IMG/VR virus record: IMGVR_UViG_3300027320_000003
Coordinates: 70,192-134,191 of that record
DNA length: 64,000 nucleotides
Origin: a virus
Lineage: Duplodnaviria > Heunggongvirae > Uroviricota > Caudoviricetes
Reading direction: 5' to 3' (one strand)
Shown: positions 1-64,000 of the stretch, piece by piece
Position numbering within the stretch: the stretch's first letter is position 1
How the letters are laid out: every line of letters starts with the position of its first letter
Notes under the pieces: model-generated
Told to the model about the DNA's origin: nothing
Databases searched by the model: none
What the model saw: only the letters and a program-made list of their open reading frames with translations
Translations under genes and position numbers: made by a program

Positions 1-59
1 GTTGCACCAAATGTAAAGAGTCCGCAACGCAAACCGAATATTGAACATGGAGACGAATA

Positions 60-839
60 ATGTGCGCAATTCTTAATTGGTGCGGTGAATTACCACCTGG
101 CCTACTGGCTAATCTCCTAGTGGAGATGCAGAGCCGCGGTCGTGATAGCACTGGAATCTCCTGGGTAACCGATACCGGGAAACGTATGCTGCTCAAACAT
201 GACGTTCCAGCGAATGTCTTTGTTGAGAATCAGGCAAAGCACCTGGCGGTTATTGAGAAGAATCGATCCGGTATTGCCCACACTCGCCGAGCCAGCAAAG
301 GTATGCCAGTCAACGTTCAAAACGCCCATCCATTTGCCTATTGCGGATATGTCTTTGCCCACAACGGTATCGTCCAGAACTGGAGGAGCATCCGTGAGAA
401 TTACATTGCCACCTACGTCGATGAGAGTCTGAAGTATGCCAAGAGCATACAGACGGACAGTCTTGTACTCGGACCAATGATTCGTAACAAGGATTTCTCT
501 GAGGCTGTTGGCAGCATGGGTCTCGTCTGGATTTCACCGGATGGTAAGACATGGGCAATGCGAAGCTGCAAGGAACTTGAATCAGTAATGATTGAATGGG
601 AGAGCACTGATTCTACAGTGAAGCATAAAGTTTCCATAGTCTGTAGCACAGTAGACATCGTTTACAACGCAATAGAGGCCACCCACAAGAGCACCGGAAT
701 TGGATATGATGCCAACGGAACCTCAATGGATGAACACGTTCTCTACCGGAACACTGAGGAAGGTATATTGGATTGTGGCGATGTTCCAGTGAACGAGAAG
801 AACAAGGAAGATAACTTCACCAGTGGTAAAGTCGTATGA
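60..839 (+). CDS. class II (Ntn-type) glutamine amidotransferase domain protein
   Basis: N-terminal Met-Cys nucleophile (MCAILNW). RRASKG and NAHPF motifs are typical of Gn_AT_II domains. The 259 aa contain only the amidotransferase domain. Confidence 0.5.
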   Translation: MCAILNWCGELPPGLLANLLVEMQSRGRDSTGISWVTDTGKRMLLKHDVPANVFVENQAKHLAVIEKNRSGIAHTRRASKGMPVNVQNAHPFAYCGYVFAHNGIVQNWRSIRENYIATYVDESLKYAKSIQTDSLVLGPMIRNKDFSEAVGSMGLVWISPDGKTWAMRSCKELESVMIEWESTDSTVKHKVSIVCSTVDIVYNAIEATHKSTGIGYDANGTSMDEHVLYRNTEEGILDCGDVPVNEKNKEDNFTSGKVV

Positions 840-1369
840 GCCTACTGATTACTAGCCGTGGTGTCGAGGTTTCAACCGATGTGTACGTCTACACCTTCTT
901 TATAACCTACTCTCTGCGCTGTGGCGGTGAACCAGAGGAGTACTTCATAAAGAGGTCAGAAACCTCGTGGAATCGATTCGCATCACTAATCAAATCCGAC
1001 CTCAACAAATTGTCGCAGACTGAGCCAGAGGTTGGTCAGATCATCGCAGACTGGCTGATTTCACTCAATGATTGCCGCCATAGCACCCACTCCGGTACCC
1101 GCATTGCGCGTGTCCGTCTAGCGCTCGACCAGCACGGTAAGGAGACGCTATTCAAGGTGATTATGGACGTGTTGACCCTGTTCTTCACGGAGTTTGAGAT
1201 TAAACAGATTAAGAGGCTCGGTGAACCGGCTGAAAAAAGCTACAAATTAATCCAACCAAGGCACAGCTTTCAACTACCGCTAAAAACTTTCGTAAAAGAA
1301 CCTCCATTCCTAGCAGAGGTTACTGACGCAGGATTAGTTCTTGTCCAAGATGAACCTACCACCGCTTGA
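836..1369 (+). CDS. hypothetical protein
   Basis: 177-aa ORF; start overlaps the upstream stop (ATGA). No recognisable motif. Confidence 0.4.
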   Translation: MSLLITSRGVEVSTDVYVYTFFITYSLRCGGEPEEYFIKRSETSWNRFASLIKSDLNKLSQTEPEVGQIIADWLISLNDCRHSTHSGTRIARVRLALDQHGKETLFKVIMDVLTLFFTEFEIKQIKRLGEPAEKSYKLIQPRHSFQLPLKTFVKEPPFLAEVTDAGLVLVQDEPTTA

Positions 1370-1775
1370 CCCAATCACTATTGATGGCTTCACGCTCGAT
1401 GTGAACCACTACCTAACCGAACCGTATGACGATATCGGGCAGGCATCCATCGAGTTGCCAACCATTCTTGAGTGGATCAACACCAAGCGCCAGAACATGT
1501 ACGTTCTTGAGGCAAACATAAAGCAGCAGATAGAGAAGCACGAATCAAAGCTATTTCTCCGGTATTGCAGCGACGGCGTTAAGCGCACCGCCAAGCACAT
1601 TGATTACATGCTCTGCGACGATGAGGACATTGCCGCGCTGCAGTCTGACCTCAACGAGACTCGCGGTTGGAATCTACGACTCGAGAATCTCGGCACCATC
1701 ATACGGCAGAAGATCGATATGCTACGTAGTGCCGAAAGTACCCGCAGAAGAATTTTTGAGCAGGAGTCGCGATGA
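1341..1775 (+). CDS. hypothetical protein
   Basis: 144-aa ORF in the same co-directional block. Confidence 0.4.
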   Translation: MSKMNLPPLDPITIDGFTLDVNHYLTEPYDDIGQASIELPTILEWINTKRQNMYVLEANIKQQIEKHESKLFLRYCSDGVKRTAKHIDYMLCDDEDIAALQSDLNETRGWNLRLENLGTIIRQKIDMLRSAESTRRRIFEQESR

Positions 1776-1894
1776 AGTTTTTAAATTTCGTTAGGACCGT
1801 GGTTCTAGTCCTCACCTGCATTGCCGTAGGATTCGCGATCGCGATCACTCTGACGGTAGTATACGCAATTTCAGCTGCTCGCAGCATTAAATAA
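1772..1894 (+). CDS. small hydrophobic membrane peptide (40 aa)
   Basis: ATG overlaps the upstream stop (ATGA). Translation MKFLNFVRTVVLVLTCIAVGFAIAITLTVVYAISAARSIK is a single predicted TM helix. Not in the ORF track because it is shorter than 60 aa. Confidence 0.3.
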   Translation: MKFLNFVRTVVLVLTCIAVGFAIAITLTVVYAISAARSIK

Positions 1895-1910
1895 AGGAAT
1901 AGGAGATAAA

Positions 1911-3284
1911 ATGGCAAAATATAAGACAGACCCTGGCTTGTTGGATGAACTCGACGCGGAAGTTTCGTACGGTGAAAACCTGCGAAGCAAGACATCGACT
2001 TGGATGAAAATGCTAAAGGTAGACGATTACCTCAATGACGAGGGTGATTCGATTACTTTTCGCATTCTACCGGCACAGTTCACCTCTAAGAAGACATGGT
2101 TTGTTCGGTACGCCCAGCATTGGGTATCTAGTCGACCAAAGATGTGCGTTACCCACACTAACCCTGAACTTGGCGGTAACCCTGACTTTGAATGTCCTAT
2201 GTGCCAGGTCTATGAGAAGTACCATGCATCCGGTACTGAGGCACAACAGAACGCTGTTTGGAAGATGGGTAGTGACATTCGTTATTACGTCGCCGTTATT
2301 CCAATCTCCAGCTACGTGGCGTCTAACCAACGGCATACCGCTTTTAAAGATTCAGAGAAGGTTCCGCACCGTCTCGACATTCGTAACAACCAATTTCGCG
2401 AGATTGTGATGATCAACCGGAACTACATCGCCAAGAAACCAAAGAGCGGCGGTATCATTGATCCGTACAGTGGGTGTGATTTAACCTTCACAAAACTCAA
2501 GGCTCGTGGTAAAATCAGCATCGTTAAAGAGGACGCAGCTATGGTCTATGGAGAGACAGAGGCCGAGGCTGAAGCGTTTCTTGACGAGATTTGGCCAATG
2601 ATCAAAAACTTCGACATGGAAGTACCAGACAACAACACGTTAGACGAGATTGTTGACGACATGGAGGCCCAGATCAGCAAGCTCGGTAACGCACGCCCAC
2701 CACGTGGTGCCACGTCAATTCCACCTCGAACGCGTGGACGATCCACTGAGGAACATTCCATAGACGATGATGATCTTCCTATGGACGAGCCACCCCGCCG
2801 TACGTCGCTGCCACCTGCCAGAGCCGCAGCGCCAGCGCGCCAAGCCGCTCCACCGGCACGACGAGCACCAGAGCCTGAGCCTGTTCACGAGGACGAAGGT
2901 CATGGAGCTGACGAGCAGGAGTATACGGAACAGAGTAACCAAGAACCTGAGCCACCACCGGCACCAGTAAGAAGTGCTGCACCGGCCAGAGTTGCTCCGA
3001 CTGCACCACCTGCCTCCGCACCACGGTCACGTCTGATCCCTGCACGAGTTGCTCCAACCAATGCTGTTCCACCACGAGTTGGTGCCGATGAGGATGGTGA
3101 GGATGACGGAGTTGCTCCAGAGCGTCATGACCCAGCCCCAGTGTCCAACGCTCCAGTTGACTCTGAAATCATCGAAGATAACACACCGCCACCAGTTAAG
3201 GCTGTTGGCTCTAATCTTCGTCCTGATCTTCAAGCACGTCTCGCGAAATCAATCAGTCGCACAATTGCACCAACCCAAGGTTAA
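1911..3284 (+). CDS. putative ssDNA-binding protein (gp32-like) with Pro/Ala-rich C-terminal tail
   Basis: Good SD (aggagataaaATG). Putative Zn site C-x2-H-x12-C-x2-C (KMCVTHT...FECPMCQ). Long low-complexity PA-rich C-terminus. Lies immediately upstream of the RecA/UvsX-like gene, the usual SSB position. Confidence 0.4.
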   Translation: MAKYKTDPGLLDELDAEVSYGENLRSKTSTWMKMLKVDDYLNDEGDSITFRILPAQFTSKKTWFVRYAQHWVSSRPKMCVTHTNPELGGNPDFECPMCQVYEKYHASGTEAQQNAVWKMGSDIRYYVAVIPISSYVASNQRHTAFKDSEKVPHRLDIRNNQFREIVMINRNYIAKKPKSGGIIDPYSGCDLTFTKLKARGKISIVKEDAAMVYGETEAEAEAFLDEIWPMIKNFDMEVPDNNTLDEIVDDMEAQISKLGNARPPRGATSIPPRTRGRSTEEHSIDDDDLPMDEPPRRTSLPPARAAAPARQAAPPARRAPEPEPVHEDEGHGADEQEYTEQSNQEPEPPPAPVRSAAPARVAPTAPPASAPRSRLIPARVAPTNAVPPRVGADEDGEDDGVAPERHDPAPVSNAPVDSEIIEDNTPPPVKAVGSNLRPDLQARLAKSISRTIAPTQG

Positions 3285-3287
3285 TAG

Positions 3288-4619
3288 ATGACAACAGAGA
3301 ATGATAATGAAACAATTGAGGTAGTTGATCCTATGCCAGGCGAGAAGGTTCCAAAGCTAAAGATGAAGGCGAAGAAGGACACACTGTCTCGCATCATCGG
3401 CAAGATCAATAAGTGCAAGCCACGGAACGATAAGGAAGGCACCATCGAGGTGTCACGCAGCAACCAAAATATACTGTCGTCTGCGAAATTCTTCATTCGC
3501 ACTGGCATCAGATCCTTCGACGACATGACTACTGGTGGAATCCCAGGTGGTCGTATCACCGAGATCTACGGACCTGAGGGGTGCGGTAAAACAGCGCTCT
3601 CAATTCGCGCCTGTGTTAAGGGTCAGACCGGTGAGATCTACGAACGACTGCCGGACAAGACCTTTGTAAAGTATGACAAGCCATATGAGGTCTCGGTTGT
3701 TTACGTCGACAACGAGCAGAGTCTCGACGAAGGTGATCGTATGGTTGTCGATGGAATTAAGGCTGATTTTGCCGTGGTTCGGTGTGACACCGTCGCCCAA
3801 CTCTTTAAGACTATTGACCTTGTGCTAACAGAGGTTATGGCAATCGAGGCTGAAACGAAAATTAAGCAATTCGTAATCGTAGTTGTTGACACCATCGCTA
3901 GTACCTCATCCACCGAGGAAATGACCTCTGAGTGGGGCAAACAGGATTATAGCCGTCAACCTAAACAACTCCGTGAGGGTTTCCGAATCATGATGCGCGA
4001 TATCAACCGTGCACAGATGTTCTTCATTGGTATTAACCAAGTATCAGACAACTTCAACTCCACCGTCAAAAAAAGTCCTTATGCATCACAAGTGCCACAG
4101 GAGGAGGAGTTCAGCAGCTTTGGTGGTAAAGCGCTCAAGTTCTATAGCAGCCTACGAGTCTTTATGGCGCTCGCTGGGCCGTACAAGACCAGCAAAAAGC
4201 AAACTAACCCTGCTGGATTACAATTCGAGTTTTTTGTTAAGAAGAACCGCCAGGGTGTTCCACTCCGTAAGGGTAGAGTGGTCCTATTGTTCAGCGGTGG
4301 ATTCTCCGACACCTACAGCACACTCGAGCACCTCATGCGCCAGAAGCTCATTACGATGGGTTCCGGTGGTGATTATGTCTTTAAACTCAGCTCCGTTGGA
4401 CTAACCGGCGGTAACACCTCACTCGATGACATGGAGGATGGCAAGGGCGACGAGCTTGTTTGTCCAAGTAAAGATGAGTGGCCGGCGTTTTTAGAGAAGC
4501 ACCGTGCAGTGCTAGATAAGTTCTGGGCTGCAACAGTAATTAAAACCCTTGAATCAGACGTACCGATGGATGCGGTGCCAGACGACGAGGACGATATCCT
4601 AGAGGATGAGGAACTATAA
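3288..4619 (+). CDS. RecA/UvsX-family recombinase
   Basis: GGIPGGRITEIYGPEGCGKT matches the RecA segment [20 protein letters not shown] (Walker A). VVVDTIAS is Walker B-like. 443 aa. Confidence 0.75.
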   Translation: MTTENDNETIEVVDPMPGEKVPKLKMKAKKDTLSRIIGKINKCKPRNDKEGTIEVSRSNQNILSSAKFFIRTGIRSFDDMTTGGIPGGRITEIYGPEGCGKTALSIRACVKGQTGEIYERLPDKTFVKYDKPYEVSVVYVDNEQSLDEGDRMVVDGIKADFAVVRCDTVAQLFKTIDLVLTEVMAIEAETKIKQFVIVVVDTIASTSSTEEMTSEWGKQDYSRQPKQLREGFRIMMRDINRAQMFFIGINQVSDNFNSTVKKSPYASQVPQEEEFSSFGGKALKFYSSLRVFMALAGPYKTSKKQTNPAGLQFEFFVKKNRQGVPLRKGRVVLLFSGGFSDTYSTLEHLMRQKLITMGSGGDYVFKLSSVGLTGGNTSLDDMEDGKGDELVCPSKDEWPAFLEKHRAVLDKFWAATVIKTLESDVPMDAVPDDEDDILEDEEL

Positions 4620-5383
4620 TGCGCATACGTGAAGCAACGACAGAGGAGATCACTCTCCTAGACGGAGTAATATCAACCTACCATGGTGATCTTGTACGGT
4701 CTGATGTAAAGGTTAAACTCCTCTTTGTAGGTAGTAAACTCGACGAGAACGGTGATCCTAAAGGACCAGCTCTCAAGATGCACGGAGTAGCGTGCGCAGC
4801 GCAGATTAAGGTACAAAAGAACATTGACAAGTATCTTACCGGGTATCATGCCGTGGTTCGTGTAGACATGGACATGTGGGATGATTATAACGAGAACCGT
4901 CGCAAAGCGCTATTGGATCATGAACTATCGCACCTTGTGGTGGTAAAGGATCAGAATGGCAACGTGAAAATGGATGAGGAAGGCAACATTAAAATCAAAT
5001 GCCGACCAGACGATTACACCATCAACGGTTTCTATCACCTGATTCAACGGCATGCCGGTGATGCGATCGAGGCCCTATCGTTGGGCATCACTGCACAAAA
5101 CGTGCGCCAGGTTGCTCCGAATGCAGCCCAAGCGATATTTAGTGGAACAAGCACAATTGGAACTGGATCAGCTGGGCCACAGGGACGAACCGGACCGGTT
5201 GGATCCTCAGGCGCTCCTATTAACGCCGCGGCCACAACTGCCTCATACACTGAGACTGTGGCTACCGCCGGTTCGCCTATGTGGCAAGCGCTTGCCGGTA
5301 TTCCAACCACACGGGTTTCTGGCACTGCCACGGCGCCAGTTACTCCACGAATTTCGCTCCCATCGACACTGAGCCAACAATAA
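4619..5383 (+). CDS. hypothetical protein with HExxH motif and disordered C-terminal tail
   Basis: LLDHELSHL contains HExxH. The C-terminal tail carries GSPMWQALAGIPT, a motif shared with the ORF at 26871-27284. Confidence 0.4.
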   Translation: MRIREATTEEITLLDGVISTYHGDLVRSDVKVKLLFVGSKLDENGDPKGPALKMHGVACAAQIKVQKNIDKYLTGYHAVVRVDMDMWDDYNENRRKALLDHELSHLVVVKDQNGNVKMDEEGNIKIKCRPDDYTINGFYHLIQRHAGDAIEALSLGITAQNVRQVAPNAAQAIFSGTSTIGTGSAGPQGRTGPVGSSGAPINAAATTASYTETVATAGSPMWQALAGIPTTRVSGTATAPVTPRISLPSTLSQQ

Positions 5384-5384
5384 A

Positions 5385-5416
5385 CTTTCCATTCCCGAGA
5401 ATCGATGTATTCTCCT
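5385..5416 (+). promoter_or_regulatory. conserved promoter-like element, copy 1 (CTTTCCA-N13-ATGTATTCTCCT)
   Basis: Matches the repeated motif. Here it is followed by a 24-nt leader with SD gaaagga before the ATG at 5441. Confidence 0.5.
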
Positions 5417-5440
5417 GTTACACCAACTGAAAGGATCCAA

Positions 5441-5989
5441 ATGTTAGAAATTAAAACAACAGACGTTCGTCATATTGAATACTACCTCAAACGAAGTAGT
5501 TTCTCCGAGGCTGTAGAGGCCACCGGTACCGTAAACGTCGGTACCGATGTTAAACCGAGCGTAGTTCTCGCGAAGGCGCTCGACCTTACTAAGGCCCTTG
5601 TTAACCATGGTGTTGACAATATTCGTAGTCTCAAGAAGGAGCAGATTCTCAAAGCGTACGCCGCTCTCAACTCTGCTGAAGGATTAACAGTGGTTGCACC
5701 AGCCCCTGTCGCACCAGTGGCACCGCAGGAAGTATCGCAAGACCAGACTGACGTTATTCCACCAGAGATTAGCGATAACACGATCGAAACTATGTCGTTG
5801 CCTGAAGGATCAAACAATGCCCATATCCCACGTGGTACCGCGATTCTAACACTGCTTCTCTCTGCCTATCAACTGGCATCATACGATATTGCAAAATATG
5901 ATAAACGTCCCGAGGCTCAAAATTTGTTGAAAAAGTTAGGAAACTTGTGTTCTGACTACAACCTACTTGCCAACAAAAAACGAAGCTAA
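5441..5989 (+). CDS. hypothetical protein
   Basis: The ORF track begins at 5405, inside the promoter motif. The in-frame ATG at 5441 with an SD is more plausible. Confidence 0.4.
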   Translation: MLEIKTTDVRHIEYYLKRSSFSEAVEATGTVNVGTDVKPSVVLAKALDLTKALVNHGVDNIRSLKKEQILKAYAALNSAEGLTVVAPAPVAPVAPQEVSQDQTDVIPPEISDNTIETMSLPEGSNNAHIPRGTAILTLLLSAYQLASYDIAKYDKRPEAQNLLKKLGNLCSDYNLLANKKRS

Positions 5990-5997
5990 GGAATATA

Positions 5998-7077
5998 ATG
6001 CCACGAGCACGACGTAAGAAGAGTGAAGGACCGGATAGAGAACATATTTTTCCAGCAACGATCGTCACAGATCTAGTGCTCCAGTGGAAACAGGCCATAG
6101 AGGATGGAAGAGACCGCGAGTCTCAATATCTCCTCGAGGATATCATTAAGAAGTCTGAGCAAATGTTTCGCCGATTTGCTCAATACGAAGGTTTTCACCA
6201 TACGGTTGACCTTGACAGCCTTGTTCATAAAGCCAATAGCATGATGCCAAAGTGGCTGACCTATTGGAAACCTAAAAAAGGTAAGTTATTCTCGTGGCTT
6301 GGTAAATGTGCAAAGAACGCGTTTCTTGCCGAGGTTGTAAAGACTAGCCAATACAACAAGCGTTACTTCTCAACCGACGACAGTCTTGAGAAATTCATCG
6401 GTACTGAGGACCACGAGGTTCATCGTCGTGAGGTGGCTAAGAACCACATTGAACGCCTCAAACAACTCACCTCTCGTTGGGCAGACGATCAAATCGTAGA
6501 GTGCATTCGCTACCACATTATCTCTATCTCAGAGAATCCAGAGATCAACAAACGAATTCTCATGCTCTCCGGATCATATGCCAGTGGACTGTCAATTGAC
6601 ATGTCGAAGTGGTGCTATTACTGGAGCCTAGTGTCTCTGCGTGATGCCATGTACGAAAGAGTCATTCCAGGTTACACTGATCAAGATTTGTTCCGAATGC
6701 AACACAGTTACACCTATCTGCCAGACCTGCTTAACATTATTACATGGAAGCAGATGTTGCAGATTGTTGCAGTTATGGGTGGTATGAGAATGAAAGTTCC
6801 TACACTAACCCAGATTCAGGAGACTAAGACTCGATATAATATCCAGAGGCGCATGGTGAGATCTGACCTTGACCCGGATAGTGTCGCAGCAATCGCGAAA
6901 GAATCCGGTGTTAGCCAATTCACCGCCCAAGAGATTTTTGAGCAGATGTCGCAGATGCTTGACGGCAAGAACGGTGGTGAAGTTCCAATCTTTGATGAGA
7001 ACGACACCGAGAGCTACGCCAACATTGGTGGTGTTGATCACAACGCCGCCGATCCTACGGATAGCGACAATCTGTAA
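5998..7077 (+). CDS. hypothetical protein, possibly a divergent sigma-like factor
   Basis: Stop-SD-ATG junction TAAGGAATATAATGCCA. The segment DIIKKSEQMFRRFAQYEGF...LFSWLGKCAKNAFLAEV loosely resembles sigma-70 region 2 (DLIQEG...FSTYATWWIRQAI). This is weak. Confidence 0.35.
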   Translation: MPRARRKKSEGPDREHIFPATIVTDLVLQWKQAIEDGRDRESQYLLEDIIKKSEQMFRRFAQYEGFHHTVDLDSLVHKANSMMPKWLTYWKPKKGKLFSWLGKCAKNAFLAEVVKTSQYNKRYFSTDDSLEKFIGTEDHEVHRREVAKNHIERLKQLTSRWADDQIVECIRYHIISISENPEINKRILMLSGSYASGLSIDMSKWCYYWSLVSLRDAMYERVIPGYTDQDLFRMQHSYTYLPDLLNIITWKQMLQIVAVMGGMRMKVPTLTQIQETKTRYNIQRRMVRSDLDPDSVAAIAKESGVSQFTAQEIFEQMSQMLDGKNGGEVPIFDENDTESYANIGGVDHNAADPTDSDNL

Positions 7078-7084
7078 AATTCTA

Positions 7085-7136
7085 AACAAAATTGTTTGCG
7101 AATGTTTAATTGTTTCAAACAATTTTGTTTACGAAT
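7085..7136. repeat. intergenic direct repeats, each an imperfect palindrome (operator-like)
   Basis: aaacaaaattgtttgcgaat (7085-7104) and aaacaattttgtttacgaat (7117-7136). The 14-nt cores are reverse complements of each other. Lies in the 170-bp gap upstream of the ORF at 7248. Confidence 0.5.
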
Positions 7137-7247
7137 ACTCAATAATAGTTTAAACGTTCTTTGGTCCACCAACATAGACGCTATAACGTCTTATCTCTGA
7201 CTCGCATCAGAGATTCTGTTGAGGCCAAAATATCTGGAGACCAGCCT

Positions 7248-8669
7248 ATGACCGGTTCATTCGTACTCCCAACCAGGGTGCTACTTGCCATAACCACTAA
7301 CCTATCCCCTGAGGATAAACGCGACCGCCCACCAATTGTCGGTGAGATGATGGGTGAGATTATTGGCATGGCCAATAAGACTGCCCATGGTCGCACCTAT
7401 AGTTCATGCGTAATGCTCTCCCATGAGGACATTGTCGGCGATTGCATGCACAAGCTTTCACGCGCCATATCGAGTGGTAAGATCCGCAAGATTCCGAACA
7501 AGGAGGAGGCCTTCTCCTACATCAAGACGATTTTTAATAACCAGGCACGGAGCATGGTCTCCCGCCATATCAAAACCGCTAAGCGCGGATATGATAAAAA
7601 CTCAGAGAATGATCCAAATGTGGTAGGAAGATATAACGATGTCTCTATCCACGACGAGGAGAGCGGCGTTCAAATCCGAGACCACAACGCCTCCATACCT
7701 GGCTGCGATACCTTTCTCGAAGACAACTCAAAATACTTCTCAGCGACTCAGCAACTTATTCTCAGGGAATTTGCTGAGCCGAGTGAGACCTCATTTCTTC
7801 TGGCCTACATGGACGCCGCCGACGCCGGTAGCAAGAAGATTATTATCAAAGACAAACATCGGGCTGAGGCGCTTGGACTTAGCAATAAGGAATTCCGCTG
7901 TCTGCTGGATTCTATACGTAACAAAATAACGGAGATTAAGAAAATGGAAGCAGACCGCAACACGCCACTATACAACCAAGCCATTGGACGGCTTGAAGAG
8001 AAATTTGGAATTCATATCCCTGGCGCATTACCAACAATCAAAGTTCGTCGACTTCTCACGATCGCAGCGCGTGATCAATACCAAAAATTAGACAAGCCAT
8101 CATTAGACGATCTTCGTACGGTTGGTGCTCGTCTACCTGAGCTTCGTCCTGACGAACGACTGGCCTGCTTCGCAGTTCTCTACGCTAAGAATGATCGTAC
8201 CTGCCAAGTCTGTAGTCTTCGTAATAGCTGCATGGTTGAGGCAGCGAATGTTGGACTTGGTAACATCACCATTAGTCAACGTCTCCTTGGTGCCCGACAA
8301 ACCCGCATCCCAAGTATTATTGTTGGTGATGACAACGATGGTTCACTCGTGACTGGCAAGGATGAAGGTATCTATAGCCATCTCCACCACGTTTGCGACA
8401 GATACGAAGCAAACAAAAAAGAGTTTCAATTCAAACACCGCGACGTCGAAGGTAGTCGCAGTGTTATCTTTGCGGTGTCGGTAAAGCCTAAGTTCCGGTT
8501 GCAATTTGTTAACCCGAGCGAAAACCTCAAGGGATTGCTTATCGAAGAGAACGGCCTCCATTATCCATCCCATGACGCCAGCACTGAGTCAGTTATCGAT
8601 ATGATTGATCAACACGTAAATGAGGTCTACGAGAATTATATTGAATCACTTGACCTGAGCGAAGCATGA
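7248..8669 (+). CDS. hypothetical protein, possibly a divergent sigma-like factor
   Basis: The track starts at a TTG at 7161; the ATG at 7248 is more plausible. EEAFSYIKTIFNNQARSMVSRH resembles sigma region 2.3-2.4. Contains a Cys cluster CQVCSLRNSC. Confidence 0.35.
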   Translation: MTGSFVLPTRVLLAITTNLSPEDKRDRPPIVGEMMGEIIGMANKTAHGRTYSSCVMLSHEDIVGDCMHKLSRAISSGKIRKIPNKEEAFSYIKTIFNNQARSMVSRHIKTAKRGYDKNSENDPNVVGRYNDVSIHDEESGVQIRDHNASIPGCDTFLEDNSKYFSATQQLILREFAEPSETSFLLAYMDAADAGSKKIIIKDKHRAEALGLSNKEFRCLLDSIRNKITEIKKMEADRNTPLYNQAIGRLEEKFGIHIPGALPTIKVRRLLTIAARDQYQKLDKPSLDDLRTVGARLPELRPDERLACFAVLYAKNDRTCQVCSLRNSCMVEAANVGLGNITISQRLLGARQTRIPSIIVGDDNDGSLVTGKDEGIYSHLHHVCDRYEANKKEFQFKHRDVEGSRSVIFAVSVKPKFRLQFVNPSENLKGLLIEENGLHYPSHDASTESVIDMIDQHVNEVYENYIESLDLSEA

Positions 8670-9028
8670 AAAAGAAGAAACAAGGTCCAGCGTTTAAACC
8701 GCCAATCGAGATCTCGGCTGGCAATTACCTAGCCTACGACTCCAAGCATAAATTGGTTGAGATTAAAATCATACAGGTATTAGATAACGAATATGTTAAG
8801 TATGATGACGGATCGGTGTCTTGGACCGACATGACAAAGTTCCTAGCGACCTACACTCCAATTAAAAAGTTGCCGGCGGTGGTAAGCATCCCACAAATTC
8901 AGGAACTCGGTAATTTTCGCGACAAATACTTGACCCACCCGGAAATGCCAAAACCAGTGCCAATCTGGTATACTGTTCCAAATGATGCTCCACAGTTGCC
9001 ACAGATCTATTGCATCACAAACACGTAA
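8666..9028 (+). CDS. hypothetical protein
   Basis: 120-aa ORF with ATGA start/stop overlap. Confidence 0.4.
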   Translation: MKKKKQGPAFKPPIEISAGNYLAYDSKHKLVEIKIIQVLDNEYVKYDDGSVSWTDMTKFLATYTPIKKLPAVVSIPQIQELGNFRDKYLTHPEMPKPVPIWYTVPNDAPQLPQIYCITNT

Positions 9029-9036
9029 GGAATATA

Positions 9037-9345
9037 ATGCCAGACAAAACAAACGCTCTCATTGAGGCCGGATTCATCCGCGGATTAGATATCGTTCTGC
9101 TGATAACACAGGTGATACTAACCATCATTCTCGTAACCGTATCTGTCACGGAACAGGTGTCAGTCAACTGGCGATTTGCCATATTTGGCGTGATGCTATT
9201 CCTGATGCTAGTGTGGTCAATCTCGGTTAGCTTCCGAGCAGCGTACTTTGCACTGACAACGCGCGCTATTGCTGAAACAATGCCACAACAGGCAGCCGCC
9301 TACGCCGCTGGCATTCTAAAACAAAATATCCCAGGTAAAGCCTAA
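9037..9345 (+). CDS. small integral membrane protein
   Basis: Same TAAGGAATATAATGCCA initiation cassette as the gene at 5998. Two or three hydrophobic helices (LLITQVILTIILVTVSV, FAIFGVMLFLMLVWSISV). Confidence 0.45.
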   Translation: MPDKTNALIEAGFIRGLDIVLLITQVILTIILVTVSVTEQVSVNWRFAIFGVMLFLMLVWSISVSFRAAYFALTTRAIAETMPQQAAAYAAGILKQNIPGKA

Positions 9346-10238
9346 TAGTAGACCGCTGAATTAGACTTCGATAGGTCGTTGTATAGACTTGTTCGAATGT
9401 CTCCTGAGTATCTCTGAGCCTTAATCCAAGAGTTGCTTATAGCCTTGTTTCTCTTATCCTCATTGTTATCTCCACCGAGACTCAGATTATAATATCCACT
9501 GCTGCACACAAAGGTAAAGCTATACGTAGCGGCGCTTGGCATGTTGTAATACTGGGAATGAGTACTCGACGTTCCGGATTGGCTGTTATTGGCGCTCACG
9601 TTCGCACTTAAGAATGGTCCCATTAATTTCACTGACACGCTCTTAATGAAACCAGTACTCTCGACGCCGTAAGCTCCAACGCTAGTTAACATCAGACGGC
9701 AAGCAGGAGGCCAGGCAACGATTGGACTCGTGCTAGTAGTGGAGTCAGCTGAGGTTGTTTTACTAGCCTCGTTTGTTCGTTGTTCACCGCTGCTATTGGC
9801 ATTTGGATTAGAGTTTTTACCGGAAGCAGCGTCAGTGTTCGAAGTAATCGACGCCTGAACAGGAGTGGCGAAACTATGAAGTCTGGCTGCCAAATCCATA
9901 ATAGCCGACGATCCATATCTATTAGTGTACTCGTCAAAAGCGTGCAGGGTGAATTCAACTGGAATCTCAAGGCTGCTTGTTCCCTGATACGTCCATACTC
10001 CATCTGGGTGAATTGGAGATGGCGTCACCTCAAAGTTGTTGTCTCGGCGTAGTTCAATAGTCTCTGGTGAGCACGGAAATAATATTCGGCTGGTATTAGC
10101 GGAATTGCTAGACGGTAATCCAGCAGACGATAGGTCGCCACCCAATCGTATCAATTCACCGTAGTATTGATCGCCACTTCGACCGTAGAGCTGGTCGTTT
10201 TGAATCTTTGGATTAAAGTAGGTATATGATGTTGCCAC
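9342..10238 (-). CDS. hypothetical Ser/Thr-rich protein (possibly structural)
   Basis: 298-aa ORF on the minus strand, convergent with the upstream block. Confidence 0.4.
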   Translation of the reverse strand: MATSYTYFNPKIQNDQLYGRSGDQYYGELIRLGGDLSSAGLPSSNSANTSRILFPCSPETIELRRDNNFEVTPSPIHPDGVWTYQGTSSLEIPVEFTLHAFDEYTNRYGSSAIMDLAARLHSFATPVQASITSNTDAASGKNSNPNANSSGEQRTNEASKTTSADSTTSTSPIVAWPPACRLMLTSVGAYGVESTGFIKSVSVKLMGPFLSANVSANNSQSGTSSTHSQYYNMPSAATYSFTFVCSSGYYNLSLGGDNNEDKRNKAISNSWIKAQRYSGDIRTSLYNDLSKSNSAVYY

Positions 10239-10248
10239 TAGGATATCC

Positions 10249-10986
10249 TTAGTGCCTGTACAGGTCTAGGATTTTAGACTCTAGATCTTTCAGCAGGCCG
10301 TCATGCATTTGTGAATCTAGGTCGGTTAGTTCATTAAATTTGATGGTGTCTACTCCGCCAGCGTTCTTTTCTACGCTTAGAGTACCATAGGCCTTTTCAA
10401 TTTCAACCGCTGTTCCACCTTCCTCAAAGGACACGTTCCATTCAGCGGTAACACCGCCTTCAACGTAATCCTCTCCGGAGGAGAACGCGAGGTTGAATGA
10501 TTGCAATTTTTCCATGAGAAGCGCCTCAGCTAGTCGTCTGGCTGGGCTAATAGGCCTAGAGGATTCAGCGACCACGGCTCCATCGGCCGAGGCGCTGTGA
10601 ATTAACGCCTGGTACTTCTCATCGAAAACATTCTCGAAACCTTGCTGCTCAAACGCTCCCTTATCAGAAAACTCCCGATTGTCAAACCAATCGTTAAACT
10701 CTTGGATGCTCGTAACACCACGCAGGTCAGCGATATCATTTTCAAACACGCCGAATAGAGGCTCTAACCCACCGGACGCGTTGGCAATTTCCTGCAAGGT
10801 GTCCTCGTCCAGTTCCATCCGTAATTCGCCGGCAACGTCATAATCCTCAGATAGGATCTTGAAACTTAATGCTGCCCAACCATCCTTAGAATCACCGACG
10901 CGCGTGATATCGCTAGTGAAACCTAGCACCTGGAAAGGAATTCCGCCTATTGAGAACGACACCGGCATGCGCAATCTTCTTGTCAT
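10249..10986 (-). CDS. hypothetical protein
   Basis: 245-aa ORF co-directional with 9342-10238. Confidence 0.4.
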   Translation of the reverse strand: MTRRLRMPVSFSIGGIPFQVLGFTSDITRVGDSKDGWAALSFKILSEDYDVAGELRMELDEDTLQEIANASGGLEPLFGVFENDIADLRGVTSIQEFNDWFDNREFSDKGAFEQQGFENVFDEKYQALIHSASADGAVVAESSRPISPARRLAEALLMEKLQSFNLAFSSGEDYVEGGVTAEWNVSFEEGGTAVEIEKAYGTLSVEKNAGGVDTIKFNELTDLDSQMHDGLLKDLESKILDLYRH

Positions 10987-11017
10987 GGTATAACTATTGC
11001 GGAACGATAGTTAACAT

Positions 11018-13645
11018 ATGGCACGCGCTACAACCGTTGAAGATTTAGCTAAAAGTCTTGGAGATATTAAGAAATCCATCTCCGCGACGTCTGACTACTC
11101 CTCTAGCATTGATAAGTCATTTGCTGAATCCCGTAAGAATGCCGAGGGCTTTAGACAGAGTATAGACGGTGTAAAGGAATTGTCTAAGAATTTACGCAAG
11201 AACCTAGGACCAATAGGATCCTTGTTTAAGGTTGATACGTCTGGTCTCGAGGCCGTGCAGGAGAGCTATAAATCTCTAAGCGAGGAGCGGTCCGCCATCT
11301 CACGTCAAATGCTGGAATATAGCACCGAGATTAATCGTCTTCGTGCTCGTGGTGCGTCTATTACAGACAGGGAGGAGCGAACCCTTCAGAATATGACGCA
11401 CGAGATGTACATGCTGAAGGATGACCTTAAGACGGTTGTCTCGGAGCAGGCAAAGCTCGAACCGTCGATGAAGGCCTACGGTAAAGCATGGAGCGAGGTA
11501 ACGGAGCTTGGCGATGAATTGCGCGCCTCGATGGTCGCACTAGCGGCTTTTACCGGTGTTTCCATGATCGCCAGACGGTTTGATGATGTTAGTAAAGCTG
11601 TATCTCAGAGCAACTTAGGCATACAGAACCAGCTTAAATTATACGCGGATGTCAATCAGGCGCAACTTGCATCCGGAGTATCACTAGACTCCATAATCGC
11701 CGCTCAGACCGCCATCGTGTCTCTCGGGTTAGAAAATCTAGGAAACAACAAGGATAATGTCAAGGTTGTTGGCATGCTGCAGGACAGCCTAGGCGTATCT
11801 GTGGATGAGTCTGCCCACCTTCTCGCCATTAGCCGAACCACGAGCGACAGCTTCTCTAAGATGGCTGACACGATATCCTACATGAGCCAACAGACCGGTG
11901 TCACTGCTAATAATATAGCAAAGATGTCCGTGGATATTACTCGCCAGGCCGGTAGCATCGGTAAAGTTGGATTCGATCTTTCAAACCTAACCGCAGCTGG
12001 AAGTTTAATTCAGGGCATCACCAACCGATTTGGAGGCGCCGGCGACGAGTTTAGCAAGTACTATTCCGCGATTACCTCGGCTAGGAACCTAACACCGGGT
12101 GCATTTGCGGGTACCGGTGCCGGTGCGTATGGCCAAGTCACTGATCCTAAGCTACTTCTCCAAGGACACGTTAAGAGCCTAGAGGCGGCGTCATCGATGG
12201 CTGATATTCCAGGCATGGGAGAACAGATTGAGAAACTGTTTGGAGTTAGCCAATTAGAGGCTAGCCTCTTTAAAAACAATAAAGATTTTAAGGCCGAGAT
12301 GATGTCGACGATCGACACCTACGATGAAACCATCGCCAAACAGAGACAAGTTAACTCCCTAACTGCCGGTTGGAACGAGCAGAACAAGAGCCTAGTTAAG
12401 TCATACGACACCATCAGGAGCACCATGTCGGGACTCCTGGCATCAGCATTAACTCCAATGGCCTCTGGGTTAGCGGTTGTTGCTGGTTGGTTGGCCAAGG
12501 TAACGACTGGGATGCAGGAGTTCTTCTCGGAGAACCAGAAAGCGGTTAAGATTGTTGGTTACGCTATTATGGCCGTCGCTGTACCCGCCCTAGCATACGC
12601 TACAATACAGGCAGCAGAGTTCGCGGCCGCGCTAATGGTGCTTGCTCGTGGCTTTAAGATTAACGCCATGCAAACAGCCGCGAAGTCTAATGGTGGAGGT
12701 TTGCTGGACGCTGTTGCTGGTGGTGGTATTAGCAAGATGTTAGAGGGTCAATGGAAGATTTCATTTAAAGGATTACTGTCAGCCATCAAAGGAGTCGCGA
12801 ATGTCGCCACACTTGGCCTATTCACCGGTGGTTTGAAGGGTATGATTGAGATGCTGTCTAAGGCAGGTCCATTACTATTCGGAGGAGCAAAAGCATTACT
12901 AAAGTTTATTGGACCAGTTGGCCTGATAATCTCCGCCATAGGTGCCGTGATGGATATGTTTGACGACACTAAGACTAGAGCAGACGTTCTTGTTGGAGTG
13001 CTAAACAGCCTATCATTCGGTCTTCTTGGACTCGCTCTCAAGGCTGATTGGGTTAGAGACTCGTTGAAATTCTTATCGACGGTGCTCGTTAATACCCTCG
13101 ACAACATCACGTCCGGCATGCTTAAAATAGTCTCCACGCTATCCGGGTTCTTCGGTCTTAAGGGTATATCATCCTGGGCAAAAAACCTGTCTAAGACGAT
13201 GTCTGAAAATTTTAGCACAGCTAATGACGAGATTTCAAAGTCAATCGACAAGCTAGCTGACATTGAGGCAGACAAAAAGAAAACCAAACCGGAGGATAAA
13301 TCTAACTTCTCCGACATGTGGAGCAGCACGACATTAGCCGATTTCGACAAATTTAATGCAAATTCAATTAAGAATGACCTGGTTGTTTCATCCAAGTCAC
13401 GGCCTCTACAGACTACTGAGCAGCAATTCCTCTACGATCCAACCGCTACTCGTCAGATTGCCAAGCAGGAGGAGATTTCAAAGAACATTGTTGAGTTAAC
13501 CTCTGTTATCAAGAAGACGAGTGGCGTTGACGTTGAGACCCAGCAGAAGATCAGCGATCAGGAACGTGACAACCGGATGTTTGATATGATCATGTTTGCT
13601 GAATTTAATAGTCCTGGATTAACACCGAACATGGCCAGATTATGA
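11018..13645 (+). CDS. tape-measure-like protein
   Basis: 875 aa. Long predicted coiled-coil N-terminal half. Central hydrophobic segments (KIVGYAIMAVAVPALAYATIQAAEFAAALMVLARGF). Gly-rich patches. Typical TMP composition. Confidence 0.45.
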   Translation: MARATTVEDLAKSLGDIKKSISATSDYSSSIDKSFAESRKNAEGFRQSIDGVKELSKNLRKNLGPIGSLFKVDTSGLEAVQESYKSLSEERSAISRQMLEYSTEINRLRARGASITDREERTLQNMTHEMYMLKDDLKTVVSEQAKLEPSMKAYGKAWSEVTELGDELRASMVALAAFTGVSMIARRFDDVSKAVSQSNLGIQNQLKLYADVNQAQLASGVSLDSIIAAQTAIVSLGLENLGNNKDNVKVVGMLQDSLGVSVDESAHLLAISRTTSDSFSKMADTISYMSQQTGVTANNIAKMSVDITRQAGSIGKVGFDLSNLTAAGSLIQGITNRFGGAGDEFSKYYSAITSARNLTPGAFAGTGAGAYGQVTDPKLLLQGHVKSLEAASSMADIPGMGEQIEKLFGVSQLEASLFKNNKDFKAEMMSTIDTYDETIAKQRQVNSLTAGWNEQNKSLVKSYDTIRSTMSGLLASALTPMASGLAVVAGWLAKVTTGMQEFFSENQKAVKIVGYAIMAVAVPALAYATIQAAEFAAALMVLARGFKINAMQTAAKSNGGGLLDAVAGGGISKMLEGQWKISFKGLLSAIKGVANVATLGLFTGGLKGMIEMLSKAGPLLFGGAKALLKFIGPVGLIISAIGAVMDMFDDTKTRADVLVGVLNSLSFGLLGLALKADWVRDSLKFLSTVLVNTLDNITSGMLKIVSTLSGFFGLKGISSWAKNLSKTMSENFSTANDEISKSIDKLADIEADKKKTKPEDKSNFSDMWSSTTLADFDKFNANSIKNDLVVSSKSRPLQTTEQQFLYDPTATRQIAKQEEISKNIVELTSVIKKTSGVDVETQQKISDQERDNRMFDMIMFAEFNSPGLTPNMARL

Positions 13646-14220
13646 GATTTGATGACAGACGAGAGTGGACATACGACAGCGACATCTTTCACAGGGGTGA
13701 CGTGCAGCAGGCGCTCCTCTTTAACGCCGAGTACGTAAAGCGTTGCGGTCCTAACCCAATCCCAAAGGTGTTCGAGGTTGCACGGGATGACGCTAACACT
13801 GACCATCTGTGGCATTCGCAGATATCAGATGTCACCCAATTCTCCAGGGAGGTTCAGATACCCTGCATCTTTATGCAGGATAAAACCCAGTACGTCGTTG
13901 AAAAGAATGTCCTGGTGAACACTCAGAGAGCGAAGGTGTGGTACTCGCACCTCCATCTCAAGGAATTTGATTACTTCCCAAGCCGCGGTGATCAGATCTT
14001 CTGGGGCGGCTACCGGTGGATGATGCTTGAGGTTGCTATTGAACCACAGGCCTATTGGGCACAGACCAGCATCTGGACGAACCTCTACGTTAATCTCGTA
14101 ATTAGTCCGATGGGCGATTGGCGACCAACAAAGGATCAGGAAAAGCTATCGCCAGCAGAAAAATCAACCACCAAGCAGGCCAGAGTACCCAAGAAGAAGG
14201 TAATCTCAAACCTCGTGTAA
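13642..14220 (+). CDS. hypothetical protein
   Basis: 192-aa ORF with ATGA overlap. Confidence 0.35.
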   Translation: MRFDDRREWTYDSDIFHRGDVQQALLFNAEYVKRCGPNPIPKVFEVARDDANTDHLWHSQISDVTQFSREVQIPCIFMQDKTQYVVEKNVLVNTQRAKVWYSHLHLKEFDYFPSRGDQIFWGGYRWMMLEVAIEPQAYWAQTSIWTNLYVNLVISPMGDWRPTKDQEKLSPAEKSTTKQARVPKKKVISNLV

Positions 14221-14225
14221 CCATT

Positions 14226-14870
14226 ATGAAAAAGATTCAAGAAGCGCCAATCCCTGATTTTGACACATCCGGAGATTTTAAACAGTGGAAAGATCTACCA
14301 GGCGAAGATTTGAGCACCTACCATCATCGTGGGCTTAAGAAGATGATGGCAAAGTCTGAACCTGCACTAAAAGCCAGGTTAAAATCTGAGATCACAAAGC
14401 TGCAGGATAGACTTGGAATTTCAGCCTCGATGCTAAACGGCGTCAACGGTAAGATTACGGTTAACGACGACGGTTCTATATCCGTCGAAGGTTCAGTTAA
14501 CTGGATGCATAAGAATATTAAAGGAAGATTACCGGTGCGCTTCCGCGAGGTAACCGGCGATTTCTACTGCAACGGCAACCAACTTACCAACCTCACAGGC
14601 GCACCAACCACTGTAGGCGGCAGTTTCTACTGCAACTACAACCAACTTACCAGCCTCGCAGGCGCACCAACCCGCGTAGGTGGCGCTTTCAACTGCCACT
14701 ACAACCAACTTACTAGCCTCACGGGCGCACCAACCAGCATAGGTGGCAATTTCGACTGCGACGGCAACCCGGTTCCGAAGGAGGAGTTGCTGGCCGGTTG
14801 GCACGCTACCAACGCCAGTCGGTCGGTGGTAGACGAATCCATGAAATTAGTGAACTCGTTGATTGGGTAG
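14226..14870 (+). CDS. leucine-rich-repeat protein, bacterial 20-residue IpaH/YopM-type LRR, paralog 1
   Basis: About 4 tandem 20-aa units with consensus FxCxxNQLTSLTGAPTxVGG (LxLxxNxLxxL). Start chosen at the ATG at 14226 after the upstream stop; the track start at 14118 overlaps the previous gene. Confidence 0.6.
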   Translation: MKKIQEAPIPDFDTSGDFKQWKDLPGEDLSTYHHRGLKKMMAKSEPALKARLKSEITKLQDRLGISASMLNGVNGKITVNDDGSISVEGSVNWMHKNIKGRLPVRFREVTGDFYCNGNQLTNLTGAPTTVGGSFYCNYNQLTSLAGAPTRVGGAFNCHYNQLTSLTGAPTSIGGNFDCDGNPVPKEELLAGWHATNASRSVVDESMKLVNSLIG

Positions 14871-14896
14871 TTAATCTAACACTAAAGGAGCATATC

Positions 14897-15250
14897 TTGA
14901 ACATCTTTGTAAACGACCAACAAGTAATACCAGAAACAGAGGCGCAAATCTTCGGTTTCATCCAATCATCCCCAGTTGAGGCAGTTATCACGCTTCAGAA
15001 TGATGGAGTAAACACTGCCAACTACCGCTTTCAAGAGTTCAATGGTACGGCCTGGGCAGATCTCGATGATCTCGGAACAGACCTACATAACACGCTCTCC
15101 TCTGGCCAGGTTAAATTAGTTAAAGTCATATCAACCTATCCTAAGGTTCGTATGGTTGCTAATGCCTCCGGTGGATCAGTTATTGGATTTGCAGTTACTC
15201 GTTGGTTTAACCGTGTTGATGGTGCGGATCTTCCAATCTTGGCCCTATAA
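14897..15250 (+). CDS. hypothetical protein
   Basis: TTG start 6 nt after the SD aaggag; the track start at 14798 overlaps the LRR gene. Confidence 0.35.
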   Translation: MNIFVNDQQVIPETEAQIFGFIQSSPVEAVITLQNDGVNTANYRFQEFNGTAWADLDDLGTDLHNTLSSGQVKLVKVISTYPKVRMVANASGGSVIGFAVTRWFNRVDGADLPILAL

Positions 15251-15888
15251 TGAACAATAAGCTCCATGCCGAGGCGAAATGCCTCATGCTTCAAACGCTC
15301 GGCGAGAGTTATCTTGATAGGGATATGCTCGACAGCTTCGGTAGCAGCCTGAGTAGTTCAGATCAGAAAACAGCGTGGCATCTCCTGTCGCCGTTCATCG
15401 GTGGTGACTCAGCTGATCTCGATAGCGAATTCAGCCGGTTCACATCCTCAAGGGAATACACCGATAAGATTAAGCCAAAACCAGCACTCGTTGCCGCCGC
15501 TGGTGACGTACTTGAGCTTCTCAAATACCGTGCATCCCGCGTATCTCGGTCAAAGATGGCTGAGTCGCAGGAATTATTTACGGCTGAGGTACCGGTAAAG
15601 GTCTATGGAACAGAGGAAGATATCTTCGATTCTACGGCTACGGTTAAATTCGCAGTCAATGTTGACTGGAGCAAACGAGGTATTGACAATGTGTGGGTAT
15701 CGATCTTCTCAATTAGTCCGTTCAATATTGGCGATCGCCGTATTAACATTGATCCTGACCATCTTCAAATGAACGTGGTTCACGGACGTGGACATTACAC
15801 CGTGCAAGAGATTGAACTATACCTAGCCAACGGCGAAGTAGATTACACAAAATCCTCGATCGAAGTGCTCGGAGACGAAAAGGAATAG
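15250..15888 (+). CDS. hypothetical protein
   Basis: 212-aa ORF. Confidence 0.4.
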   Translation: MNNKLHAEAKCLMLQTLGESYLDRDMLDSFGSSLSSSDQKTAWHLLSPFIGGDSADLDSEFSRFTSSREYTDKIKPKPALVAAAGDVLELLKYRASRVSRSKMAESQELFTAEVPVKVYGTEEDIFDSTATVKFAVNVDWSKRGIDNVWVSIFSISPFNIGDRRINIDPDHLQMNVVHGRGHYTVQEIELYLANGEVDYTKSSIEVLGDEKE

Positions 15889-15889
15889 C

Positions 15890-16738
15890 ATGAACATTTC
15901 ATTTAAAATTGAGCCTAACCGCGGTAGATACCGATCATTCGCTAAAGAATTGACCACGGTGAAGGTCGACGGATCGAATGTAGGAACTATTAGCCAAGAG
16001 GACCCGGTTGGAGATGGTACTCCAGCAAAATACAAGATTAGGTTAAAACTGAAAGACGGCGATCCTTTTAGGTGGGCGACAGTTAAACACCGATTCGATA
16101 ACGCAGAGGATGCCCGCCAATGGGCTAAGGATAACCTAGAAAAATTTCAGGACAAGCTGCACGTTAGTCTTGACGAATCGGACAACGGTATGAACACTTC
16201 ATTTAAACTCGGCGACCTGACAATTTCGGTTACGTACGATAGGTATCAACACGAACAGCACTTTATCTTTTCGCATGAAGGTGAGCAGGTTGGTGGTCTA
16301 GTGTTGGAAGGAGTCGATGAGAACGCTATATTTAGTGAACTTAGCCAAATCAAGTCTATCGCCGATTTAAGAGGGATGTGCCAACGCCGCCACCTCGACG
16401 TCGATTTATCCGAGATCTTTGACCCAGAGACGGAATTCTACAAAAAGCTTATGTCAAACACCGCAGAAAAAGCCGTGATGGCTGAAACAACCGACGACCT
16501 AGCCTCGATCCTGGTTCAACACCTCCTCAGCGAGGAAGACGAAGATTCAGATGTTGGTGACCAAGTGGTTGTCGCTGATAATGGCAAAAGTTACATCGGT
16601 GTTGTCGCTGGACGTAACCCGGATGGCAGCCTTAAGATTAGCTTTGGTGCACAAAAACCTTCTACACAGCGTCCATATAAGAAGGACGAGGTTCGTCGCA
16701 CAAAGAAACTTGACCCAACAAAGCCACCACAAGCGTAA
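15890..16738 (+). CDS. hypothetical protein with internal domain duplication
   Basis: MNISFKIEPNRGRY at the N-terminus is echoed by MNTSFKLGDLTISVTYDRY mid-protein. Confidence 0.4.
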   Translation: MNISFKIEPNRGRYRSFAKELTTVKVDGSNVGTISQEDPVGDGTPAKYKIRLKLKDGDPFRWATVKHRFDNAEDARQWAKDNLEKFQDKLHVSLDESDNGMNTSFKLGDLTISVTYDRYQHEQHFIFSHEGEQVGGLVLEGVDENAIFSELSQIKSIADLRGMCQRRHLDVDLSEIFDPETEFYKKLMSNTAEKAVMAETTDDLASILVQHLLSEEDEDSDVGDQVVVADNGKSYIGVVAGRNPDGSLKISFGAQKPSTQRPYKKDEVRRTKKLDPTKPPQA

Positions 16739-16751
16739 TAGCTGTGCCAGT

Positions 16752-17465
16752 ATGAAAACTGTGATTCCACCAAAATACCTTAAGCTTATCGAAGGTATAA
16801 TCACCTACCATGACGATGGCACGGTTTCAGTTGATGGAGATGTTAATTTCTACAAACTTGCGCTAACCGCCCTACCGGTGCGCTTCCGCGAGGTTACCGG
16901 CAATTTCGACTGCGCTGGCAACCAACTTACCAGCCTCGCAGGCGTACCCACCAGCGTAGGCGGCAATTTCTACTGCCACTACAACCAACTTACCAGCCTC
17001 ACGGGCGCACCAACCCACGTAGGTGGCGCTTTCAACTGCCACTACAACCAACTTACCAGCCTCACAGGCGCACCAACCCACGTAGGTGGCGATTTCTACG
17101 GCCACAGCAACAAACTTACTAGCCTCACAGGCGGACCCACCAGCGTAGGCGGCAATTTCGACTGCGGCGACAACCGGCTCACTAGCCTCACAGGCGGACC
17201 CACCAGCGTAGGTGGCAGTTTCGGCTGCACCGGCAATAGGCTTACTAGCCTCACAGGCGGACCGCGTACTGTAGGCGGCGATTTTAGCTGCACCGGCAAT
17301 AGGCTTACTAGCCTCGAAGGCGGACCCATCAGCGTAGGTGGCGATTTCTACTGCGGCGACAACCCGGTTGCAAAAGAAAAGCTATTGGCCAGTTGGCACA
17401 CGACGACTGCGGTTGATTCATTGCTAGACGAATCTGAGCTAATCGTGCGCAGGTTAATAGGATAA
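16752..17465 (+). CDS. leucine-rich-repeat protein, IpaH/YopM-type 20-residue LRR, paralog 2 (about 9 repeats)
   Basis: Repeats of GNQLTSLTGAPTHVGGxFxC. The N-terminal DDGTVSVDGDVNF and C-terminal LLASWHTT tracts are shared with paralog 1. Confidence 0.65.
   Translation: MKTVIPPKYLKLIEGIITYHDDGTVSVDGDVNFYKLALTALPVRFREVTGNFDCAGNQLTSLAGVPTSVGGNFYCHYNQLTSLTGAPTHVGGAFNCHYNQLTSLTGAPTHVGGDFYGHSNKLTSLTGGPTSVGGNFDCGDNRLTSLTGGPTSVGGSFGCTGNRLTSLTGGPRTVGGDFSCTGNRLTSLEGGPISVGGDFYCGDNPVAKEKLLASWHTTTAVDSLLDESELIVRRLIG
16980..17100. repeat. near-perfect 60-bp tandem duplication inside the LRR gene
   Basis: caaccaacttaccagcctcacRggcgcaccaacccacgtaggtggcgMtttc... appears twice back to back. It encodes two consecutive identical LRR units. 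Confidence 0.6.
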
Positions 17466-17466
17466 T

Positions 17467-18081
17467 ATGGATTTCACCGGCAAATTCTTCGGCAACTCCA
17501 AACTGGAGCGTAAAGCTAATCAGTTCTGGTCCAATGCGAAGAAATTACCAGAAGTAGAACGCATGTCATCCGCAGTTGATATCCATGGAGTCCTCTGCAT
17601 CTTTCGCTCCGATGTTTCGCAGGAGGAGATTGCGCTCCGGTTCTTCGAGACCTACAACAAACAATTTGAACTTGACCATGCTTGGACAAAGATGCTTGTA
17701 CCTGCCTCAAAGGAGCTACCAGCCATAGTCGACGTGTACCGCGCCCGTAACACAGGTTATGAGCCAAAGAATATCCCAAAGCATTTCTCGCCGGTTGACT
17801 CACTCGAGGTTATTCATACACTCAATTACTTTATCGCCAATAGCATCTCATGGGCCAATTTCTCTATCACAGACCTGCCGAAGTATGCACCTCTCGTACC
17901 GTGGTTTGAAGGCAAGTCAAAATATAGTCTCCTACCGTTAATAGGCGCCTACGGTTCAAGCGAGCGCCTATTCTCAAAATACGCCGCAGAATACACCTTC
18001 GGTAAGTCATCTCCAACCTGTCACTCAGCGGTTAATGAAAAATTAGGATCGTTGGTGAAGGAATTGGTTCTGTCCCTATGA
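17467..18081 (+). CDS. hypothetical protein
   Basis: 204-aa ORF. Confidence 0.4.
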   Translation: MDFTGKFFGNSKLERKANQFWSNAKKLPEVERMSSAVDIHGVLCIFRSDVSQEEIALRFFETYNKQFELDHAWTKMLVPASKELPAIVDVYRARNTGYEPKNIPKHFSPVDSLEVIHTLNYFIANSISWANFSITDLPKYAPLVPWFEGKSKYSLLPLIGAYGSSERLFSKYAAEYTFGKSSPTCHSAVNEKLGSLVKELVLSL

Positions 18082-18248
18082 CAACTGATCAAAAATGGGT
18101 AGTATGGGATGTTAACAATAATTGTCCAATCTCAGAGGCTCTCCCAAAGGATAAGGCCGAGGCTAAGGCTGAGTCAATTCGTAAGCAGCTCAATGAGAGC
18201 GTCTCAGCCTCTACCGCGATTACGGTAAAGCAATATATTGTTGGTTAA
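18078..18248 (+). CDS. small hypothetical protein (56 aa)
   Basis: ATG overlaps the upstream stop. Translation MTTDQKWVVWDVNNNCPISEALPKDKAEAKAESIRKQLNESVSASTAITVKQYIVG. Not in the ORF track. Confidence 0.3.
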   Translation: MTTDQKWVVWDVNNNCPISEALPKDKAEAKAESIRKQLNESVSASTAITVKQYIVG

Positions 18249-18470
18249 TTACCAACGTCCATCAGGGCAGGTTTGATTTTTAAGTTTGGTCTTTAACATG
18301 ATAAGGCAGTAGCAAATCTTACACCTTATCCGCATGTCACAGATATGCTCGCAGCTTTTGCACACTTTCATGCGCCGATCATGCTCCTCCCGATCAACGG
18401 TAGGCCAACCTAGTCTAGCCCAGTCAATCATCGCATTGTTAAATTGGGCGATGATTTCGATAATTTTCAT
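18249..18470 (-). CDS. small Cys-rich (zinc-binding) protein
   Basis: 73 aa with CKSCEHICDMRIRCKICYC and CPDGRW Cys clusters. Confidence 0.4.
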   Translation of the reverse strand: MKIIEIIAQFNNAMIDWARLGWPTVDREEHDRRMKVCKSCEHICDMRIRCKICYCLIMLKTKLKNQTCPDGRW

Positions 18471-18612
18471 ATAGGTTAAGTACGGCGAGATTTTTCAATA
18501 ATCTCCATGCCCTTCTCCATGAGGCGAGCACGCTGCTCCCTTGTCCACTTATTGCCAATCTTGCGAACTCTTTGGCAAACCTCATGGTTTGATATGGCGG
18601 ATAGCTTCTTTC

Positions 18613-18903
18613 TCATTTTCCATGCACCTTTGTGATGTAGTGGTGGTACGCCTCCTCTACCGGCATAAATACGGTTAGATCGGACATAATATCCCTATTC
18701 CTATACCAGGTCGCAAAACCGAGTACTATCTGTCGGTTCAGCTCCTCCCTATGCTCAAGTTCTAGTTGAATTCGTGTTGAGATGAGATCCACTATTTTTG
18801 CCGGATAGGATCCACGAAATATGGTCTTGTCTAGGTCGTTGGCAACCAGGTCTGATATTTCTTTAATTGTGCTCATCGTTTCACCACCGCATCTTTGAAC
18901 CAT
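18613..18903 (-). CDS. hypothetical protein
   Basis: 96-aa ORF overlapping the 3' end of the helicase gene. Confidence 0.35.
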   Translation of the reverse strand: MVQRCGGETMSTIKEISDLVANDLDKTIFRGSYPAKIVDLISTRIQLELEHREELNRQIVLGFATWYRNRDIMSDLTVFMPVEEAYHHYITKVHGK

Positions 18904-20465
18904 TTTGGAAACATCCAGTTCTGCTTTTCATATAGTCGACCAAAATCACTATCGAGGATGTAGGTGATACCCCAATCATCCATGCTACGAACCACGCGAC
19001 CAGAGCTCTGGACAATCATCATCACCGCCTTCATTTGGTACCAATCAGGGTCTATATCCATGCGAGCCTTAACCTGACGATCGCCGATGTATGGGTACGC
19101 AACCTTAGCGATAATCTGCCAGCGTGCTAAATCATCCTTAAAATCAAATCCTTCGGTCACACTCGGGGAGATGAATATCGACCCATCAGTCGCGGCGAAC
19201 GTTTGCATCGCCGCCTCACGTTCATCAGCCTTCTTTGGAAAGATAATCTCGCGCCCAAGATCCTGCAGTTCACGGCATATGCGCTGGCCAATGTCGTATG
19301 ATACGCAGTGAATTAACCCGCGCTCCTTGTGACTGGCGGCAATCTTCTTCGCTGCACGGATTAACACAGGGATCGTTTGATCGCGGTCCCTCTTGCTCAT
19401 ACTACCCATCGGCTTAAAATAGATTGGACGGTTCTCGATAGGGAAATCGCTACCAAGCGCGCCCCATGCTACATCGTCCGGATTCAGTCCAAGACTCTTG
19501 CAGAATGTATGCTTATCACCAGGGTACGCTGAGAGATATACGCGTATGTCACTACCGCCAAATAGGTCCATAAAGTAGTTGCTGGCAACAATTGGTTTAA
19601 GACGATAGGAACTAATTCTATCGTTGTCGTCCCGCTCCTCCCAAAAAACCCAGTTCTTAATGTCGTCACTAACGTATTCGAGTGTCCTGTTTATGGAGCA
19701 GACCATCCCATCAATCCAGCGTAGGTCGCTATTTTGGTCGTCTGACGCATCCGTGAGATCGGTGAGAACATTGAAGTGCTCAGATAACACACCACGGTAT
19801 ACCACGAGCCATTCAAGATAACCTTTTAAATCTCTGAGTACTGGGAGCGAATCGCCAGTCCATCGCTTACAATCCTCCTCAGAGACCGAAATCTCAATGA
19901 ATCGCATAATCTCGTTCTCAATACCATGACACTCATCAGCAATCAGCACCTGTCTATCAGCAAGTTTACCGGCATACTTGCGCTCATTCAGATAATAGCT
20001 GTAGTTGGTGATACCAATCTCCGCGTTTACAAACTCGTCCTTCTTCATCGTGTATGGGCATGTGCCACTCTTCTTACACGAGCACCCGTCCTTCTTACGC
20101 GCCGCGACTCCGCAGGTACCGTGGAATTGGCAGGTGTACTCATCGGCACCCTTGAGCAACACCGTGTGACAACCATTCTGATATAGCGGGTTATCCTTCT
20201 CGAGTTGATCCTGGAGTAGTTTCTGGGTTACAAGGTAATAGGCACCGCGTCCAACTGTGTTTGAGCTACTCTCAAAGGATTGCGAATACCATCTGGCTGT
20301 CGTAAGCCCAATTGCGCTCTTACCTGAGCCGGTCGGTGCTGGAATAACGATGTCCTTATACCCCTCCGAGATCTTCTTCTGGATAAAGTCCAGCGCCTTA
20401 AGCTGGCGTGGTCGAGGTACATCTAAGACGAAATAGTCAGCAATATTCACGTCTGAAGAACCCAA
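18873..20465 (-). CDS. DinG/XPD (Rad3)-like SF2 helicase with Fe-S cluster domain
   Basis: Walker A PAPTGSGKS. DEAH-type box LIADECHG. A four-Cys cluster between motifs I and II (CQFHGTCG...CSCKKSGTCPY), which is the hallmark of Rad3-family Fe-S helicases. Confidence 0.7.
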   Translation of the reverse strand: MGSSDVNIADYFVLDVPRPRQLKALDFIQKKISEGYKDIVIPAPTGSGKSAIGLTTARWYSQSFESSSNTVGRGAYYLVTQKLLQDQLEKDNPLYQNGCHTVLLKGADEYTCQFHGTCGVAARKKDGCSCKKSGTCPYTMKKDEFVNAEIGITNYSYYLNERKYAGKLADRQVLIADECHGIENEIMRFIEISVSEEDCKRWTGDSLPVLRDLKGYLEWLVVYRGVLSEHFNVLTDLTDASDDQNSDLRWIDGMVCSINRTLEYVSDDIKNWVFWEERDDNDRISSYRLKPIVASNYFMDLFGGSDIRVYLSAYPGDKHTFCKSLGLNPDDVAWGALGSDFPIENRPIYFKPMGSMSKRDRDQTIPVLIRAAKKIAASHKERGLIHCVSYDIGQRICRELQDLGREIIFPKKADEREAAMQTFAATDGSIFISPSVTEGFDFKDDLARWQIIAKVAYPYIGDRQVKARMDIDPDWYQMKAVMMIVQSSGRVVRSMDDWGITYILDSDFGRLYEKQNWMFPKWFKDAVVKR

Positions 20466-20468
20466 CCG

Positions 20469-20503
20469 CTTTCCACCGTATCAATATCGTGTATTTTACT
20501 CCT
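20469..20503 (+). promoter_or_regulatory. conserved promoter-like element, copy 2
   Basis: CTTTCCA-N13-GTGTATTTTACTCCT, in the divergent gap between the helicase and the gene at 20556. Followed by a roughly 50-nt leader containing the palindrome ccaagcgtggcttgg. Confidence 0.5.
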
Positions 20504-20555
20504 TAACCAAGGAGTTCCAAGCGTGGCTTGGGCATCCGCAAAGAGTAATTAATCT

Positions 20556-21065
20556 ATGAAATCGCCTCAAAAAAGCAAAGACCTGATCAACTTCCTATTT
20601 GGCACAAGCCAACAAGAATCACTCGAGGAAGCACAGGGTGAAGATATGGTGAAGATTTTTGAGGATATCGACGTTCTCGAGTTTTACGAAAACCATGTTG
20701 ACGACTTATTTAAAGCTCTCAAATCCGTCGGAGTCGTCCTCAAGAAGGAGGATATCGAAGTCACTCCAACTGGCCTGAAGGTCTGTGATAGAAACATCAC
20801 AAAGCTCCTCAATGATCCTGAGAAGTTCGGTAAGATTCTCGAGCTTGGATATGTTCCTGTGCACTCCGTAGTTGACACGGAAGATAATTACCTCTTTATC
20901 TGCAATACTGAGAAGGATTTGGACGAGAAAGAATCGAAGGCAGCTGACATTGATCGCGCCCTAAACGTCACCGATGAGGAGTACAAGAAACTCCGCAAGA
21001 GCAAAAACGTTGATGTCGATATCGAGAAACTCGTCGATCAGATGATCAAGGATGAGGGTAAATAA
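20556..21065 (+). CDS. hypothetical acidic protein
   Basis: 169-aa ORF. Confidence 0.4.
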   Translation: MKSPQKSKDLINFLFGTSQQESLEEAQGEDMVKIFEDIDVLEFYENHVDDLFKALKSVGVVLKKEDIEVTPTGLKVCDRNITKLLNDPEKFGKILELGYVPVHSVVDTEDNYLFICNTEKDLDEKESKAADIDRALNVTDEEYKKLRKSKNVDVDIEKLVDQMIKDEGK

Positions 21066-21567
21066 GATGAGCCGCTCCTACGAGGATCTCGCCTATATCT
21101 CCCAGCGCCGATACGATTGTCGCCTATTAGAGGCATACCGCGGCACGGACATTGTCTCCTGGCACGGTATGATTGAACGCCAACTCGTTGGGATGCTTCA
21201 AGACGCTGAGGCTGGCGGTAACTCACCAAACGCTGACAAACTCCGTGAATTTCTTAAAACGTGGCGCGACAATCCAATCTCTGGTAGTATCAACGTCGAG
21301 GATCTTGACACGCTTCTAGCCGCTACGTCCCAGCTCGCTGTTGATAACTGGAAGTTGAGCACATACTTTATCGGTCTACGTGATAACCTACGTAAGATCA
21401 TCGCAAGTGAAGAGGAAATGCCACGCGGTGATAACATTATGGATGAGCCGTCGGTTCGTAGAGGTATCAATAAGGCACCAACGACACCGTTTAATGCGCA
21501 GAAAGACGCGCCTCCAGAGCCGGCCGTGCCAGAGACTCCGGCGCCGGGCACTGAACCGGTTATTTAA
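21052..21567 (+). CDS. hypothetical protein
   Basis: 171-aa ORF. Confidence 0.4.
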   Translation: MRVNKMSRSYEDLAYISQRRYDCRLLEAYRGTDIVSWHGMIERQLVGMLQDAEAGGNSPNADKLREFLKTWRDNPISGSINVEDLDTLLAATSQLAVDNWKLSTYFIGLRDNLRKIIASEEEMPRGDNIMDEPSVRRGINKAPTTPFNAQKDAPPEPAVPETPAPGTEPVI

Positions 21568-21570
21568 TAG

Positions 21571-21608
21571 CTTTCCAACGGGCACCGGCGGTGTATTCTA
21601 CCACCATG
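21571..21608 (+). promoter_or_regulatory. conserved promoter-like element, copy 3 (fused to the ligase ATG)
   Basis: CTTTCCA-N13-GTGTATTCTACCACC-ATG. Confidence 0.55.
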
Positions 21609-22718
21609 ACACCCGTAAACTCCGACGTCGTCCAATCTCTTAAAGATCAGCTCCTCCAATGGGATCACGAGTATTACACTCTTAGCTATCCCACCGTCAC
21701 AGACGCTGAATACGATCGCGTAAAGAAGGAGTACATCTCCTTGACCGGTGACACCGCTGTCCGTGGTCGTGCTGATTCAGGCAAGAAACAGAGGCACAAG
21801 GTTCCAATGCTCAGCCTGTCGAACGTTTTCTCCGAGGCTGAAATCCACCAATTTTTTAGCAAATATGACCTCGAGAACGAGGAATGGACGGCGGAGTACA
21901 AGGTTGACGGTCTTAGCCTCAGTCTCATCTATGAACATGGCAAGCTGACAAAGGCGATTACCCGTGGCGACGGTGTTACGGGTGACGACGTTACCGCCAA
22001 CGCCATGAATTTTGTTCCAAGGATAGTCGAGGAATTAGCCGAAGATTCTTATGCTGAGATTCGTGGTGAGGTTATTATCCCACGTTCCACCTTTAAGAAG
22101 CTAAATGAAACTCTCGTTGAATCCGGTGAAGAGCCGTTTGCCAACGCTCGTAATGCCGCCTCCGGTAGCCTCAAGTTGAAGGATGCTAGCGAGTCCAAGA
22201 AACGTGGATTACAGTTCATCTCCTACCGATTTATCGTTGACGACTACGCTGACCTACTGACACATGGCGACGAGATTAGTGCCTTGAAGGCCTACGGTTT
22301 CACCACTGTTGACACAGGATCAATTGAATCACTGATCGCTAATAGAGACAGTATCGACTACGATACTGATGGTCTGGTGATTAAGATTAAATTTCTTGAG
22401 GACCAACAAAAAGCTGGTGATGCCAACGGTTATCCAAAGTGGGCATGTGCCTATAAACTCCCACAGCCAAGAGTTACCACCATACTTCTTGACATCGTGC
22501 TCACCGTTGGTCGTACCGGCCAGATTACTCCTAATGCAGTGCTCAAGCCGGTACAGTTGGATGGTAGCCGCGTTAAGGCCGCGAGTCTTTGCAACCAAGA
22601 TGAGATCGACCGACTTGGAATCGACATCGGCGATACAGTCATCATTGAGAAGGCCTGTGCTATTATTCCAAAAATCGTTGGAAGAGTGAATACTGCGGGT
22701 GTGTCTGAGGTTCTGTAG
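21606..22718 (+). CDS. ligA: NAD-dependent DNA ligase (short LigA-like, no BRCT region)
   Basis: EYKVDGLSLSLIYEHGKLTKAITRGDGVTGDDVT matches the LigA adenylation segment (KxDG...RGDG). The N-terminal Ia-like segment LLQWDHEYYTLSYPTVTDAEYDRV is the NAD-specificity domain. Start set at the ATG at 21606; the track start at 21591 is the GTG inside the promoter motif. Confidence 0.8.
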   Translation: MTPVNSDVVQSLKDQLLQWDHEYYTLSYPTVTDAEYDRVKKEYISLTGDTAVRGRADSGKKQRHKVPMLSLSNVFSEAEIHQFFSKYDLENEEWTAEYKVDGLSLSLIYEHGKLTKAITRGDGVTGDDVTANAMNFVPRIVEELAEDSYAEIRGEVIIPRSTFKKLNETLVESGEEPFANARNAASGSLKLKDASESKKRGLQFISYRFIVDDYADLLTHGDEISALKAYGFTTVDTGSIESLIANRDSIDYDTDGLVIKIKFLEDQQKAGDANGYPKWACAYKLPQPRVTTILLDIVLTVGRTGQITPNAVLKPVQLDGSRVKAASLCNQDEIDRLGIDIGDTVIIEKACAIIPKIVGRVNTAGVSEVL

Positions 22719-22721
22719 TCC

Positions 22722-23465
22722 ATGAAAATTCTCGTCATTCCGGACATCCACCACAAGTGGAGGTTGGCGGAGCGTATTATTGCCCACGAACGCGGCAATT
22801 ATGATAAAATCGTATTTTTAGGCGATTACTTCGACGATTTTGGCGATAATGCCAAAATATCTGGCGAGACCGCCGATTGGCTAAAGACGTCTATCGAGGT
22901 TGAGAATCGGATTCATCTGCTCGGCAACCATGATATGCCGTATGCCTTTTCGCATAACCAACATGTCAGTTGCTCTGGCTTTACCCACGAGAAATGTCGC
23001 GAGATTAACAGTCGTCTTAACCACATGGACTGGGCAAAACTAAGTCTAGCCTACTTCAAAGACGGGGTAATGTATTCGCACGCAGGATTTAGTCGCCGGC
23101 TATTCGAGCACCCAGTAAACGGCATGGAATCATCCTCCGTCCTAGAGATTCTCGAGCGGGCGATTAACTGCGCACGAGGTGGCATCTACACCTGCTACCT
23201 AGGCGTTGGCATGAGCCGTGGTGGTAGCCAGATGCAAGGCGGTGTTACGTGGGCCCATTGGTATTCTGACATAGATCCAATCAATGATTGGTCGATGGTT
23301 GTTGGACATACAACGGTAGGTCAACCAACCTACAAATGGATGCCAAACCGCCGCAAAGCCAAGAGATACTGTCTTAACATAGACACGCAGCTAAAGTATT
23401 ATGCAATCATCGAGGATGGAGTTGCCCACTGCAAGCAAACACCAACCGAATTACTCAAGGAATAG
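22722..23465 (+). CDS. calcineurin-like metallophosphoesterase (lambda PPase/ApaH-like)
   Basis: Motifs DIHH, GDYFD and GNHD in the canonical order. Confidence 0.65.
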   Translation: MKILVIPDIHHKWRLAERIIAHERGNYDKIVFLGDYFDDFGDNAKISGETADWLKTSIEVENRIHLLGNHDMPYAFSHNQHVSCSGFTHEKCREINSRLNHMDWAKLSLAYFKDGVMYSHAGFSRRLFEHPVNGMESSSVLEILERAINCARGGIYTCYLGVGMSRGGSQMQGGVTWAHWYSDIDPINDWSMVVGHTTVGQPTYKWMPNRRKAKRYCLNIDTQLKYYAIIEDGVAHCKQTPTELLKE

Positions 23466-23472
23466 ATAGTAT

Positions 23473-23715
23473 ATGCGCGCATCAGACAAAGAAATATTGT
23501 ACGAAATTGAACAGCTTGGAGACGTTCTCACCGACTACGAAGGTGATGACGATACCACCGGCAAGATTAAAGCCCAGATTGAGGTCCTTAAGGATCGGCT
23601 CGATGAGGAAACGATCGTCGACCAATTCACTGACGAGGAGATTCAAGACGCCGCTATTGCCGCCTATGAATGGATCATCGACTCAAACAACACTCCACCG
23701 TCCGAGACCTACTGA
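23473..23715 (+). CDS. hypothetical acidic protein
   Basis: 80-aa ORF. Confidence 0.35.
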   Translation: MRASDKEILYEIEQLGDVLTDYEGDDDTTGKIKAQIEVLKDRLDEETIVDQFTDEEIQDAAIAAYEWIIDSNNTPPSETY

Positions 23716-23852
23716 TGAAACCAGAGGTAGCGCTAGTGGTTTTTGCGTCTATTGGGGTTATAGGAGGAATTGTTTGCTATTTGAAATTGTCATCTCCTCT
23801 GGCCAATATCACGGAGTTAAAACCTAAACATCCAGACCTACGAAAGGGTTGA
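23715..23852 (+). CDS. small membrane peptide (about 46 aa)
   Basis: ATG overlaps the upstream TGA. Translation MKPEVALVVFASIGVIGGIVCYLKLSS... is a single TM helix. The track begins it earlier, at 23670. Confidence 0.35.
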   Translation: MKPEVALVVFASIGVIGGIVCYLKLSSPLANITELKPKHPDLRKG

Positions 23853-23854
23853 AT

Positions 23855-24016
23855 ATGAATGGTAAAGGTAGTTCACCGCGTAATCTCGGCAGCAAGTTTC
23901 ACGAGAATTACTCTAAGATCAAGTGGAGTGGCGTAGGCGAGGCTCCAAAAGTGGGTAGAGCGGTGAAGATTTTTAAATCCAGTGGTAAGAGAGTGTTCTC
24001 CGTCAGTGATAAAAAT
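23855..24016 (+). CDS. small ORF (54 aa), possibly the N-terminal part of the downstream helicase
   Basis: SD gaaagggttgaatATG. Overlaps the helicase ORF by 35 nt in another frame. Confidence 0.25.
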
Positions 24017-25754
24017 TAGCGAGACACCAACCAAAATCATCCTAGACGGTGATTTGAAGGTTATTAAGGAACTCCAGGACCGTACCAAATATCGGCCAAA
24101 CGGCTACCACATGGCCGATACATACCAGCTATACCGCAAGAGTGGTGGACAACGTGGCTGGGATGGTTATCGCCGAATCATCGACACTAAGACACGACCG
24201 TTCGCAGCACGCGGACACCTAGGAAGAGTCCAGGATGAACTTGCTCTCATGGGTGTAGAAACTAACATGACGGCGGTTCTACGCTCACCATTTGAATTTA
24301 TATCAATTGAGGATATACCTGATGACCTACTCGACGTGCCGCTAGACGAGAATCAGTGGGCCCTACAGAAGCGGTGCATCCACGCCCTACTTCAACGATC
24401 AATTGGCCGTGTTAAAGTCACCGTCTCTGGCGGTAAAACTGCCCTATTCTGCGCCATCGCATCCTACGTTAAGCGGTCTATCCCTGAGGCACGATTCTTA
24501 TATCTTACGCCAAACGAGCGTCTCGTTACCCAAGTATACGCCGAGAGCAAGAAGTTTCTAAAGGGATGGGACATTGGCAAGTTTGGAGGTGGTGGACAGA
24601 ATTTTGCCGCAGAGGATATGATTGTTGCTACGGCCGCGATTCTTGGACGGAGGCACGCTAAACTCACCGCTGACAAGTGGTATAAATCATTTCATTGCCT
24701 ACTGGTTGATGAGTTTCAATATGCCGCCGGTAACACCTACCAACAGGTGCTCTATTCGTGTTCAGCCCTGTTCAGGTATGGTGCGAGTGACACACTTAAA
24801 CTAGACGATCCAGACAAGAATAACGCATTGCAGGGTCTACTAGGTGACGTGGTTGAGGGTGTTGAATTTCATGAGGTGCAGGCATTTGACCGCGTTGCAA
24901 CTCCAACATTCTATATCGTTGAAGAACCGGCATGGAAGAATATCCATAGCCACCTTGAACATACCGTATCGCCAAACAGCGAGGCCTGGTTTATCGCCAA
25001 TGGTGAGTGGTACAAGGGAATGTATCTTGGACCGTGCTGGGAGCTCAATGAGGACGGTGACCCAGTGAAGGACCGCCGTGGTAATCCGGTGCAAATAACC
25101 GGCCTGCATGAGATTGAGGTAGACGGTGAGAAATACCACATTGAGAGCCAGTGGTGTCTACTCAGCCGTAAGTATGACGTCGGTGTTATTCGCAATAAGC
25201 TACGCAACAATCGCATCGCCCTATGGGCCAAACATTTCTCAGACCAGGGTAAGCAAACCCTGATTGTTGCGACACGGACTCTCCACGTGATGGTGCTACA
25301 GGCTGCATTGGAACGAGCGATTGGCCCTGATCTTGTGCGAGTTCTCTATGGCACCCACAACTCTAAAGAACGTGACGAGGCGTTTGAGTGGTTTAAGGCC
25401 ACGCCTGGCGCAGTTCTAATTTCACCGCTCGTAAAGGTCGGTGTCAGTATTAACGAGATTCGTGCTATGATCGTAGCCGATACTGTAGGCGACTGGGAGT
25501 TTGCTAATCAACTTGTTGGCCGAGCAATTCGTCGTAAGAATGTTGGTGAGAATACCTGCGAGATTGTGTGGTTCCTAGATAATACTCACCCAGGGTGGAC
25601 AAAGAGCACCGGCCACGTTATAAAGCAACTTTCAACCATCAAGGGCTATATTGTCCGCCGCGGAGTAAACACGCCGGCGGATATCGAAAAAGAGACCATG
25701 GGAGAGGCTCTCGGATTCTTGGACCTAAACCCACAACCAGGAGACCTAAGTTGA
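23982..25754 (+). CDS. SF2 helicase-like ATPase
   Basis: Motif I-like VTVSGGKTALF and motif II LLVDEFQ. C-terminal helicase-domain-like region. The start is uncertain: the track starts at a GTG. Confidence 0.5.
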   Translation: MVRECSPSVIKISETPTKIILDGDLKVIKELQDRTKYRPNGYHMADTYQLYRKSGGQRGWDGYRRIIDTKTRPFAARGHLGRVQDELALMGVETNMTAVLRSPFEFISIEDIPDDLLDVPLDENQWALQKRCIHALLQRSIGRVKVTVSGGKTALFCAIASYVKRSIPEARFLYLTPNERLVTQVYAESKKFLKGWDIGKFGGGGQNFAAEDMIVATAAILGRRHAKLTADKWYKSFHCLLVDEFQYAAGNTYQQVLYSCSALFRYGASDTLKLDDPDKNNALQGLLGDVVEGVEFHEVQAFDRVATPTFYIVEEPAWKNIHSHLEHTVSPNSEAWFIANGEWYKGMYLGPCWELNEDGDPVKDRRGNPVQITGLHEIEVDGEKYHIESQWCLLSRKYDVGVIRNKLRNNRIALWAKHFSDQGKQTLIVATRTLHVMVLQAALERAIGPDLVRVLYGTHNSKERDEAFEWFKATPGAVLISPLVKVGVSINEIRAMIVADTVGDWEFANQLVGRAIRRKNVGENTCEIVWFLDNTHPGWTKSTGHVIKQLSTIKGYIVRRGVNTPADIEKETMGEALGFLDLNPQPGDLS

Positions 25755-26893
25755 CACGCATTCATCTCATCGGATTATTTCATACATGCACCACGAAGAA
25801 GTGGAGTAGTTGCGCATTTACGCAGAAGGTGCTACGTTTCCCCAAGATGATGCACACCATTAAGGATCAGTACCATATCATTGAGTATGGTAATGGACAG
25901 ACTGACTCGGAGGCCGATGAGTTTGTGCCAATTATGACACAGGACGAGTTGCTGACGATGCTATCTCGCAAGAAGGATAGCGATTTCTACGGGCAGGATG
26001 CTACCATCGGATCCGACCAATGGCGTACGTTTGACGGTAAGCTCATTAATGAGATGGCCAAACGAATCCAACCTGGTGATATCGTCGCCCATCCATTCGG
26101 TCTACCGCACAGTAACCTGCAAAATCTATTTCCAAACGCCTACCACGTTGAGACCGGCATCGGTTATCCAAACTCCGGTCTGCGCTTTCGTATCTTTGAG
26201 AGCTTCGCCTGGTTACACTACCATAAGGGTCGTGCGAATAATGGCGCGAGTGAAGGCGGCGGTAACTACGAATGGGTTATTCCAAACTACTTCGACAAAG
26301 ACGATTGGCCATACAATCCAAACCCAACTAAGGACTACATCCTGTACTTTGGCCGAATTACTCCTGAGAAGGGATTAGGCACGGTAGCTGAGATAGCTAA
26401 GCGAATCGATACTCCGATCAAGATTGTTGGACAGGGTAACCCAGACCAATGGATCGAGCTCTCCGGCGGCAAATTGCAATATCATCCTCCAATCAATGGT
26501 CGTGACCGATGGAACATGGTTAGTAACGCGCTATGCTGCCTCATGCCAACCGAGTACATTGAACCATTTGGTGGATCTGGAGTTGAGGCAATGATGACCG
26601 GTGTACCACTGATCGCATCAGATCACGGAGCATTTACCGAGACTGTGGCACCTGGAGTTACTGGGTACCGATGTAAGACGCTCGGTGATTGGATCTATGC
26701 GACGGAGTGCATCAAAAACCTGGATCGTAAATCGATATCAGATTATTCCCACGAGAAATATACCCTAGAGGTCTGTGCTGAGAAATACCACGCCGCATTT
26801 AAGATGATCACTGGTCTAAGCGGTGAAGGTTGGTATTCTTCGGACCATCATTATATGAACCTGCAAGTCAATGGAGCAACCTATGAAGCTTAA
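25751..26893 (+). CDS. GT4-family (GT-B) glycosyltransferase
   Basis: C-terminal EPFGGSGVEAMMTGVPLIASDHGAFTETV matches the GT4 EX7E motif. TTG start overlapping the upstream TGA (TTGA) gives a GT-B-like N-terminus MTRIHLIGLFH. The alternative ATG is at 25847. Confidence 0.6.
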   Translation: MTRIHLIGLFHTCTTKKWSSCAFTQKVLRFPKMMHTIKDQYHIIEYGNGQTDSEADEFVPIMTQDELLTMLSRKKDSDFYGQDATIGSDQWRTFDGKLINEMAKRIQPGDIVAHPFGLPHSNLQNLFPNAYHVETGIGYPNSGLRFRIFESFAWLHYHKGRANNGASEGGGNYEWVIPNYFDKDDWPYNPNPTKDYILYFGRITPEKGLGTVAEIAKRIDTPIKIVGQGNPDQWIELSGGKLQYHPPINGRDRWNMVSNALCCLMPTEYIEPFGGSGVEAMMTGVPLIASDHGAFTETVAPGVTGYRCKTLGDWIYATECIKNLDRKSISDYSHEKYTLEVCAEKYHAAFKMITGLSGEGWYSSDHHYMNLQVNGATYEA

Positions 26894-27284
26894 ATTCTGG
26901 TATGAGCACCTCGGTGAGAACAAGATCTCGATTCATATTCAAACACCGGACGACAGAATTCATCCAATGTTTACTAGCGACGTTGACACCTGCAGGGCTG
27001 AGATAGCCGAGATGAAGAGCTCCATGTCTAACGCGATAGCCAATCTTCAGGCTGGAATTGAATGGTTGAAGGAAAAGCCAGCGTCATTGACAACACCGCC
27101 AATACCTGTTAAGAATCCGGTTAAATTGAAGACTGTTAGTTCAGTAACCGCGAATTCTTCCAAGAGCAAGAAAAACCAGAAATCAGCGGGTTCACCGATG
27201 TGGCAAGCGCTAGCTGGCATGCCAACCGCCAAGAGCAAGAAAACTCCTAAGAGAAAATCAATGTATCCGTGGATGGAGGGATAA
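26871..27284 (+). CDS. hypothetical protein with basic C-terminal tail
   Basis: The C-terminus carries SAGSPMWQALAGMPTAKSKKTPKRK, the same motif as the ORF at 4619-5383. Confidence 0.4.
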   Translation: MEQPMKLKFWYEHLGENKISIHIQTPDDRIHPMFTSDVDTCRAEIAEMKSSMSNAIANLQAGIEWLKEKPASLTTPPIPVKNPVKLKTVSSVTANSSKSKKNQKSAGSPMWQALAGMPTAKSKKTPKRKSMYPWMEG

Positions 27285-27285
27285 T

Positions 27286-27771
27286 ATGTCACATACACCG
27301 TATCTTAAAAAGCAATACGTAACTCAGCAGGTTAAGGCCATGTCGCACGGAGTTTTTCGTGCAAAGTTAAAGATGGGACGATGGTATCTTGTTTTCCCAA
27401 GTAGCGGAACGTCAATCGTTACAAACAGGGATCCATTGGAATTCCTGGTTGATTCATGGCTTACATGTATTAACGCCTATCTCATGGCCAAGGAGATCGA
27501 TGGTAAACTCAACATGGAGCCATATTTTATATCTAGCCGGCAAGAAGGTGCACCAAACATCTCACCAACCTTTGATACTCCTGATGGACTATTCGAGTGG
27601 TGGTATGAGAACAGGGATCACAAGATATTATGGAAGGTCCTAACCAGCCTCTATGACCCATCGCGGAAGATTGGCGAGCTTGCTAGCCCATCTGTGGCTG
27701 ATCGATGGGTTCATAAACCCGTGGTTCATGAACCGATTATTAGAGACGGTTACTCAAAGGTTATTGGATGA
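27286..27771 (+). CDS. hypothetical protein
   Basis: 161-aa ORF. Confidence 0.4.
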   Translation: MSHTPYLKKQYVTQQVKAMSHGVFRAKLKMGRWYLVFPSSGTSIVTNRDPLEFLVDSWLTCINAYLMAKEIDGKLNMEPYFISSRQEGAPNISPTFDTPDGLFEWWYENRDHKILWKVLTSLYDPSRKIGELASPSVADRWVHKPVVHEPIIRDGYSKVIG

Positions 27772-28010
27772 AGGCAACTCTTGAGTTTGATCTTCCAGAG
27801 GATGGAGACGCTCACCTGCGCGCAGTCCATGCGGTAGACACCTCGATTGCGATTAGTAATCTTGACGACGAGCTACGGTCACTCCTGAAGTTTGGGTTAA
27901 GCGACGAGGTTAAGAAACTAGAAGGAACGGTGGAAGTTTTAGACTGGGTTAGAAGTCGTCTTCGACACCATCTTGAAGACTACGGTGTTCTGTCAGTAAC
28001 ATTGAAATGA
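27768..28010 (+). CDS. hypothetical protein
   Basis: 80-aa ORF with ATGA overlap. Confidence 0.35.
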   Translation: MKATLEFDLPEDGDAHLRAVHAVDTSIAISNLDDELRSLLKFGLSDEVKKLEGTVEVLDWVRSRLRHHLEDYGVLSVTLK

Positions 28011-28198
28011 AAACAAAGGCCATTAGAATACACCACCGGAAGCGAGTTATACGCGCTAGGTTGGCCTATTGCACTAATTCCAGGGAGTCCTCGCGAATGA
28101 GCAAGACTCCTAAACCATGTTCCCGAGAGTGTTGCCAGAGGCAAAATAGACCAAAATTAAAATATGAGATTCTAGATGAATACGCATCCGAGGAATAA
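28007..28198 (+). CDS. hypothetical basic protein
   Basis: 63-aa ORF. Confidence 0.3.
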   Translation: MKTKAIRIHHRKRVIRARLAYCTNSRESSRMSKTPKPCSRECCQRQNRPKLKYEILDEYASEE

Positions 28199-28526
28199 AC
28201 AACTGGACTATGTCATTGAAAAGCTTGGAAATGAGCGAAGATGCCGCCATTTCATCGATAGCTATTATGACCACCTATCTGAGTTGACAACACTCCACTA
28301 TCGGTATCTCGGCAGGCGAATGGCCACAATAGCCGCGTTAGTGATAGCGAACCTCGTTGCCTCGGCGCTATGCTACTCGAGCGAAGTAGTAATATTCCTT
28401 CATCTCGTGTTCGCCACAAGTTGCTTTGTCTACGAGCTAATGACGAATACAACGAAGGCTCTTAACGGTCCAAAGATTATCAGTATGATTGAATACTACC
28501 ATGAATATTATGAGGAGAACAGGTGA
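28176..28526 (+). CDS. hypothetical membrane protein
   Basis: Hydrophobic segment MATIAALVIANLVASALCY. Confidence 0.35.
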   Translation: MNTHPRNKQLDYVIEKLGNERRCRHFIDSYYDHLSELTTLHYRYLGRRMATIAALVIANLVASALCYSSEVVIFLHLVFATSCFVYELMTNTTKALNGPKIISMIEYYHEYYEENR

Positions 28527-29119
28527 GTGAATTAAACAAGCAGTGGACGGACGCCCAGGAGTGGGAGAAGAGTTGGTGGCACAATAGTGGCATGATCCAT
28601 GACGAGCGGTACAAATCGTCACGGGTATGGAGCCTTTGGGGCTATGGCCTAAAGGAAATGAATTTTGGTACTGTTGTGGACCTAGGCTGTGGACCGTGCG
28701 GCATTCTAACGTCGCGGAATGCCAACGATGAACGGTTCTCATGCGAAAAGGGATACGCTGTTGACCCAATCGATTACTCAGCCATTGCCTACCCGCCTCT
28801 ACCTAATGTTGAAGTTGTGAAGTCTACCGCCGAAGATTTCTATCCTGGCAGGGATGTGGACGCTACCTTCATCTACAATTGCCTACAGCACACTATTGAC
28901 CCAGGTTTGATCCTCGCTAAGGCCCGCAGTTATAGCAAGGAGATATACATCTTTGAGTGGATCAACATACCACCATACCAGGGACATTTGCACACAATTA
29001 CCTCAAGCATGGTTGAGAATGCTTTTCACGGGATGACGTGGAAGATGCATACGGTTGGGTGGTTTCAAGAGGGTGAGTTGAATGGACAATTTGTCTGCGG
29101 AATCTATACCCGCAAATAA
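28523..29119 (+). CDS. class I SAM-dependent methyltransferase
   Basis: Motif I VVDLGCGPCGIL. 198 aa. Confidence 0.6.
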   Translation: MSELNKQWTDAQEWEKSWWHNSGMIHDERYKSSRVWSLWGYGLKEMNFGTVVDLGCGPCGILTSRNANDERFSCEKGYAVDPIDYSAIAYPPLPNVEVVKSTAEDFYPGRDVDATFIYNCLQHTIDPGLILAKARSYSKEIYIFEWINIPPYQGHLHTITSSMVENAFHGMTWKMHTVGWFQEGELNGQFVCGIYTRK

Positions 29120-29121
29120 TT

Positions 29122-29150
29122 CTTTCCAACCGTCAACCGTGGTGTAATCT
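29122..29150 (+). promoter_or_regulatory. conserved promoter-like element, copy 4 (no ATG)
   Basis: CTTTCCA-N13-GGTGTAATCT. The predicted start site falls at the first base of a structured GC-rich element. Confidence 0.45.
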
Positions 29151-29156
29151 TTAGAA

Positions 29157-29275
29157 CTTGGGCGGTGCAGTCGTGGTGAGTTAATCCACGCGGCCTAGCG
29201 GCTTGCATACCGCAGGATTGAGGAGCAGAGAAGCGCGAATCCGAGCTCCGTGCAGTGCAAACCTGCCACCGCCCA
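29157..29275 (+). ncRNA. candidate structured noncoding RNA or leader
   Basis: Long-range stem gggcggtgcag (29160-29170) pairs with ctgccaccgccc (29263-29274) and encloses at least three internal hairpins: cgtgg/ccacg, cctagcgg/ccgcagg and ggagc/gctcc. No ORF. Begins about 7 nt after the promoter copy. Confidence 0.3.
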
Positions 29276-29291
29276 CCTCTATAGTTAAGAT

Positions 29292-29825
29292 ATGAAACGC
29301 AAAAACGATACTAAGAAGCTCCACGAGAGCGTTGAACGGCTGTACGGACGAGATGTACTCGCGCCGTTGGTCTCGTACCATGCCACTCTCCTGACCATGA
29401 AGCTCCTCAAGGAGGACGCGGTGCCATCCGAGGGCATCTACTATATTCTTCCGTACCCTGGCAAATGGAGTCTCTTTCCATACCGATTTGACCAATTCCC
29501 TGAGATTGATCACAGCGAACTGTGGGAGAGCTATTGCTCGGCGATGATGGCCAGCGCCTGGAGCAAGAAACTAAACGTTTCACCTCGCCAATTCCGATCA
29601 CAGATTATGGAACTAGTGTACTCCGTGCCACGTGGCCGTATCACTAAGGGCAAGGGCGGGTATCTCATTTTCAATGGTAACGACTGGAAGCAGACCGGTA
29701 TCTCCGAGCAGGATATTCGTGCTGCGTTTGGCCTACCAGCCACGTCTAAGCTTATGTTTGATGACCATGAGGTTCAATTTGAGGAGCAGACCACGGAGTT
29801 GAATTCGTTGACTGGACAGGCATGA
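29292..29825 (+). CDS. hypothetical protein
   Basis: 177-aa ORF. Confidence 0.4.
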   Translation: MKRKNDTKKLHESVERLYGRDVLAPLVSYHATLLTMKLLKEDAVPSEGIYYILPYPGKWSLFPYRFDQFPEIDHSELWESYCSAMMASAWSKKLNVSPRQFRSQIMELVYSVPRGRITKGKGGYLIFNGNDWKQTGISEQDIRAAFGLPATSKLMFDDHEVQFEEQTTELNSLTGQA

Positions 29826-30103
29826 CCATCGAAGTTCTCGCGAAGCAATTGAAGAGTGTTATAAACCGGCATCCATTCCGGTTGGAGCACTGTCCTGGAG
29901 ACATCGGTTACCTAATTGTTCACGTATTCTATTATGATGAGACGGTCGGGCAACATCCCAGCCGTGACCTTCGTAACGCGATTCTAAGGTACGAATGCGA
30001 ACATGGACCATTTGTGATTGATGGCGTTGAGAAATCGCTCCTACCGATGTGTGTAGACTCTGAGCAGTCGGCACGGCATTATCCAGAAATAACACCTCCT
30101 TAG
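29822..30103 (+). CDS. hypothetical protein
   Basis: 93-aa ORF. Confidence 0.35.
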   Translation: MTIEVLAKQLKSVINRHPFRLEHCPGDIGYLIVHVFYYDETVGQHPSRDLRNAILRYECEHGPFVIDGVEKSLLPMCVDSEQSARHYPEITPP

Positions 30104-30140
30104 CTTTCCACAGCTCACCGGTCGTGTATTCTCCTACATG
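30104..30140 (+). promoter_or_regulatory. conserved promoter-like element, copy 5 (fused to ATG)
   Basis: CTTTCCA-cagctcaccggtc-GTGTATTCTCCT-ac-ATG. Confidence 0.55.
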
Positions 30141-30839
30141 ACACACAAAATCAGATGGACAAGCGACGAGGTCCATAAACTCGTTGACAAGGTTGTTGAA
30201 CTGAGGTCTATGGACCCTGTTGGATCCATGATCACCATCATCAACCAGGCACAAACCGCGGTGTTCCACAAGGACAGGCAGCGTGTCATTGTTTCTCTAC
30301 TAGCGGCACAGCCAATCCTAGACAAATTTAATGAGCTGTGGCAGAGACGCGTTAATCCTGAGCCACAGATTGTGCCAGTGAAGGAACGTGTCTTTGACCT
30401 GACCGCTGCATCAAACTCTGACCTGCTCTCTGAGGTTGCAAAACGGATGCAGTACGTTCATCCAATTCACCATATTCAACCAATAGACTGTGCCAACACC
30501 TCAACACCAGCGCCAGTGGTTGCTCAGAAGCACAGGACATATCGGTATGCCGTGGTTGGGCTAATCAGCGGACAATTTCGCCACCTTAAGGATCGGTTTA
30601 AAGTGTGGCATGACGTTGAGTTTGTGAGCTATGAATCGCACACCTCTCCACAGCGTTTGTCTGGAGATTTTGACGACTGCTTTATCAGCCGCCATTCAAA
30701 CCACGGTTGGTGGGAACGTGCTAAGAGCAACCTTGGAATCGCGAAGGTTCATTTTTCACACGGCGGTCTCGGTAGTCTTGAAAATGCCATTCGTACTGTC
30801 CATGCCACTAACATTCGCATGAACCAATTGAAAGCGTGA
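30138..30839 (+). CDS. hypothetical protein
   Basis: 233-aa ORF with no SD; the start codon sits at the end of the promoter element. Confidence 0.45.
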   Translation: MTHKIRWTSDEVHKLVDKVVELRSMDPVGSMITIINQAQTAVFHKDRQRVIVSLLAAQPILDKFNELWQRRVNPEPQIVPVKERVFDLTAASNSDLLSEVAKRMQYVHPIHHIQPIDCANTSTPAPVVAQKHRTYRYAVVGLISGQFRHLKDRFKVWHDVEFVSYESHTSPQRLSGDFDDCFISRHSNHGWWERAKSNLGIAKVHFSHGGLGSLENAIRTVHATNIRMNQLKA

Positions 30840-30878
30840 GATTTTAGATTCTGTAGTACAACAAGAACAAAGGATAAT

Positions 30879-31172
30879 ATGGCAACACCATTGACACCGA
30901 CTCGAGTATATAAGTGCAAGCGCGACATCTTCATGCTTAAGGAAAATGACCTTGTCGTTGAGATGTCTAGCGGCAAAGCCTATGTCCTTAAGAAGATGTT
31001 TAACTCCGTGTCAGGTTTCACTAGACGCAATTTTGGCCAAGAGATCAACGTAAAACGATACGCTGAGGACCTAGTTCAAGTTCCAATGATCGACTTCGCT
31101 AAGGATAGACCACCACAGGAGAAGCTTTCTAGATTCTCAATGGTGCGCGCTGAGGTTCACCGGGTCAGATAG
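30879..31172 (+). CDS. hypothetical protein
   Basis: 97-aa ORF with an SD. Confidence 0.4.
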   Translation: MATPLTPTRVYKCKRDIFMLKENDLVVEMSSGKAYVLKKMFNSVSGFTRRNFGQEINVKRYAEDLVQVPMIDFAKDRPPQEKLSRFSMVRAEVHRVR

Positions 31173-31173
31173 C

Positions 31174-31296
31174 ATGAAGAACGATTTTGAGGCCAATAAA
31201 GTAATGGTGTTGGTGGTATGGAGCGTGTCTACCGTTCTCGTCGGAATGATGATTATTCCGGTTGTCATGATTATTAAGAGAATTTGTAACTGGTAG
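31174..31296 (+). CDS. small membrane peptide (40 aa)
   Basis: Translation MKNDFEANKVMVLVVWSVSTVLVGMMIIPVVMIIKRICNW. Starts 1 nt after the upstream stop. Not in the track. Confidence 0.35.
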   Translation: MKNDFEANKVMVLVVWSVSTVLVGMMIIPVVMIIKRICNW

Positions 31297-31603
31297 AGAT
31301 CGAAACAGGAGAAATCCTGTCATGCCGTATTGCGGCATCTGACGAGATCACAGCAATGGTCAGGGTTAGGTGCATGTCAACGGCGCTGGTGGTCGGAGTC
31401 TCTGAGGCCGCCTTCTATGATAGAGAGACTATGTGTGGAGTTGATCGCCTCTACGATGAATATCGGTGGATTGCAAGCCACAACAAAAGATCCATGCCAC
31501 CGCGGCCAGCGTCCATCTGGCCTAAGCCCCCATAAGAGGTGCGAATTGCTGTGACTGGTGCAACTCCAGTGGCATGACCATTTTAAAATAAACAAAGGAA
31601 AAT

Positions 31604-32413
31604 ATGAATAGATACGAGCGTGGTTCTGGTGAAGTGGCGATGATTGGCATCGCGTTGGTGGTTGTTGTTGGGTTAGTCCTACTCTTTGGTTCATTCTCAG
31701 TGGTGGATCCAGGTTATCGTGGCATTGCAGTAACGATGGGCAGTGTATCAAATGATGTTCGCGGTGAAGGTGTATCGTTTAAGACTCCGCTATTCACCGA
31801 TATCGTAAAAATGTCGATTCGACAGGAGTCGTTCAGCGCTAAGGCGCCATGTTTCTCGTCTGACATGCAGACTATGGGTGTCAATGTGACAGTACTCTAC
31901 CGGCTGTCTGAGGAACGGTTAGTGGATTTATTTAAAAACTATAACCAAAACATTGTCGGTGGAGTTATCGAGCCGAAACTGCAGGAGAGTCTTAAAGAGG
32001 TAACTGCGATGAACACCGCTGAGGGTTGCGTTAAGAACCGTGAGAAGGTTAAGATCGAGACGTTACGCCGATTGAAGGAAAAGGTGGCCAATCTCGCCAC
32101 GGTCGACGACGTGATCATAGTCAACATTGACCTATCGCAGGAACTAGAGAAGGCCATTGAACAGAAGATGGTGCAGGAGCAGGAGGCTGCCAAAGCTAAG
32201 TTTAAACTACAACAGGCCGAGGTTGACGCACAGACAGCGGTGGTGCGAGCTGAGGGTGAAGCTAAGGCTATCCGAGTTCGTAGTGACGCATTGAAAGATG
32301 GTAAAGGAGTGGTTGAACTCATGATCGCGGAGAAATGGAATGGTGTATCTCCTCTCGTGGTTGGTGGTGGAAACGGTGCTAACATTCTTCTTCCTCTTGG
32401 AGACCGTAAATGA
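31604..32413 (+). CDS. SPFH/band-7 (prohibitin/HflKC-like) membrane protein
   Basis: N-terminal TM helix. SPFH core VDPGYRGIAVTMG. A predicted coiled-coil region rich in A/E/K/Q. C-terminal LMIAEKWNG. SD aaaggaaaatATG. Confidence 0.75.
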   Translation: MNRYERGSGEVAMIGIALVVVVGLVLLFGSFSVVDPGYRGIAVTMGSVSNDVRGEGVSFKTPLFTDIVKMSIRQESFSAKAPCFSSDMQTMGVNVTVLYRLSEERLVDLFKNYNQNIVGGVIEPKLQESLKEVTAMNTAEGCVKNREKVKIETLRRLKEKVANLATVDDVIIVNIDLSQELEKAIEQKMVQEQEAAKAKFKLQQAEVDAQTAVVRAEGEAKAIRVRSDALKDGKGVVELMIAEKWNGVSPLVVGGGNGANILLPLGDRK

Positions 32414-32571
32414 ACCTGCGAGGATTTACGTACGTGGAATTGGCGGTGGCGCTAATGATCATGGTTATTCTAGTTGGCGCCGCCTGCGCATTCAGCGAGG
32501 CGCTTGCTAAGAGCAAGAAATTAGACAGCCAGAAAGCAGAGGAAAAGGTCCAGTACAAACCGGCCTATTAA
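32410..32571 (+). CDS. type IV prepilin-like microprotein (53 aa)
   Basis: MNLRG|FTYVELAVALMIMVILVGAA is a class III signal with Gly at -1, Phe at +1 and Glu at +5, followed by a hydrophobic helix. ATG overlaps the SPFH stop (ATGA), which implies translational coupling. Confidence 0.5.
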   Translation: MNLRGFTYVELAVALMIMVILVGAACAFSEALAKSKKLDSQKAEEKVQYKPAY

Positions 32572-32573
32572 CT

Positions 32574-32610
32574 CTTTCCACAGCGCACGGTGCGTGTATT
32601 CTCCTGTATG
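32574..32610 (+). promoter_or_regulatory. conserved promoter-like element, copy 6 (fused to ATG)
   Basis: CTTTCCA-cagcgcacggtgc-GTGTATTCTCCT-gt-ATG. Confidence 0.55.
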
Positions 32611-33078
32611 ACAAAAAGCTATATAAACGACTGGCTGGATAAGCTCCTAATCGAGGCTAAGAGATTAGCCTACGAATATCACGCTGACCAGAGACGAAAC
32701 GACGAAACTCCGTACACGGATCATATTGAAGCCGTGGTAGCTGGAGTTGACGATAGGCCAAGAACCACACCGCTAGATCTAGCGGTTCTCAAGAATCTTC
32801 AGATTGTGGCGTACCTGCATGACATTATAGAGGATACGGAATTCACCGCCTCGGATCTGCGAGCAATCTTTCCATCTGACATATGCGAAGCGGTGATACT
32901 GCTGACGAAGGTTAAAGATGAGAAATGGAATTACGTTACCTACCTCGATGGAATCGCTAAGAATTATCTGGCAAAGCGAGTGAAACTATCTGACCTAAAA
33001 CATAACATGTCTGACCTAAAACCTGGCAACCTGTACGATAAGTACATGTTAACGGTGGCCTACCTAAACGGAAAATAA
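32608..33078 (+). CDS. HD-domain small alarmone hydrolase (RelA/SpoT hydrolase family)
   Basis: H...HD...D pattern. YEYHADQRR, VAYLHDIIEDT (compare AALLHDVVEDT) and KLSDLKHNMSDL (compare KLADRLHNMRTL). Start set at the ATG at 32608; the track start is the GTG inside the motif. Confidence 0.7.
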   Translation: MTKSYINDWLDKLLIEAKRLAYEYHADQRRNDETPYTDHIEAVVAGVDDRPRTTPLDLAVLKNLQIVAYLHDIIEDTEFTASDLRAIFPSDICEAVILLTKVKDEKWNYVTYLDGIAKNYLAKRVKLSDLKHNMSDLKPGNLYDKYMLTVAYLNGK

Positions 33079-33080
33079 CT

Positions 33081-33440
33081 ATGAAATACATCGCAATCTT
33101 GTCACTTCTTCTCCTGTGCTCATGCTTCCCAAACTACTCTGAAGGTAGTCGAGTTGGGACGGTTGTGAAGCTATCTCAAAAGGGACTCGTGTTTAAATCG
33201 TGGGAGGGTGAATTAAGCATGGGATCAATCAAGCGGGTTAACAACGCTGACGGATCTATCACCACCACGAACGTGTTTGAGTTTAGTGTTGAATCGCAGG
33301 AAGTGGTTGATCAACTTCGTGAGGCAATGAAAACCGGCGAACGAGTTGAGCTGGTCTATAGGCAATGGGCCATGGCACCTCCAACCGTCTGTACCTCGTA
33401 CGTTATCACATCCATCAAATCAACCGAGCAGGAAAAATAA
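33081..33440 (+). CDS. putative lipoprotein
   Basis: Signal peptide MKYIAILSLLLLCSC with a lipobox-like LLCSC. Confidence 0.45.
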   Translation: MKYIAILSLLLLCSCFPNYSEGSRVGTVVKLSQKGLVFKSWEGELSMGSIKRVNNADGSITTTNVFEFSVESQEVVDQLREAMKTGERVELVYRQWAMAPPTVCTSYVITSIKSTEQEK

Positions 33441-33715
33441 TGGGAATGTTTGATTACATCATCTGCCATTACAAGCTACCTGACAACCCAACCAACGAGA
33501 CAGAGTTTCAAACGAAGGATTTGATCAACGGTTGTGCTGAATACGCGCTTGATGAACACGGCAATTTCTCCTACCGCGATAGACTTGACCGCCCATTTCA
33601 TGGAAGATTCGAATTCTACACCTACGCAGGACTAGACCCGACAAAATGGCTTCGATACGAGGCCACGATAACCCATGGCCAATTGACTGGCCTAATAAAG
33701 GTAGAGCAAAACTAA
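33440..33715 (+). CDS. hypothetical protein
   Basis: ATG at 33440 overlaps the upstream TAA. The track start at 33365 lies inside the previous gene. Confidence 0.35.
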   Translation: MGMFDYIICHYKLPDNPTNETEFQTKDLINGCAEYALDEHGNFSYRDRLDRPFHGRFEFYTYAGLDPTKWLRYEATITHGQLTGLIKVEQN

Positions 33716-33720
33716 AAATT

Positions 33721-34563
33721 ATGATCGCAAAATTCGAGTTCTTTAAATTTCCGTGCGGTGAATGGCATTTTAAGGTTAATCCCATTGACTATAACAAGAT
33801 GAAGGCTGATACTAATAACCTCATCATTGACGGTCGTGGATTGACGCTTGACCAATTGGCTATGATTAGGCACTACGCCTTAGACCAGCTAAAGTGTGAT
33901 ATTGACTTGTTTCTTCCATACGTTCCATACTCGAGGCAGGATCGCAGAACGTCACCCATTGAGCCATTCACATTGAGAGCATATTGTAACGTCATCAATG
34001 GGTTGAATTTTCGGCAGGTGTTTATTGCCGATCCTCATAGCGATGTGACTCCTGCGCTTCTAAATAGGGTGCGCGTTACATCGGCATTGGATATCGTACT
34101 CGACTTCCATATCTTGCGCAACCGTCATTTTGGACCCAAAAATAACACCGTTGTCATATCTCCTGATGCTGGGTCTATGAAGAAGGTCCACCAGATTGGA
34201 CGAAATCTAGACGTGCCAATCGTCTACTGCGAGAAGAAGCGCGACACGGCGACCGGAGAGTTATCCGGTTGTGTGGTACATGCCGATGACCTCACTGGAA
34301 AAGACGCCGTAATCATCGACGATATTTGCGATGGTGGTGGAACGTTCATCCCAATCGCGAAAGAACTGAAGGCCAAAGGATGCCGCAAAGTAGTTCTCTA
34401 TGTCACGCATGGCGCCTTCACAAAAGGAACGCAGGTTCTATTTGAGAACGGAATCGACGAAATTTTTACCACCAACAGTTTTGACCAAACTGGAAAATAT
34501 GTAAACATCTACGATCTGCTAGATAAGCACGTTGTAGCAACATTAGGAACAGATGAAAAGTAA
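33721..34563 (+). CDS. ribose-phosphate pyrophosphokinase (Prs)-like enzyme; candidate ADPR-pyrophosphate synthetase (Adps) of NARP1
   Basis: PYVPYSRQDRR (compare PYFGYARQDRR), VISPDAGSMKK, VIIDDICDGGGT (PRPP-binding loop) and VTHGAF. The N-terminal region diverges from canonical Prs. Confidence 0.7.
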   Translation: MIAKFEFFKFPCGEWHFKVNPIDYNKMKADTNNLIIDGRGLTLDQLAMIRHYALDQLKCDIDLFLPYVPYSRQDRRTSPIEPFTLRAYCNVINGLNFRQVFIADPHSDVTPALLNRVRVTSALDIVLDFHILRNRHFGPKNNTVVISPDAGSMKKVHQIGRNLDVPIVYCEKKRDTATGELSGCVVHADDLTGKDAVIIDDICDGGGTFIPIAKELKAKGCRKVVLYVTHGAFTKGTQVLFENGIDEIFTTNSFDQTGKYVNIYDLLDKHVVATLGTDEK

Positions 34564-36031
34564 GGCAATTAACCATATCGACTTCTACAAAGCTGGACAC
34601 CTTTTTCAATATCCAGATGGCACTGATCTAGTGTATGCCAACCTCACTCCACGAGGATTGCGCTACCTTCCAAAGATTGGGGGTATCGACAACACTCGAG
34701 TTCGTGTCATTGGTCTGCAATATTTCTGCATGGAATTTCTCATTGCCGATTTCAATCGGTCGTTCTTTGGAGTTCCACTGGATCAAGTGGTTGAGCAATA
34801 TAAACGTCGCATGGATACATCACTGGGTGTAGACTCGGTGTCCGTTGACCACATCATTGCCTTGCATAACCTAGGTTACTTGCCAATTGAGATTATGTCA
34901 TTACCTGAGGGAGTAGCTGTACCAGAGAAGGTGCCTGTGCTCACGATCCATAATACCCTACCGCAGTTCTTCTGGCTGACCAATTACTTGGAAACTGTGC
35001 TTAGCGCATGGTTGTGGAAGTTTATGACCAGCGCCACTATCGCTGATCGGTATCGCCAGATCCTTACGAAGTATGCTAAGGAAACTGGCGGTGACCTAGG
35101 CTTCATCCAATTTCAAGCCCACGACTTCTCATTTCGTGGTATGAGTTGCTCGCAGGATGCAGCGATGAGTGGAGCTGCTCACCTTACCCAGTTTGTTGGT
35201 ACTGACACCGTTGTCGCTATTGACCTACTTGAGGATTACTACGGAGCTGATGCCAGCAAGGAACTCGTTGGTTGCAGCGTACCAGCTACGGAGCATAGTG
35301 TTATGTGCGCCGGTGGTAAGGTAGATGAGCTTGAGACATTTCGTCGATTGATCAACAAGATTTATCCGAAAGGAATTGTGTCTATCGTCTCTGACACTTG
35401 GGATTTTTGGAAGGTGCTCACCGAGTACCTACCGATTCTCAAAGATGAGATTATGGCACGTGATGGTAAGGTCGTGATTCGTCCAGACTCCGGCGATCCA
35501 GTCGATATTATCTGTGGTGATTATACCGCGGCTCCTGGAACTCCGGCATTCAAAGGTGCGATAAAACTCCTGTGGGAGGTTTTCGGTGGAACAGTTAACT
35601 CTAAGGGCTATAAAGTTCTTGATCCACATATTGGTCTAATCTACGGTGACTCCATTACCTTGGAACGTGCCGATGAAATCATGCGACGGCTAAGTCTCAA
35701 CGGATTCGCATCCACAAACGTCGTGTTCGGTGTTGGTTCATACACCTACCAATATCAAACTCGTGACACTCTTGGCTGGGCGGTAAAAGCCACGGCAGCT
35801 AAGGTCAATGGCCAGTATCAAGAGTTGTTTAAGGATCCAATCACTGACTCCGGTCTTAAGAAATCTGCCACCGGATTCTTAAAGGTGGTTAAGGATGGAG
35901 ATAGCTACAAGCTAATCGATAGAGTTAAGTTTGAGGAGATCCATGATGGTGAACTCAAGACGGTGTTTATTGACGGTAGGTTAGTGGTAAAGCATACACT
36001 GGCTGAAATCAGAGCACGGTCAGTGGTATGA
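34553..36031 (+). CDS. nicotinamide phosphoribosyltransferase (Nampt/NadV)-like enzyme; candidate Namat of NARP1
   Basis: 492 aa with the N-terminal DFYKAGH (compare TDSYKxxH) signature of the NAPRTase family. Overlaps the upstream gene by 11 nt. Confidence 0.65.
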   Translation: MKSKAINHIDFYKAGHLFQYPDGTDLVYANLTPRGLRYLPKIGGIDNTRVRVIGLQYFCMEFLIADFNRSFFGVPLDQVVEQYKRRMDTSLGVDSVSVDHIIALHNLGYLPIEIMSLPEGVAVPEKVPVLTIHNTLPQFFWLTNYLETVLSAWLWKFMTSATIADRYRQILTKYAKETGGDLGFIQFQAHDFSFRGMSCSQDAAMSGAAHLTQFVGTDTVVAIDLLEDYYGADASKELVGCSVPATEHSVMCAGGKVDELETFRRLINKIYPKGIVSIVSDTWDFWKVLTEYLPILKDEIMARDGKVVIRPDSGDPVDIICGDYTAAPGTPAFKGAIKLLWEVFGGTVNSKGYKVLDPHIGLIYGDSITLERADEIMRRLSLNGFASTNVVFGVGSYTYQYQTRDTLGWAVKATAAKVNGQYQELFKDPITDSGLKKSATGFLKVVKDGDSYKLIDRVKFEEIHDGELKTVFIDGRLVVKHTLAEIRARSVV

Positions 36032-36378
36032 AACAGACGTCACTGTACTACGTAACCTTGACCAGCCCAGATAGCGGTCGTACACTCGTTCTATCGTGGG
36101 ATGAATCAGCCTACTGGAGAATGCATAGATACCCAGGGTCAGGTGAGTGCAAGCACGCGACGCTGACCGAGGCGCTTGAGAACGGAAAACAATGTCTATT
36201 TGATTCAGGTGTTAAGGCTAATCAGTTCTTTACATATTCTGACGACGCTGACACCGCCCGTAAGCATCCAGAGCTTCTGACTAGAAAGCTAGAGGTTCAT
36301 GAACTGTCCGCCTTTGAATTGAACCACCTTAATCAAGTGGCTTTAGCAGCGTTTATTGGATCTAGAATCTTAAAATAA
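36028..36378 (+). CDS. hypothetical protein
   Basis: 116-aa ORF with ATGA overlap. Confidence 0.4.
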   Translation: MKQTSLYYVTLTSPDSGRTLVLSWDESAYWRMHRYPGSGECKHATLTEALENGKQCLFDSGVKANQFFTYSDDADTARKHPELLTRKLEVHELSAFELNHLNQVALAAFIGSRILK

Positions 36379-36383
36379 ATTAT

Positions 36384-36415
36384 CTTTCCACTCAAGAATA
36401 ACCGTGTATTCTCCT
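36384..36415 (+). promoter_or_regulatory. conserved promoter-like element, copy 7
   Basis: CTTTCCA-ctcaagaataacc-GTGTATTCTCCT, followed by a 33-nt leader with SD aaaggaa before the ATG at 36451. Confidence 0.5.
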
Positions 36416-36450
36416 AGTATCAGTTTAAAACCTCAATAAAGGAACCAACT

Positions 36451-36927
36451 ATGAAAGCAATCGTAATTCGCAGTAAACGTGGAACATGGACAAGTAAGTC
36501 TTGCCGTGAGCTCCTTAACATCCGTGCAAACCAATCCGTCTATGTGATCGGACCAGACGGACAACTCATTGTAACCATTAAAAAAGCACCGGGTGAGGCC
36601 AGTCGCACTATGAATGCCGCTCTCAAGCACCTTAACGGCACCTCAATGATCGCCCTTGACCGTGATGTCATGCGTTCTATCGGCGTAGTGCCTGGTGATA
36701 TCGTAAAAGTTTCCGAGGAGCAAGAAATTCAGGCTGTTGACGTTGAGACCTACACGTCTGATCGCGAACGTCCAACGACACTCGCCCAACGCCTCGCTGA
36801 GATGACGGTAGGTGCCCATATGGTTCTCACGGCTTCCCAGTATAAGAGTAGCATCTACAAAGCAGCGAAAGATGCCGGTGTCGAGTTCACTAAACTCGGT
36901 AACAACACCATCAAAATTGTTGGTTGA
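36451..36927 (+). CDS. hypothetical protein
   Basis: 158-aa ORF. Confidence 0.45.
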   Translation: MKAIVIRSKRGTWTSKSCRELLNIRANQSVYVIGPDGQLIVTIKKAPGEASRTMNAALKHLNGTSMIALDRDVMRSIGVVPGDIVKVSEEQEIQAVDVETYTSDRERPTTLAQRLAEMTVGAHMVLTASQYKSSIYKAAKDAGVEFTKLGNNTIKIVG

Positions 36928-36943
36928 GGTAGCATCCGGCAAG

Positions 36944-36987
36944 TCTCCTCCGTGGTTGGCTGAGACTTGCCGGTCTCAACATGTATT
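36944..36987 (+). terminator. possible hairpin terminator
   Basis: 12-bp stem ccggcaagtctc/gagacttgccgg with a 14-nt loop. The downstream U-tract is weak. Confidence 0.3.
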
Positions 36988-36996
36988 TAGAATAGG

Positions 36997-37296
36997 ATGA
37001 GCACCGCCAAGAAGATCATAGAGGAATTAGAGGAAATGGAAGGTTCAATTGAGAGCCTCGCCGCTGATTTCATCGAAGACGTGGTTGGCTCATCCACTCT
37101 CAAGAAGAATTGGGAGCAGTTAAAAGCTTCCGCCGAATCACGGGATGAGGCTATCATTAACCAGATCGCCACCTATCTGGCCAAACAAGGTGAACCAGTC
37201 GCTTTCGCGAATGATGTTTACGACCGGGTTGAGAGTTGGGCGAAGATGGATCGCCAGTGGAGTTCATTTTTCTCACGCTGGAAGAAGTCCAGTTAA
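36997..37296 (+). CDS. hypothetical protein
   Basis: 99-aa ORF. Confidence 0.4.
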   Translation: MSTAKKIIEELEEMEGSIESLAADFIEDVVGSSTLKKNWEQLKASAESRDEAIINQIATYLAKQGEPVAFANDVYDRVESWAKMDRQWSSFFSRWKKSS

Positions 37297-37383
37297 ATTT
37301 TCGGTTCTTTTCGAACCACCTCTAATCATAAAGGCTTAGGCCACAAAATGTTGCTCGCTTAAAAGCAACGGAGTTCTCGTACT

Positions 37384-37773
37384 ATGACAACAATCGACAA
37401 GAATATAAAGAAATTCCAGAAATGCCTTACCGCCTGGCGCAAGTATCGCTTTGAATGCCAAAATCGCGGTTGGACACAGTCGGCGAGAGCATGCCGCAAT
37501 AAGGAAGTGCAAATTTCTCGCATAATCGGCGATCTTAAGGCTATTAAAATTTCATTGCCCTATGGTGATAGGGCAATGCTAATGAAGAACATCACCACCA
37601 AAGAAGGAGCTAATATGGCAACACGCAGTGGAAGTAAGTGGACAAAAGTTGAAGTTAAACGAGTCTTGAGCCTCAAACGCCGTGGACATACTTTCCGTGA
37701 AATTTCGGAAGTTATGAACCGCAGCTTGAGCTCTGTCTCAGCGAAATACTACGAGCAGAAATCAATCGCCTAA
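37384..37773 (+). CDS. hypothetical protein
   Basis: 129-aa ORF. Confidence 0.4.
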   Translation: MTTIDKNIKKFQKCLTAWRKYRFECQNRGWTQSARACRNKEVQISRIIGDLKAIKISLPYGDRAMLMKNITTKEGANMATRSGSKWTKVEVKRVLSLKRRGHTFREISEVMNRSLSSVSAKYYEQKSIA

Positions 37774-37791
37774 ACGAATTGATTCATCGTA

Positions 37792-37826
37792 AACAGCCTG
37801 CAGGCGAAAGCCTGTGGGCTGTTTTA
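37792..37826 (+). terminator. rho-independent terminator between convergent genes
   Basis: Stem aacagcctgcaggc / gcctgtgggctgtt of 14 bp (two G-U pairs) with a GAAA loop, followed by TTTTA. Confidence 0.5.
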
Positions 37827-38165
37827 GGATAGTAATTTAGAGATTAGATTCTTGGCGAGGCGTTCAGCTACTAGAGCGTTGAGCACGCCACCAGCATACT
37901 GCTTTTTAACCGTAACTTTGAGATTGTCAATCTCTTCCTCTGGTGCGTCAGATGCATCAACGATGTCCTGAATATCACGCATTACTTTTGGTTTTACTCT
38001 ATTTCCAAATTTTCTTCCCATAAAGTCAGCCGCAGTACCGGCATCGCACACTCTATTTTGAGGAGTTACCTTTTTATAGTTTGGAAAAGTTGATTTAAAA
38101 ACTTTACGCGGGTGATACGTTGTGTCACCAACTGTTTTTACTTCTGTGTTATCTATTACGTCCAT
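37824..38165 (-). CDS. hypothetical protein
   Basis: 113-aa ORF. Confidence 0.4.
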   Translation of the reverse strand: MDVIDNTEVKTVGDTTYHPRKVFKSTFPNYKKVTPQNRVCDAGTAADFMGRKFGNRVKPKVMRDIQDIVDASDAPEEEIDNLKVTVKKQYAGGVLNALVAERLAKNLISKLLS

Positions 38166-38202
38166 GACTTAAATACACCGGACGATTACGGAGGCACACG
38201 GC

Positions 38203-41200
38203 CTAGTGCTTGACAAGTTTCTTCATCCCGGCCGATATGTCATCCCAGTCAACATTTCTCTTAGGAACCTTTACGGCGTCCATATAGTTGTAACCAACTT
38301 CGTGGTCACAGTCAAATGGAACGATACACCACGAGGTGTCAAAACCAGGTACAAGAGTTGATATAACATCAGGCATGTTCTTAAACACCGAGTCACAAAT
38401 CTCGTGCACCTGTGGTAACTCGTCAGTAATGGCGTCGATAACCAAGGAATCATGCACCGTGCATATCAACTTACTCTCGAGCTGGTAGTCCTCCATTAAC
38501 CGTTCGATGGCGATGAGCGAGAACAGCATCATATCCGAGGCAGTTGACTGAATGAGATGGTTATACCCGGATCGCAGGGCCTTATTGATCCTCTGCTTAT
38601 CATCTGAAAATACTTCCTCGAATATCCGGACACGGCCTGTGATACTGACTGCGCAACCGTTATCCTGCACAAATCTCTTGTAATGACCAATGTGCGTCTT
38701 GAGATCTGGATACGCCGCAAAGAAATTCTCAAGCAGTTTCTCACATTCATCTAGCTGGAGATAGACACCAGCCAAAGCGCAGGCGCTCTGAAAACCAAGA
38801 GCACCGCCGCCGTATCCAGTAAGAAAGTTTAGGATTTTACCAAGCTTACGTTTACCAGCCAGTTTCTTAACCTCGTCAGCTTTGCCGTTCTTCTGTAACC
38901 AAATCTGGTGATCGTCGGAGAAGGTTTCGTACGGTATGTTAAACACGAGGCTAGTGGTTTGGCTATGCAGATCCACGTCGTCAACATACGCCTTAACCAT
39001 TGCACTATCACCGCATGCTGCGGCAAGTAGCCGTAATTCAATCTGTGAAAGATCGCTCTGAAATATGCAACCACGTTCCTTAAACCTTGAGCTGTATAGT
39101 CTCTTAATACCACCACTCTCGCGCGGAATTTGCTGCAAGTTTGGATTGGTGTTATGGTTAATGAAACCTTGGGCGACGTAGCTATTATCCTCCTCGACGT
39201 GCATGTCATGAACTGTCTCATACCCAACCATGTCTTTGCTTACGATGGTGTCATGACCGCCGTTGGCGTTAGATGCAATCTTGACAATGTCACCGATGTC
39301 TAGGTCTAGGAGATAGCTCCAACCGCTTGGAGTTAAAAATCTATGACCACTCGTGGCCTTGATGATGTAACCACGGCTCGTTATTACCCGGTACATGGTT
39401 GCCTTTGGTTTAACAACGTGGCACAGGATGCGTTGCCAGTGACCGGTATGGGTCTGAATCCGTGTGTTGCGGTACTTTGCGAGCACCTTGCCTAGATCCT
39501 TAATTCTAACGCGAATGTTTGTGAACCCGTTGACCTGCAGGTTTAAAACTGTGTCAGCTGACACGCAGCACGATAATCTACCACCTCGAGTACCGGTGAG
39601 CTTAAAGCTGGCATGTACGCAACCATCATCCATGAGAAGTTGCTGCGCTGTGCGGTCCTTCTTATCAACACCGGCGATGCTAAGGTTACGCATTGGTCTA
39701 ATATAGGAGCTATAGGCCTTGCGCAACTTGCGGTAATTGATCAATGGGCGCACCTGTGGATAACCAACACTAAGGTTGTTTAGGGTGAATTTGTCCATGG
39801 AAGCAAATTCAATTCGCTGATCCATCGGTATCTGGTCGATTGGAACGCCCTTAAAACGTTTATCACCTGCCTCCGTGAGAGTGTTTACTGGGCATTGGAG
39901 AAGGTTAAAGAGAATAGTTCGTAGCTGTTTCTTATCCTCTACATCAAGTTCCCAATCCGGGTTATTAACCTTCTGTATCTTAACCCATCGATCAATCTGC
40001 GGGTCGCTCTCCTGCAACTCCTTAATGGCATTACGAATTAGATCTGGGGACGCGACTTCCTGGCGGGTTAATTCGTCGACGTCAACGTGCATGCCGCGCG
40101 CCATCATACGGGCTAGAGTATCGCCAGCTGGTCGCATCAAGCAATCATATACTAACTTACGACTCGGCGGAGAGTACAGCCGGTATGCACCACGATTCTC
40201 CGTATGGGCCAATGGTATGCGGTATGTTTTGGCCAGCTCCAAGCGTTTGTCAATGCCTTCGCAGGCCTCCCAACAAACCTCAACGTCACCCATCACATAC
40301 GGTTTAAACGCGGTATCCCAATATTCTTTTGGGCAATTGGCGTAGTGACCACCGCTGTCTGGGTGTAGGAGCTCCGGATATTTGTCGATGAGCATTGTCA
40401 TGCGCTCCTCGTACCCCGCTAGTGTCGGTGCCCAGTCGTAGGCAATAACCTCGAGTCCCATGCTACCGGTCTCCTGTCTCCAAATGTACCGCATGTGCCA
40501 ACTATCCTGCCAAAAAGCACTACAGATCTTCTCAATGTAATCTCTACCTCCAGGCAGTGTGCCAATCACGAACAGGATATCGAAAGTAAGATTATGCCCA
40601 CGCAGCTTACTCGCCGACAGGGCCCGCAAAATAAACGGTGATAGATAGGCAACAAACTCCTTCAACGGGCTACCTTCGTAATCCCATGCCCAACCAACGC
40701 TGCGGTCAGTTCCATCCAGTTCATTCCACCGGAACATAAAATAAACAATCTTGTTTCCGTTTTTAAACGGATGTAGGCCTGTCGTTTCAGTATCAAAACT
40801 AAGCAATGTTCCTGGGTTGTCAATAAGATACTGGCATGATTCTCTTACGGCCTCAGGGTCCTCTGTTAGGATCCACCACGGACGATCATACTCGTAGGTC
40901 TCAACTCCGCCAGCCTTCGCTATCGCCGCTGCCTTAACAAATGCATCATTCCACCGTTTCACGGAGATCTGGTTGGCAAAGGTAAAGACGATCTTTGGGC
41001 TTTGAATCGCCAGAATAGGAATCTGTGTCTCGCCGGATGGACGATCACCGAGTATTGGATGACCACCATCGTAGGTCTTAGAGATCAAAAAATCGTCTGG
41101 CCAACCTCGCCAATTAAGGATACGACCATTCCAGTCCTGCGCGTTGGATTTAATATTCAGCAAACCGAGCACGTTGGAACCAACTGCCATAACAAGGGCT

Positions 41201-41697
41201 GGCGGATGATCGCGAAGCTCCTTCGTAAGAAATAGACGGCAATATCTACCCGCAGACTTAGCCGATTTCTTAAGATCGCCTGGGAAGCAGCGGGTGATAG
41301 GGGCAATGCGGACGGTGTCCTCAAACTTAAGACCTAGCTTCGTAAGGTGCGGCGAGAGCGTCTTTCGTAGGAAACTATTGACACCCTTATCCTGTCCAAT
41401 ACGGCCGTTCTCATCCTCGGATTGGCTGGGACCCTCAGTTATGATAGTGATCAACGGTCTGTCTGGCCCTACTGGCTCAAGATATTTTGACCGACAATTA
41501 GAGGCGAATAGCGCACATTTCCTGCACACTGGATTATCAGGTCCTGGCTTGAAATCAGCACCAGATGCGATTAACTCCTTAGCCTCGCGCTCATATTTCT
41601 GAAACGGAGACTTTTCTTTCTTGACCTTCTCGGTCTTAGCTCGAGCTTTTCGCGGCTTCTTTTCTATCGTGGCGTCTAATTGTAATTCTTCCATCAT
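38203..41697 (-). CDS. family A DNA polymerase with N-terminal UDG-like domain and 3'-5' exonuclease, interrupted by a mini-intein
   Basis: Exonuclease motif FDTETTGL. Pol A motif A DLSQIELR, motif B RKLGKILNFLTGYGGG and motif C VHDSLVID. LTGTRGGRLS-[intein]-TNPNLQQIP corresponds to the conserved RLSS..PNLQNIP segment. The N-terminus has a family-4 UDG-like CxxC plus GEGPG-like ITIITEGPSQSEDENGRIGQ...SFL. Confidence 0.85.
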   Translation of the reverse strand: MMEELQLDATIEKKPRKARAKTEKVKKEKSPFQKYEREAKELIASGADFKPGPDNPVCRKCALFASNCRSKYLEPVGPDRPLITIITEGPSQSEDENGRIGQDKGVNSFLRKTLSPHLTKLGLKFEDTVRIAPITRCFPGDLKKSAKSAGRYCRLFLTKELRDHPPALVMAVGSNVLGLLNIKSNAQDWNGRILNWRGWPDDFLISKTYDGGHPILGDRPSGETQIPILAIQSPKIVFTFANQISVKRWNDAFVKAAAIAKAGGVETYEYDRPWWILTEDPEAVRESCQYLIDNPGTLLSFDTETTGLHPFKNGNKIVYFMFRWNELDGTDRSVGWAWDYEGSPLKEFVAYLSPFILRALSASKLRGHNLTFDILFVIGTLPGGRDYIEKICSAFWQDSWHMRYIWRQETGSMGLEVIAYDWAPTLAGYEERMTMLIDKYPELLHPDSGGHYANCPKEYWDTAFKPYVMGDVEVCWEACEGIDKRLELAKTYRIPLAHTENRGAYRLYSPPSRKLVYDCLMRPAGDTLARMMARGMHVDVDELTRQEVASPDLIRNAIKELQESDPQIDRWVKIQKVNNPDWELDVEDKKQLRTILFNLLQCPVNTLTEAGDKRFKGVPIDQIPMDQRIEFASMDKFTLNNLSVGYPQVRPLINYRKLRKAYSSYIRPMRNLSIAGVDKKDRTAQQLLMDDGCVHASFKLTGTRGGRLSCCVSADTVLNLQVNGFTNIRVRIKDLGKVLAKYRNTRIQTHTGHWQRILCHVVKPKATMYRVITSRGYIIKATSGHRFLTPSGWSYLLDLDIGDIVKIASNANGGHDTIVSKDMVGYETVHDMHVEEDNSYVAQGFINHNTNPNLQQIPRESGGIKRLYSSRFKERGCIFQSDLSQIELRLLAAACGDSAMVKAYVDDVDLHSQTTSLVFNIPYETFSDDHQIWLQKNGKADEVKKLAGKRKLGKILNFLTGYGGGALGFQSACALAGVYLQLDECEKLLENFFAAYPDLKTHIGHYKRFVQDNGCAVSITGRVRIFEEVFSDDKQRINKALRSGYNHLIQSTASDMMLFSLIAIERLMEDYQLESKLICTVHDSLVIDAITDELPQVHEICDSVFKNMPDVISTLVPGFDTSWCIVPFDCDHEVGYNYMDAVKVPKRNVDWDDISAGMKKLVKH
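39151..39567 (-). mobile_element. mini-intein (Hint domain, 139 aa, no endonuclease domain) inside the polymerase gene
   Basis: Begins CVSADTVL (block A). Contains block B THTGH. Ends VAQGFINHN, followed by Thr as the +1 residue. Removing it restores the contiguous Pol A motif GRLSC-TNPNLQQIP. Confidence 0.65.
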
Positions 41698-42703
41698 GTC
41701 GATAGAGAGAACACCACTATTTGATCCGCCGAAAGGGTGTTTTGGAAATGATTACATGGTAGACAAATCCGTCTGCCAGCCATGTCAATACAAGGTTGAC
41801 TGTGCCAAGTATTCCTCCAAATGTCACCTGCAAACACCGATTCTGGAAGCCGTCTGGAATTTCAGACCAGCGACTCTGATTGAGGTCAAGATAGACCATA
41901 AGAAGGAACTGCGTCTTATCTACGAGGAATGTTACCGGGTAATATTTGGTCGCGATAATAAGTCTGACAACCTCTACCGGTTGAAATCGGCGTACGAGCG
42001 CATCTCCGAGAATATCAGCCTCTGCCGTACGACTCCGCGTCTTTACTTCTTAACCCTAATGTGGTGCCATCGCGAGGCTGAACGAAACAAATTCTACTGT
42101 AACTATGTACTCGGTGAAGGTGCTGTGACTAAATTCACTCGCTGGAAGCTTGAGGCACAGAATAAATTTGGTAACCATGACGAGGGTAGCCTAGAGGAAT
42201 TGTCAGAGAAATCTGGACAGGTGAAAAGCTACCATCGCCAACTCACAGATTCAATGACAATGGTTGGCGAGTGGGTTGTCAGGCACCGTCTAAAGTGCTC
42301 AGGACCAACCGAGAAGATCTTCCTAGAGATGAATGAATGGAATATGCCGATGATTTGGCTTGTTCTCTCCCAGGAGTATTACGACAATGTGCTCGTACCA
42401 TGGCATGAGAAAAGGATTGACTCAACTGATGAACAGGATAAGCTACGAACAGCGGTTGCTCGCAATCTCGCGAAGTTAAAGCGCAAAAAGAATATGTCGG
42501 CGTGGCTGTTTGATCTAAAGGCCCAGTGCATGAAGGAGAGTCTGGTAACTGTTTTCGCAAAATTCAAGCACCGTCCTGAAGACTTTTCCTCAGCGAATGC
42601 GGAATGGACGAGCGAGTTTAAGTTCTGGGGTCACGTCGGTAATGCAATGGTTCACTGGAAACTTCTTAACTTCTACCACTACGGAACAAGCCTTGATATA
42701 TGA
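41696..42703 (+). CDS. hypothetical protein with N-terminal 4-Cys zinc-ribbon-like motif
   Basis: CFGNDYMVDKSVCQPCQYKVDC. The start codon overlaps the polymerase start codon on the opposite strand; the track start upstream is a TTG inside the polymerase gene. Confidence 0.4.
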   Translation: MSIERTPLFDPPKGCFGNDYMVDKSVCQPCQYKVDCAKYSSKCHLQTPILEAVWNFRPATLIEVKIDHKKELRLIYEECYRVIFGRDNKSDNLYRLKSAYERISENISLCRTTPRLYFLTLMWCHREAERNKFYCNYVLGEGAVTKFTRWKLEAQNKFGNHDEGSLEELSEKSGQVKSYHRQLTDSMTMVGEWVVRHRLKCSGPTEKIFLEMNEWNMPMIWLVLSQEYYDNVLVPWHEKRIDSTDEQDKLRTAVARNLAKLKRKKNMSAWLFDLKAQCMKESLVTVFAKFKHRPEDFSSANAEWTSEFKFWGHVGNAMVHWKLLNFYHYGTSLDI

Positions 42704-44112
42704 GTGAGAGTACCCGCTTCGATAAGTTTGATTTTAAGGAGGAGTTTGAATCCCTACTCGTGGCATGCATCCTTAAGATGCCAGACAAGTTCATTCACCT
42801 TGTTGGAGTAATTCAGAGCACCTACTTTACATCCATCTCCAATGGTACCGCAGTTAAGGTTGTTCAAACACATTATAACAAGTGGAGTCGCATACCAACG
42901 ATTCAGATGTTTCTGCAGCTGTTTAGCGACGCTGCTAAGGATGTGCGCTCCATTGAAGATTCAGACGAATATCTACGCCGGATCAACGAGCTGTCCGTAG
43001 ACGACTGGGAGGCAGTGTATGACCGTGTTCGTCTCTTCTGCCGTGAACGCGCCACCGTCGCCGCTATTAAACAGAGTGTCGCTAAGATGCGCGAAGGTGA
43101 ATACCCTGAGGGTGGTTTCGCCTCCTTATTCGAACAGGCAGTGCAGGTTGGGCAGAATCTCGACGATATTGGTTACATCCTGCACAATGATTATTCCACC
43201 ATCATCGATAAGGAAACTGACATCTCCGCAGGTATTTCAACCGGTTGGAGCCAGTTTGATAATATTTGGCGTCGCGGATTAAAACCAGGTTGGTTAGTCG
43301 TACCACTAGCACCACCAAAGCGGTATAAATCCACGTTCTGCCTCAATATGGCGCTGAATATGGTTTCACCAAGTGTCGGGCAGGATGTCATCTACTACAG
43401 CGCTGAAATCTCCGCTGAACAGGCAATGCACCGCATCATGTACAATATGACCGGTGTTGGCGAGACCGGCATGTTTGAGGGTATTGATGTCTTTAAAGAT
43501 AAGGTTAAGGCACAGATTGAGCAGAGGATCGCCGCCAATCTGCTGGTGAAGCATTACCCGATTGGAACAGCAACCATCGGCGACATGAAAGCCCACTGCA
43601 AACTAGCGATGAAGCAAACCGGTATTAAACCAAAGGCGATCTTTATCGATTACGCAGATTCAATCCGTGCTAGTAATGCTAACGAGCAGACCTACGTGCA
43701 ACAGATGAACGTGTATAAGGAGGCCATCGCCTTCGGCAAGGAAGTTGGCGCAGCAATCATCATGCCAGATCGTTGTACGAAAGATGCGGTTGATACCCGC
43801 GTGCCAAGTATGAAAGCTTTTCAAGGTTCATTCGCTAAAGGTGGTATTGTTGACGCGGCGATTGGGATTTGTAGCACCAACGAGGAATACTCAAAGAATA
43901 TTCTTAGGTTCTTTGTATTCGTAAATCGCCATGGCCCAGCATTCCAACATTTTCAGGGTAAGATTGATCCTGAGCGCAGTCGAATCGATATTGGCAAAGA
44001 GATTGCATACGATCCGGATGACGAGATTGCAGAGGACAAGAAGTCGCGTGGCAATGGAGGCGGTGGTCGTGGACGGTCATCCTCCCAGGCAATTCCAGAG
44101 GATTTAGTTTAA
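42700..44112 (+). CDS. DnaB-family replicative helicase
   Basis: Walker A region WLVVPLAPPKRYKSTFCLNMALN (compare LIIVAARPSMGKTAFALNIAQN). DnaB-like N-terminal domain. C-terminal RGG-rich tail. Confidence 0.65.
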   Translation: MSESTRFDKFDFKEEFESLLVACILKMPDKFIHLVGVIQSTYFTSISNGTAVKVVQTHYNKWSRIPTIQMFLQLFSDAAKDVRSIEDSDEYLRRINELSVDDWEAVYDRVRLFCRERATVAAIKQSVAKMREGEYPEGGFASLFEQAVQVGQNLDDIGYILHNDYSTIIDKETDISAGISTGWSQFDNIWRRGLKPGWLVVPLAPPKRYKSTFCLNMALNMVSPSVGQDVIYYSAEISAEQAMHRIMYNMTGVGETGMFEGIDVFKDKVKAQIEQRIAANLLVKHYPIGTATIGDMKAHCKLAMKQTGIKPKAIFIDYADSIRASNANEQTYVQQMNVYKEAIAFGKEVGAAIIMPDRCTKDAVDTRVPSMKAFQGSFAKGGIVDAAIGICSTNEEYSKNILRFFVFVNRHGPAFQHFQGKIDPERSRIDIGKEIAYDPDDEIAEDKKSRGNGGGGRGRSSSQAIPEDLV

Positions 44113-44138
44113 CAAGTCACAATTTAGTTAAGGGCAGC

Positions 44139-44888
44139 ATGACATATTTAAGCAACGATTCGGTGTTAGACCTGGTAGATAGGGTGTCGACCGGGTGTGC
44201 CGATAGCCGCAATCGACTTATTCTCAATTACTATCCGGCCGGTTTCCATATCGCTCACCGTGTAAACAACTACACGAACATCATGGACGTCTCAGACCTA
44301 GCAGCGAGTGCGCATTACGGATTAATCAAAGCGGTTGATAGTGGTACGTATGACAGAACCAAGGCGGTCTTTACCACATGGGTCTATACATGCATGGAAC
44401 GGCAGGTCTATACTGACATGCACCGGTTCAGCAGAATCACGCGGGTTGATGCGGTTAGTTCTCAGCTAGCCACAAACATTCGACAATTCCGAGATGACTT
44501 CCGCGAGAAGCATGGGCGAGTTGCCACAGAGGATGAGGTTTGTGCCGCCTTCGGAGTTACACGGCGTAAGCTGAGAACAATGACACTCGTACCTACGAGA
44601 TGCTCCATCGATGTTATCGACACTATGGTTGATGCAAAGCTGGAAACTCCGAGCGTTGGGCCCGATGTCATTCAGTTGGAGTATATGCATGCGGCGATAT
44701 CAAATCTGCGACCACGTGATCGTCACATCATCTGTTCCTACTACGGAGTTCAGGGACGATCACGTATGACCATGAGTCAAATCGCACAGGAATTAGGTAT
44801 TGTTCGCCAAGGCGTAGGTCAGCACGTTGCGCGTATTGAAAAACATCTACAAGCGTCAATGAAGGCGATTAAACAGGCATTGGAGTAA
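44139..44888 (+). CDS. sigma-70-family RNA polymerase sigma factor
   Basis: Region 2-like segment VFTTWVYTCMERQVY. Region 4 HTH MSQIAQELGIVRQGVGQHVARIEK. 249 aa. Confidence 0.7.
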   Translation: MTYLSNDSVLDLVDRVSTGCADSRNRLILNYYPAGFHIAHRVNNYTNIMDVSDLAASAHYGLIKAVDSGTYDRTKAVFTTWVYTCMERQVYTDMHRFSRITRVDAVSSQLATNIRQFRDDFREKHGRVATEDEVCAAFGVTRRKLRTMTLVPTRCSIDVIDTMVDAKLETPSVGPDVIQLEYMHAAISNLRPRDRHIICSYYGVQGRSRMTMSQIAQELGIVRQGVGQHVARIEKHLQASMKAIKQALE

Positions 44889-44890
44889 CT

Positions 44891-45115
44891 ATGGAAAAAT
44901 ATGGTACGCATTTCACTCATTATGGCTGGTTTCTATTCTGCCCTATTCTTGGCTTCTATGATGAAGATGATGGCGAATTCAATATGGCACCACGCTTCCT
45001 AATCCTCGAACCACTGCTATGGTTGGCCGAGGAGGTGCAACACCTGTTCAACACGATTCATGAGGAGGAGAACGTTGGCTTCTACGTGTGGATTATGCCG
45101 TTCCAGCCGAAGTAA
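44891..45115 (+). CDS. hypothetical protein
   Basis: 74-aa ORF. Confidence 0.3.
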   Translation: MEKYGTHFTHYGWFLFCPILGFYDEDDGEFNMAPRFLILEPLLWLAEEVQHLFNTIHEEENVGFYVWIMPFQPK

Positions 45116-45359
45116 AGGCTAACGGTACAATTCTGTATGGTACATGCGCCCTATCTAGTAGCCCGCCAAGTTGCTTGCAAACCTCGTGTTCATGCACGTA
45201 GGCTAGGGCTTGTCCCTTCTCGGAGACCTCTTCCATGATCCTATCCAGAATGGTTGAATTAAAGCTACACCGGTCAAAACCTATGAGTACCGAAGCTGGT
45301 ATCGTTGAGTCAATATTCTCTTTTGGATCTAACAGGATAAGCTCGTAGATGTCGTCCAT
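45093..45359 (-). CDS. hypothetical protein
   Basis: 88-aa minus-strand ORF. Confidence 0.3.
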   Translation of the reverse strand: MDDIYELILLDPKENIDSTIPASVLIGFDRCSFNSTILDRIMEEVSEKGQALAYVHEHEVCKQLGGLLDRAHVPYRIVPLAFTSAGTA

Positions 45360-45762
45360 ATTAGAAAATACACCAAAAACGGAAAAAGGAAAGCAGAAAT
45401 CACCTATTTTGTGCTGCGTGAAGTTTTGCCGCCGCAGGCATGCACCGCGTTCTAGGAGATGTTACACCTGCTTGTCCAGGAGACACAAGGAGCTTAACCC
45501 AATCGCGTACAGATTCAATATCGCCAAGCAGAGTGCGAAGTCACGCGGTATAGCCTGGGAGCTCACGATTGACCAATACACCGATTTTTGTGTTAGAACT
45601 GGTTACCTTGAAGGTTCAGGTAAAACGCGGCAGAGTCTTACCATAGACCGAATTGATCCAACACATGGGTATAGGGAGGATAACATCCGTTGCATACCAC
45701 ATTGGATGAATGATAGGCTTGGTGCTATCTATGGCGCGTATATGAGGCTAAACGGAAAGTAA
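45349..45762 (+). CDS. putative HNH-family homing-endonuclease-like protein with N-terminal zinc finger
   Basis: TIDRIDPTHGYREDNIRCIPHWMN resembles an HNH core (xIDHIxP..GG...NL..LC..CH). N-terminal CCVKFC...CYTC cluster. Confidence 0.4.
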   Translation: MSSILENTPKTEKGKQKSPILCCVKFCRRRHAPRSRRCYTCLSRRHKELNPIAYRFNIAKQSAKSRGIAWELTIDQYTDFCVRTGYLEGSGKTRQSLTIDRIDPTHGYREDNIRCIPHWMNDRLGAIYGAYMRLNGK

Positions 45763-46467
45763 ACGATCTACGAGAGACTCGGCCATCATAGCCGCGTTAG
45801 CACCAACCTCTGGGATTAAAATACCTGCTAGAATGTCGGTCAGGTTACCACCAACAAATTCACCATCCGGTGTTAGGACCGTCTTGGCTTCCTCTGGGAT
45901 AGTCGCGAAGTCACGAGGATTGTACGTCCCTCCGTCGTCGTAGTTCCAACTGTCGTTGTTGCGGCTGGAGAAAGCTGAGGCTAGATAGGATCCATCAGCA
46001 ACCTTCCTTACCTTAAACTGCATTTTCACTTTGCGTGGAGCGTACACCCTAAAGTCAGATTGAGCGTTGCTGGGCGTAAACGAAACGCGGAGCTGTGGAT
46101 GCCGCGCCATCATTCCATCGGCGATTTTTTGAAGCTGCGGTTTGGTATCATTCTCGAGTCCAGCTAGCAACTCAGCCTTAATATCGGCTGGTGTTACTCC
46201 GTCAGGAGATACGTAGGCGATTAGCTTAGGATTAGGATTGTTGTCAACCACCGCGTCGAGGTACTTACCTGGGGCTAATGGCTTTGATAAATCGTATTCT
46301 TGAAAACGGTTGATGAAGTATATCGCCTTATCGCCATTAGTGCGCTTCGGATCATACCCGGCGTAATCAAACCGGTACAGACCAGGCGCAGGTTTACGCT
46401 TGGCGACTGGTTTAATGCCAAAACTGCGGGTATATCCAATCCAGAAGCTATCAGGGAATTCTTGCAT
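45748..46467 (-). CDS. hypothetical protein
   Basis: 239-aa minus-strand ORF. Confidence 0.4.
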   Translation of the reverse strand: MQEFPDSFWIGYTRSFGIKPVAKRKPAPGLYRFDYAGYDPKRTNGDKAIYFINRFQEYDLSKPLAPGKYLDAVVDNNPNPKLIAYVSPDGVTPADIKAELLAGLENDTKPQLQKIADGMMARHPQLRVSFTPSNAQSDFRVYAPRKVKMQFKVRKVADGSYLASAFSSRNNDSWNYDDGGTYNPRDFATIPEEAKTVLTPDGEFVGGNLTDILAGILIPEVGANAAMMAESLVDRLLSV

Positions 46468-46487
46468 ATCAATGTATTAAATACAAA

Positions 46488-46517
46488 AGAGGCCGTAGGA
46501 CGAATCCTACGGCCTCT
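46488..46517 (-). terminator. strong rho-independent terminator (minus strand)
   Basis: Perfect 12-bp stem agaggccgtagg / cctacggcctct with a 5-nt loop, followed on the minus strand by TTTTGTATTT. Confidence 0.65.
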
Positions 46518-46538
46518 AAAACTCAACTCAAACCAAGC

Positions 46539-46955
46539 TTAAGCAGCAGGGTACGTAGGAGCTGTACCGATCACAGCGCTAGAAGCACCGGTGTCAAGTC
46601 CATATCCACGTTTGAAGAGGTTGACGATGTTGAAATCGGCACCACGGAGATCTGCTTTGTTACGGATGTTCACCGATGCGTTGATCGTTGTTTTTCCGGA
46701 ACCAAAGATACCGACCGTTTTGCTAAGCAATACGAGCGATACTGTTTTGCTTCCACCAGCTTTAACTGCTTGTGAAGCTCCAAGATTGACGAATCCAGAT
46801 CCAGTCAACTCCTTGAGTTGGATGAATGCATCACCAGTACCAGTGTTATCAAAATTGATATCAAAGTTACCGAGACGTTCGCTAGCTGCCACGAGGTATC
46901 CAGCAGCCTTAGTGGCGTCTGTTCCAAGTCCAATCATACTTAATTGATTACTCAT
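46539..46955 (-). CDS. hypothetical small Gly/Ser/Thr-rich protein, likely abundant
   Basis: 138 aa. SD aaagga upstream. Immediately followed by the strong terminator. Confidence 0.45.
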   Translation of the reverse strand: MSNQLSMIGLGTDATKAAGYLVAASERLGNFDINFDNTGTGDAFIQLKELTGSGFVNLGASQAVKAGGSKTVSLVLLSKTVGIFGSGKTTINASVNIRNKADLRGADFNIVNLFKRGYGLDTGASSAVIGTAPTYPAA

Positions 46956-47015
46956 TTTATGTCCTTTGTTCTGTTGACCTTAGTGGCCCGCAGTTACTAT
47001 TAATTAAATAGGGGC

Positions 47016-47048
47016 GGTGCACGCGCTCACCGTAATTCTAGATGAATG
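47016..47048 (+). promoter_or_regulatory. partial copy of the promoter-like element (-10-like half only)
   Basis: ggggcggtgcacgcgctCACCGTAATTCTAGATG. Lacks CTTTCCA. Shares gggcggtgca with the element at 29160. Confidence 0.3.
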
Positions 47049-48245
47049 ATCGCGGACACAGATAAAAAGAAAGCAGCAATTAATCCACACTTCCATGTTG
47101 TCACCTTTAAGACTCCGGTACTATGGCAGAACGGTAAAGAAAATCACCTCTATAACCCACGTGTGCGGTATGTGGTAAATGGTGACGCTATTCGTGGTTT
47201 TCAGGATGCCCTGGAGAGTCGCAGTCTCCTATCAGGATCCACAAAACTAAATAATATCGATGCACGTGACCTCAACGGCAAGCATATTCTCGTTGAACGA
47301 CACCATAACCGCGGTATTGGCGACTTTCTGTTTATGACTGGCCCGATTAAGTGGCTGCGTTCACGTGGTGCGCAGATCCATGTCTACACCAGCAACGACA
47401 AGTTAGACTTGTTTGCCAATAACACGGACCTCTACGGTGAGATGGCCTATGCTGGTCCAATCGTTTATGACAGCCTAGACCAGTGGAATTACCATTGGTT
47501 TATTGAATCTGTCACAGAATTCTCCGGTCTCGCAGATCAGACCAACGTCTATGACAACCTGTTTAAAAAGATCGGTGTCGACCCTAAGGAGGTGCCGGCC
47601 ATCTACAAGCGACCATACCTCTACCTTGACCCAAGTTCAACAAATCACCTCACTGGTTTTCTAAACTACCTTGCCATACAGTCCGGCGAGGCGATTGGGC
47701 GGTATGTGATTGTCGCGCCATTTAGCAACAGCTCCCTCAGAAGCGCGCCATATGGATTGTGGCTTGAACTCGTATCAGAGCTGTCAAAGGATTACCATGT
47801 GTTTGTTGTTGGCTCGGCAGCTGGCGGATATGTGCCAACCACCGACATGACCTTTAAGGAATTTTACACCTCGATCAATAGACTAGCCCAGGAGAACAAG
47901 CGCATCGTAGACCTAGTCTGTGACATGGAGCTGTCGATGCTAAAGAACGTGGTATCACGAGCGAATTTCGTGGTAACTCTTGACACCGGCATTCTCTACG
48001 TAGCCCAAGCGCTCAACATCCCTGCAATCAGCCTGTGGGGTACGCACAACCCGGAGCTACGCATCGCTGACAAGAGGTATCTCGACCTAGCGATTCACAA
48101 ACGTGAGGCATGTCCATACAGCCCATGTCTGGCGTTTGAAGGTTTTCCACGTGACAAGTGTCCTACTGGAATAAACGCCACATACTGCGCACCGCTAGGT
48201 TCTGTAAGCGTGAATGACATCCTTGAGAAGGTTGAGAAGATATGA
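47046..48245 (+). CDS. GT9-family (heptosyltransferase-like) glycosyltransferase
   Basis: N-terminal RGIGDFLFMTGPIKWLR (compare GT9 ALGDVxxxxP). C-terminal VVTLDTGILYVAQALNIPAISLWGTHNP (compare DTGxxHLAAAxGxPxVxLFGPT). Confidence 0.55.
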   Translation: MIADTDKKKAAINPHFHVVTFKTPVLWQNGKENHLYNPRVRYVVNGDAIRGFQDALESRSLLSGSTKLNNIDARDLNGKHILVERHHNRGIGDFLFMTGPIKWLRSRGAQIHVYTSNDKLDLFANNTDLYGEMAYAGPIVYDSLDQWNYHWFIESVTEFSGLADQTNVYDNLFKKIGVDPKEVPAIYKRPYLYLDPSSTNHLTGFLNYLAIQSGEAIGRYVIVAPFSNSSLRSAPYGLWLELVSELSKDYHVFVVGSAAGGYVPTTDMTFKEFYTSINRLAQENKRIVDLVCDMELSMLKNVVSRANFVVTLDTGILYVAQALNIPAISLWGTHNPELRIADKRYLDLAIHKREACPYSPCLAFEGFPRDKCPTGINATYCAPLGSVSVNDILEKVEKI

Positions 48246-48595
48246 CGCTGGAGACGCTCGCGAACGTTGCCATAGCCTCTGGTGCTGCCATTGTTGCTGT
48301 ATTGGCGGCTTGCCTCTGTGTCGTTGGATTAACTCTAACCTGGAGATTTATCCGTGGCCTAGTCCGCGGTAATGACACCATTGAAGATGTAGTGACTGAA
48401 GTCACTGACGCCGTCACTAAGGCTCGTCGCAAATACAAGGTGCGGTGCGATAGTTGCCGCGAGGAATTAGGCAGAAAAGATATCGTCCAGGCAATTGCCG
48501 ATGACAAGGGTCAGTATTTTATATGCAAGTGTGGCGCCTGTGGTTCTTCGACGAAAGTTAAGCAACAGAAATTTAATGACACAAAAAACAGTTGA
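48242..48595 (+). CDS. membrane protein with C-terminal zinc ribbon
   Basis: N-terminal TM helix. CDSCREE...CKCGACGSS. Confidence 0.35.
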   Translation: MTLETLANVAIASGAAIVAVLAACLCVVGLTLTWRFIRGLVRGNDTIEDVVTEVTDAVTKARRKYKVRCDSCREELGRKDIVQAIADDKGQYFICKCGACGSSTKVKQQKFNDTKNS

Positions 48596-50450
48596 GCAGC
48601 GGTATCGTAAACTAAGTGACGTTGAACACGTCCTCATTCGTCCCGGTCGTTACCTTGGCAGCGTGAGCGAGCACAGGGCCATTACCTGGATCCCAGAGGG
48701 TGACAGGATGGTCTACCAGGAGATTACTTGGCACCCAGCGCTCCTTAAGATGTTTGACGAGATTATTTCAAACAGTGTTGACGAGAGCACCCGCAACCCA
48801 AAACTCAACGAAATCAAGGTTCAACTGGCCGCATCAGGCGAGATGAGCGTTTGGGACAACGGTGGCATACCAATCGAGAAGCACAAGGAATATGATGAGT
48901 GGATACCGGAGCTGATCTTTGGAAGTCTACGAAGTGGTAGTAACTTTGACGATACCGAGGATAGCACCGTAACAGGCCAGAACGGCGAAGGTAGCAGCCT
49001 CGTCAACATCTTTAGCAAGGAATTTAACATTGAGACCTGCGACCGGAAGAACGAATATCTTCAGACGTTCACCGAGAATAGCATGAAGCGTACGACACCG
49101 GACATCCACGCGGCCAAGAGCAAGCTCGGTTATACACGCATCTCATGGTTGCCTGACTACGACAAGTTAAAAACCTCATTCCACGATGGTAACGTGCTTA
49201 TGCTGTTTCGTCGCGTTTGGGATATTGCAGGTTGCAACCCGCATCTCAAACTTAGCATCAACGACGAACCTATTAAGGTTAATTCCTTTAAGGATTACGT
49301 AACCCGTTTCACTGACGAGTACATCTACGACGAAAACAATAACTGGATGGTAGCAGTAGGTCCAAGCGATGGCTCATTTCAGCATGTATCATTTGTCAAC
49401 AGCACCTGTACGACAACCGGTGGTACGCATGTCCAGTACCTCGCCAACGAAATCTGCAATCGCCTGCGTGATTATTTCCATAAGAAGCACAAGGTAGATG
49501 TTAAACCGAGCGAGATTCGTAACCACATCCGTCTCTATATTAACGCAAAGATTGTCAATCCACGGTATAGTTCACAGACCAAGGACGACATGATCTCCGA
49601 ACAGAAGGATTGGAAGCATGTCTTTGAGGTATCAGACAAATTTGTAAAGCAAATAACGGAGAGCAGCGTGGTTCAAAAGGTGCTAGATTGGATACAGGCT
49701 AAACTAGAGGCGCAGCGATTAGCTGAACTTCGCAAGTTAAACAAAGAGAATAGCCGCATAGACCCGCGCCGTATCGTAAAACTCACTGACGCAACAGAGC
49801 GCCAAAACCGCACGGGTTGCAGCATTTTGATCTGTGAGGGCGATTCTGCCGCTTCAGCGACGCAATCCGCCCGTGATCCACGCTGGATTGGTTGCTATCC
49901 ACTTAAGGGTAAGCCGCTAAATGTAGACGACATCGATGTAAAGAGATTGGTTGCGAATGAAGAATTTACCAACCTCATGCTAGCTATTGGACTGAGAATC
50001 GGCGAGCCAGTCAATAACATCACTGAGTTGAGATACGGTCGTATTGGATTCATGACTGACGCTGATCACGACGGTACCCATATCTGTGGCCTATTGATCA
50101 ACATGTTCTATCGGTTCTGGCCTGAGTTATTCAAGATGGGTGCGATCTACCGATTTCGTACGCCAGTAATACGCGCAACTATCGGCAAGGATGAGCATGA
50201 CTTCTTCAACGAGGATGAGTATGAGGCTTGGGTGCCGACAAAGAAACCTGATAAGGTTAAGTGGTTGAAAGGTTTGGGTTCTCATAAGACGGAGAGCTTT
50301 CGTAGGTTCTTCGCTAACATGGACCACCACCTTATTCCACTTTCAATTGATGATGCCGCTGATGTCGAGAGCATTAACCTATCTTTTAACCGCACACGTG
50401 CCGATGACCGCAAGGTTTGGCTTGATTTAACGGAGAAGTATGAACGATAG
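48576..50450 (+). CDS. type II DNA topoisomerase large subunit (GyrB/T4 gp39-like: ATPase + TOPRIM)
   Basis: N-terminal LIRPGRYLGS. Bergerat-fold motif IISNSVDES. TOPRIM motif ILICEGDSAAS. Start set at the ATG at 48576; the track start lies inside the previous gene. Confidence 0.8.
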   Translation: MTQKTVEQRYRKLSDVEHVLIRPGRYLGSVSEHRAITWIPEGDRMVYQEITWHPALLKMFDEIISNSVDESTRNPKLNEIKVQLAASGEMSVWDNGGIPIEKHKEYDEWIPELIFGSLRSGSNFDDTEDSTVTGQNGEGSSLVNIFSKEFNIETCDRKNEYLQTFTENSMKRTTPDIHAAKSKLGYTRISWLPDYDKLKTSFHDGNVLMLFRRVWDIAGCNPHLKLSINDEPIKVNSFKDYVTRFTDEYIYDENNNWMVAVGPSDGSFQHVSFVNSTCTTTGGTHVQYLANEICNRLRDYFHKKHKVDVKPSEIRNHIRLYINAKIVNPRYSSQTKDDMISEQKDWKHVFEVSDKFVKQITESSVVQKVLDWIQAKLEAQRLAELRKLNKENSRIDPRRIVKLTDATERQNRTGCSILICEGDSAASATQSARDPRWIGCYPLKGKPLNVDDIDVKRLVANEEFTNLMLAIGLRIGEPVNNITELRYGRIGFMTDADHDGTHICGLLINMFYRFWPELFKMGAIYRFRTPVIRATIGKDEHDFFNEDEYEAWVPTKKPDKVKWLKGLGSHKTESFRRFFANMDHHLIPLSIDDAADVESINLSFNRTRADDRKVWLDLTEKYER

Positions 50451-50691
50451 ATTAGAGGTTGAGGCTGGAACAGTGGAGGAACTGCACCAGAAGTATCGCG
50501 ATCTGTCGATAAGATCGTTCCACGACGAGCGGTATCACGATGCTAGCAGTAGAGTGATTCGTACATCGCTAGACTCGATACTTAAGCGACCTGACAAAAC
50601 TGGACCGTTAATCTACTTAGATATGGTTTTTATGCCGACAACGGGGGAGTACCAGTTCGGTCTTTTTAGTGTTAACGTGCAGGTAATATGA
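50440..50691 (+). CDS. hypothetical protein
   Basis: 83-aa ORF. Confidence 0.35.
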   Translation: MNDRLEVEAGTVEELHQKYRDLSIRSFHDERYHDASSRVIRTSLDSILKRPDKTGPLIYLDMVFMPTTGEYQFGLFSVNVQVI

Positions 50692-51092
50692 CACTGTTTA
50701 AAATAGGAAAGGCAATGGTGGTTGTCGACGTCATACGATCGATGGAAATAGTCGATCGTAGCATACGGATTGACTTTATGATGGGTGAATCGCAGCAGTA
50801 CCCTGTGCTAGGTCCATTCTGGGATGACGACCTAACCTCTCGTTGGAGAAGAAGATTTGTTGGCCTATGTCCATCGCATGAAAAATTCAGCATTCACCGG
50901 TATTCCTTCTATACGGAATTAGTGTCTCACAGACATCATACGCCATTCACCAATCCTGATTTATGCACTCCTGCGATGAATGCCTTCATTGATGACGTGG
51001 AACGAGAAATCTCCGAAATTGACGCCCAGGTTCAAGATGTATTCAACAAGCTGAGTGAATCCTTGGCTAACATAAAAATAATGATCGAATGA
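50688..51092 (+). CDS. hypothetical protein
   Basis: 134-aa ORF. Confidence 0.35.
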   Translation: MTLFKIGKAMVVVDVIRSMEIVDRSIRIDFMMGESQQYPVLGPFWDDDLTSRWRRRFVGLCPSHEKFSIHRYSFYTELVSHRHHTPFTNPDLCTPAMNAFIDDVEREISEIDAQVQDVFNKLSESLANIKIMIE

Positions 51093-52414
51093 AACTTACC
51101 CAATTCTTTAACACTGATTTCCGTAGCTTCTCAAACTATAACACAGAGCGCATGATCCCAAACATCTGCGATGGCTTTAAGATCAGCCAGCGCAAGGCGG
51201 TATGGGCAGCACTCAAGAAGGGTGCCATTGGGCCAAAGCGTGAGGAGAAGGTGGCCCAACTTGCGGCGTACGTTGCATCCGAGACCAACTACCATCACGG
51301 AGAGGGTTCACTCGAGTCTGTTATTGTTGGACTGGCGCAGAACTGGCCTGGTAGTAACAACGTAAATTACTTCTACCCAAACGGCCAATTTGGTAACCGG
51401 CTCAGCCCAACACCCGCTGCATCACGGTACATCTACACCTACCTAACAGAGGACTTTCGTAAGATATTCCGTGAGGAGGATGACTGCCTACTCGAATTTA
51501 ACATGAGCGAAGGCCAACCTGTTGAGCCAAAGTATTTTCTACCAATCATTCCAAATATCCTACTGAACGGTGCTGAGGGTATTGGAACAGGTTACGCCGT
51601 TAAAATCCTACCACACCGCGCCTCAGACCTTGCTAGGGCTATCGTAAAGATTCTTGACGACCAGGAGCCAGGTCAACTAACACCGTGGTTCAGAGGTTTT
51701 CGCGGGCAGGTTCAGAAGGTTAAGACTGAGGATGGGTGGCAGACAATTACTCGTGGTGTCTACGACGCTGTCCATACCACCAAGATTGAGATTGATGAAT
51801 TACCTATTGGCCTCTATCTTGATGACTACAAGGAAGTCCTGGGACGCCTCATGGACAATGACTCGATTAAAAGCTATGACGACTACAGCACCGAGGAGAA
51901 GTTTAAATTCACGGTTAATGCGCCCAGAACCACCACCGGTGTCGACAAGGAGAAGTTTGACAAGATGTTCAAGATGGTGCAGCGAAGCTCCGAGAACTAC
52001 ACGGTGTGGAACGAACGTGGCTACATCCAAGTCTTCAAATCCGCTGAGGACCTCCTTAAGACATGGGTGAAATGGCGCGTTGTAATGTACGAGAAGCGCA
52101 TCCATCGCCAAATCGAGAAGAAGACCGCCGATATTCATGCCCTGGAGGAACGCATCCGATTTGTTGACTTTTACCTAAAGAATAGTGACCAGTTTAAGCA
52201 GAAGAATAAGGAGCAGTTAAAAACCTACCTACAGGCTAACAAATTTGAGGATTGGGAGAAGCACCTTGGCATGAGAATCTGGACATTAACCGGCGAGGAA
52301 ATAGTATCATCGCAGTTAAAACTGAGGGAGGAGAACACGGAGCTCGCAAAGCTGCAGAGTAGCACGGCGGTGGCGGTTTGGAAATCCGAGCTAAAATCAC
52401 TCAGACAGGATTGA
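51089..52414 (+). CDS. type II DNA topoisomerase subunit A (GyrA/T4 gp52-like)
   Basis: MIPNICDGFKISQRKAVWAA (compare GyrA DGLKPVHRRVLYAM). Catalytic Tyr region AASRYIYTYL. Confidence 0.75.
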   Translation: MKLTQFFNTDFRSFSNYNTERMIPNICDGFKISQRKAVWAALKKGAIGPKREEKVAQLAAYVASETNYHHGEGSLESVIVGLAQNWPGSNNVNYFYPNGQFGNRLSPTPAASRYIYTYLTEDFRKIFREEDDCLLEFNMSEGQPVEPKYFLPIIPNILLNGAEGIGTGYAVKILPHRASDLARAIVKILDDQEPGQLTPWFRGFRGQVQKVKTEDGWQTITRGVYDAVHTTKIEIDELPIGLYLDDYKEVLGRLMDNDSIKSYDDYSTEEKFKFTVNAPRTTTGVDKEKFDKMFKMVQRSSENYTVWNERGYIQVFKSAEDLLKTWVKWRVVMYEKRIHRQIEKKTADIHALEERIRFVDFYLKNSDQFKQKNKEQLKTYLQANKFEDWEKHLGMRIWTLTGEEIVSSQLKLREENTELAKLQSSTAVAVWKSELKSLRQD

Positions 52415-52903
52415 TCGTTGGGCGATAACCTTGGTCCAAGCGTCAAAGATGTCCTGCCTGTCAGTAATAAAATCACCACAAACACCAGCGTGCTCCATTG
52501 ATGCTAGGTCAAAGTCATGGTGAACATACCTCATTGACAAAATTCCACCAATGACCTTCGCTACTCCTTCAAAGGATCGTATCGGATTCTGGTCGACGAG
52601 GTAATAGCCACCAACCTCCACAGGTCCTCCAACGAGCGTATTCAGGTGGTTTCTGCAGGCTATTAGGTCTTTCTTGACAACTCTTGGAAATCCGTGCATG
52701 CTCTCTAACTCATTTCCACTAACTAGAAAATCGCCGTCTATCACGTTAAATTGGCAAGGTAACCGTTTTAATCCAATAGCGGTAAGGCAGACTGAGCCTG
52801 GAACTGAGACTGTTCCATCCTGGTGAACTCTGGCATCTCTAATCCCAAAATTATCCTTTAGCTCTAATATCAGGTTGAGCGCCTTCTGCGGAAGAAAAAT
52901 CAT
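52397..52903 (-). CDS. divergent third paralog of the LRR protein family (N-domain conserved, degenerate repeats)
   Basis: QDGTVSVPGSV...LPCQFNVIDGDFLVSGNELESMHGFP...VGGPVEVGG parallels DDGTVSVDGDVNF...LPVRFREVTGNFDCAGNQLTSLAG...VGG in the other two paralogs. Confidence 0.4.
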   Translation of the reverse strand: MIFLPQKALNLILELKDNFGIRDARVHQDGTVSVPGSVCLTAIGLKRLPCQFNVIDGDFLVSGNELESMHGFPRVVKKDLIACRNHLNTLVGGPVEVGGYYLVDQNPIRSFEGVAKVIGGILSMRYVHHDFDLASMEHAGVCGDFITDRQDIFDAWTKVIAQRSILSE

Positions 52904-53268
52904 TTAGCCAGAATCTTGATATCAAGCTTAAGTCTGGTTAATTTCTTAATACATTCCTCTAGGATATAATCATTAGCGTACGCATACGCCTCCTCAGACT
53001 CCTCGGTGAGTGTCATGCCAACATACCGCATAATGGCGCACACCGCATGAAAAATCTCGTGTGCGATTTCTGGGACGAAAAGGTGATTCTTGCGCAGGAC
53101 GATTGCAAATTTATTACCAGCCGTTAGAGTTATTGCACCGTTAGAGTTATCGTCGGCCTCCCAGTTTTCCGGAGCAAAATTATGGAATTTCTCAACGAGA
53201 TGTAGATCTTTTTCAAGATCCTCGCTGTCAAGTACATGAAACCAAACCTTACGGTTGTAGGGAGGCAA
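52900..53268 (-). CDS. small HExxH putative zinc metallopeptidase (SprT/ImmA-like)
   Basis: AHEIFHAV motif. 122 aa. Confidence 0.4.
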   Translation of the reverse strand: MPPYNRKVWFHVLDSEDLEKDLHLVEKFHNFAPENWEADDNSNGAITLTAGNKFAIVLRKNHLFVPEIAHEIFHAVCAIMRYVGMTLTEESEEAYAYANDYILEECIKKLTRLKLDIKILAK

Positions 53269-53325
53269 GTTAATCGAGAAGTTTGTGTGTGTCTTCAGAT
53301 ATCCTCCATATTGTAATTATGATAG

Positions 53326-54189
53326 ATGCCTGAAAGTTCCTTCTACAGTACCCCATATGGACAAATCCCTGGGCAGTATCTAGGCCGACAAAATAATGTT
53401 GTTGGCGCTGCGACTAAGGAGACCAACGTAATTCGCGTCCACGACGAGGCGATGAAGACCTGGGTGAACAAATGCTTCATCCATGCACCAGGGTACCCAA
53501 TTCCAGCGGTTTTTGCGGATCCGATGGATGCCTTCAGCTCGTTTAAGCAGGCCTGGACTTCGAAAGAAAATCCATATAAGTACCTCACTGAACTCACTGA
53601 CAAGAGTGGAACACCGATATACTCACCGGACGTGTCAGGTATTATCTACCCGTTGATATCGATTAAGCGTGGCGGAGTCTCATTTGACGTAACACGTAAT
53701 TTTTCACCGCGAATGTTCCGCAATCTTGGTTTTCCAACCGTATCTGACGATGTCACGGATCGTGATCTTGGTAATGTACTAAGCGCCCGCATGCCGATGG
53801 GGTGGAATATCTCCTACCAGATAGACTTCTACTCAAACCGTCCAGACACCCAGGCCTACTTCTACGAGCGCCTCATGCGCGAACTCGTTCTCTCGGCGGC
53901 AACCACCGAGTTTTGGATCCCTGTTCAGTATCATGGATGGTGGGGTCAGAGACTCGTCTGCGTTCAACTCGAAGGTAATATCGAGAACAACACGGAGATT
54001 AGTAACGAGGAGGTGATGGTCTACCGTACTACCGCACAGTTTAAGGTGATGGGATGGAGAATTGATGCGCAACAGACGGTTATGCCAGCCCTGTGGACTA
54101 GCACTGTCAGCGAAAAGAGTGGATCTACGACCGTATCCTCGGAGACCACCGACCTTAGACCTGATACTGGAACACTCGTAACCGAGTAA
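53326..54189 (+). CDS. hypothetical protein (possibly structural)
   Basis: 287-aa ORF upstream of the sheath gene. Confidence 0.4.
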   Translation: MPESSFYSTPYGQIPGQYLGRQNNVVGAATKETNVIRVHDEAMKTWVNKCFIHAPGYPIPAVFADPMDAFSSFKQAWTSKENPYKYLTELTDKSGTPIYSPDVSGIIYPLISIKRGGVSFDVTRNFSPRMFRNLGFPTVSDDVTDRDLGNVLSARMPMGWNISYQIDFYSNRPDTQAYFYERLMRELVLSAATTEFWIPVQYHGWWGQRLVCVQLEGNIENNTEISNEEVMVYRTTAQFKVMGWRIDAQQTVMPALWTSTVSEKSGSTTVSSETTDLRPDTGTLVTE

Positions 54190-54263
54190 ATGCCCGGTCA
54201 ACGTATAATTAACCTGTAGGCGTATATCGCCAAAAACAAAAATAAAGAACCAGAGAACAATAT

Positions 54264-56372
54264 ATGGCATTAAAGAATTTCCCCGGAGTTTACACCACGG
54301 TAATCGACAAGAGTTCGTTTACTACAGCGGCTTCCCGCTTTCGCGCTGGACTAATTGGACCTGCAGAGAAGGGACCCTTTAATTCTCCTTTACCTGTGAG
54401 AAGCATCCGTGACTTCCAATCGAAATTCGGCAAAGGATTATCGAACAGTTACCTCGGAGTAGCAAGCCAAGTTATTGGCGGTATCTCCGACGGACTAACA
54501 GTTGTTCGTGTTGGTCGCCAGTATGTTGAAATCGCGGCAAGCAATGTCAGCGGAACAGCCGGTGCCGGTACATTTTTCACTCCAAACTACAACCTTCTCA
54601 CCGCTGGTGATTACGTTCGTATTAGCCAACTCGGCAAACCAACGACAGTTAACGCTCGCGTTGCCTCCGTCAGTTCGGTTGCAAAGTCAGTCACTCTAGT
54701 TACTACTGGAGCTGAGGCTAAGACGCTGGCTGCCACCTACACTGCAGCCGCAGTGGATAAGGCAGCTGGTGGTTATATCAATGATCCAAGCGAACAGAGT
54801 GGTGCAGCATCTGAGGCTGAATCATTCCTCGTTGCACCAACATGGGGATCAGCAATCTCCGCTGCCGGTACAGGTACTGGTGACAAAAACAGCTATGAAT
54901 TGACGATCACTGGCGGTATTACTGGTCTGGCCGTTGGAGACATGCTTCTCATCGAACAGAGCGGTAAGAACAGCACTCGTGAAATTCGAGTGAAAAGCTT
55001 GACACCTGCCTCTGGCAGTGACCTAGCCTACATTACCTTTGATTCATCCGATCGCATTGACATTGGTTATCGCGCTCTTTCTCTTCAAGACAGCTACACA
55101 GCTGCCACAATCAAGAAAATGGGAGTATCACCAACGACGGTTGCGCAGATCTATGCTCTTGAAGCTGGTACATGGGCAAATAGCACAAGCACCAAATCTG
55201 GGTTATCTGTTAAGATTTTCCCTGGTAGCGCTGCCGATACTAAACGCCTCGCTGTTTATCTTGACAGCGGGTTAGTTGAGAACTTTGACAACCTCACCTC
55301 AGCCTCTGGCACGAATTTCTACGAAACAGCTATTAATGCCGCTAGTGAGTATATCGTCATTAAGATGCTCACAAACGACCACCCACAAACAACATTGGAA
55401 CCAACATCCGGAGCATCCACAAACGTTGGATTATTCAGTGGCGGTTTTAACGGTGAAAATGTAACGATGGAAGATTATATCGGTACAGTTGATCCACAAA
55501 CCGAACTCGGTACTGGATTGAAATTGTTTGAGGATCTTGACTACACACTCGCTATCGATGTGATGGCTGCCCCTGGTGTTACGAGCTTTAGTGTCGCAAG
55601 TGAGATGAATCGCGTTTGCGGACTAATCAACGCTACATTCGCATTTGATACCCCAGACAACCTCAATGCTAAACAGGCTATTGATTGGCATAACAGCGTT
55701 GGTATCTTCAGCTCAGTTGGTAAACTTGACACGAAATACGGTCAGCTCTACTGGAACTGGTTGCAAGTTACTGATACCTTCACAGGTGCACAACGCTGGG
55801 TACCACCTTCGATCGGTGCTCTTCGTGCTCAAGCTTTCACAACCGACACGGCTCGTACATGGTACGCCGCTGCCGGTGAAGTTCGTGGATTGATCCCAGA
55901 GGCCTCCGCTGTTCGATATAGCAAAGTCTCTGAGAGCTCACGTCAAGCCTTCTACGCAGAGGGTAACGCGTTGAACCCAATCATCGTCAACCGCGGTAGC
56001 ATCATGATCTGGGGTAATCGTACGACACAACGCACTGTTACTAAACTCCAGGATGCACATGCTATCCGCCTCACAAACTATGTTGTCAATGGTCTATCAG
56101 CTATTGCACGGAAATTTGTTTGGGAGATTATCGACGACCAAATGCTTGCCTCTCTCCGTAGCCAATGTAACAGCTTTATGGAGACTATCCGCAATGAACG
56201 TGGTTTCGAGGATTACAGCGTTGTCATCGACAGTACGAACAACAGTGCAACAACTCGCAACAACCGCAATGTGCTTGTTGACATCTCCTTTGTGCCTGCC
56301 TCGATCGCAGAACGCATCTTTATCAACGCTACTGTTCGTGAGAGCGGTGCAACCCTCAACAATGTAGGATAA
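54264..56372 (+). CDS. tail sheath protein
   Basis: N-terminal NFPGVYTTVIDKS (compare sheath PGVYVEEI). C-terminal PIIVNRGSIMIWGNRT, a conserved sheath C-terminal motif. 702 aa. Confidence 0.7.
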   Translation: MALKNFPGVYTTVIDKSSFTTAASRFRAGLIGPAEKGPFNSPLPVRSIRDFQSKFGKGLSNSYLGVASQVIGGISDGLTVVRVGRQYVEIAASNVSGTAGAGTFFTPNYNLLTAGDYVRISQLGKPTTVNARVASVSSVAKSVTLVTTGAEAKTLAATYTAAAVDKAAGGYINDPSEQSGAASEAESFLVAPTWGSAISAAGTGTGDKNSYELTITGGITGLAVGDMLLIEQSGKNSTREIRVKSLTPASGSDLAYITFDSSDRIDIGYRALSLQDSYTAATIKKMGVSPTTVAQIYALEAGTWANSTSTKSGLSVKIFPGSAADTKRLAVYLDSGLVENFDNLTSASGTNFYETAINAASEYIVIKMLTNDHPQTTLEPTSGASTNVGLFSGGFNGENVTMEDYIGTVDPQTELGTGLKLFEDLDYTLAIDVMAAPGVTSFSVASEMNRVCGLINATFAFDTPDNLNAKQAIDWHNSVGIFSSVGKLDTKYGQLYWNWLQVTDTFTGAQRWVPPSIGALRAQAFTTDTARTWYAAAGEVRGLIPEASAVRYSKVSESSRQAFYAEGNALNPIIVNRGSIMIWGNRTTQRTVTKLQDAHAIRLTNYVVNGLSAIARKFVWEIIDDQMLASLRSQCNSFMETIRNERGFEDYSVVIDSTNNSATTRNNRNVLVDISFVPASIAERIFINATVRESGATLNNVG

Positions 56373-56377
56373 TCCAC

Positions 56378-57070
56378 GTGGATGAGAAATCTAAAACAAT
56401 TAAGAAATCCAGTAAGAAGCCACTTCCGAGAAGTGGCTGGGTAGTAGCTATGTCAAAAGAAGAGCGCTTGCATAAGTTGAGGACAATTGACGCAGAGAAG
56501 CTTCTCAGCGTGTTATTGGACGATCCACCGAGTGCGCTATCCGAGAAGGTGTCTGATTCGCCGGACTATAACGAAGTCTTGTTTAAGATTGACCGATGGA
56601 TGCCTGAGGACTGCGAAGACGAGATGCAGGAGTACCACGCTCTGATCGACGCTGGAGACATCGCTGGCCTAACTGATCTCATCAGAAACGCGGCTGACAG
56701 TGTGAGGTTGCAACGTTATATGCCAAAAGGAGGCAGCATCCAAGGTTTGGCCAAGTTTATCATTAGCCGCGAGTCCAGAACAGAATCTGAAGACGCTGCC
56801 AAGGTGAATGGTGGATTCAAGAAGTCTGTCGCCGAGATTGGCCGAGCCACTGGAATTACCTTCAAACCAGCTGGAAGCAAAGTATTTCGTGGGTCTATCA
56901 CTGTAGACGACCAGAAATATGACGTTTCTTTAGCTGAGCAGGATAGCGGAGAATCTATTTCTCTGTACGTGAACGGTGCTGACGACGTGTATAGGAGAAC
57001 CTATAAAGACAGCAGCGTTGGACAAAAAGCAGTTATCGCTGCCATTAAGGATTGCATCGGACTAGACTAA
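56378..57070 (+). CDS. hypothetical protein
   Basis: 230-aa ORF; GTG start in the track. Confidence 0.4.
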   Translation: MDEKSKTIKKSSKKPLPRSGWVVAMSKEERLHKLRTIDAEKLLSVLLDDPPSALSEKVSDSPDYNEVLFKIDRWMPEDCEDEMQEYHALIDAGDIAGLTDLIRNAADSVRLQRYMPKGGSIQGLAKFIISRESRTESEDAAKVNGGFKKSVAEIGRATGITFKPAGSKVFRGSITVDDQKYDVSLAEQDSGESISLYVNGADDVYRRTYKDSSVGQKAVIAAIKDCIGLD

Positions 57071-57098
57071 CCATTTGTATTTAAACTAAAGGAAAAAT

Positions 57099-57782
57099 AT
57101 GCCACAGACGCCATTCAAAAATACCTGGGGAAGCAAAGCATCTCAAGGTGGACTCGATCAACAACGCAGTGATTTGTTCTATTGCGATATTAACATTCCC
57201 GCTTCTCTCAATGAGAGTTGGGCAAGCAGCGTTTCATGGGCAGTTGAGAAGGTAACCTTCCCAGCACGTAGCCGCGAAGCTGTGGCAGTTAAGTACTTGA
57301 ATCAAACCAACTACCAAATCGGTGCTGATACTGGTTCGGATGGATTGAACATGACGATTCGTTACGCTTTCAACCAAGACACCGCTAAAGCTCTTGAGAA
57401 ATGGCACTGGCTCATCTCCAACCCACAAACTGGCTCGGTTGCTCTTACTTCCTACGTGAAGACAGACGGTAACATCTATTGGTTAGTACCTGACATGTCA
57501 TCGATCGCCTCAGGGATCAACAGCGATTCATTATCCTCGAGCAACGTCTACAAACTTGGTGGACATTACAGGCTTGAAGGCTGCTGGATTAAGGAATTCA
57601 AACCATCTGACGCTGATATGACGACTGGAACAGGATTAGTCACATACGATCTTCAAATGCAAATCGATCGTTACTATCCTCTCAAACCAAGCGACATGAA
57701 GATCTCGGTTAACGCCGCTGACGGCGCTGTCACTGGTGGATCCGTTATTCTATCCAACACCGTAGTTCTACCGAACGCCTAA
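57099..57782 (+). CDS. hypothetical protein (tail tube candidate by position)
   Basis: Strong SD aaaggaaaaatATG. Lies downstream of the sheath gene. No diagnostic motif. Confidence 0.3.
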   Translation: MPQTPFKNTWGSKASQGGLDQQRSDLFYCDINIPASLNESWASSVSWAVEKVTFPARSREAVAVKYLNQTNYQIGADTGSDGLNMTIRYAFNQDTAKALEKWHWLISNPQTGSVALTSYVKTDGNIYWLVPDMSSIASGINSDSLSSSNVYKLGGHYRLEGCWIKEFKPSDADMTTGTGLVTYDLQMQIDRYYPLKPSDMKISVNAADGAVTGGSVILSNTVVLPNA

Positions 57783-57786
57783 TTGG

Positions 57787-57824
57787 CTTTCCAAAGACCG
57801 TTAACCGTGTAATCTACTCGTATG
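57787..57824 (+). promoter_or_regulatory. conserved promoter-like element, copy 8 (fused to ATG)
   Basis: CTTTCCA-aagaccgttaacc-GTGTAATCTACT-cgt-ATG. Confidence 0.5.
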
Positions 57825-58202
57825 AAAAAATCACCAGCCATTGAGCACCAAGCTAGAAAGCTTGTTGAATTACTAACAGAATCACCTGATCCAAAGAAGG
57901 CTTGGAACATGACAGGAAACGCAGAATTCAAATCGTTTAAACTTGGCGTTGCCTCAGAACTTAAGAAGTCCGGATTTGTTTTAGACACGTCAAGAGCATC
58001 CTCAGACAGGGTTATTAAGGCTCGTTTTGACGACGTTATTTGTGACATAGACTTCAGATTTGAGGATGACGGAAGTCTGTATAAAGTTATCGTAACCCGC
58101 CAGAGACCTATTGGAAAAGTAATATCAACCGTTGACATTGATCGCGATGGTAGACCATACGACGAGTTGCTACCAGAGGTTATCAAATCAGCTATCGGTT
58201 AG
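57822..58202 (+). CDS. hypothetical protein
   Basis: 126-aa ORF with no SD. Confidence 0.45.
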   Translation: MKKSPAIEHQARKLVELLTESPDPKKAWNMTGNAEFKSFKLGVASELKKSGFVLDTSRASSDRVIKARFDDVICDIDFRFEDDGSLYKVIVTRQRPIGKVISTVDIDRDGRPYDELLPEVIKSAIG

Positions 58203-58210
58203 GTCTAAAT

Positions 58211-58657
58211 ATGAAAAAAGTATCCCAAATGACCGATTCTCGCGCCAAGGACCTCCTATCCAAGCTTATCGCTGAGGCACCTATGGTTGCTGACCCAGAC
58301 GTCGAGACAGAGGAAGAGGTTGAAACTGAGGAGGAAGAGGAGACCGAGTACAAACCCGGTAAATCTCCTTTTCGTCCAGGTAAGATCGTCCCAGGTGAAG
58401 AGCCTGCCCCTAAGGCAATGAAGATGCGGATTAAGGAGTCCGCAGGCCATAGCATTATTTCAGCCGATTGGAAATCATACGAGGATTTGTTCAACCAACT
58501 GGTTAAGGAGGTTCGCAAGCTTGGAATTGATGTTCGATCAATCAAGACGGATAGCGATGAGGACGTTTACGTTGTTAGCAAGACCAAGTTGTCACCATCC
58601 GATCTAAAGAAGATAACGGACGAGGTCGACGAGATGATCAACGGTCAAGCTGATTAG
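58211..58657 (+). CDS. hypothetical acidic protein
   Basis: 148 aa with an EEE-rich tract. Confidence 0.4.
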   Translation: MKKVSQMTDSRAKDLLSKLIAEAPMVADPDVETEEEVETEEEEETEYKPGKSPFRPGKIVPGEEPAPKAMKMRIKESAGHSIISADWKSYEDLFNQLVKEVRKLGIDVRSIKTDSDEDVYVVSKTKLSPSDLKKITDEVDEMINGQAD

Positions 58658-58661
58658 TTTA

Positions 58662-58698
58662 CTTTCCACCGTGCACCGTGCGTGTATTCTCCTCTATG
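58662..58698 (+). promoter_or_regulatory. conserved promoter-like element, copy 9 (fused to ATG)
   Basis: CTTTCCA-ccgtgcaccgtgc-GTGTATTCTCCT-ct-ATG. Confidence 0.55.
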
Positions 58699-58977
58699 AA
58701 TACAATCAAGGTTCACCACGAGATCACCGGTTATTTTATTGAGGTCTACAGCACCTCCACCTCAAAGTATCTCGGAAGCATCCAAGTCGCTAATAAACCA
58801 AAGGATTGGAACCCAGGCTACGACAGCCGCACCTACAAACGGTTTACTGCACCACTCCAGGTCTTGGTTGGTGTCAACCGACTAGTCAACATCCCAGCCT
58901 CCGAAAAGGTTCCACTTGAGGTTTACTTTGTACTCCAAATAATGGAAAATCGGTACACCGAGATTCTAGCCTCATGA
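58696..58977 (+). CDS. hypothetical protein
   Basis: Start set at the ATG at 58696; the track starts at the GTG at 58678 inside the motif. Confidence 0.45.
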   Translation: MNTIKVHHEITGYFIEVYSTSTSKYLGSIQVANKPKDWNPGYDSRTYKRFTAPLQVLVGVNRLVNIPASEKVPLEVYFVLQIMENRYTEILAS

Positions 58978-59300
58978 TCAAGGATCAATACGGTCGAGAG
59001 GCATTATATCTGGTCCAGCCAACGCGGTTGGACTATGAGATAGGCTATCCTGACGCTGAAAAACTCACGCTCGAGGGTCGTTTTCGAACATACGGCCTAG
59101 CCGACGAGGAGGGTACAATGCTCAGCAATATTAGGATGCAGTTCAATAGGATTAGCGCTATGAGGATGGCGAAGAATAACAACCTTAGACTAATAGACGA
59201 CTATGACCGTGAGAAGCTCTATGACTACCATAGCTCTTCACCGTTGAACAGATACCTTAACTCTCCGCCACAGGTAAGGATATGGAAAAACGCAGAATAA
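58974..59300 (+). CDS. hypothetical protein
   Basis: 108-aa ORF with ATGA overlap. Confidence 0.4.
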   Translation: MIKDQYGREALYLVQPTRLDYEIGYPDAEKLTLEGRFRTYGLADEEGTMLSNIRMQFNRISAMRMAKNNNLRLIDDYDREKLYDYHSSSPLNRYLNSPPQVRIWKNAE

Positions 59301-59620
59301 GTAACGCTCTCGCACTGAATATCACGTCACAGACGATTGTGGCATACAGGTACCATACTCCTCCGCCATACAGGGCAGGAAATTGCTTCTCGGTGAATAC
59401 GGACCAAGGTGCCAACCACGAGGCCAGAATCGTCAACTGCCATGTTGAAAACCTTGAGATTCTACTCAGGGGACAGGTGGTGACATGGCCGATTAAGATC
59501 AAGCTCATAGACGGCAAGTATGCGATGTTCTGCGACCGTAGAATTCCTGAGGACTGGCTTCTCAAGCAACCATGCGACATATGCACTCCGGAGAGAATCC
59601 TGGATGCTTTAACGAGATAG
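59282..59620 (+). CDS. hypothetical protein
   Basis: 112-aa ORF. Confidence 0.35.
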   Translation: MEKRRISNALALNITSQTIVAYRYHTPPPYRAGNCFSVNTDQGANHEARIVNCHVENLEILLRGQVVTWPIKIKLIDGKYAMFCDRRIPEDWLLKQPCDICTPERILDALTR

Positions 59621-59623
59621 ACT

Positions 59624-59845
59624 ATGGCAAACTATAAAATCACCTTGACCGTAACCGCCTCGAGCGGTGCCTCCGAGGCCGACATGCGCACCCACATGAA
59701 TGCTGTCAAGCATCACCTCGAGAGTCACGCTGAGGCCCTAAACTACGCTGAAGGCGTATGGAACGTAATTCACGAGGGATGGGATGACGCACCTAGTCAC
59801 CGGATCACCTTCGTGGTTGACGTCGAAGCTAAGTGTAACCCGTAG
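59624..59845 (+). CDS. hypothetical protein
   Basis: 73-aa ORF. Confidence 0.35.
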   Translation: MANYKITLTVTASSGASEADMRTHMNAVKHHLESHAEALNYAEGVWNVIHEGWDDAPSHRITFVVDVEAKCNP

Positions 59846-59867
59846 CCATAATAGGCCTGAAGAAAGA

Positions 59868-59904
59868 CTTTCCACCGTGCACCGTGTGTGTATTCTCCTA
59901 TATG
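59868..59904 (+). promoter_or_regulatory. conserved promoter-like element, copy 10 (fused to ATG)
   Basis: CTTTCCA-ccgtgcaccgtgt-GTGTATTCTCCT-at-ATG. Nearly identical to copy 9. Confidence 0.55.
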
Positions 59905-60900
59905 CCAACCAACACGTCTTACCTACCAGGCCAGCCAATCCTAATTAAGATTGAGACTGGAGCCATCGTATCCGGTATCGTATCGGAAGAACCTTATTGT
60001 CACGGACTCACCATCCTCCACGGCGACAAGAAGTATTATCGCAGTTGGAGGAAGATTGACCGCCACAACAATCGCGAGGTCACTCCAGTTTGTTTTCAAG
60101 TATCTGAACCTGAGGTAACTGTTGCAACCGTATCAGAGGTACCAATAGCCCAGGTAGCTCCAATCACCACGGTTGAACCTGAGCCTAACCAGCAGGCCGA
60201 CGATCTAATTGAACGTGCCTTCAACGTCAACACCCGCTACATGTTTGTTGATAAGCTGGTTGACATGGTGGTTGGTGGCAGCTCGAACAGTCTTGTTATT
60301 ACCGGACCCGGCGGTATGGGTAAAAGCTACTCCATCTTCAACCGGTTGAAACTTAACGAACTCGGTGATGCTGACTACCACGTCGTTAAAGGTTTCTCAA
60401 CTCCTAAGGCTCTCTATCGCACCCTTCATGAACAGAACGGTAAGATTGTGGTGTTTGACGACTGCGACAGCGTACTTCAAAATGACACAGCTACCAACAT
60501 TCTTAAGGGAGCGCTCGATAGCTACAGCATCCGGGAGATTTCGTGGTTAACTGACGCTGGCAGCCGTGACAGTCTTCCAAACCGATTTGAATTTAATGGA
60601 CGAGTGATCTTTATCTCAAATCTTCACCTCTCTAAAGTACCTCAGCCAATTCAAAGTCGCGCCCTGTTTGTAGATCTTTCGATGACACCTGATGAGAAGA
60701 TTGAACGTATCACCGCTATTGCACCTAGCCTTGCGGGTGATATCGATCACGATCAACGGATGGAGTGCATCGAGTTACTGAACCACATGCGTAACCGAGT
60801 ACGCGATTTAAACTACCGAACCTTTATGAAAGTCGCTCGGATTCGTAAAGAGAACCCTAACTGTTGGCGTGAAATGTCAACCTACATGATAACAGCATGA
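59902..60900 (+). CDS. P-loop NTPase (AAA-like ATPase)
   Basis: Walker A LVITGPGGMGKSYS. Walker B IVVFDDCD. Confidence 0.55.
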   Translation: MPTNTSYLPGQPILIKIETGAIVSGIVSEEPYCHGLTILHGDKKYYRSWRKIDRHNNREVTPVCFQVSEPEVTVATVSEVPIAQVAPITTVEPEPNQQADDLIERAFNVNTRYMFVDKLVDMVVGGSSNSLVITGPGGMGKSYSIFNRLKLNELGDADYHVVKGFSTPKALYRTLHEQNGKIVVFDDCDSVLQNDTATNILKGALDSYSIREISWLTDAGSRDSLPNRFEFNGRVIFISNLHLSKVPQPIQSRALFVDLSMTPDEKIERITAIAPSLAGDIDHDQRMECIELLNHMRNRVRDLNYRTFMKVARIRKENPNCWREMSTYMITA

Positions 60901-61346
60901 GTATGAATGAGATGCATCCCGTCCCGTTTGTCTTTAGCACATTGCTTGCTATAGCGGTCATAGTTACCATCACATGGAAGCTAGTCCTCCTCATACAGGA
61001 TTACATCGCAACTCGAGATGGACAACCTCTCGCGAATAGTCACGAGAGTGAGTTGATCGCCAGTCTAGTGGATAACACAAATCGAGTTAGCAGATGCTCT
61101 TTTCACCTCGGCATATGGACAATGCGTGGACCAGATTATCGACTGAGCCCGTTTGGACTTACCACAGGCAACAATGAAGCCGTGTTTAAGCTATCCTACG
61201 GCCAGTATAGGAGAATTCGAAAGCGATATCTCGCTGCATGGAAAGATGCACAGCGCGAAATCGTTCTGGCGCACTCAAGGAATCGTGCCATAGGACTAAT
61301 TCCAACATCCGCCGCAAATCAGGCTATTGTCGAGGAGCACCGATGA
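60897..61346 (+). CDS. membrane protein
   Basis: N-terminal TM helix VPFVFSTLLAIAVIVTITWKLVLLI. Confidence 0.4.
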   Translation: MSMNEMHPVPFVFSTLLAIAVIVTITWKLVLLIQDYIATRDGQPLANSHESELIASLVDNTNRVSRCSFHLGIWTMRGPDYRLSPFGLTTGNNEAVFKLSYGQYRRIRKRYLAAWKDAQREIVLAHSRNRAIGLIPTSAANQAIVEEHR

Positions 61347-61834
61347 CACACCCGATGTCCTTGGTTGTGCAGGTTCTATTCTATACCATTGCCACCTGTG
61401 GCGTGCTAGCTATCATCGCGTGGGTTGGTTACGATTTTTATTGTGCCGTTAAGGCTAGCCGAAACACTGGATCTGATGGTTTCGAGTATGACAGGGTTGA
61501 AGTGTGTAGCGTGATTTCAGCCATGGCGATATCTGCGCATACGGTGCACAGATCAATGTTTACGCTGACCGTCGCTTTTACGGTTGGCGAAATGGACGTG
61601 CGTTATCCTAATTTAGGTGCCTGTACCTCGACCGTTCACGTAACTATATTTGGCGTATACCAATCAAGCTACCGCCTATATAAGTTGAATCCTATTCAAT
61701 ACTGGCAGACAAGACGGGCATTTCTAGGCCTCTACACGGAGAGTCAAAAATCAAACCGAACATCGCAACTTAACGCCGCTATCAATAGAATTAGCCCAGC
61801 TGCACGGGCGAATGCGGCATTAATGGAGGAATAA
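61343..61834 (+). CDS. membrane protein
   Basis: ATG at 61343 (ATGA overlap) gives MTHPMSLVVQVLFYTIATCGVLAIIAWVGY. The track start is upstream in the same frame. Confidence 0.35.
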   Translation: MTHPMSLVVQVLFYTIATCGVLAIIAWVGYDFYCAVKASRNTGSDGFEYDRVEVCSVISAMAISAHTVHRSMFTLTVAFTVGEMDVRYPNLGACTSTVHVTIFGVYQSSYRLYKLNPIQYWQTRRAFLGLYTESQKSNRTSQLNAAINRISPAARANAALMEE

Positions 61835-61837
61835 AAT

Positions 61838-62326
61838 ATGGACCTCTCATCTAAGGATCAACAATTGTTTGTAGTACTTATCGGCGCCATCGGTGTACCG
61901 TTGGCGCTTTCCATGATCGCTACTCTTATTCTACAACCAGACTGGTGGAATAAGACGCTGGCCGTTCTTACGCTCGGATCTAGGCACCGCCATGGACCAG
62001 AGATAGTAGAGGCCATCATTTATATGGCTAACCATCCAGTCCATCCACGCGATCCACGAACTGGTTTTTACTGCCTAAACATCTGCATGACCTCAATTAA
62101 ATTTCAGGCACCGTACGGATATACGGTGGTGTACCCGTGGCGCATCGATTCGTGTAAGAGACACGTCACTAGAATTGGAATAATCGAATACATTAGAATC
62201 TACAGGGCAATGTCTGAACTTAGCCGGCGATTGGCGCGGGCCGCGGATGACGAAGTGATCGCGGGTATTGTAGCACAAATCGTTCCAAAATGCGTGGCTG
62301 AGTCGAACATTATTGACGAGTCATAG
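61838..62326 (+). CDS. membrane protein
   Basis: N-terminal TM helix LFVVLIGAIGVPLALSMIATLIL. Confidence 0.4.
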   Translation: MDLSSKDQQLFVVLIGAIGVPLALSMIATLILQPDWWNKTLAVLTLGSRHRHGPEIVEAIIYMANHPVHPRDPRTGFYCLNICMTSIKFQAPYGYTVVYPWRIDSCKRHVTRIGIIEYIRIYRAMSELSRRLARAADDEVIAGIVAQIVPKCVAESNIIDES

Positions 62327-62369
62327 CTAAATAGCAACCTCCCCTTACACAACCAGGATTCTAGCATGC

Positions 62370-63800
62370 ATGAAAATTGCAATCGTCATGGCAAATGGGA
62401 TGGACGGATATGGAGCCACCACCTGGGCAGTTGAACTCTCCAAATACCTCACCAATCGTGGAATCGAGAACGGTCTCTACTGTTATGACAGGTTCATCAG
62501 TAAAAACCGGCCAAAATCCACCTTCACGGTAGTTGATGACTGGCAGGCGTTCTCGCAGGAGATTGTCACTGCCGGTTACACTAACGCCATCTTCCCATCA
62601 CTTCCAAAGGAAAACCTTGGGATTGACACATGCCTAGGCTTTGTTGAATTTCTACGGGCCATCAAAGGGCGAGTTAGTTTAACGTCATACATCCTCGAGA
62701 ACATCACCTCCACTGGCTTCAAGATACCATTCATCCTCAGAATCCTAGCCCTCATGGATGTGATCGGTCACTATAACGTTGACACCTGGCTTGGTCAGTA
62801 TGTTGTCAAACTAGGAATGCAGGATCGTTTTCGGCAGTTTCCGGCCGTCTACGACGTCGAAGGTCACCTTGCCGAGGCCAATAGGTACATGATGGAGAAT
62901 AACTGCGAGATTGAAAATCGCCCACCAGGTATCTGCACCGCTGGTCGTGGTGCCTCGTGGAAACGGTATGATGATTCAGTTCGTCTGATGCGTAAGGTTC
63001 ATGACCTTGATCCAACCTGGAAGATGAACCTCTACGGCTATCAGGGTGGTACTGGTTGTCAGAGCCTGTGGCTCCAACACGAGCACAAGGATTACATTAA
63101 GGTGATCTGCGGCAAGGGTGATGGTACCTATCCTGACACCTATATCACCAACCGCTCGGAGCCACCGATCGTAGCTACGTCTGGGTATAGCCACACCGTT
63201 CTCCCAGGTCTATTAACCCAGCACAGCTTTGGCAATTCGTTCTACCAACTCGCCGACCGCCATGGGTATGGTAGTAAGTTGGAATATGCACAGATGGAGA
63301 TGATGCTATACACCGTTGGTGTATTCTCGGGCCACACCCTAAACGGAAACTTCTCGCATCACGATAACAATAAGAAGTTCATTGATTACCCGGCGTTCTG
63401 CATAACGATGGACCCGGCTAACATCACTGATCTCGACGCTAGAGACCTGCTTGACGTGTACGCCGACAAGCCGCTAATGAGAACGCTGATGCACAATGCG
63501 GTTGACTTTATGCAGGCTGAGTGTGGTTGGGACACTTGTGATAATTTTATGGGAATCTTTGGACATGATACCTCCGCCACTATCGAGGACGTAATGATTG
63601 ACCGCCTCTACCGAGACGGTGTCGCCGCGGAGGTTAAAGCCGCAATTCCTGATGGTAAGAAGTGGATGTGGAATTCACCGTATTCAATAAAGAATGGGCA
63701 AATCTCCGTCTATGACGAAGCAACCCTAGCTGTTGAGAAATTTAAGCTGCCATTTAAAGTGAAGTTAGCGATTGCAACTACGGACGAATCCGATGAGTAA
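62370..63800 (+). CDS. hypothetical protein (possible GT-B-fold glycosyltransferase)
   Basis: The N-terminus MKIAIVMANGMDGYGATTWAVEL resembles the first Rossmann strand of GT-B enzymes. This is weak. Confidence 0.3.
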   Translation: MKIAIVMANGMDGYGATTWAVELSKYLTNRGIENGLYCYDRFISKNRPKSTFTVVDDWQAFSQEIVTAGYTNAIFPSLPKENLGIDTCLGFVEFLRAIKGRVSLTSYILENITSTGFKIPFILRILALMDVIGHYNVDTWLGQYVVKLGMQDRFRQFPAVYDVEGHLAEANRYMMENNCEIENRPPGICTAGRGASWKRYDDSVRLMRKVHDLDPTWKMNLYGYQGGTGCQSLWLQHEHKDYIKVICGKGDGTYPDTYITNRSEPPIVATSGYSHTVLPGLLTQHSFGNSFYQLADRHGYGSKLEYAQMEMMLYTVGVFSGHTLNGNFSHHDNNKKFIDYPAFCITMDPANITDLDARDLLDVYADKPLMRTLMHNAVDFMQAECGWDTCDNFMGIFGHDTSATIEDVMIDRLYRDGVAAEVKAAIPDGKKWMWNSPYSIKNGQISVYDEATLAVEKFKLPFKVKLAIATTDESDE

Positions 63801-63944
63801 CACTTGGTTTAATCTGATGGTGTTCGGTTTTCACATACAGATGGAACATGGGCGATGGTTACCACGATTTAGCTATAACAAGAACCAGGCCGAAAACAAT
63901 TTTCCAGACGGCTATATTAAGCTATACGATTAGTTAGACTATGA

Positions 63945-64000
63945 AATGTGAGCTATGCGACGGTAGCGGATACGAGAGCGGAAAGTACCCTTGCGTAAGG
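63945..64000 (+). CDS. partial ORF (5' end only)
   Basis: MKCELCDGSGYESGKYPCV, truncated by the end of the window. Confidence 0.2.

Follow-up and report, generated by a model that had tools for sequence, protein, structure and literature searches.

We propose that a repeated two-box element in the genome of an uncultured myovirus constitutes the phage's main class of sigma-70-family promoters, in which the start codon of the gene generally lies so close to the −10 hexamer that most of the transcripts are predicted to be leaderless. The reading of the element as a sigma-70-family promoter yielding leaderless mRNA is well supported by its anatomy and by comparison with relatives. To the fuller proposal, in which this class would act before late transcription and, by a weak preference, would be read by the phage-encoded sigma factor at 44139, we assign a probability of about 0.45.

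The DNA analysed here, hereafter the window, is a stretch of 64 kb (48% GC) belonging to a ~144-kb contig whose source is a metagenome of estuarine or freshwater origin (JGI 3300009026, Logan SRR5468224, ENA ERZ27246579). It encodes an intein-bearing family A DNA polymerase, a DnaB-like helicase, a UvsX-like recombinase and both topoisomerase II subunits, together with NAD-salvage enzymes, glucosyltransferases, a tail sheath and a tail tube; searches of the window for tRNAs and for Rfam families returned nothing. Megablast with 8 kb of the window found no close relative among cultured phages, and the tail sheath is at most 26% identical to that of any deposited phage, while the metagenomic relatives form a family with sheath identities of 35-48% and GC contents of 33-68%. 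The phage is a member of a T4-distant lineage that has UvsX, topoisomerase II, a gp55-like sigma factor and a sheath. Copies of the element were counted over the window and ~25 kb of flanking sequence, i.e. ~89 kb of the ~144-kb genome, with the flanking pieces L030, L027 and L020 counted as the same genome; L020, an IMG/VR match from the window's own JGI sample (3300009026), was treated as a piece of the phage genome.

Eleven copies of CTTTCCA-N13-GTG-TATTCT were found in the window, ten on the plus strand and one on the minus strand, where none is expected by chance. A search for CTTTCCA-N13-GTGTATTCTCCT with up to three mismatches returned nine matches, all on the plus strand (5385, 20469, 21571, 30104, 32574, 36384, 57787, 58662 and 59868), and none in 100 shuffled sequences. 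The copy at 29122, CTTTCCA-N13-GTGTAATCT, is weaker but genuine, and all ten plus-strand copies listed in an earlier note on this DNA are thereby confirmed. That note had also held the orientation to be always plus, which is contradicted by a minus-strand copy (45393..45362); because the ORF behind this copy is itself on the minus strand, the element is oriented with its gene and not tied to one strand. The half-copy reported near 47016 is not a member of the class, as no CTTTCCA box is present there and the register of its TAnnnT is a different one. Likewise, the count of seven start-codon-fused copies in the window is right in number only if the minus-strand copy takes the place of the one at 47016. 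The copies in the window whose hexamer is followed directly by a start codon are:

30104 to 30140, plus strand: the copy originally flagged, CTTTCCA-N13-GTG-TATTCT-cctac, with the element at 30104-30135 and 5 nt to the ATG at 30138, which opens a 233-aa ORF.
21571 to 21608, plus strand: 6 nt to the ATG at 21606 of a gene for the adenylation and OB domains of an NAD-dependent DNA ligase.
21543 to 21560: terminator-like hairpin just upstream of the 21571 copy.
32574 to 32610, plus strand: 5 nt to the ATG at 32608 of a gene for an HD-domain protein; the spacer holds the palindrome GCACgGTGC.
57787 to 57824, plus strand: hexamer TAATCT, 6 nt to the ATG at 57822 of a 126-aa ORF.
58662 to 58698, plus strand: 5 nt to the ATG at 58696 of a 93-aa ORF.
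59868 to 59904, plus strand: 5 nt to the ATG at 59902 of a 332-aa NTPase-like gene (phrog_1250).
45357 to 45393, minus strand: CTTTCCT-N13-GTGTATTTT-ctaat-ATG (GTG-TATTTT), found with a position matrix; its ATG at 45359 opens an 88-aa ORF (45093-45359).

Four more copies in the window are followed by a leader:

5385 to 5416, plus strand: 27 nt from the hexamer to the ATG, with the Shine-Dalgarno (SD) sequence AAGGA.
5441 to 5989, 5998 to 7077 (gp55-like sigma) and 7248 to 8669: the operon behind the 5385 copy.
36384 to 36415, plus strand: 38 nt from the hexamer to the ATG, with SD AAGGA; the gene is at 36451-36927.
20469 to 20500, plus strand: hexamer TATTTT in a divergent intergenic region, 58 nt to the ATG of the gene at 20556-21065.
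29122 to 29153, plus strand: the weaker copy, hexamer TAATCT, with 141 nt to the ATG; a non-coding stretch of ~140 nt comes first, then TAGTTA-agat-ATG, the gene starting at 29292.

The flanking pieces of the genome add another seven copies (L030 1096, 2231, 6133, which is weak, 6528 and 9044; L027 10598; L020 919 on the minus strand).

The geometry of the element is strict. Over the ~89 kb, 18 matches have a gap of 13 nt between the box and the downstream part, compared with 0-1 matches at each other gap from 9 to 18 nt, bearing out the invariable spacer described previously, and the distance from the upstream hexamer TTTCCA to the −10 hexamer is 16 nt in every copy. Positions T2, C5 and C6 of the box, G-13, and T-12, A-11 and T-7 of the hexamer are invariant in 18/18 copies, and hexamer positions 3-5 vary (TATTCT, TAATCT, TATTTT, TATCCT, TACTCT). 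Directly behind the hexamer, 10/18 copies have the three bases CCT and the others ACT, ACC, CCC, CTC, AGC, TTA or CTA, so that the strictly conserved CTCCT described earlier was an overstatement. Compared with TTGACA, the upstream box differs at −33 and −32 and keeps the C at −31 in all 18 copies; the downstream hexamer is never TATAAT. All copies are intergenic, placed either right behind the stop codon of the gene before them or in divergent regions; most lie inside co-directional gene arrays, and only the 21571 copy has a recognisable terminator-like hairpin upstream. The TAnnnT pattern, the box at exactly 16 nt, the intergenic position and the gene-matched orientation together argue for a promoter, and they uphold the sigma-70-type anatomy (−35-like box, 16-nt spacer, TAnnnT −10) that had been suggested for it.

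A scan of the window with a generic sigma-70 consensus gave no enrichment (27 found, 25.5 expected), and canonical TTGACx-TAnnnT pairs in the window fall almost all inside genes, with none that looks like a class at gene starts. Other short −10-like elements, GTATTTA and GTAATTA/C, are present in the window. When IMG/VR (16 specified bases) and metagenome contigs (19 bases) were scanned for the exact motif, the only matches besides L020 were single, unrelated chance ones, which indicates that these collections hold no close relative with the same box.

The relation to start codons is equally regular. In ten copies, namely the seven in the window and L030 6528, L030 9044 and L027 10598, an ATG stands 5-6 nt past the hexamer, and at L030 1096 and 2231 it stands at 7 and 9 nt. 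The base before the fused ATG is C or T in 10/10 cases, and its A is the sixth or seventh base past the hexamer. Since this is where polymerases prefer starting, at the sixth or seventh base and after a pyrimidine, transcription is predicted to begin on the A of the ATG, and the proposal of a start at the ATG fits the geometry. At the 5-nt spacing the A sits at the short end of the usual start range, and the G two bases later is a possible start. Fused starts are all ATG and none has an SD sequence, while an AAGGA-type SD is found at a stereotyped distance before many other genes; this survey agrees with the earlier division between fused genes lacking an SD and other genes using classical SD sites.

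Several observations indicate that the fused ATGs are the true starts. All fused ORFs have positive coding potential in the ATG frame, public gene calls use the fused ATGs, the ligase start leaves room for domain Ia, and orthologs of fused genes in the relative L052 align from residues 1-2. At the minus-strand copy, an overlapping plus-strand ORF called by another pipeline has a coding potential near zero, compared with a positive value for the 88-aa ORF. GTG starts placed inside the motif by the ORF list are artefacts, as had been suspected. Because the ATG lies at a fixed 5-6 nt in ten copies and opens real ORFs, selection on its exact placement is implied. The fused genes sit 35-55 nt past the preceding stop codon. 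The genes under this class are non-structural: the two halves of a split NAD ligase, the HD hydrolase, amidoligases, the NTPase and small ORFs.

Six copies are leadered (5385, 36384, 20469, 29122, L020 919 on the minus strand and the weak L030 6133), and wherever the next gene is clear, an SD precedes it. The leader behind 20469 contains AAGGAG and then a 9-codon GTG mini-ORF. The 29122 leader has a 9-bp closing stem, but it has no match in Rfam and its folding energy is unremarkable (z = −1.35). The existence of leadered copies argues that the element is not a translation signal. Two other explanations of the repeat were rejected: a conserved N-terminal peptide, as the motif stands in two frames relative to the ATG and lies behind in-frame stops, and a ribosome-binding site for the minus strand (AGGAG in the complementary sequence), as no conserved start codon follows.

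Relatives were retrieved through homologs of the protein encoded at 5998, of which 53 were found at 36-52% identity. The locus L052, from a 148-kb contig (Ga0642625_00153, 47% GC), is 51% identical to the phage in a core protein and shares its gene order: SSB and UvsX, then a small gene, then the homologs of 5998 and 7248. CTTTAC(A/G)-N13-(A/G)CG-TAnnnT occurs five times in this locus, four of the copies having the ATG of a called gene at 6-9 nt, and three of these precede orthologs of genes that in the phage carry the motif or lie in an operon behind it:

First ortholog: a 310-aa amidoligase-like gene, 42% identity, corresponding to the phage copy L030 9044.
Second ortholog: a 168-aa gene, 30% identity, start-fused to a CTTTACA-type copy, corresponding to the leadered phage copy 36384.
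Third ortholog: a GGACT gene, which in the phage lies in the operon behind L030 6528.

As the L052 copies precede orthologous genes, the promoter class is conserved in position and architecture between the two phages. One otherwise invariant base of the box differs in every copy, being C in the phage and A in L052.

In more distant relatives (L057, L059, L060 and L065) the arrangement is TTGACx-16/17-TAnnnT-N6-ATG, for example TTGACG-17-TACATT-gtagcc-ATG and TTGACA-17-TACAGT-gccgtt-ATG. An unbiased count of words at fixed offsets from TAnnnT-N5-8-ATG recovered TTTCCA in the phage, TTTACA in L052 and TTGAC in L057 and L060, and gave nothing clear in the other ~20 loci; repeat finding in the structural regions of three relatives revealed no equivalent of the two-box motif. 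Because distant relatives carry a TTGAC version, start-fused two-box promoters appear to be a trait of the lineage, of which the phage has a private version of the box.

A candidate for the factor that reads this box is encoded in the window:

44139 to 44888, plus strand: sigma-70-family factor with regions 2-4 (TIGR02937 at 4e-16, Sigma70_r2, Sigma70_r4).

These matches verify its proposed identity as a phage sigma factor. Its best matches among solved structures are WhiG, SigA and RpoD, across regions 2-4, and no other conventional sigma gene could be recognised in the window. An exhaustive search of 1.8 billion representative proteins gave no homolog above ~30% identity over the full length, or above 36% over part of it, and a word-indexed search returned only the protein itself; the candidate homolog P0007 lies on a 1.7-kb contig and is uninformative, and the relatives L061 and L069-71 have no sigma gene next to DnaB. 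In a low-identity HMMER alignment, the recognition helix reads ivRQgvGQhv where RpoD has VTRERIRQIE, which would keep R584 and change E585 to Q and R588 to G, positions at which other alternative sigmas differ too. In sigma-70, R584 reads −31 and E585 and R588 govern −33, and E585Q relaxes specificity at −33 (PMC2613000). The fit of region 4.2 to the box, the finding that the motif is the only conserved two-box motif seen, and the lack of a motif copy upstream of the sigma gene lead us to lean weakly towards this phage sigma as the reader. The host primary sigma is nearly as likely, because the relatives' boxes (TTGACx, TTTACA) resemble primary-sigma −35 elements; the earlier suggestion of a dedicated phage factor goes further than the comparison allows, as distant relatives use ordinary TTGACx in the same geometry.

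The choice of reader is the main point on which alternatives must be weighed. If the host primary sigma read the class, the 44139 sigma would serve another one, and this account, although tentative, is a serious contender. T4 early promoters, which are read by host sigma-70, use a TTTAC-type (GTTTAC-type) −35 box, and like them, and like PeSL cassettes, the phage class consists of near-identical strong promoters before small early genes, with a TTTAC-like −35 and near-identical spacers. T4 early transcripts are leadered and PeSL cassettes include a stem-loop, whereas here the promoter abuts the ATG and a short spacer palindrome is present in a subset of copies only. A host reader would be consistent with the canonical TAnnnT −10 and its invariant T-12, A-11 and T-7, with the graded series of boxes in one geometry (TTGACx in L057, L059, L060 and L065, TTTACA in L052, TTTCCA in the phage), and with the early-type functions of the genes served. 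A phage also needs some promoters usable by the unmodified host enzyme, and with no canonical TTGACA/TATAAT class at gene starts in the window, the motif may be that host-read class. However, GTATTTA and GTAATTA/C could fill this role instead, essentially all copies of the TTTCCA box deviate from TTGACA at −33/−32 with TATTCT never becoming TATAAT, and the change of the box in concert (CTTTCCA against CTTTACA) is explained more easily by a fast-evolving phage factor than by primary sigmas, whose DNA-reading residues are highly conserved, as is consistent with the altered residues of the 44139 region 4.2 that read −33. A phage activator binding the CTTTCCA box, in the manner of sigma appropriation at T4 middle promoters, is improbable. 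The resemblance is that of a non-canonical upstream box joined to an ordinary TAnnnT −10 before pre-late genes, the box is invariant and unlike TTGACA, and a T4-distant lineage with many proteins of unassigned function could harbour such a protein. Yet the MotA box of T4 has its centre near −30, some 12 bp from the −10, while the box here lies at the classic −35 distance, 16 nt from the hexamer; relatives carry a true TTGACx, and Pfam and PHROG searches of the 77 window proteins gave no match to MotA, AsiA or RNA polymerase families. A variant in which the 5998 factor reads the motif shares this low standing, since the 5998 gene lies behind a motif copy, so that its product could act only once it had been made, and since the gene is also conserved in relatives without this box.

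Readings that move the element out of promoter function, or shift its start, are still less probable. Were the element to act in RNA, as a non-SD translation enhancer or a processing site with the ATG as an internal start, its place in co-directional arrays in most copies, with a terminator upstream only at 21571, would be accounted for, as would its pyrimidine-rich conserved parts (CUUUCC, UAUUCUCCU), with CUCCU resembling the anti-SD. Left unexplained, however, are the six leadered copies with their own SD 25-140 nt downstream, the strict 13-nt gap, the TAnnnT pattern and the pyrimidine at −1, and relatives hold TTGACx and TAnnnT at those very positions; we regard this account as very improbable. 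A similarly slight chance attaches to a promoter whose transcripts start just upstream of or inside the ATG, giving a short-leadered or non-coding RNA, or which is used by a phage RNA polymerase. In the commonest subclass the A is no more than the sixth base, so that the G of the ATG, the eighth base and after a T, is a plausible start, but the ATG at a fixed 5-6 nt in ten copies opens real ORFs. As for a phage RNA polymerase, ~55 kb lies beyond the ~89 of ~144 kb covered, but no family match occurs in the window and a two-box element with TAnnnT is typical of sigma factors and not of single-subunit polymerases.

A second putative transcription factor is encoded behind the 5385 copy:

5998 to 7077, plus strand: divergent sigma-like protein, conserved in the lineage, assigned by fold match.

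The sole match of this protein in sequence searches, a weak one, was to a PHROG annotated as "late transcriptional activator", and profile comparison of its family with the 44139 sigma detected no sequence similarity. A structural model built from 30 homologs (pLDDT 77) is all-helical with three domains; the folds that it matches best are those of sigma factors, T4 gp55 among them, and its N-terminal domain resembles gp55 and sigma domain 2. By predicted fold, the protein thus appears to be sigma-like, in agreement with the earlier note, whereas the same claim for the 7248 protein found nothing supporting in sequence searches.

The 5998 factor may be paired with a different element. TAGTTA is found 4-8 nt before start codons in the window at 10986 (minus strand), 11018, 29292 and 44139 (all plus strand). 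In the loci of 22 relatives, 27/49 occurrences (55%) lie 3-9 nt before the ATG or GTG of a long ORF, compared with 6.3% for composition-matched hexamers at the same place. We infer that the 5998 factor pairs better with TAGTTA, which is lineage-wide, than with the CTTTCCA motif. Both are conserved in the lineage and the −10-only element adjoins structural genes, and they therefore look like a late system. The CTTTCCA class, for its part, serves non-structural genes and, through the 5385 copy, heads the operon with the gp55-like 5998 gene, which suggests that it acts before late transcription.

Under the favoured reading, host-read promoters would drive early genes, including the operon of DnaB and the 44139 sigma. 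This sigma, or the host sigma in the rival account, would then direct polymerase to CTTTCCA-16-TATTCT sites, where initiation on the A of the AUG would produce mRNA with neither a leader nor an SD. Such leaderless mRNAs would encode the ligase, the HD hydrolase, amidoligases, the NTPase and small ORFs, and the gp55-like factor, also made from this class, would in turn switch on the TAGTTA genes. Because the fused genes are devoid of an SD and 35-55 nt separate them from the previous stop codon, their expression may be tied to their own promoter: they would be poorly translated from read-through RNA, and their output would follow the firing of that promoter.

A bolder extension, which we think unlikely, is that in this lineage, whose phages range from 33-68% GC, leaderless mRNA made from promoters next to the start codon carries much of the genome's expression, and that the phage runs a three-step sigma cascade of the host factor, the private 44139 sigma and the gp55-like 5998 factor reading TAGTTA late promoters. 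In this cascade the altered region 4.2 of the 44139 sigma would have co-evolved with the private box (CTTTCCA, or CTTTACA in the relative). If true, the missing SD would make translation conditional on promoter firing, and the temporal programme would be gated at two levels.

Class-specific phage promoters and leaderless phage mRNAs are both already known, and it is the lineage that is new for them. The closest likeness is to the Thermus phages phiYS40 and Lalka27a. Most middle and late transcripts of phiYS40 are reported to be leaderless, and Lalka27a has temporal classes with their own TAnnnT variants (late TAGGGT), with 5′ ends six nucleotides past the hexamer; most of its transcripts start with the initiator codon's A or G. 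In Lalka27a the early and middle promoters follow the host TTGACA/TAxxxT consensus, and the late class has no reported −35, a conserved C at −25 and an attribution to modified host polymerase. The phage studied here shares with the Thermus phages the TAnnnT −10, the leaderless outcome (here predicted from sequence) and dense promoters with few terminators between co-directional genes. It differs from them in the strict 7-nt upstream box at a fixed gap, the phage-encoded sigmas and the many SD genes, and in coming from an estuarine and mesophilic sample.

The class also resembles the systems of SPO1 gp28 and gp33/34, phiEco32 gp36 and T4 gp55, in which a phage sigma accompanies a repeated phage-specific consensus on the coding strand that defines a temporal class. 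To our knowledge, the promoters of these factors give leadered, SD-dependent mRNAs, and T4 gp55 late promoters have no −35; unlike in these cases, the connection between the 44139 sigma and its motif is only inferred. Leaderless mRNA is known from lambda, where cI transcribed from PRM has its initiator codon at the 5′ end. In Deinococcus-Thermus and in Actinobacteria there are leaderless genes that lack an SD and whose −10 adjoins the ORF (PMC12340547, PMC4633059). All these examples resemble the phage element in having the −10 at a fixed short distance before the start codon and no SD. They are host or single-gene cases served by the primary sigma, usually with little or no −35, in contrast to a phage-wide and stereotyped two-box class.

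Start-codon-fused promoters are, if the present reading is right, not confined to phages of Thermus or of actinobacteria. The analysis provides a testable regulatory map for a lineage known from metagenomes only, consisting of a putative pre-late class, a candidate private sigma, a gp55-like late sigma and a candidate late element. It also bears on annotation, since gene callers pick GTGs inside the motif and a promoter-aware model would correct starts throughout the lineage. Furthermore, the single-base change of the box (C/A) in all copies between the phage and L052 offers a natural experiment in the co-evolution of promoter and sigma. Finally, the copies at 58662 and 59868 are identical at 31/32 positions, and as this near-identity includes their spacers, it suggests that copies have been spread or homogenised by recombination.

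Upstream of several genes in the window, the hexamer TAGTTA was observed at the following positions:

10991-10996, minus strand: TAGTTA, 4-8 nt before an ATG/GTG start
11008-11013, plus strand: TAGTTA, 4-8 nt before an ATG/GTG start
29282-29287, plus strand: TAGTTA, 4-8 nt before an ATG/GTG start
44125-44130, plus strand: TAGTTA, 4-8 nt before the start of the phage sigma factor gene at 44139

Start-proximal TAGTTA was also detected in relatives of the phage (L032, L035, L055, L060, L065, L067 and others). In 22 loci of relatives the hexamer occurs 49 times, and 27 of these sites lie at this position, compared with 6.3% for control hexamers. TAGTTA looks like a start-proximal promoter element used lineage-wide, perhaps late. 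Two of the window copies, in opposed orientation, occupy the 31-nt gap of a divergent gene pair (10987-11017). Start codons also overlap or nearly touch in the divergent pairs at 45349-45359 and 41696/41697; at 41696 a plus-strand ATG overlaps the minus-strand ATG of the family A DNA polymerase (38203-41697), which contains an intein at residues 747-849 (Pfam Intein_splicing) and a UDG-like domain at its N-terminal end.

Three further short elements were located just 5′ of gene starts and may represent -10-only promoter classes:

36983 and 57077, plus strand; 38176 and 46484, minus strand: GTATTTA
20545, 41682, 47032 and 53313, plus strand: GTAATTA/C
47035, 58963 and 62358, plus strand: ATTCTAG

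At least four of the five GTATTTA occurrences are intergenic and in gene orientation. A GTTTAC...TAGTTT pair is present in the AT-rich, 170-nt intergenic region 5′ of gene 7248 (7078-7247), together with a direct repeat (CAAAATTGTTTGCGAAT / CAATTTTGTTTACGAAT).

A non-coding leader of ~130-140 nt extends downstream of two copies of the CTTTCCA-N13-GTG-TATTCT motif (window 29154-29282, plus strand; flanking piece L020, about 760-885, minus strand). The former has a 9-bp closing stem (GGGCGGTGC...CACCGCCC), no Rfam match and z = -1.35. The leader 3′ of the 20469 copy (20509-20552) carries AAGGAG and then a GTG mini-ORF of nine codons, which stops 3 nt 5′ of the gene 20556 ATG. In a subset of copies only, the spacer contains a short palindrome:

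Window 58669-58681, 59875-59887 and 32581-32593; flanking piece L027 10605-10617: GCACnGTGC

Counted with their spacers, the 58662 and 59868 copies share 31 of 32 bases, and assembly breaks from two pipelines fall between them. The palindrome and this near-identity could reflect an operator or a trace of copy-to-copy recombination.

The NAD-dependent DNA ligase is apparently divided between two genes separated by ~47 kb, each start-fused to a motif copy (directly abutting the ATG):

Window 21606-22718, plus strand: adenylation and OB part
L027 10633-11451: HHH and BRCT part

One relative encodes a single-gene ligase of 667 aa.

Follow-up and report, generated by a model that had tools for sequence, protein, structure and literature searches.

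A phage prohibitin-type SPFH gene coupled to a small membrane protein with a prepilin-type signal, beside a predicted alarmone hydrolase gene with its own promoter-like element

In the window (the whole stretch of phage DNA analysed here, 64,000 nt), a prohibitin-type SPFH gene is translationally coupled to the gene of a 53-aa bitopic membrane protein, and the pair is followed by genes for a predicted stand-alone alarmone hydrolase of the HD type and for an OB-fold lipoprotein (Table 1). The reading that we prefer, though tentatively, is that positions 31604-32571 would encode a two-gene inner-membrane module, in which an SPFH scaffold and a small partner are made in step and the membrane helix of the partner is a class-III (prepilin-type) signal-anchor. 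The lipoprotein probably belongs to this module, and the HD protein would stand apart from it.

Table 1. Features of the four-gene region (positions are those of the window)
Feature	Position	Strand	Remarks
SPFH/Band-7 gene, prohibitin type	31604-32413	+	269 aa; N-terminal TM helix, SPFH domain, coiled coil
Shine-Dalgarno GGAG	32399-32402	+	within the end of the SPFH coding region; 7 nt 5' of the microprotein ATG; read from the sequence
53-aa bitopic microprotein	32410-32571	+	N-terminus resembling a class-III (prepilin-type) signal; ATG overlaps the SPFH stop
Bipartite promoter-like element CTTTCCAC-N12-GTGTATTCTCC	32574-32604	+	ends 3 nt 5' of the HD gene ATG
Predicted small alarmone hydrolase, stand-alone RelA/SpoT-type HD domain	32608-33078	+	156 aa
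OB-fold lipoprotein	33081-33440	+	phage-borne family with variable membrane anchor

All four ORFs exist as the initial annotation had described them. Several lines of evidence indicate that the smallest is a real coding gene. Its in-frame codon-usage score is 0.47 (0.42 +/- 0.15 for the genes of the window), none of 416 off-frame 50-codon windows scored as high, a GGAG site precedes its start, and public gene callers predict it, with the JGI name of a prepilin-type N-terminal domain protein. The ATG of the microprotein and the TGA of the SPFH gene share the ATGA at 32410-32413, which confirms the coupling proposed before. Among the five proteins of the region, no match to the PADLOC defence models was obtained, and nothing was found with Rfam in the 430-nt gene-poor stretch 5' of the SPFH gene. 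No GenBank phage matched the region in a megablast search either, so that the phage has no close cultured relative.

SPFH proteins are universal membrane organisers, and little is understood of what they do in bacteria and viruses. The protein encoded here matches Band_7 (PF01145) in Pfam with E=2e-29 (103 bits against a cut-off of 23.6) and phrog_200 with E=8e-50. It can be assigned to the prohibitin type by its N-terminal anchor (the hydrophobic stretch VAMIGIALVVVVGLVLLFGSF, residues 12-32), by a coiled coil that follows the SPFH domain and by its closest relatives, which are 'prohibitin family' or 'prohibitin 2' entries of Verrucomicrobiota, Bdellovibrionota and uncultured phages, 50-57% identical to it. 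By sequence, the closest SPFH subfamily is that of the HflK/C-FtsH and mitochondrial prohibitin/m-AAA systems. HflK/C and the mitochondrial prohibitins form cages, facing the periplasm or the intermembrane space, that regulate a membrane AAA protease. HflK/C is a K/C pair, whereas a single, phage-encoded SPFH gene is present here. For prokaryotic prohibitins, an orientation towards the periplasm is assumed (PMC2636767).

We examined what lies directly downstream of such genes. A small hydrophobic ORF was found immediately 3' of the SPFH gene in 96 of 158 evaluable prohibitin-type loci from bacteria and phages; its start lay within -8 to +10 nt of the SPFH end in 81 of the 158 loci, and it overlapped the SPFH gene by 1 or 4 nt in 59. 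Small TM proteins occupy this place beside chromosomal prohibitin genes in bacteria; those of Bdellovibrionota and Verrucomicrobiota belong to one conserved family (about 65 aa, two TM helices). In phages the partners differ widely from one another; they span the membrane once and have a basic tail, and the microprotein, a TM helix followed by a basic tail, has the architecture of the partners without the prepilin motif in four phage loci (L015, L108, L260 and L262). Homology of the microprotein to the bacterial two-TM partner was considered and rejected, as the hmmsearch score of 5.6 bits reflects mere hydrophobic matching. The partner slot is conserved in this SPFH subfamily, and its occupant varies. 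To our knowledge, no operon partner has been described for the prohibitin-type clade. A pilin-like partner of an SPFH protein had earlier been called unusual; this has to be qualified in so far as genes of this SPFH subfamily normally have a small coupled membrane partner.

The occupant of the slot in this phage begins MNLRG|FTYVELAVALMIMVILVGAACAF (MNLRG|FTYVEL), continues with about 20 hydrophobic residues and ends in a 26-aa Lys-rich tail. The class-III-type signal reported in the initial annotation is present: a basic 5-residue leader, Gly at -1, Phe at +1, Glu at +5 and a hydrophobic helix can all be recognised. With NCBIfam TIGR02532 (IV_pilin_GFxxxE) the protein scores 17.3 bits and passes the cut-off of 16.3 by 1 bit; with Pfam N_methyl (PF07963) it scores 17.5 bits, below the cut-off of 21.2. 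The globular C-terminal domain that pilins carry on their alpha-1 helix is absent; the protein has 53 residues in all, and only the 26-residue tail follows the helix. No relative was found by tblastn against GenBank phages or by a pattern scan of IMG/VR; a word-index search of 5.8 billion proteins and HMMER, run exhaustively on 1.84 billion representatives, retrieved the microprotein itself alone, the latter with no pilin homology. Since these searches returned no homologue, neither the sequence nor its motif has evolutionary support. Its orphan status and its score below the N_methyl cut-off are to be counted against our main explanation. In the inner membrane, this helix would hold the protein in an N-in/C-out orientation. 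It may be clipped by a host prepilin peptidase, a possibility that we regard as evenly balanced; no candidate for such a peptidase (an ORF of at least 120 aa with at least three TM segments) occurs in the window.

The fourth protein has a signal peptide that ends in a lipobox with an invariant Cys (MKYIAILSLLLLCSC). The lipobox, LLCS|C, has an unusual residue at position -2; in the alignment its Cys falls on that of the canonical LxxC lipoboxes of the homologues (LTAC, LVAC, LSAC and LAGC), and the proposed lipoprotein identity can be kept. The family to which it belongs is found on 67 viral contigs and has an OB-fold; a BFVD search gave solely uncharacterised proteins and SSB-like OB-folds. 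Within the family the membrane anchors interchange, so that a lipobox, a plain TM helix or a prepilin-type signal may precede the domain. The prepilin-type anchor is present in six loci, in four of them as the canonical GFTLIEL. One of the loci in which a prepilin signal is joined to the OB-fold is L250, an unrelated 147-kb phage contig. There an SPFH gene (3859-4818) is followed by the OB-fold gene (4815-5183), which begins MKKKGFTLIELMI... and overlaps the SPFH stop by 4 nt (ATGA). In a further locus (L182), a prepilin-like::OB-fold gene is followed by a 93-aa TM protein and then by an SPFH-like lipoprotein of phrog_200, for which no relatives were found in IMG/VR. The pairing of an SPFH gene with a coupled, pilin-type signal is thus seen again in at least one unrelated phage, that of L250. 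Because an SPFH gene lies near just 2 of the 72 other OB-fold loci and the G-xxxx-E motif occurs in none of the 96 small partners of the prohibitin-subfamily sample, the association between SPFH genes and class-III signals rests on three loci. The OB-fold carries a prepilin signal in other phages, once in the coupled slot after an SPFH gene; for this reason the lipoprotein, two genes downstream of the microprotein, would probably be a component of the same system. Taken together, the conserved slot, the OB-fold family with its prepilin anchors and the arrangement in L250 suggest that an SPFH protein, a class-III helix and an OB-fold protein make up a recurrent envelope module comparable to SPFH-NfeD.

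NfeD consists of a TM segment plus an OB-fold. In the SPFH-NfeD operons, in which stomatins or flotillins are joined by an 'operon partner protein' (for example PH1511/PH1510, FloA-NfeD and QmcA-YbbJ), an SPFH scaffold is likewise encoded together with a small partner anchored in the membrane. NfeD has as its C-terminal domain, which partners SPFH proteins, an OB-fold (PMC4208085); the lipoprotein nearby, a putative partner here, has this fold too. In contrast to these operons, the region described here has no NfeD sequence signature (neither the microprotein nor the lipoprotein matches PF01957 in Pfam or NCBIfam), and its SPFH protein belongs to the prohibitin type, which has no known NfeD partner (PMC2636767). 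Moreover, a class-III signal or a lipid serves as anchor instead of the TM segments of NfeD, and helix and OB-fold are encoded by two separate genes.

A different possibility is that the microprotein acts on pili and that its place next to the SPFH gene is incidental or a matter of convenient expression. The N-terminal helix, once processed by the host, would enter or jam the T4P or the T2SS pseudopilus, or titrate PilD; a block on pilus-dependent superinfection or on secretion would be the outcome. The canonical class-III features of the microprotein and its passing of the TIGR02532 cut-off are consistent with this, and comparable ORFs are known. Tiny ORFs with a pilin N-terminus have been annotated in several lytic phages, among them PX29p038 (31 aa), PhiW-14 gp119 (44 aa), NVP1081O_058 (82 aa) and Acibel004 gp97 (107 aa), and they were discussed before (PMC12952977), so that the pilin-like microprotein is less unusual in this respect also. 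Truncated PilA-like proteins of 60 residues occur in six lytic Pseudomonas phages, and FimU-like minor pilins of phages block the adsorption of phages that bind the pilus tip (Sztanko et al., Cell Rep 2026, PMC12952977). The truncated PilA-like proteins and phage FimU, PX29p038 and PhiW-14 gp119 resemble the microprotein in being very short ORFs of large lytic phages with a prepilin leader and an N-terminal helix. PX29p038, PhiW-14 gp119 and NVP1081O_058 share its architecture (a class of ORFs of about 30-110 aa) and have no detectable sequence homology to it. An anti-superinfection role through the pilus has been proposed for the short phage pilin ORFs, and an experimental function has been shown solely for the full-length P-FimU (PMC12952977). 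When the N-terminus of P. aeruginosa PilA was used as a query for the published truncated P-PilA family, three records were obtained, apparently bacterial-type pilin genes.

By analogy, pilus interference by the microprotein is plausible. As the full explanation of the gene, with SPFH adjacency meaning little, we consider it unlikely. The known phage stubs keep a near-consensus GFTLIEL and are similar to host pilins, whereas the microprotein is a diverged orphan, with a motif further from GFTLIEL and no pilin homology at database scale. The overlap with the SPFH gene and the arrangements in L250 and L182 speak for a link to SPFH that is not incidental; in addition, the window is devoid of a prepilin peptidase candidate. 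Unlike the microprotein, none of four phage pilin stubs examined lies beside an SPFH gene. That small pilin-N-terminus ORFs of GenBank phages are not neighbours of SPFH genes is also an observation that counts against our main explanation.

The motif might, on the other hand, be fortuitous. The microprotein would then be a generic single-pass SPFH partner, and its likeness to GFxxxE would be functionally meaningless. It has the architecture of phage partners lacking the motif, it is a sequence orphan, and it stays below the Pfam cut-off and just 1 bit above that of NCBIfam. However, G-F-T-x-x-E-L immediately behind a basic leader of five residues is a specific signature: when all six frames of the 64 kb were scanned for G-[hydrophobic]-xxx-E followed by a hydrophobic run, only the microprotein site and one poor match were found. 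Membrane helices otherwise tend to lack an acidic residue five positions in, and textbook prepilin signals recur in the slot of L250 and in the family of the lipoprotein. It seems rather improbable, therefore, that the motif is there by chance.

The HD protein appears to be a relative of RelA/SpoT reduced to the hydrolase. It matches NCBIfam TIGR00691 spoT_relA (E=1e-9, model positions 3-122) and phrog_990 (E=2e-35) and remains below the cut-off of Pfam HD_4 (20.0 bits against 27.2). The catalytic motifs YH..QRR..PY..H, LHDIIEDT and KLSDLKHNM (D..HN) are intact, and the synthetase domain is absent. The closest match among GenBank phages is gene 220 of Salmonella phage PVP-SE1 (36% identity over 89% of the query), which we take to be the SAH assayed by Jimmy et al. 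in 2020. In the PDB, Aph1 (7SMG) is the best match (E=7e-9), besides Rel hydrolase domains and Mesh1. Aph1 is similar in size and also phage-borne; its specificity signature consists of D24, R96, D116, R119, K133 and Y134 (PMC10083569). An Aph1-type (p)ppApp specificity of the HD protein was rejected, as the signature residues are not kept: in the HMMER alignment with 7SMG, R96 is replaced by Gly, D116 by Ser and R119 by Lys, and the N-terminal motif is the Rel-like Q-R-R where Aph1 has D24-K25. The PbcSpo/PaSpo SAHs of Salmonella phages PVP-SE1 and SSU5 are stand-alone hydrolases of the same size (about 150 aa) with the same intact catalytic motifs, and hydrolase-only relatives of this kind neutralise toxSAS toxins (Jimmy et al. 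2020, PMC7229694), as the initial annotation had stated. The HD protein appears to be a typical phage small alarmone hydrolase, a known counter-defence class.

The conserved promoter element noted previously is real, and it lies between the microprotein ORF and the HD gene. The window contains seven + strand copies, most of them 3-4 nt 5' of an ATG; compared with shuffled controls, the 19-nt core was found 6 times against 0.13 expected and an 11-mer 10 times against about 1. Two starts are possible for the HD ORF ending at 33078, GTG 32590 and ATG 32608, of which the ATG is most likely the true one. Judged by this element, the HD gene would be separately promoted. No HD gene was found near the 72 other OB-fold loci or near some 170 other SPFH loci.

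It was suggested earlier that the four genes form one host-takeover or anti-defence cassette. They follow one another on a single strand without any detected terminator in between, and NAD-salvage genes, typical counter-defence or auxiliary genes, follow directly 3'. However, because the promoter-like element precedes the HD gene and HD genes are absent from the other SPFH and OB-fold loci, the unity of the four genes is only partly right; SPFH relatives in five loci (L001-L003, L010 and L011) have other downstream genes as well. That all four proteins act together is thus very unlikely. The HD unit would be independent, removing alarmones of the (p)ppGpp/(p)ppApp type or countering toxSAS, and its position between the partners would be happenstance.

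Roles in lysis, with the microprotein as a small holin- or antiholin-like protein (it is small, with one TM helix and a charged C-terminal tail) and the lipoprotein close by as an o-spanin, are hardly credible and were rejected: no endolysin gene adjoins either gene, the lipoprotein is a folded OB-fold with homologues that TM or prepilin helices tether to the inner membrane, and small TM proteins hold the same slot beside chromosomal prohibitin genes of bacteria.

Returning to the inner-membrane module, we infer a physical interaction of its proteins. An SPFH oligomer with one or more periplasm-facing, membrane-tethered partners would mirror SPFH-NfeD, and during infection it would act on the envelope or on the homeostasis of membrane proteins; control over quality control of the FtsH type or stabilisation of the membrane would be examples. 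A more far-reaching version, which we put forward as speculation and consider rather doubtful, is an undescribed SPFH partner system of phages, in which a prohibitin-type scaffold would be co-translated with a protein installed through the host prepilin pathway and would work with a periplasmic OB-fold. An ancestral prepilin::OB-fold gene would here have been split in two, one part encoding the 53-aa helix and the other a lipid-anchored OB-fold; a promoter and the alarmone-hydrolase unit would lie between them. If true, this would supply an NfeD-like partner for the sole major SPFH clade without a known one. The predicted alarmone hydrolase is an ordinary part of the locus. Pilin stubs of lytic phages may serve as membrane anchors or as partners, instead of or besides being pilus poisons. 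The conserved slot, filled by a two-TM protein of about 65 aa in bacteria and by varied single-pass proteins in phages, and the anchor-swapping OB-fold family offer testable entry points to the prohibitin-type SPFH proteins.

The initial annotation had joined an SPFH gene, a 53-aa microprotein gene, an HD-domain gene and a lipoprotein gene into one cassette, and all four ORFs were found where it had placed them; its reading of the cassette was borne out in part. The SPFH assignment was solid (Band_7, E=2e-29; 50-57% identity to prohibitin-family proteins). Three independent lines of evidence, namely public gene calls, codon usage and a regularly occupied partner slot, identify the 53-aa ORF as a gene. 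Public gene callers called it (JGI name, prepilin-type N-terminal domain protein), its in-frame codon-usage score was 0.47 versus 0.42 ± 0.15 for the genes of the window, and 0 of 416 off-frame windows reached that score. Its ATG (32410) lies on the SPFH TGA in an ATGA overlap, with GGAG 7 nt 5' of the ATG. The N-terminus displays every sequence feature expected of a class-III (prepilin-type) signal, MNLRG/FTYVEL being followed by about 20 hydrophobic residues. The protein scored 17.3 against NCBIfam TIGR02532, one bit above the cut-off of 16.3, and 17.5 against Pfam N_methyl, under the cut-off of 21.2. A six-frame scan of the window gave no further credible prepilin-type site, and no multi-TM ORF able to be a prepilin peptidase is present there. 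Only the protein itself was returned by tblastn against phages, by a 5.8-billion-protein index and by an IMG/VR pattern scan, and it again matched only itself in an exhaustive HMMER search of 1.84 billion representatives; the motif is therefore without comparative support. A prepilin peptidase may process the protein.

Coordinates of the window features and of comparison loci
Feature	Location	Strand	Remarks
Stretch without called gene	31173-31603		430 nt, 5' of SPFH
40-aa hydrophobic ORF, MKNDFEANKVMVLVVWSVSTVLVGMMIIPVVMIIKRICNW	31174-31296		codon usage gene-like (0.38)
SPFH gene	31604-32413	+	
53-aa microprotein gene	32410-32571	+	
HD gene	32608-33078	+	
Lipoprotein gene	33081-33440	+	
91-aa ORF	33440-33715		starts at lipoprotein stop codon (TAATG); weak phrog_1615 match, otherwise without family
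PRPP synthetase gene (NAD salvage)	33721-34563		just 3' of lipoprotein
Nicotinamide phosphoribosyltransferase gene (NAD salvage)	34553-36031		just 3' of lipoprotein
DNA polymerase A gene	38203-41697	-	1164 aa; faint precomputed Intein_splicing match in public gene table
Promoter-like element, seven copies in window	ends 5415, 21601, 30134, 32604, 36414, 58692, 59898	+	
SPFH gene of L250 (unrelated 147-kb viral contig)	3859-4818		
Prepilin-signal::OB-fold gene of L250	4815-5183		start 4 nt before SPFH stop
Acinetobacter phage Acibel004 gp97 (L255)	2501-2824		107 aa; GenBank-annotated pilin-like
Aeromonas phage PX29 p038 (L256)	2501-2596		31 aa; GenBank-annotated pilin-like
Vibrio phage 1.081.O gene 058 (L257)	2501-2749		82 aa; GenBank-annotated pilin-like
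Delftia phage PhiW-14 gp119 (L258)	2489-2623		44 aa; GenBank-annotated pilin-like

SPFH relatives were gathered from IMG/VR, GTDB genomes and JGI metagenomes, and the gene downstream of each was inspected, a small partner being a strongly hydrophobic ORF of at most 130 aa directly 3' of SPFH. Such a partner was present at 96 of the 158 evaluable loci, so this SPFH clade normally has a small, coupled membrane protein as its partner; the partner started between -8 and +10 nt from the SPFH stop in 81 loci, overlapped it by 1 or 4 nt in 59, and was replaced by a second SPFH paralogue in 14 further loci. The pilin-like partner had been considered unusual. That view needs tempering as regards the coupling. 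A G-xxxx-E motif was found in none of these 96 partners. In Bdellovibrionota, Oligoflexia and Verrucomicrobiota/Opitutae, one conserved partner family lies directly 3' of chromosomal prohibitin-family genes, usually with an ATGA overlap (loci L012, L025-L101, L103-L181). Its members span about 64-90 aa (typically ~65), with two TM helices and a FPxxxxFvExAAxxlRyfWW motif; absent from Pfam and NCBIfam, the family could be an SPFH4 operon partner not described before. The 53-aa protein showed no detectable homology to this family (5.6 bits). The partners on phage contigs are variable single-pass proteins, often a TM helix with a Lys-rich tail (for example L015 and L108, MDKKKVAIVLAATILPGGLIALGLWKAYELLKKKK..., L260 and L262), and the 53-aa protein has the same architecture.

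The pairing of SPFH with a pilin-like protein proved real and recurrent. At L250, the SPFH gene (E=9.5e-42 to the prohibitin profile) and a prepilin-signal::OB-fold gene are coupled in the same arrangement as the SPFH and 53-aa genes of the window. At a second locus, L182, a prepilin-like::OB-fold gene comes first, followed by a 93-aa TM protein and then an SPFH-like lipoprotein of phrog_200, the phage family matched by the window SPFH. These OB-fold proteins belong with the window lipoprotein to one phage-borne family (set: L182, L183, L185-L187, L188-L254 and window 33081-33440), and share a domain of ~95 residues (YSxGxRxGxVxKxSxKGxxxKxWEGEL...) with variable anchoring. Among 67 IMG/VR loci, at least 33 N-termini carry a lipobox, six are prepilin-type and others are a plain signal or a TM helix. 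Prepilin-type N-termini are MKKGFTLIELMIVVAIIGILA (L194), MKNKGFTLIELMIVVAIIGILA (L199), MKKKGFTLIELMIFVAIIGIV (L250), RGVTLLEVIYTIMIVG (L210 and L211) and KAFTLVELLVVVA (L182; TIGR02532, 16.4 bits). Interchangeable membrane anchors on one OB-fold domain are an unusual case. SPFH neighbours are few, at 2 of 72 other OB-fold loci; by a rough estimate this adjacency nevertheless exceeds chance, given that phrog_200-type genes are rare (442 of 50,697 GenBank phage records, <1%) and both cases are immediate neighbours. The module of SPFH and a class-III partner thus rests on three loci and the orphan microprotein.

The HD gene was correctly read, as far as sequence can tell, as a putative alarmone hydrolase: its 156-aa product is a RelA/SpoT hydrolase domain standing alone, with the catalytic motifs intact, and matches TIGR00691 (E=1e-9), phrog_990 (E=2e-35) and, in the PDB, Aph1, Rel hydrolase domains and Mesh1. 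Relatives occur in 402 phage records, the closest GenBank-phage match being gene 220 of Salmonella phage PVP-SE1, which we assume to be its toxSAS-neutralising hydrolase. The small alarmone hydrolase of PVP-SE1 neutralised every toxSAS toxin tested (PMC7229694). The signature of Aph1-type (p)ppApp specificity is not kept (PMC10083569); a hydrolase of broad (p)ppGpp/(p)ppApp range would therefore be the better guess. The conserved promoter-like element reported before this gene was confirmed as a bipartite CTTTCCAC-N12-GTGTATTCTCC ending 3 nt 5' of the ATG. Its general form is CTTTCCA(C/A)-N12-14-GTGTATTCTCC, with most copies 3-4 nt 5' of an ATG; the 19-nt core was found 6 times versus 0.13 expected from shuffled controls, and an 11-mer 10 times versus about 1. 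It looks like a phage-specific promoter giving leaderless or near-leaderless mRNAs. In addition, no HD gene lay beside any other SPFH or OB-fold locus examined. The four genes are therefore not a conserved unit, and the HD gene is an independently expressed neighbour.

The surrounding phage genome is large and tightly packed, with the + strand predominating, and the window encodes a tail sheath, tape-measure protein, UvsX-like recombinase, DnaB-like helicase, topoisomerase II and DNA polymerase A; the last may contain an intein. Two public metagenome assemblies (JGI 3300009026 and Logan SRR5468224) contain the identical sequence, contigs on record for proteins of this phage reach 143,750 bp, and megablast found no GenBank phage similar to the cassette region. 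The 91-aa ORF has a homologous arrangement in the related contig L184 (89% protein identity). In the ~300 nt between the 40-aa ORF and SPFH, neither an Rfam match nor the promoter-like element was seen. OB-fold family members also lie near NAD-related genes: at L185 (1-162) one is close to a NAMPT fragment and a NADAR gene, and at L210/L211 (L210 2633-3697) one adjoins a gene resembling, by eye, a nicotinamidase or isochorismatase.

Putative pilus interference by the pilin-like microprotein is a reasonable alternative. Prophage FimU-like minor pilins block phages that bind the pilus tip, and six lytic Pseudomonas phages encode truncated PilA-like proteins of ~60 residues (PMC12952977). Very short ORFs of a near-consensus prepilin leader and a helix, each overlapping or abutting a neighbouring gene, are also seen in cultured lytic phages. 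Unlike the 53-aa gene, those of PX29, PhiW-14, 1.081.O and Acibel004 do not lie beside SPFH.

The literature, searched in full text for SPFH combined with prepilin, gave nothing relevant. Each component by itself is of a known kind. No earlier description of a prohibitin-type SPFH joined to class-III-signal and OB-fold partners appears to exist. NfeD, the partner classically found in SPFH operons, combines a membrane anchor and an OB-fold (PMC4208085). For prohibitin-type SPFH proteins, which are considered periplasm-facing, no NfeD partner is known (PMC2636767). Homology of the partners to NfeD was not detected, and the likeness is thus an analogy, not a claim of membership. The explanation that we favour, tentatively, is a membrane module in which SPFH has a class-III-anchored partner and, probably, an OB-fold lipoprotein associated with it; the small alarmone hydrolase between them is of an ordinary kind. 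A periplasmic OB-fold would be tethered at the inner membrane via a class-III helix, a TM helix or a lipid, and would form a topological mirror of NfeD.

Follow-up and report, generated by a model that had tools for sequence, protein, structure and literature searches.

Two overlapping genes in the 64-kb window (the whole stretch of viral DNA analysed here) encode relatives of ribose-phosphate pyrophosphokinase (Prs) and of nicotinamide phosphoribosyltransferase (Nampt, or NadV). The question they raise is whether the pair serves a classical salvage of nicotinamide through NMN or the direct reconstitution of NAD+ from ADP-ribose (ADPR) known as NARP1, a pathway described in Bacillus phage SpbetaL1, Escherichia phage Bas63 (JohannRWettstein), phage Fado and Vibrio phage ICP1 (Osterman et al. 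2024, bioRxiv 10.1101/2024.02.11.579819). The original prediction preferred NARP1 over salvage by Prs and NadV. This preference is upheld by the adenine clamp of the Nampt-like protein and its similarity to the SpbetaL1 enzyme, as well as by the phosphate-binding loop, the lysine and the C-terminal truncation of the Prs-like protein: the pair very probably corresponds to a minimal NARP1 operon, made up of an ADPR pyrophosphate synthetase (Adps) and a nicotinamide ADPR transferase (Namat). The genes and their neighbours are the following.

33721..34563, + strand: adps, homolog of the Prs-like ADP-ribose pyrophosphate synthetase, 280 aa (PF00156, PF14572, PHROG 619, alignment with ICP1 Adps, tree)
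34553..36031, + strand: namat, homolog of the Nampt-like nicotinamide ADP-ribose transferase, 492 aa (PF04095, PHROG 448, match to PDB 9W5X, tree)
32608-33078: HD-domain protein, with a generic phosphohydrolase PHROG match and a weak HD_4 match
33440-33715: upstream ORFan, 91 aa, with 5 nt between its end and adps
36028-36378: downstream ORFan, 116 aa, its start overlapping the namat stop as ATGA

The anatomy of the pair is observed directly: both open reading frames lie on the + strand, adps coming first, and share 11 nt (ATGAAAAGTAA), in agreement with the overlapping Prs-like and Nampt-family genes that had been predicted. A longer reading of adps is available (305 aa from 33646), and the 33721 start also appears in the recorded gene calls of two metagenome contigs (Logan, JGI). 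A megablast search of 50,697 phage records recovered no DNA-level relatives of positions 33000-37000. The source is a deeply novel uncultured myovirus with a genome of ~144 kb. It lacks close relatives in culture, and the DNA polymerases of cultured phages are at most 33% identical to its own. Between 31000 and 38500, promoter-like sites are fewer than expected by chance and terminator-like sites lie ~2 sd above expectation (13 vs 6.7 +/- 3.0), with no convincing terminator boundary among them to define the operon. The HD-domain protein was considered as a possible ADPR-related phosphatase and set aside; it has a counterpart in two of 80 NARP1 loci, with marginal scores.

The Nampt-like protein matches Pfam NAPRTase (7.5e-44), NCBIfam PRK09198 (6.7e-172) and PHROG 448 (2.8e-198). 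It is 54% identical (541 bits) to the crystallised SpbetaL1 Namat (9W5X/9W5W; PMC12774641) and ~48% identical to the Felixounavirus Namat; its scores to true Nampts are 241 bits (Xanthomonas) and 222 bits (human). The tblastn identities are bimodal: phages of the NARP1 type lie at 39-57%, and the Nampts of the KVP40-like or T4-like kind at 29-33%. Four segments bear on its catalysis and specificity.

34646..34699, + strand: SCL region of Namat (selectivity-clamp loop), TPRGLRYLPKIGGIDNTR, in which R37 (in G-L-R37) aligns with SpbetaL1 R40
35282..35299, + strand: PATEHS segment of Namat, holding H248, the conserved catalytic histidine of the Nampt-type core
35477..35497, + strand: IRPDSGD segment of Namat, in which R310 and D312 correspond to SpbetaL1 R306 and D308
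35735..35767, + strand: SCH motif of Namat, GSYTYQYQTRD, aa 395-405, its third and seventh residues being aromatic

The residues of the NAM/NMN site are all kept (D10, Y12, F192, R195, D218, A245, R310, D312), and further core residues (S193, H248, G365, D366) align to the SpbetaL1 Namat, whose R306A/G mutants are inactive (Osterman et al.; PMC12774641). The adenine clamp, in contrast, belongs to Namats and is lacking in Nampts. Its SCH part has a Namat-only signature, GS-X-Phi1-X-Phi2-X-Phi3-TRD, where the X of positions 3 and 7 is aromatic and in which Phi3 has mainly been reported as Asn or Val (PMC12774641) and is Gln in the window. The same 11-residue motif is found in 70 of the 78 Adps-linked viral homologs, whereas a KVP40-type Nampt (ValKK3) has GGGLLQQLDRD at that place. 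As for the SCL, its third residue is Arg, Lys or Tyr, and R40 stacks on adenine in SpbetaL1 (PMC12774641); the window loop is 6 residues longer than that of SpbetaL1 and of uncertain geometry.

The Prs-like protein is of the two-domain PRPS type. In Pfam it matches Pribosyltran (4e-11) as well as Pribosyl_synth (2e-10), in NCBIfam ribP_PPkin (5e-36) and, among phage families, PHROG 619 (3e-73, 247 bits); its best PDB match is the Sulfolobus Prs (77 bits). Apart from the broad subfamily-level TIGR01251 (124 bits vs a cut-off of 113), which is the sole NCBIfam Prs model that it passes, it fails all the Prs equivalog and subfamily cut-offs widely (e.g. 115 vs 296, 104 vs 297). Its N-terminus is indeed atypical, as had been proposed, since the Pribosyltran_N match is confined to residues 61-92 and its 21.3 bits fall short of the gathering cut-off (25). 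Identity to the Adps of ICP1 and of Felixounavirus is 32-33%, and the highest value among 5.8 billion proteins is 52%. The ICP1 sequence from GenBank served as the Adps reference for the alignment, which places the key elements as follows.

33928..33948, + strand: YSRQDRR motif of Adps, aa 70-76, in which R72 is the equivalent of ICP1 R87
34234..34236, + strand: K172, the Adps catalytic lysine, aligned with ICP1 K185
34318..34347, + strand: DDICDGGGTF, the Adps-type PP loop, which binds the donor ATP phosphate (DDICDGGGT, aa 200-208)

The xSRQDRR motif and the PRPP-binding loop, which the original prediction had considered retained, are thus both present. The ICP1 residues F18, R87, H121, D161, K185, D212, D213 and D216 are kept in the window as F10, R72, H106, D149, K172, D200, D201 and D204, respectively. 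Both F18 and R87 contact the ADPR adenine in ICP1, and F10 is invariant among 22 relatives. The catalytic lysine is likewise invariant in the 22-sequence Adps alignment; the ICP1 K185A mutant is inactive (PMC13586617, which also reports Adps structures; Osterman et al.), and from the literature K172 would also be the equivalent of SpbetaL1 K162. Two aromatic positions of ICP1 differ in the alignment: opposite F92, a further adenine contact, the window has T and Felixounavirus (Bas63-like) has M, in an RF loop whose alignment is uncertain, and the ATP-cap residue F223 is replaced by P.

The donor-binding PP loop has been remodelled in Adps and is conserved among them (C215-S220 in ICP1). The window DDICDGGGTF aligns with DDICDGAASF in ICP1, DDICDGGRTF in Felixounavirus and DDMIDTGGTL in the E. 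coli Prs, so that the pattern I-C-D-G-x-x-T/S-F is common to the window, ICP1 and Bas63-like Adps, whereas the E. coli Prs reads M-I-D-T-G-G-T-L. Across the 22 relatives F209 never varies, and C203, D204 and G205 hardly do. The C-terminal alpha11-alpha12 module of Prs is missing from the window protein, which contains no RRIxNEES-type segment; the tail beyond TTNS is 27 residues long in the window protein, compared with 41 for the E. coli Prs, 21 for Felixounavirus and 16 for ICP1.

The phylogenies agree with these residues. In the neighbor-joining tree of Adps the E. coli, Sulfolobus and mycobacterial Prs are split from the window protein, the ICP1 and Felixounavirus Adps and 79 viral relatives (99/100), and in the Namat tree five NARP2-type Nampts are split from a group in which 71 Adps-linked homologs join the window, SpbetaL1 and Felixounavirus proteins (100/100); the ingroups consist of sequences chosen for their resemblance to the window protein and the outgroups of just 3 Prs and 5 Nampts, so these bootstrap values show a separation from those references rather than a placement in a comprehensive family tree. 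A position inside the canonical Prs and NadV clades, which had been named beforehand as the outcome that would speak against NARP1, was therefore not seen. The five Nampt references come from KVP40-like, T4-like and jumbo phages, and a NadM gene lies near three of them.

The pairing of the genes is also observed in relatives. A Namat homolog stands on the same strand beside the Adps relative in 78 of 80 viral loci, just downstream in 76; the published share of Adps with a Namat neighbour is 97% (Osterman et al. 2024). The same authors defined Adps operationally by a Namat homolog within 10 genes, and here it is the adjacent gene. Some relatives carry Nuc_deoxyri_tr2-like and NADAR genes between adps and namat, and these insertions may be further extensions of the pathway.

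The absence of an Nmnat from the window was also part of the original prediction, and it stands for the 64-kb window: Pfam analysis of its 84 predicted proteins found no CTP_transf_like, Nudix or NadR families, and no Nmnat was detected in 18 kb of flanks either (precomputed Pfam, and a six-frame NadM profile search over window and flanks). A single NadM profile match (~36433-36630, - strand, 16 bits, E = 6e-4) was rejected as spurious. It consists of 46 residues matching a non-catalytic linker, lacks the HxGH motif and belongs to an antisense fragment of 69 aa that overlies a gene called on the + strand. An Nmnat elsewhere in the genome, together with NMN formation from PRPP, had been named as a second outcome unfavourable to NARP1, and here the prediction is sustained in part: the search covered ~82 kb of the ~144 kb genome and found none, while ~60 kb (~40%) lay outside its reach. 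Walking outwards with exact tags, taken at the window end and at the far ends of the flanks, gave no matches in viral_contigs or in metagenome_contigs.

Taken with the known NARP1 loci of SpbetaL1, Bas63, Fado and ICP1, the window pair has the same gene order, the same domain content and the same sides of the trees, and it shares the lysine and acceptor residues, PP loop and C-terminal loss of Adps and the core and SCH/SCL clamp of Namat. It differs from them by identities of 32-54%, a longer SCL, the changes at ICP1 F92 and F223 and a more Prs-like YSRQDRR. NARP2 of Vibrio phage KVP40, which pairs a Nampt (NadV) with the bifunctional Nmnat/Nudix protein NatV, has in common with it the Nampt-family core, NAD+ as end product and a role in countering NAD+-depleting defences, but its Nampts have no aromatic SCH and are partnered by a NadM-type Nmnat instead of Adps; the ValKK3 Nampt is 34% identical to the window protein. 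Compared with canonical class I Prs and Nampt (NadV), the folds, the PRPP-type loop, the RQDR positions and the phosphoribosyl-transfer chemistry are alike, whereas the window Prs-like protein fails the equivalog cut-offs, has DDICDGGGTF in place of DDMIDTGGT, whose DTGGT is the ribose-5-phosphate loop, lacks the C-terminal regulatory and filament module with alpha11-alpha12 and is barely matched by Pribosyltran_N.

Larger versions of the pathway are also known. The core pair is shared with NARP1-AP of Vibrio phage Gary, where the Macro-domain ADPR-1''-phosphatase Adpp accompanies Adps and Namat, and with the NARP1 of mycobacteriophage DyoEdafos, assisted by the RyR-domain glycosidase RyDEP. 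Unlike these, no window protein contains a Macro (PF01661) or RyR (PF02026) domain according to Pfam, and, judging by the published properties of these systems, the operon of the window would neither respond to ADPR-1P formation of the aRES type nor recycle cADPR signals. The Pfam families of NARP3, which pairs a PnuC-like transporter with a NadR-like enzyme, were not found in the window.

On this basis the following mechanism may be proposed. Effectors of the SIR2, TIR and SEFIR types cleave NAD+ into ADPR and nicotinamide. The Adps would then convert ADPR and ATP to ADPR-PP, and the Namat would exchange the pyrophosphate of ADPR-PP for nicotinamide, yielding NAD+ directly, so that neither an NMN intermediate nor an Nmnat would be needed. 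The rebuilt NAD+ would sustain the replication of the phage, including its NAD+-dependent ligase. This ligase, previously reported at 21606, was recovered with its ATG at that position (DNA_ligase_aden 1e-60, OB domain 9e-27, KVDG at aa 104-107); the dependence of replication on NAD+ through it is a reasonable suggestion and is no evidence for NARP1 in itself. Function is here transferred from homologs at 32-54% identity, and it is from these that we infer both enzymatic activities, the substrate preference, the timing of expression and the anti-defence phenotype of the window pair.

Several other scenarios may be considered. A classical salvage, either NARP2-like or host-assisted, would combine a true PRPP synthetase with a Nampt (NadV) and be completed by an Nmnat elsewhere in the phage or by the NadR/NadD of the host. 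Such a scenario seems very unlikely, even though Pfam, NCBIfam and PHROG give the two proteins the names of Prs and Nampt, TIGR01251 is passed and YSRQDRR resembles the motif of canonical Prs more closely than its ICP1 or Felixounavirus counterparts do. Within the Adps/Namat clade these names have proved incorrect (Osterman et al.), and in the trees the two proteins group with Adps and Namat, respectively. They carry the Namat clamp, the Adps PP loop and the C-terminal truncation; all the Prs equivalog cut-offs are failed and the identity to NARP2-type Nampts is just 29-34%. The portion of the genome beyond the Nmnat search leaves room for a salvage gene, against which stands its absence from 82 kb. 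In published surveys, moreover, the phage Nampts of the KVP40 clade have no Adps neighbour and no phage has both pathways. Since Namat enzymes retain an NMN-forming activity from PRPP in vitro (Osterman et al.; PMC12774641), some classical salvage flux is conceivable.

Another possibility is that the pair is biochemically NARP1 but mainly serves ends other than anti-defence, either by maintaining the NAD+ pool for phage NAD+ consumers such as the ligase or by recycling ADPR from host or phage metabolism. Bacterial NARP1 homologs without a known physiological role do exist (PMC12774641), and the ligase of the phage is of the LigA type and keeps its KVDG motif. Nevertheless, the substrates of NARP1, free ADPR and nicotinamide, are the products of NADases. 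LigA, for its part, releases NMN and AMP, neither of which is used by NARP1. Since, in addition, ADPR-PP has been detected only under an active defence system and every tested NARP1 operon counters NAD+-depleting defences (Osterman et al.; PMC12774641; PMC13586617), a mainly metabolic role appears distinctly improbable. That adps and namat are decayed or non-functional relics is hardly credible: such decay does occur in nature, as the namat of ICP1 2017_Dha_B has an in-frame stop and a TRD-to-TCD change, but neither window gene is shortened and all catalytic residues are kept, and an identical Namat protein is recorded on 4 contigs, those listed coming from separate samples.

It may finally be asked whether the window adds to the minimal NARP1 operon. 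The two lineage-specific ORFans packed against the pair could be new accessory parts of NARP1, for instance by processing a non-canonical NAD+ breakdown product into ADPR in the way of Adpp and RyDEP, or the long SCL could alter the substrate range of Namat; we regard this as rather far-fetched, the sole support for either idea being gene adjacency. The ORFans have no Pfam match, no informative PHROG match, only self-matches among 5.8 billion proteins and no counterparts in 80 related NARP1 loci. Their single-sequence AlphaFold models are poor (pLDDT 49 and 64), so that a divergent Macro or RyR fold in them is conceivable, and Foldseek comparisons to PDB and BFVD gave a best E of 0.06.

The window pair is thus an ordinary addition to an already-described anti-defence system. 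As NARP1 was described in 2024 and has been reported in ~4% of sequenced phages, another copy leaves the general picture unchanged. It nevertheless indicates that the published signatures (SCH/SCL clamp, PP loop and C-terminal truncation) cleanly classify a very divergent environmental homolog, of a kind to which databases still give the names 'Prs' and 'Nampt'. The range of NARP1 would also be extended to an uncultured lineage of ~144 kb myoviruses, and its presence there would imply that NAD+-depleting defences act as a selective pressure in the aquatic host of this lineage.

The original prediction of a Prs-like gene overlapping a Nampt-like gene was borne out: both ORFs are present on the plus strand, within a long co-directional gene array, and no convincing promoter or terminator boundary was found near the pair. 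The genes considered here are the following:

21591-22718, + strand: NAD-dependent ligase, 375 aa, with adenylation and OB domains and an intact KVDG motif
31604-32413, + strand: SPFH/Band-7 protein
32608-33078, + strand: HD-domain metal-dependent phosphohydrolase (PHROG 990, 3e-35; weak Pfam HD_4)
33440-33715, + strand: ORFan of 91 aa, with a 5-nt gap before adps
33721-34563, + strand: protein 1, Prs-like ORF of 280 aa, read as Adps
34553-36031, + strand: protein 2, Nampt-like ORF of 492 aa, read as Namat
36028-36378, + strand: ORFan of 116 aa, starting at the namat stop (ATGA overlap)
38203-41697, - strand: family A DNA polymerase, 1164 aa, with an intein (Pfam Intein_splicing, 1.3e-07)

The stop of protein 1 and the start of protein 2 overlap by 11 nt (ATGAAAAGTAA). 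An alternative reading of protein 1 begins at 33646 (305 aa) and would share 70 nt with the upstream ORF; the start at 33721 is that of the gene calls on two metagenome contigs encoding an identical Nampt-like protein. The families recognised in protein 1 are Pribosyltran and Pribosyl_synth of Pfam, ribP_PPkin of NCBIfam and PHROG 619 (3e-73); those recognised in protein 2 are NAPRTase of Pfam, PRK09198 of NCBIfam (6.7e-172) and PHROG 448 (2.8e-198). The features first attributed to protein 1 were all recovered: the SRQDRR motif (YSRQDRR, aa 70-76), a PRPP-type loop (aa 200-208) and an atypical N-terminus, which reaches only 21.3 bits with Pribosyltran_N (cut-off 25).

Phage operons annotated as "Prs + Nampt" encode two different enzymes, Adps, which makes ADPR-PP from ADPR and ATP, and Namat, which converts ADPR-PP and nicotinamide to NAD+; members of the phage-specific Adps clade adjoin a Namat in 97% of cases, a separate KVP40 Nampt clade is paired with Nmnat (NARP2), and none of the surveyed phages had both pathways (Osterman et al., bioRxiv 10.1101/2024.02.11.579819). 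The pair could be read as NARP1 (Adps and Namat), as classical Prs plus NadV salvage, or as NARP2. Adps is known to retain the PRPS acceptor surface and the catalytic Lys (ICP1 K185), to have a remodelled PP loop (C215-S220) and to lack the C-terminal alpha11-alpha12 module of PRPS, a "defining signature" according to the authors (PMC13586617). No Adps chain was found among the PDB sequences searched, and the ICP1 Adps from GenBank, whose numbering agrees with that of the structural paper, was therefore used for comparison. Protein 1 keeps its residues F18, R87, H121, D161, K185, D212, D213 and D216. The PP loop reads DDICDGGGTF in protein 1, DDICDGAASF in ICP1, DDICDGGRTF in a Felixounavirus Adps (Felixounavirus being the genus of Bas63) and DDMIDTGGTL in E. 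coli Prs. Protein 1 ends 27 residues past TTNS, compared with 41 in E. coli Prs, and therefore lacks the alpha11-alpha12 segment; it also falls below every NCBIfam Prs equivalog cut-off by a wide margin. However, two ICP1 contact residues are changed, F92 to T and F223 to P, the former at a position that varies in Bas63-like Adps too.

The specificity of Namat is accounted for by an adenine "selectivity clamp" of two elements (PMC12774641): an SCH motif, GS-X-Phi1-X-Phi2-X-Phi3-TRD, that is aromatic at positions 3 and 7, and an SCL loop with Arg, Lys or Tyr as its third residue. In comparisons with PDB sequences, the score of protein 2 is 541 bits with 9W5X/9W5W, which are the SpbetaL1 Namat according to the data-availability statement of the same paper, against 241 bits with Xanthomonas Nampt and about 222 bits with human Nampt; in alignments its identity is 54% with SpbetaL1 Namat and 34% with a KVP40-like Nampt. 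The NAM/NMN-site residues are all kept (D10, Y12, F192, S193, R195, D218, A245, the His of PATEHS, R310 and D312). The SCH motif is a full match (GSYTYQYQTRD, aa 395-405, Tyr at positions 3 and 7), whereas the KVP40-like Nampt has GGGLLQQLDRD in its place. R37 aligns with the adenine-stacking R40 of SpbetaL1 Namat, although the SCL loop is six residues longer than in that protein.

Several of the sequences compared have peculiarities of their own. PDB 9ke8/9keo, deposited as "nicotinamide phosphoribosyltransferase", resemble Namat much more than Nampt, scoring 454 bits with protein 2 and having 57% identity to SpbetaL1 Namat; yet their SCH region, GAQTYQRNTRD, is non-aromatic at positions 3 and 7 and a Glu occupies the R40 position. 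They may be an intermediate or an exception to the clamp rule. The Felixounavirus Namat (Escherichia phage finno, 2959-4740) has 593 aa, with insertions of about 80-95 residues after the RPDSGDP segment and of 15 residues after the catalytic His, because of which tblastn recovers it in two pieces. In the ICP1 isolate 2017_Dha_B (MW794158.1), namat (2938-4437) carries an in-frame stop near its 5' end and is for that reason annotated from an internal GTG (439 aa); its SCH motif ends in TCD rather than TRD, losing the conserved Arg, and the adjoining adps is intact. The NARP1 of this isolate may be decaying.

In tblastn searches of 50,697 phage records, the identities of protein 2 were bimodal: 39-57% with NARP1-type phages (ICP1, Felixounaviruses, Staphylococcus, Bacillus and Listeria myoviruses, and mycobacteriophages) and 29-33% with the Nampts of KVP40-like, T4-like and jumbo phages. 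Of 80 IMG/VR loci in which a relative of protein 1 is encoded, 78 have a Namat homologue on the same strand, 76 of them just downstream. The 11-residue SCH motif was found in 70 of these 78 homologues, with Tyr or Phe at position 3 in all 70 and an aromatic residue at position 7 in 66. Neighbour-joining trees (100 bootstraps) separated five Nampts of NARP2 type, of which three have NadM encoded close by, from the window protein, SpbetaL1 Namat, Felixounavirus Namat and 71 Adps-linked homologues (100/100), and the Prs of E. coli, Sulfolobus and Mycobacterium from the window protein, ICP1 Adps, Felixounavirus Adps and 79 relatives (99/100); the ingroups had been collected for their similarity to the window protein, and outgroups were few. 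Both proteins thus fall on the Adps/Namat side, as expected from the initial preference for NARP1 over Prs plus NadV.

Gene content bears on NARP2, which would require an Nmnat. The reported absence of a recognisable Nmnat from the window held: the complete lists of Pfam families for its 84 predicted proteins lacked CTP_transf_like, Nudix, NadR, PnuC, Macro and RyR, and Pfam gave no such matches in the flanks either, which reach about 8 kb on the upstream and 10 kb on the downstream side. Likewise, a profile of three phage NadM/Nudix proteins, each also used singly as query, gave no credible match in six-frame translations of the window and all recovered flanks. Beyond the window, the absence extends to these 18 kb of flanks, about 82 kb in total; the phage is known from one contig of 116,265 bp, ENA ERZ27246579 k141_341586, and another of 143,750 bp, so that about 60 kb lies outside the reach of the search. 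The exclusion of NARP2 from context is limited accordingly, but the assignment by clade and motif is unaffected. In the NARP2-type jumbo phage CBB of Pectobacterium, a NadM-type Nmnat, a Nampt, a Sir2-like protein and a second Nudix hydrolase lie within 7 kb (2248-9300), a group that looks like an NAD+-metabolism island.

The window operon has the minimal two genes, whereas NARP1-AP has a Macro phosphatase in addition and RyDEP-assisted NARP1 a RyR-domain glycosidase. The two flanking ORFans had only self-matches among 5.8 billion proteins, no fold match (single-sequence models were poor) and no counterparts in the 80 related loci, and no evidence was found that ties them to the pathway. A few genes upstream, the HD-domain and SPFH/Band-7 genes are not conserved NARP1 neighbours either (2 and 3 of 80 loci, marginal scores). 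In the closest viral relatives, extra genes lie between adps and namat: a Nuc_deoxyri_tr2-like gene (PF15891, 3.9e-31) and a NADAR-domain gene (PF08719, 3.9e-42) in L011 (6819-7757), a Nuc_deoxyri_tr2-like gene and an AAA/STAND-like ATPase gene in L013 (6716-8663), and a Nuc_deoxyri_tr2-like gene in L020 (6843-7361), all IMG/VR records. NADAR is an anti-DarT factor. Macro and RyR proteins are the only NARP1 accessories described in the cited papers, and a search of the literature turned up no paper that connects the inserted families with NARP1; these genes might extend NARP1 further or might just belong to an anti-defence island.

Elsewhere in the window, the NAD-dependent ligase originally placed at 21606 is real and retains KVDG. 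It lacks the Zn/HhH/BRCT C-terminal half, and a separate protein of 272 aa, with faint Pfam matches to HhH_2 and BRCT, is encoded about 10 kb past the window end (10633-11451 of the flanking record), some 50 kb from the ligase; LigA may be split between the two. A cluster at 60-839 (+) and, just upstream of the window, at 4712-8929 of L010, the record covering that flank, consists of two Amidoligase_2 proteins, a GGACT (gamma-glutamyl cyclotransferase-like) protein and a class-II glutamine amidotransferase (GATase_6). It resembles a small module for modifying peptides or metabolites.

Taken together, the anatomy of the pair, its family and clade membership, its catalytic and specificity residues and its pairing in relatives make it very probable that the pair is NARP1, in its minimal two-gene form. 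By analogy with the characterized homologues, Adps would pyrophosphorylate the ADPR released by SIR2, TIR and SEFIR NADases, and Namat would couple ADPR-PP with nicotinamide to give NAD+ directly. The phage would then be expected to escape type I Thoeris, DSR1/2, SIR2-HerA and SEFIR, but not aRES, which makes ADPR-1P, or defences that do not deplete NAD+. No cultured phage has a DNA polymerase more than 33% identical to this one, the nearest being those of SPO1/SP-10-like Bacillus myoviruses, which places the phage in a deep uncultured lineage. A known system, NARP1, would thus be found here in a deeply novel uncultured myovirus.
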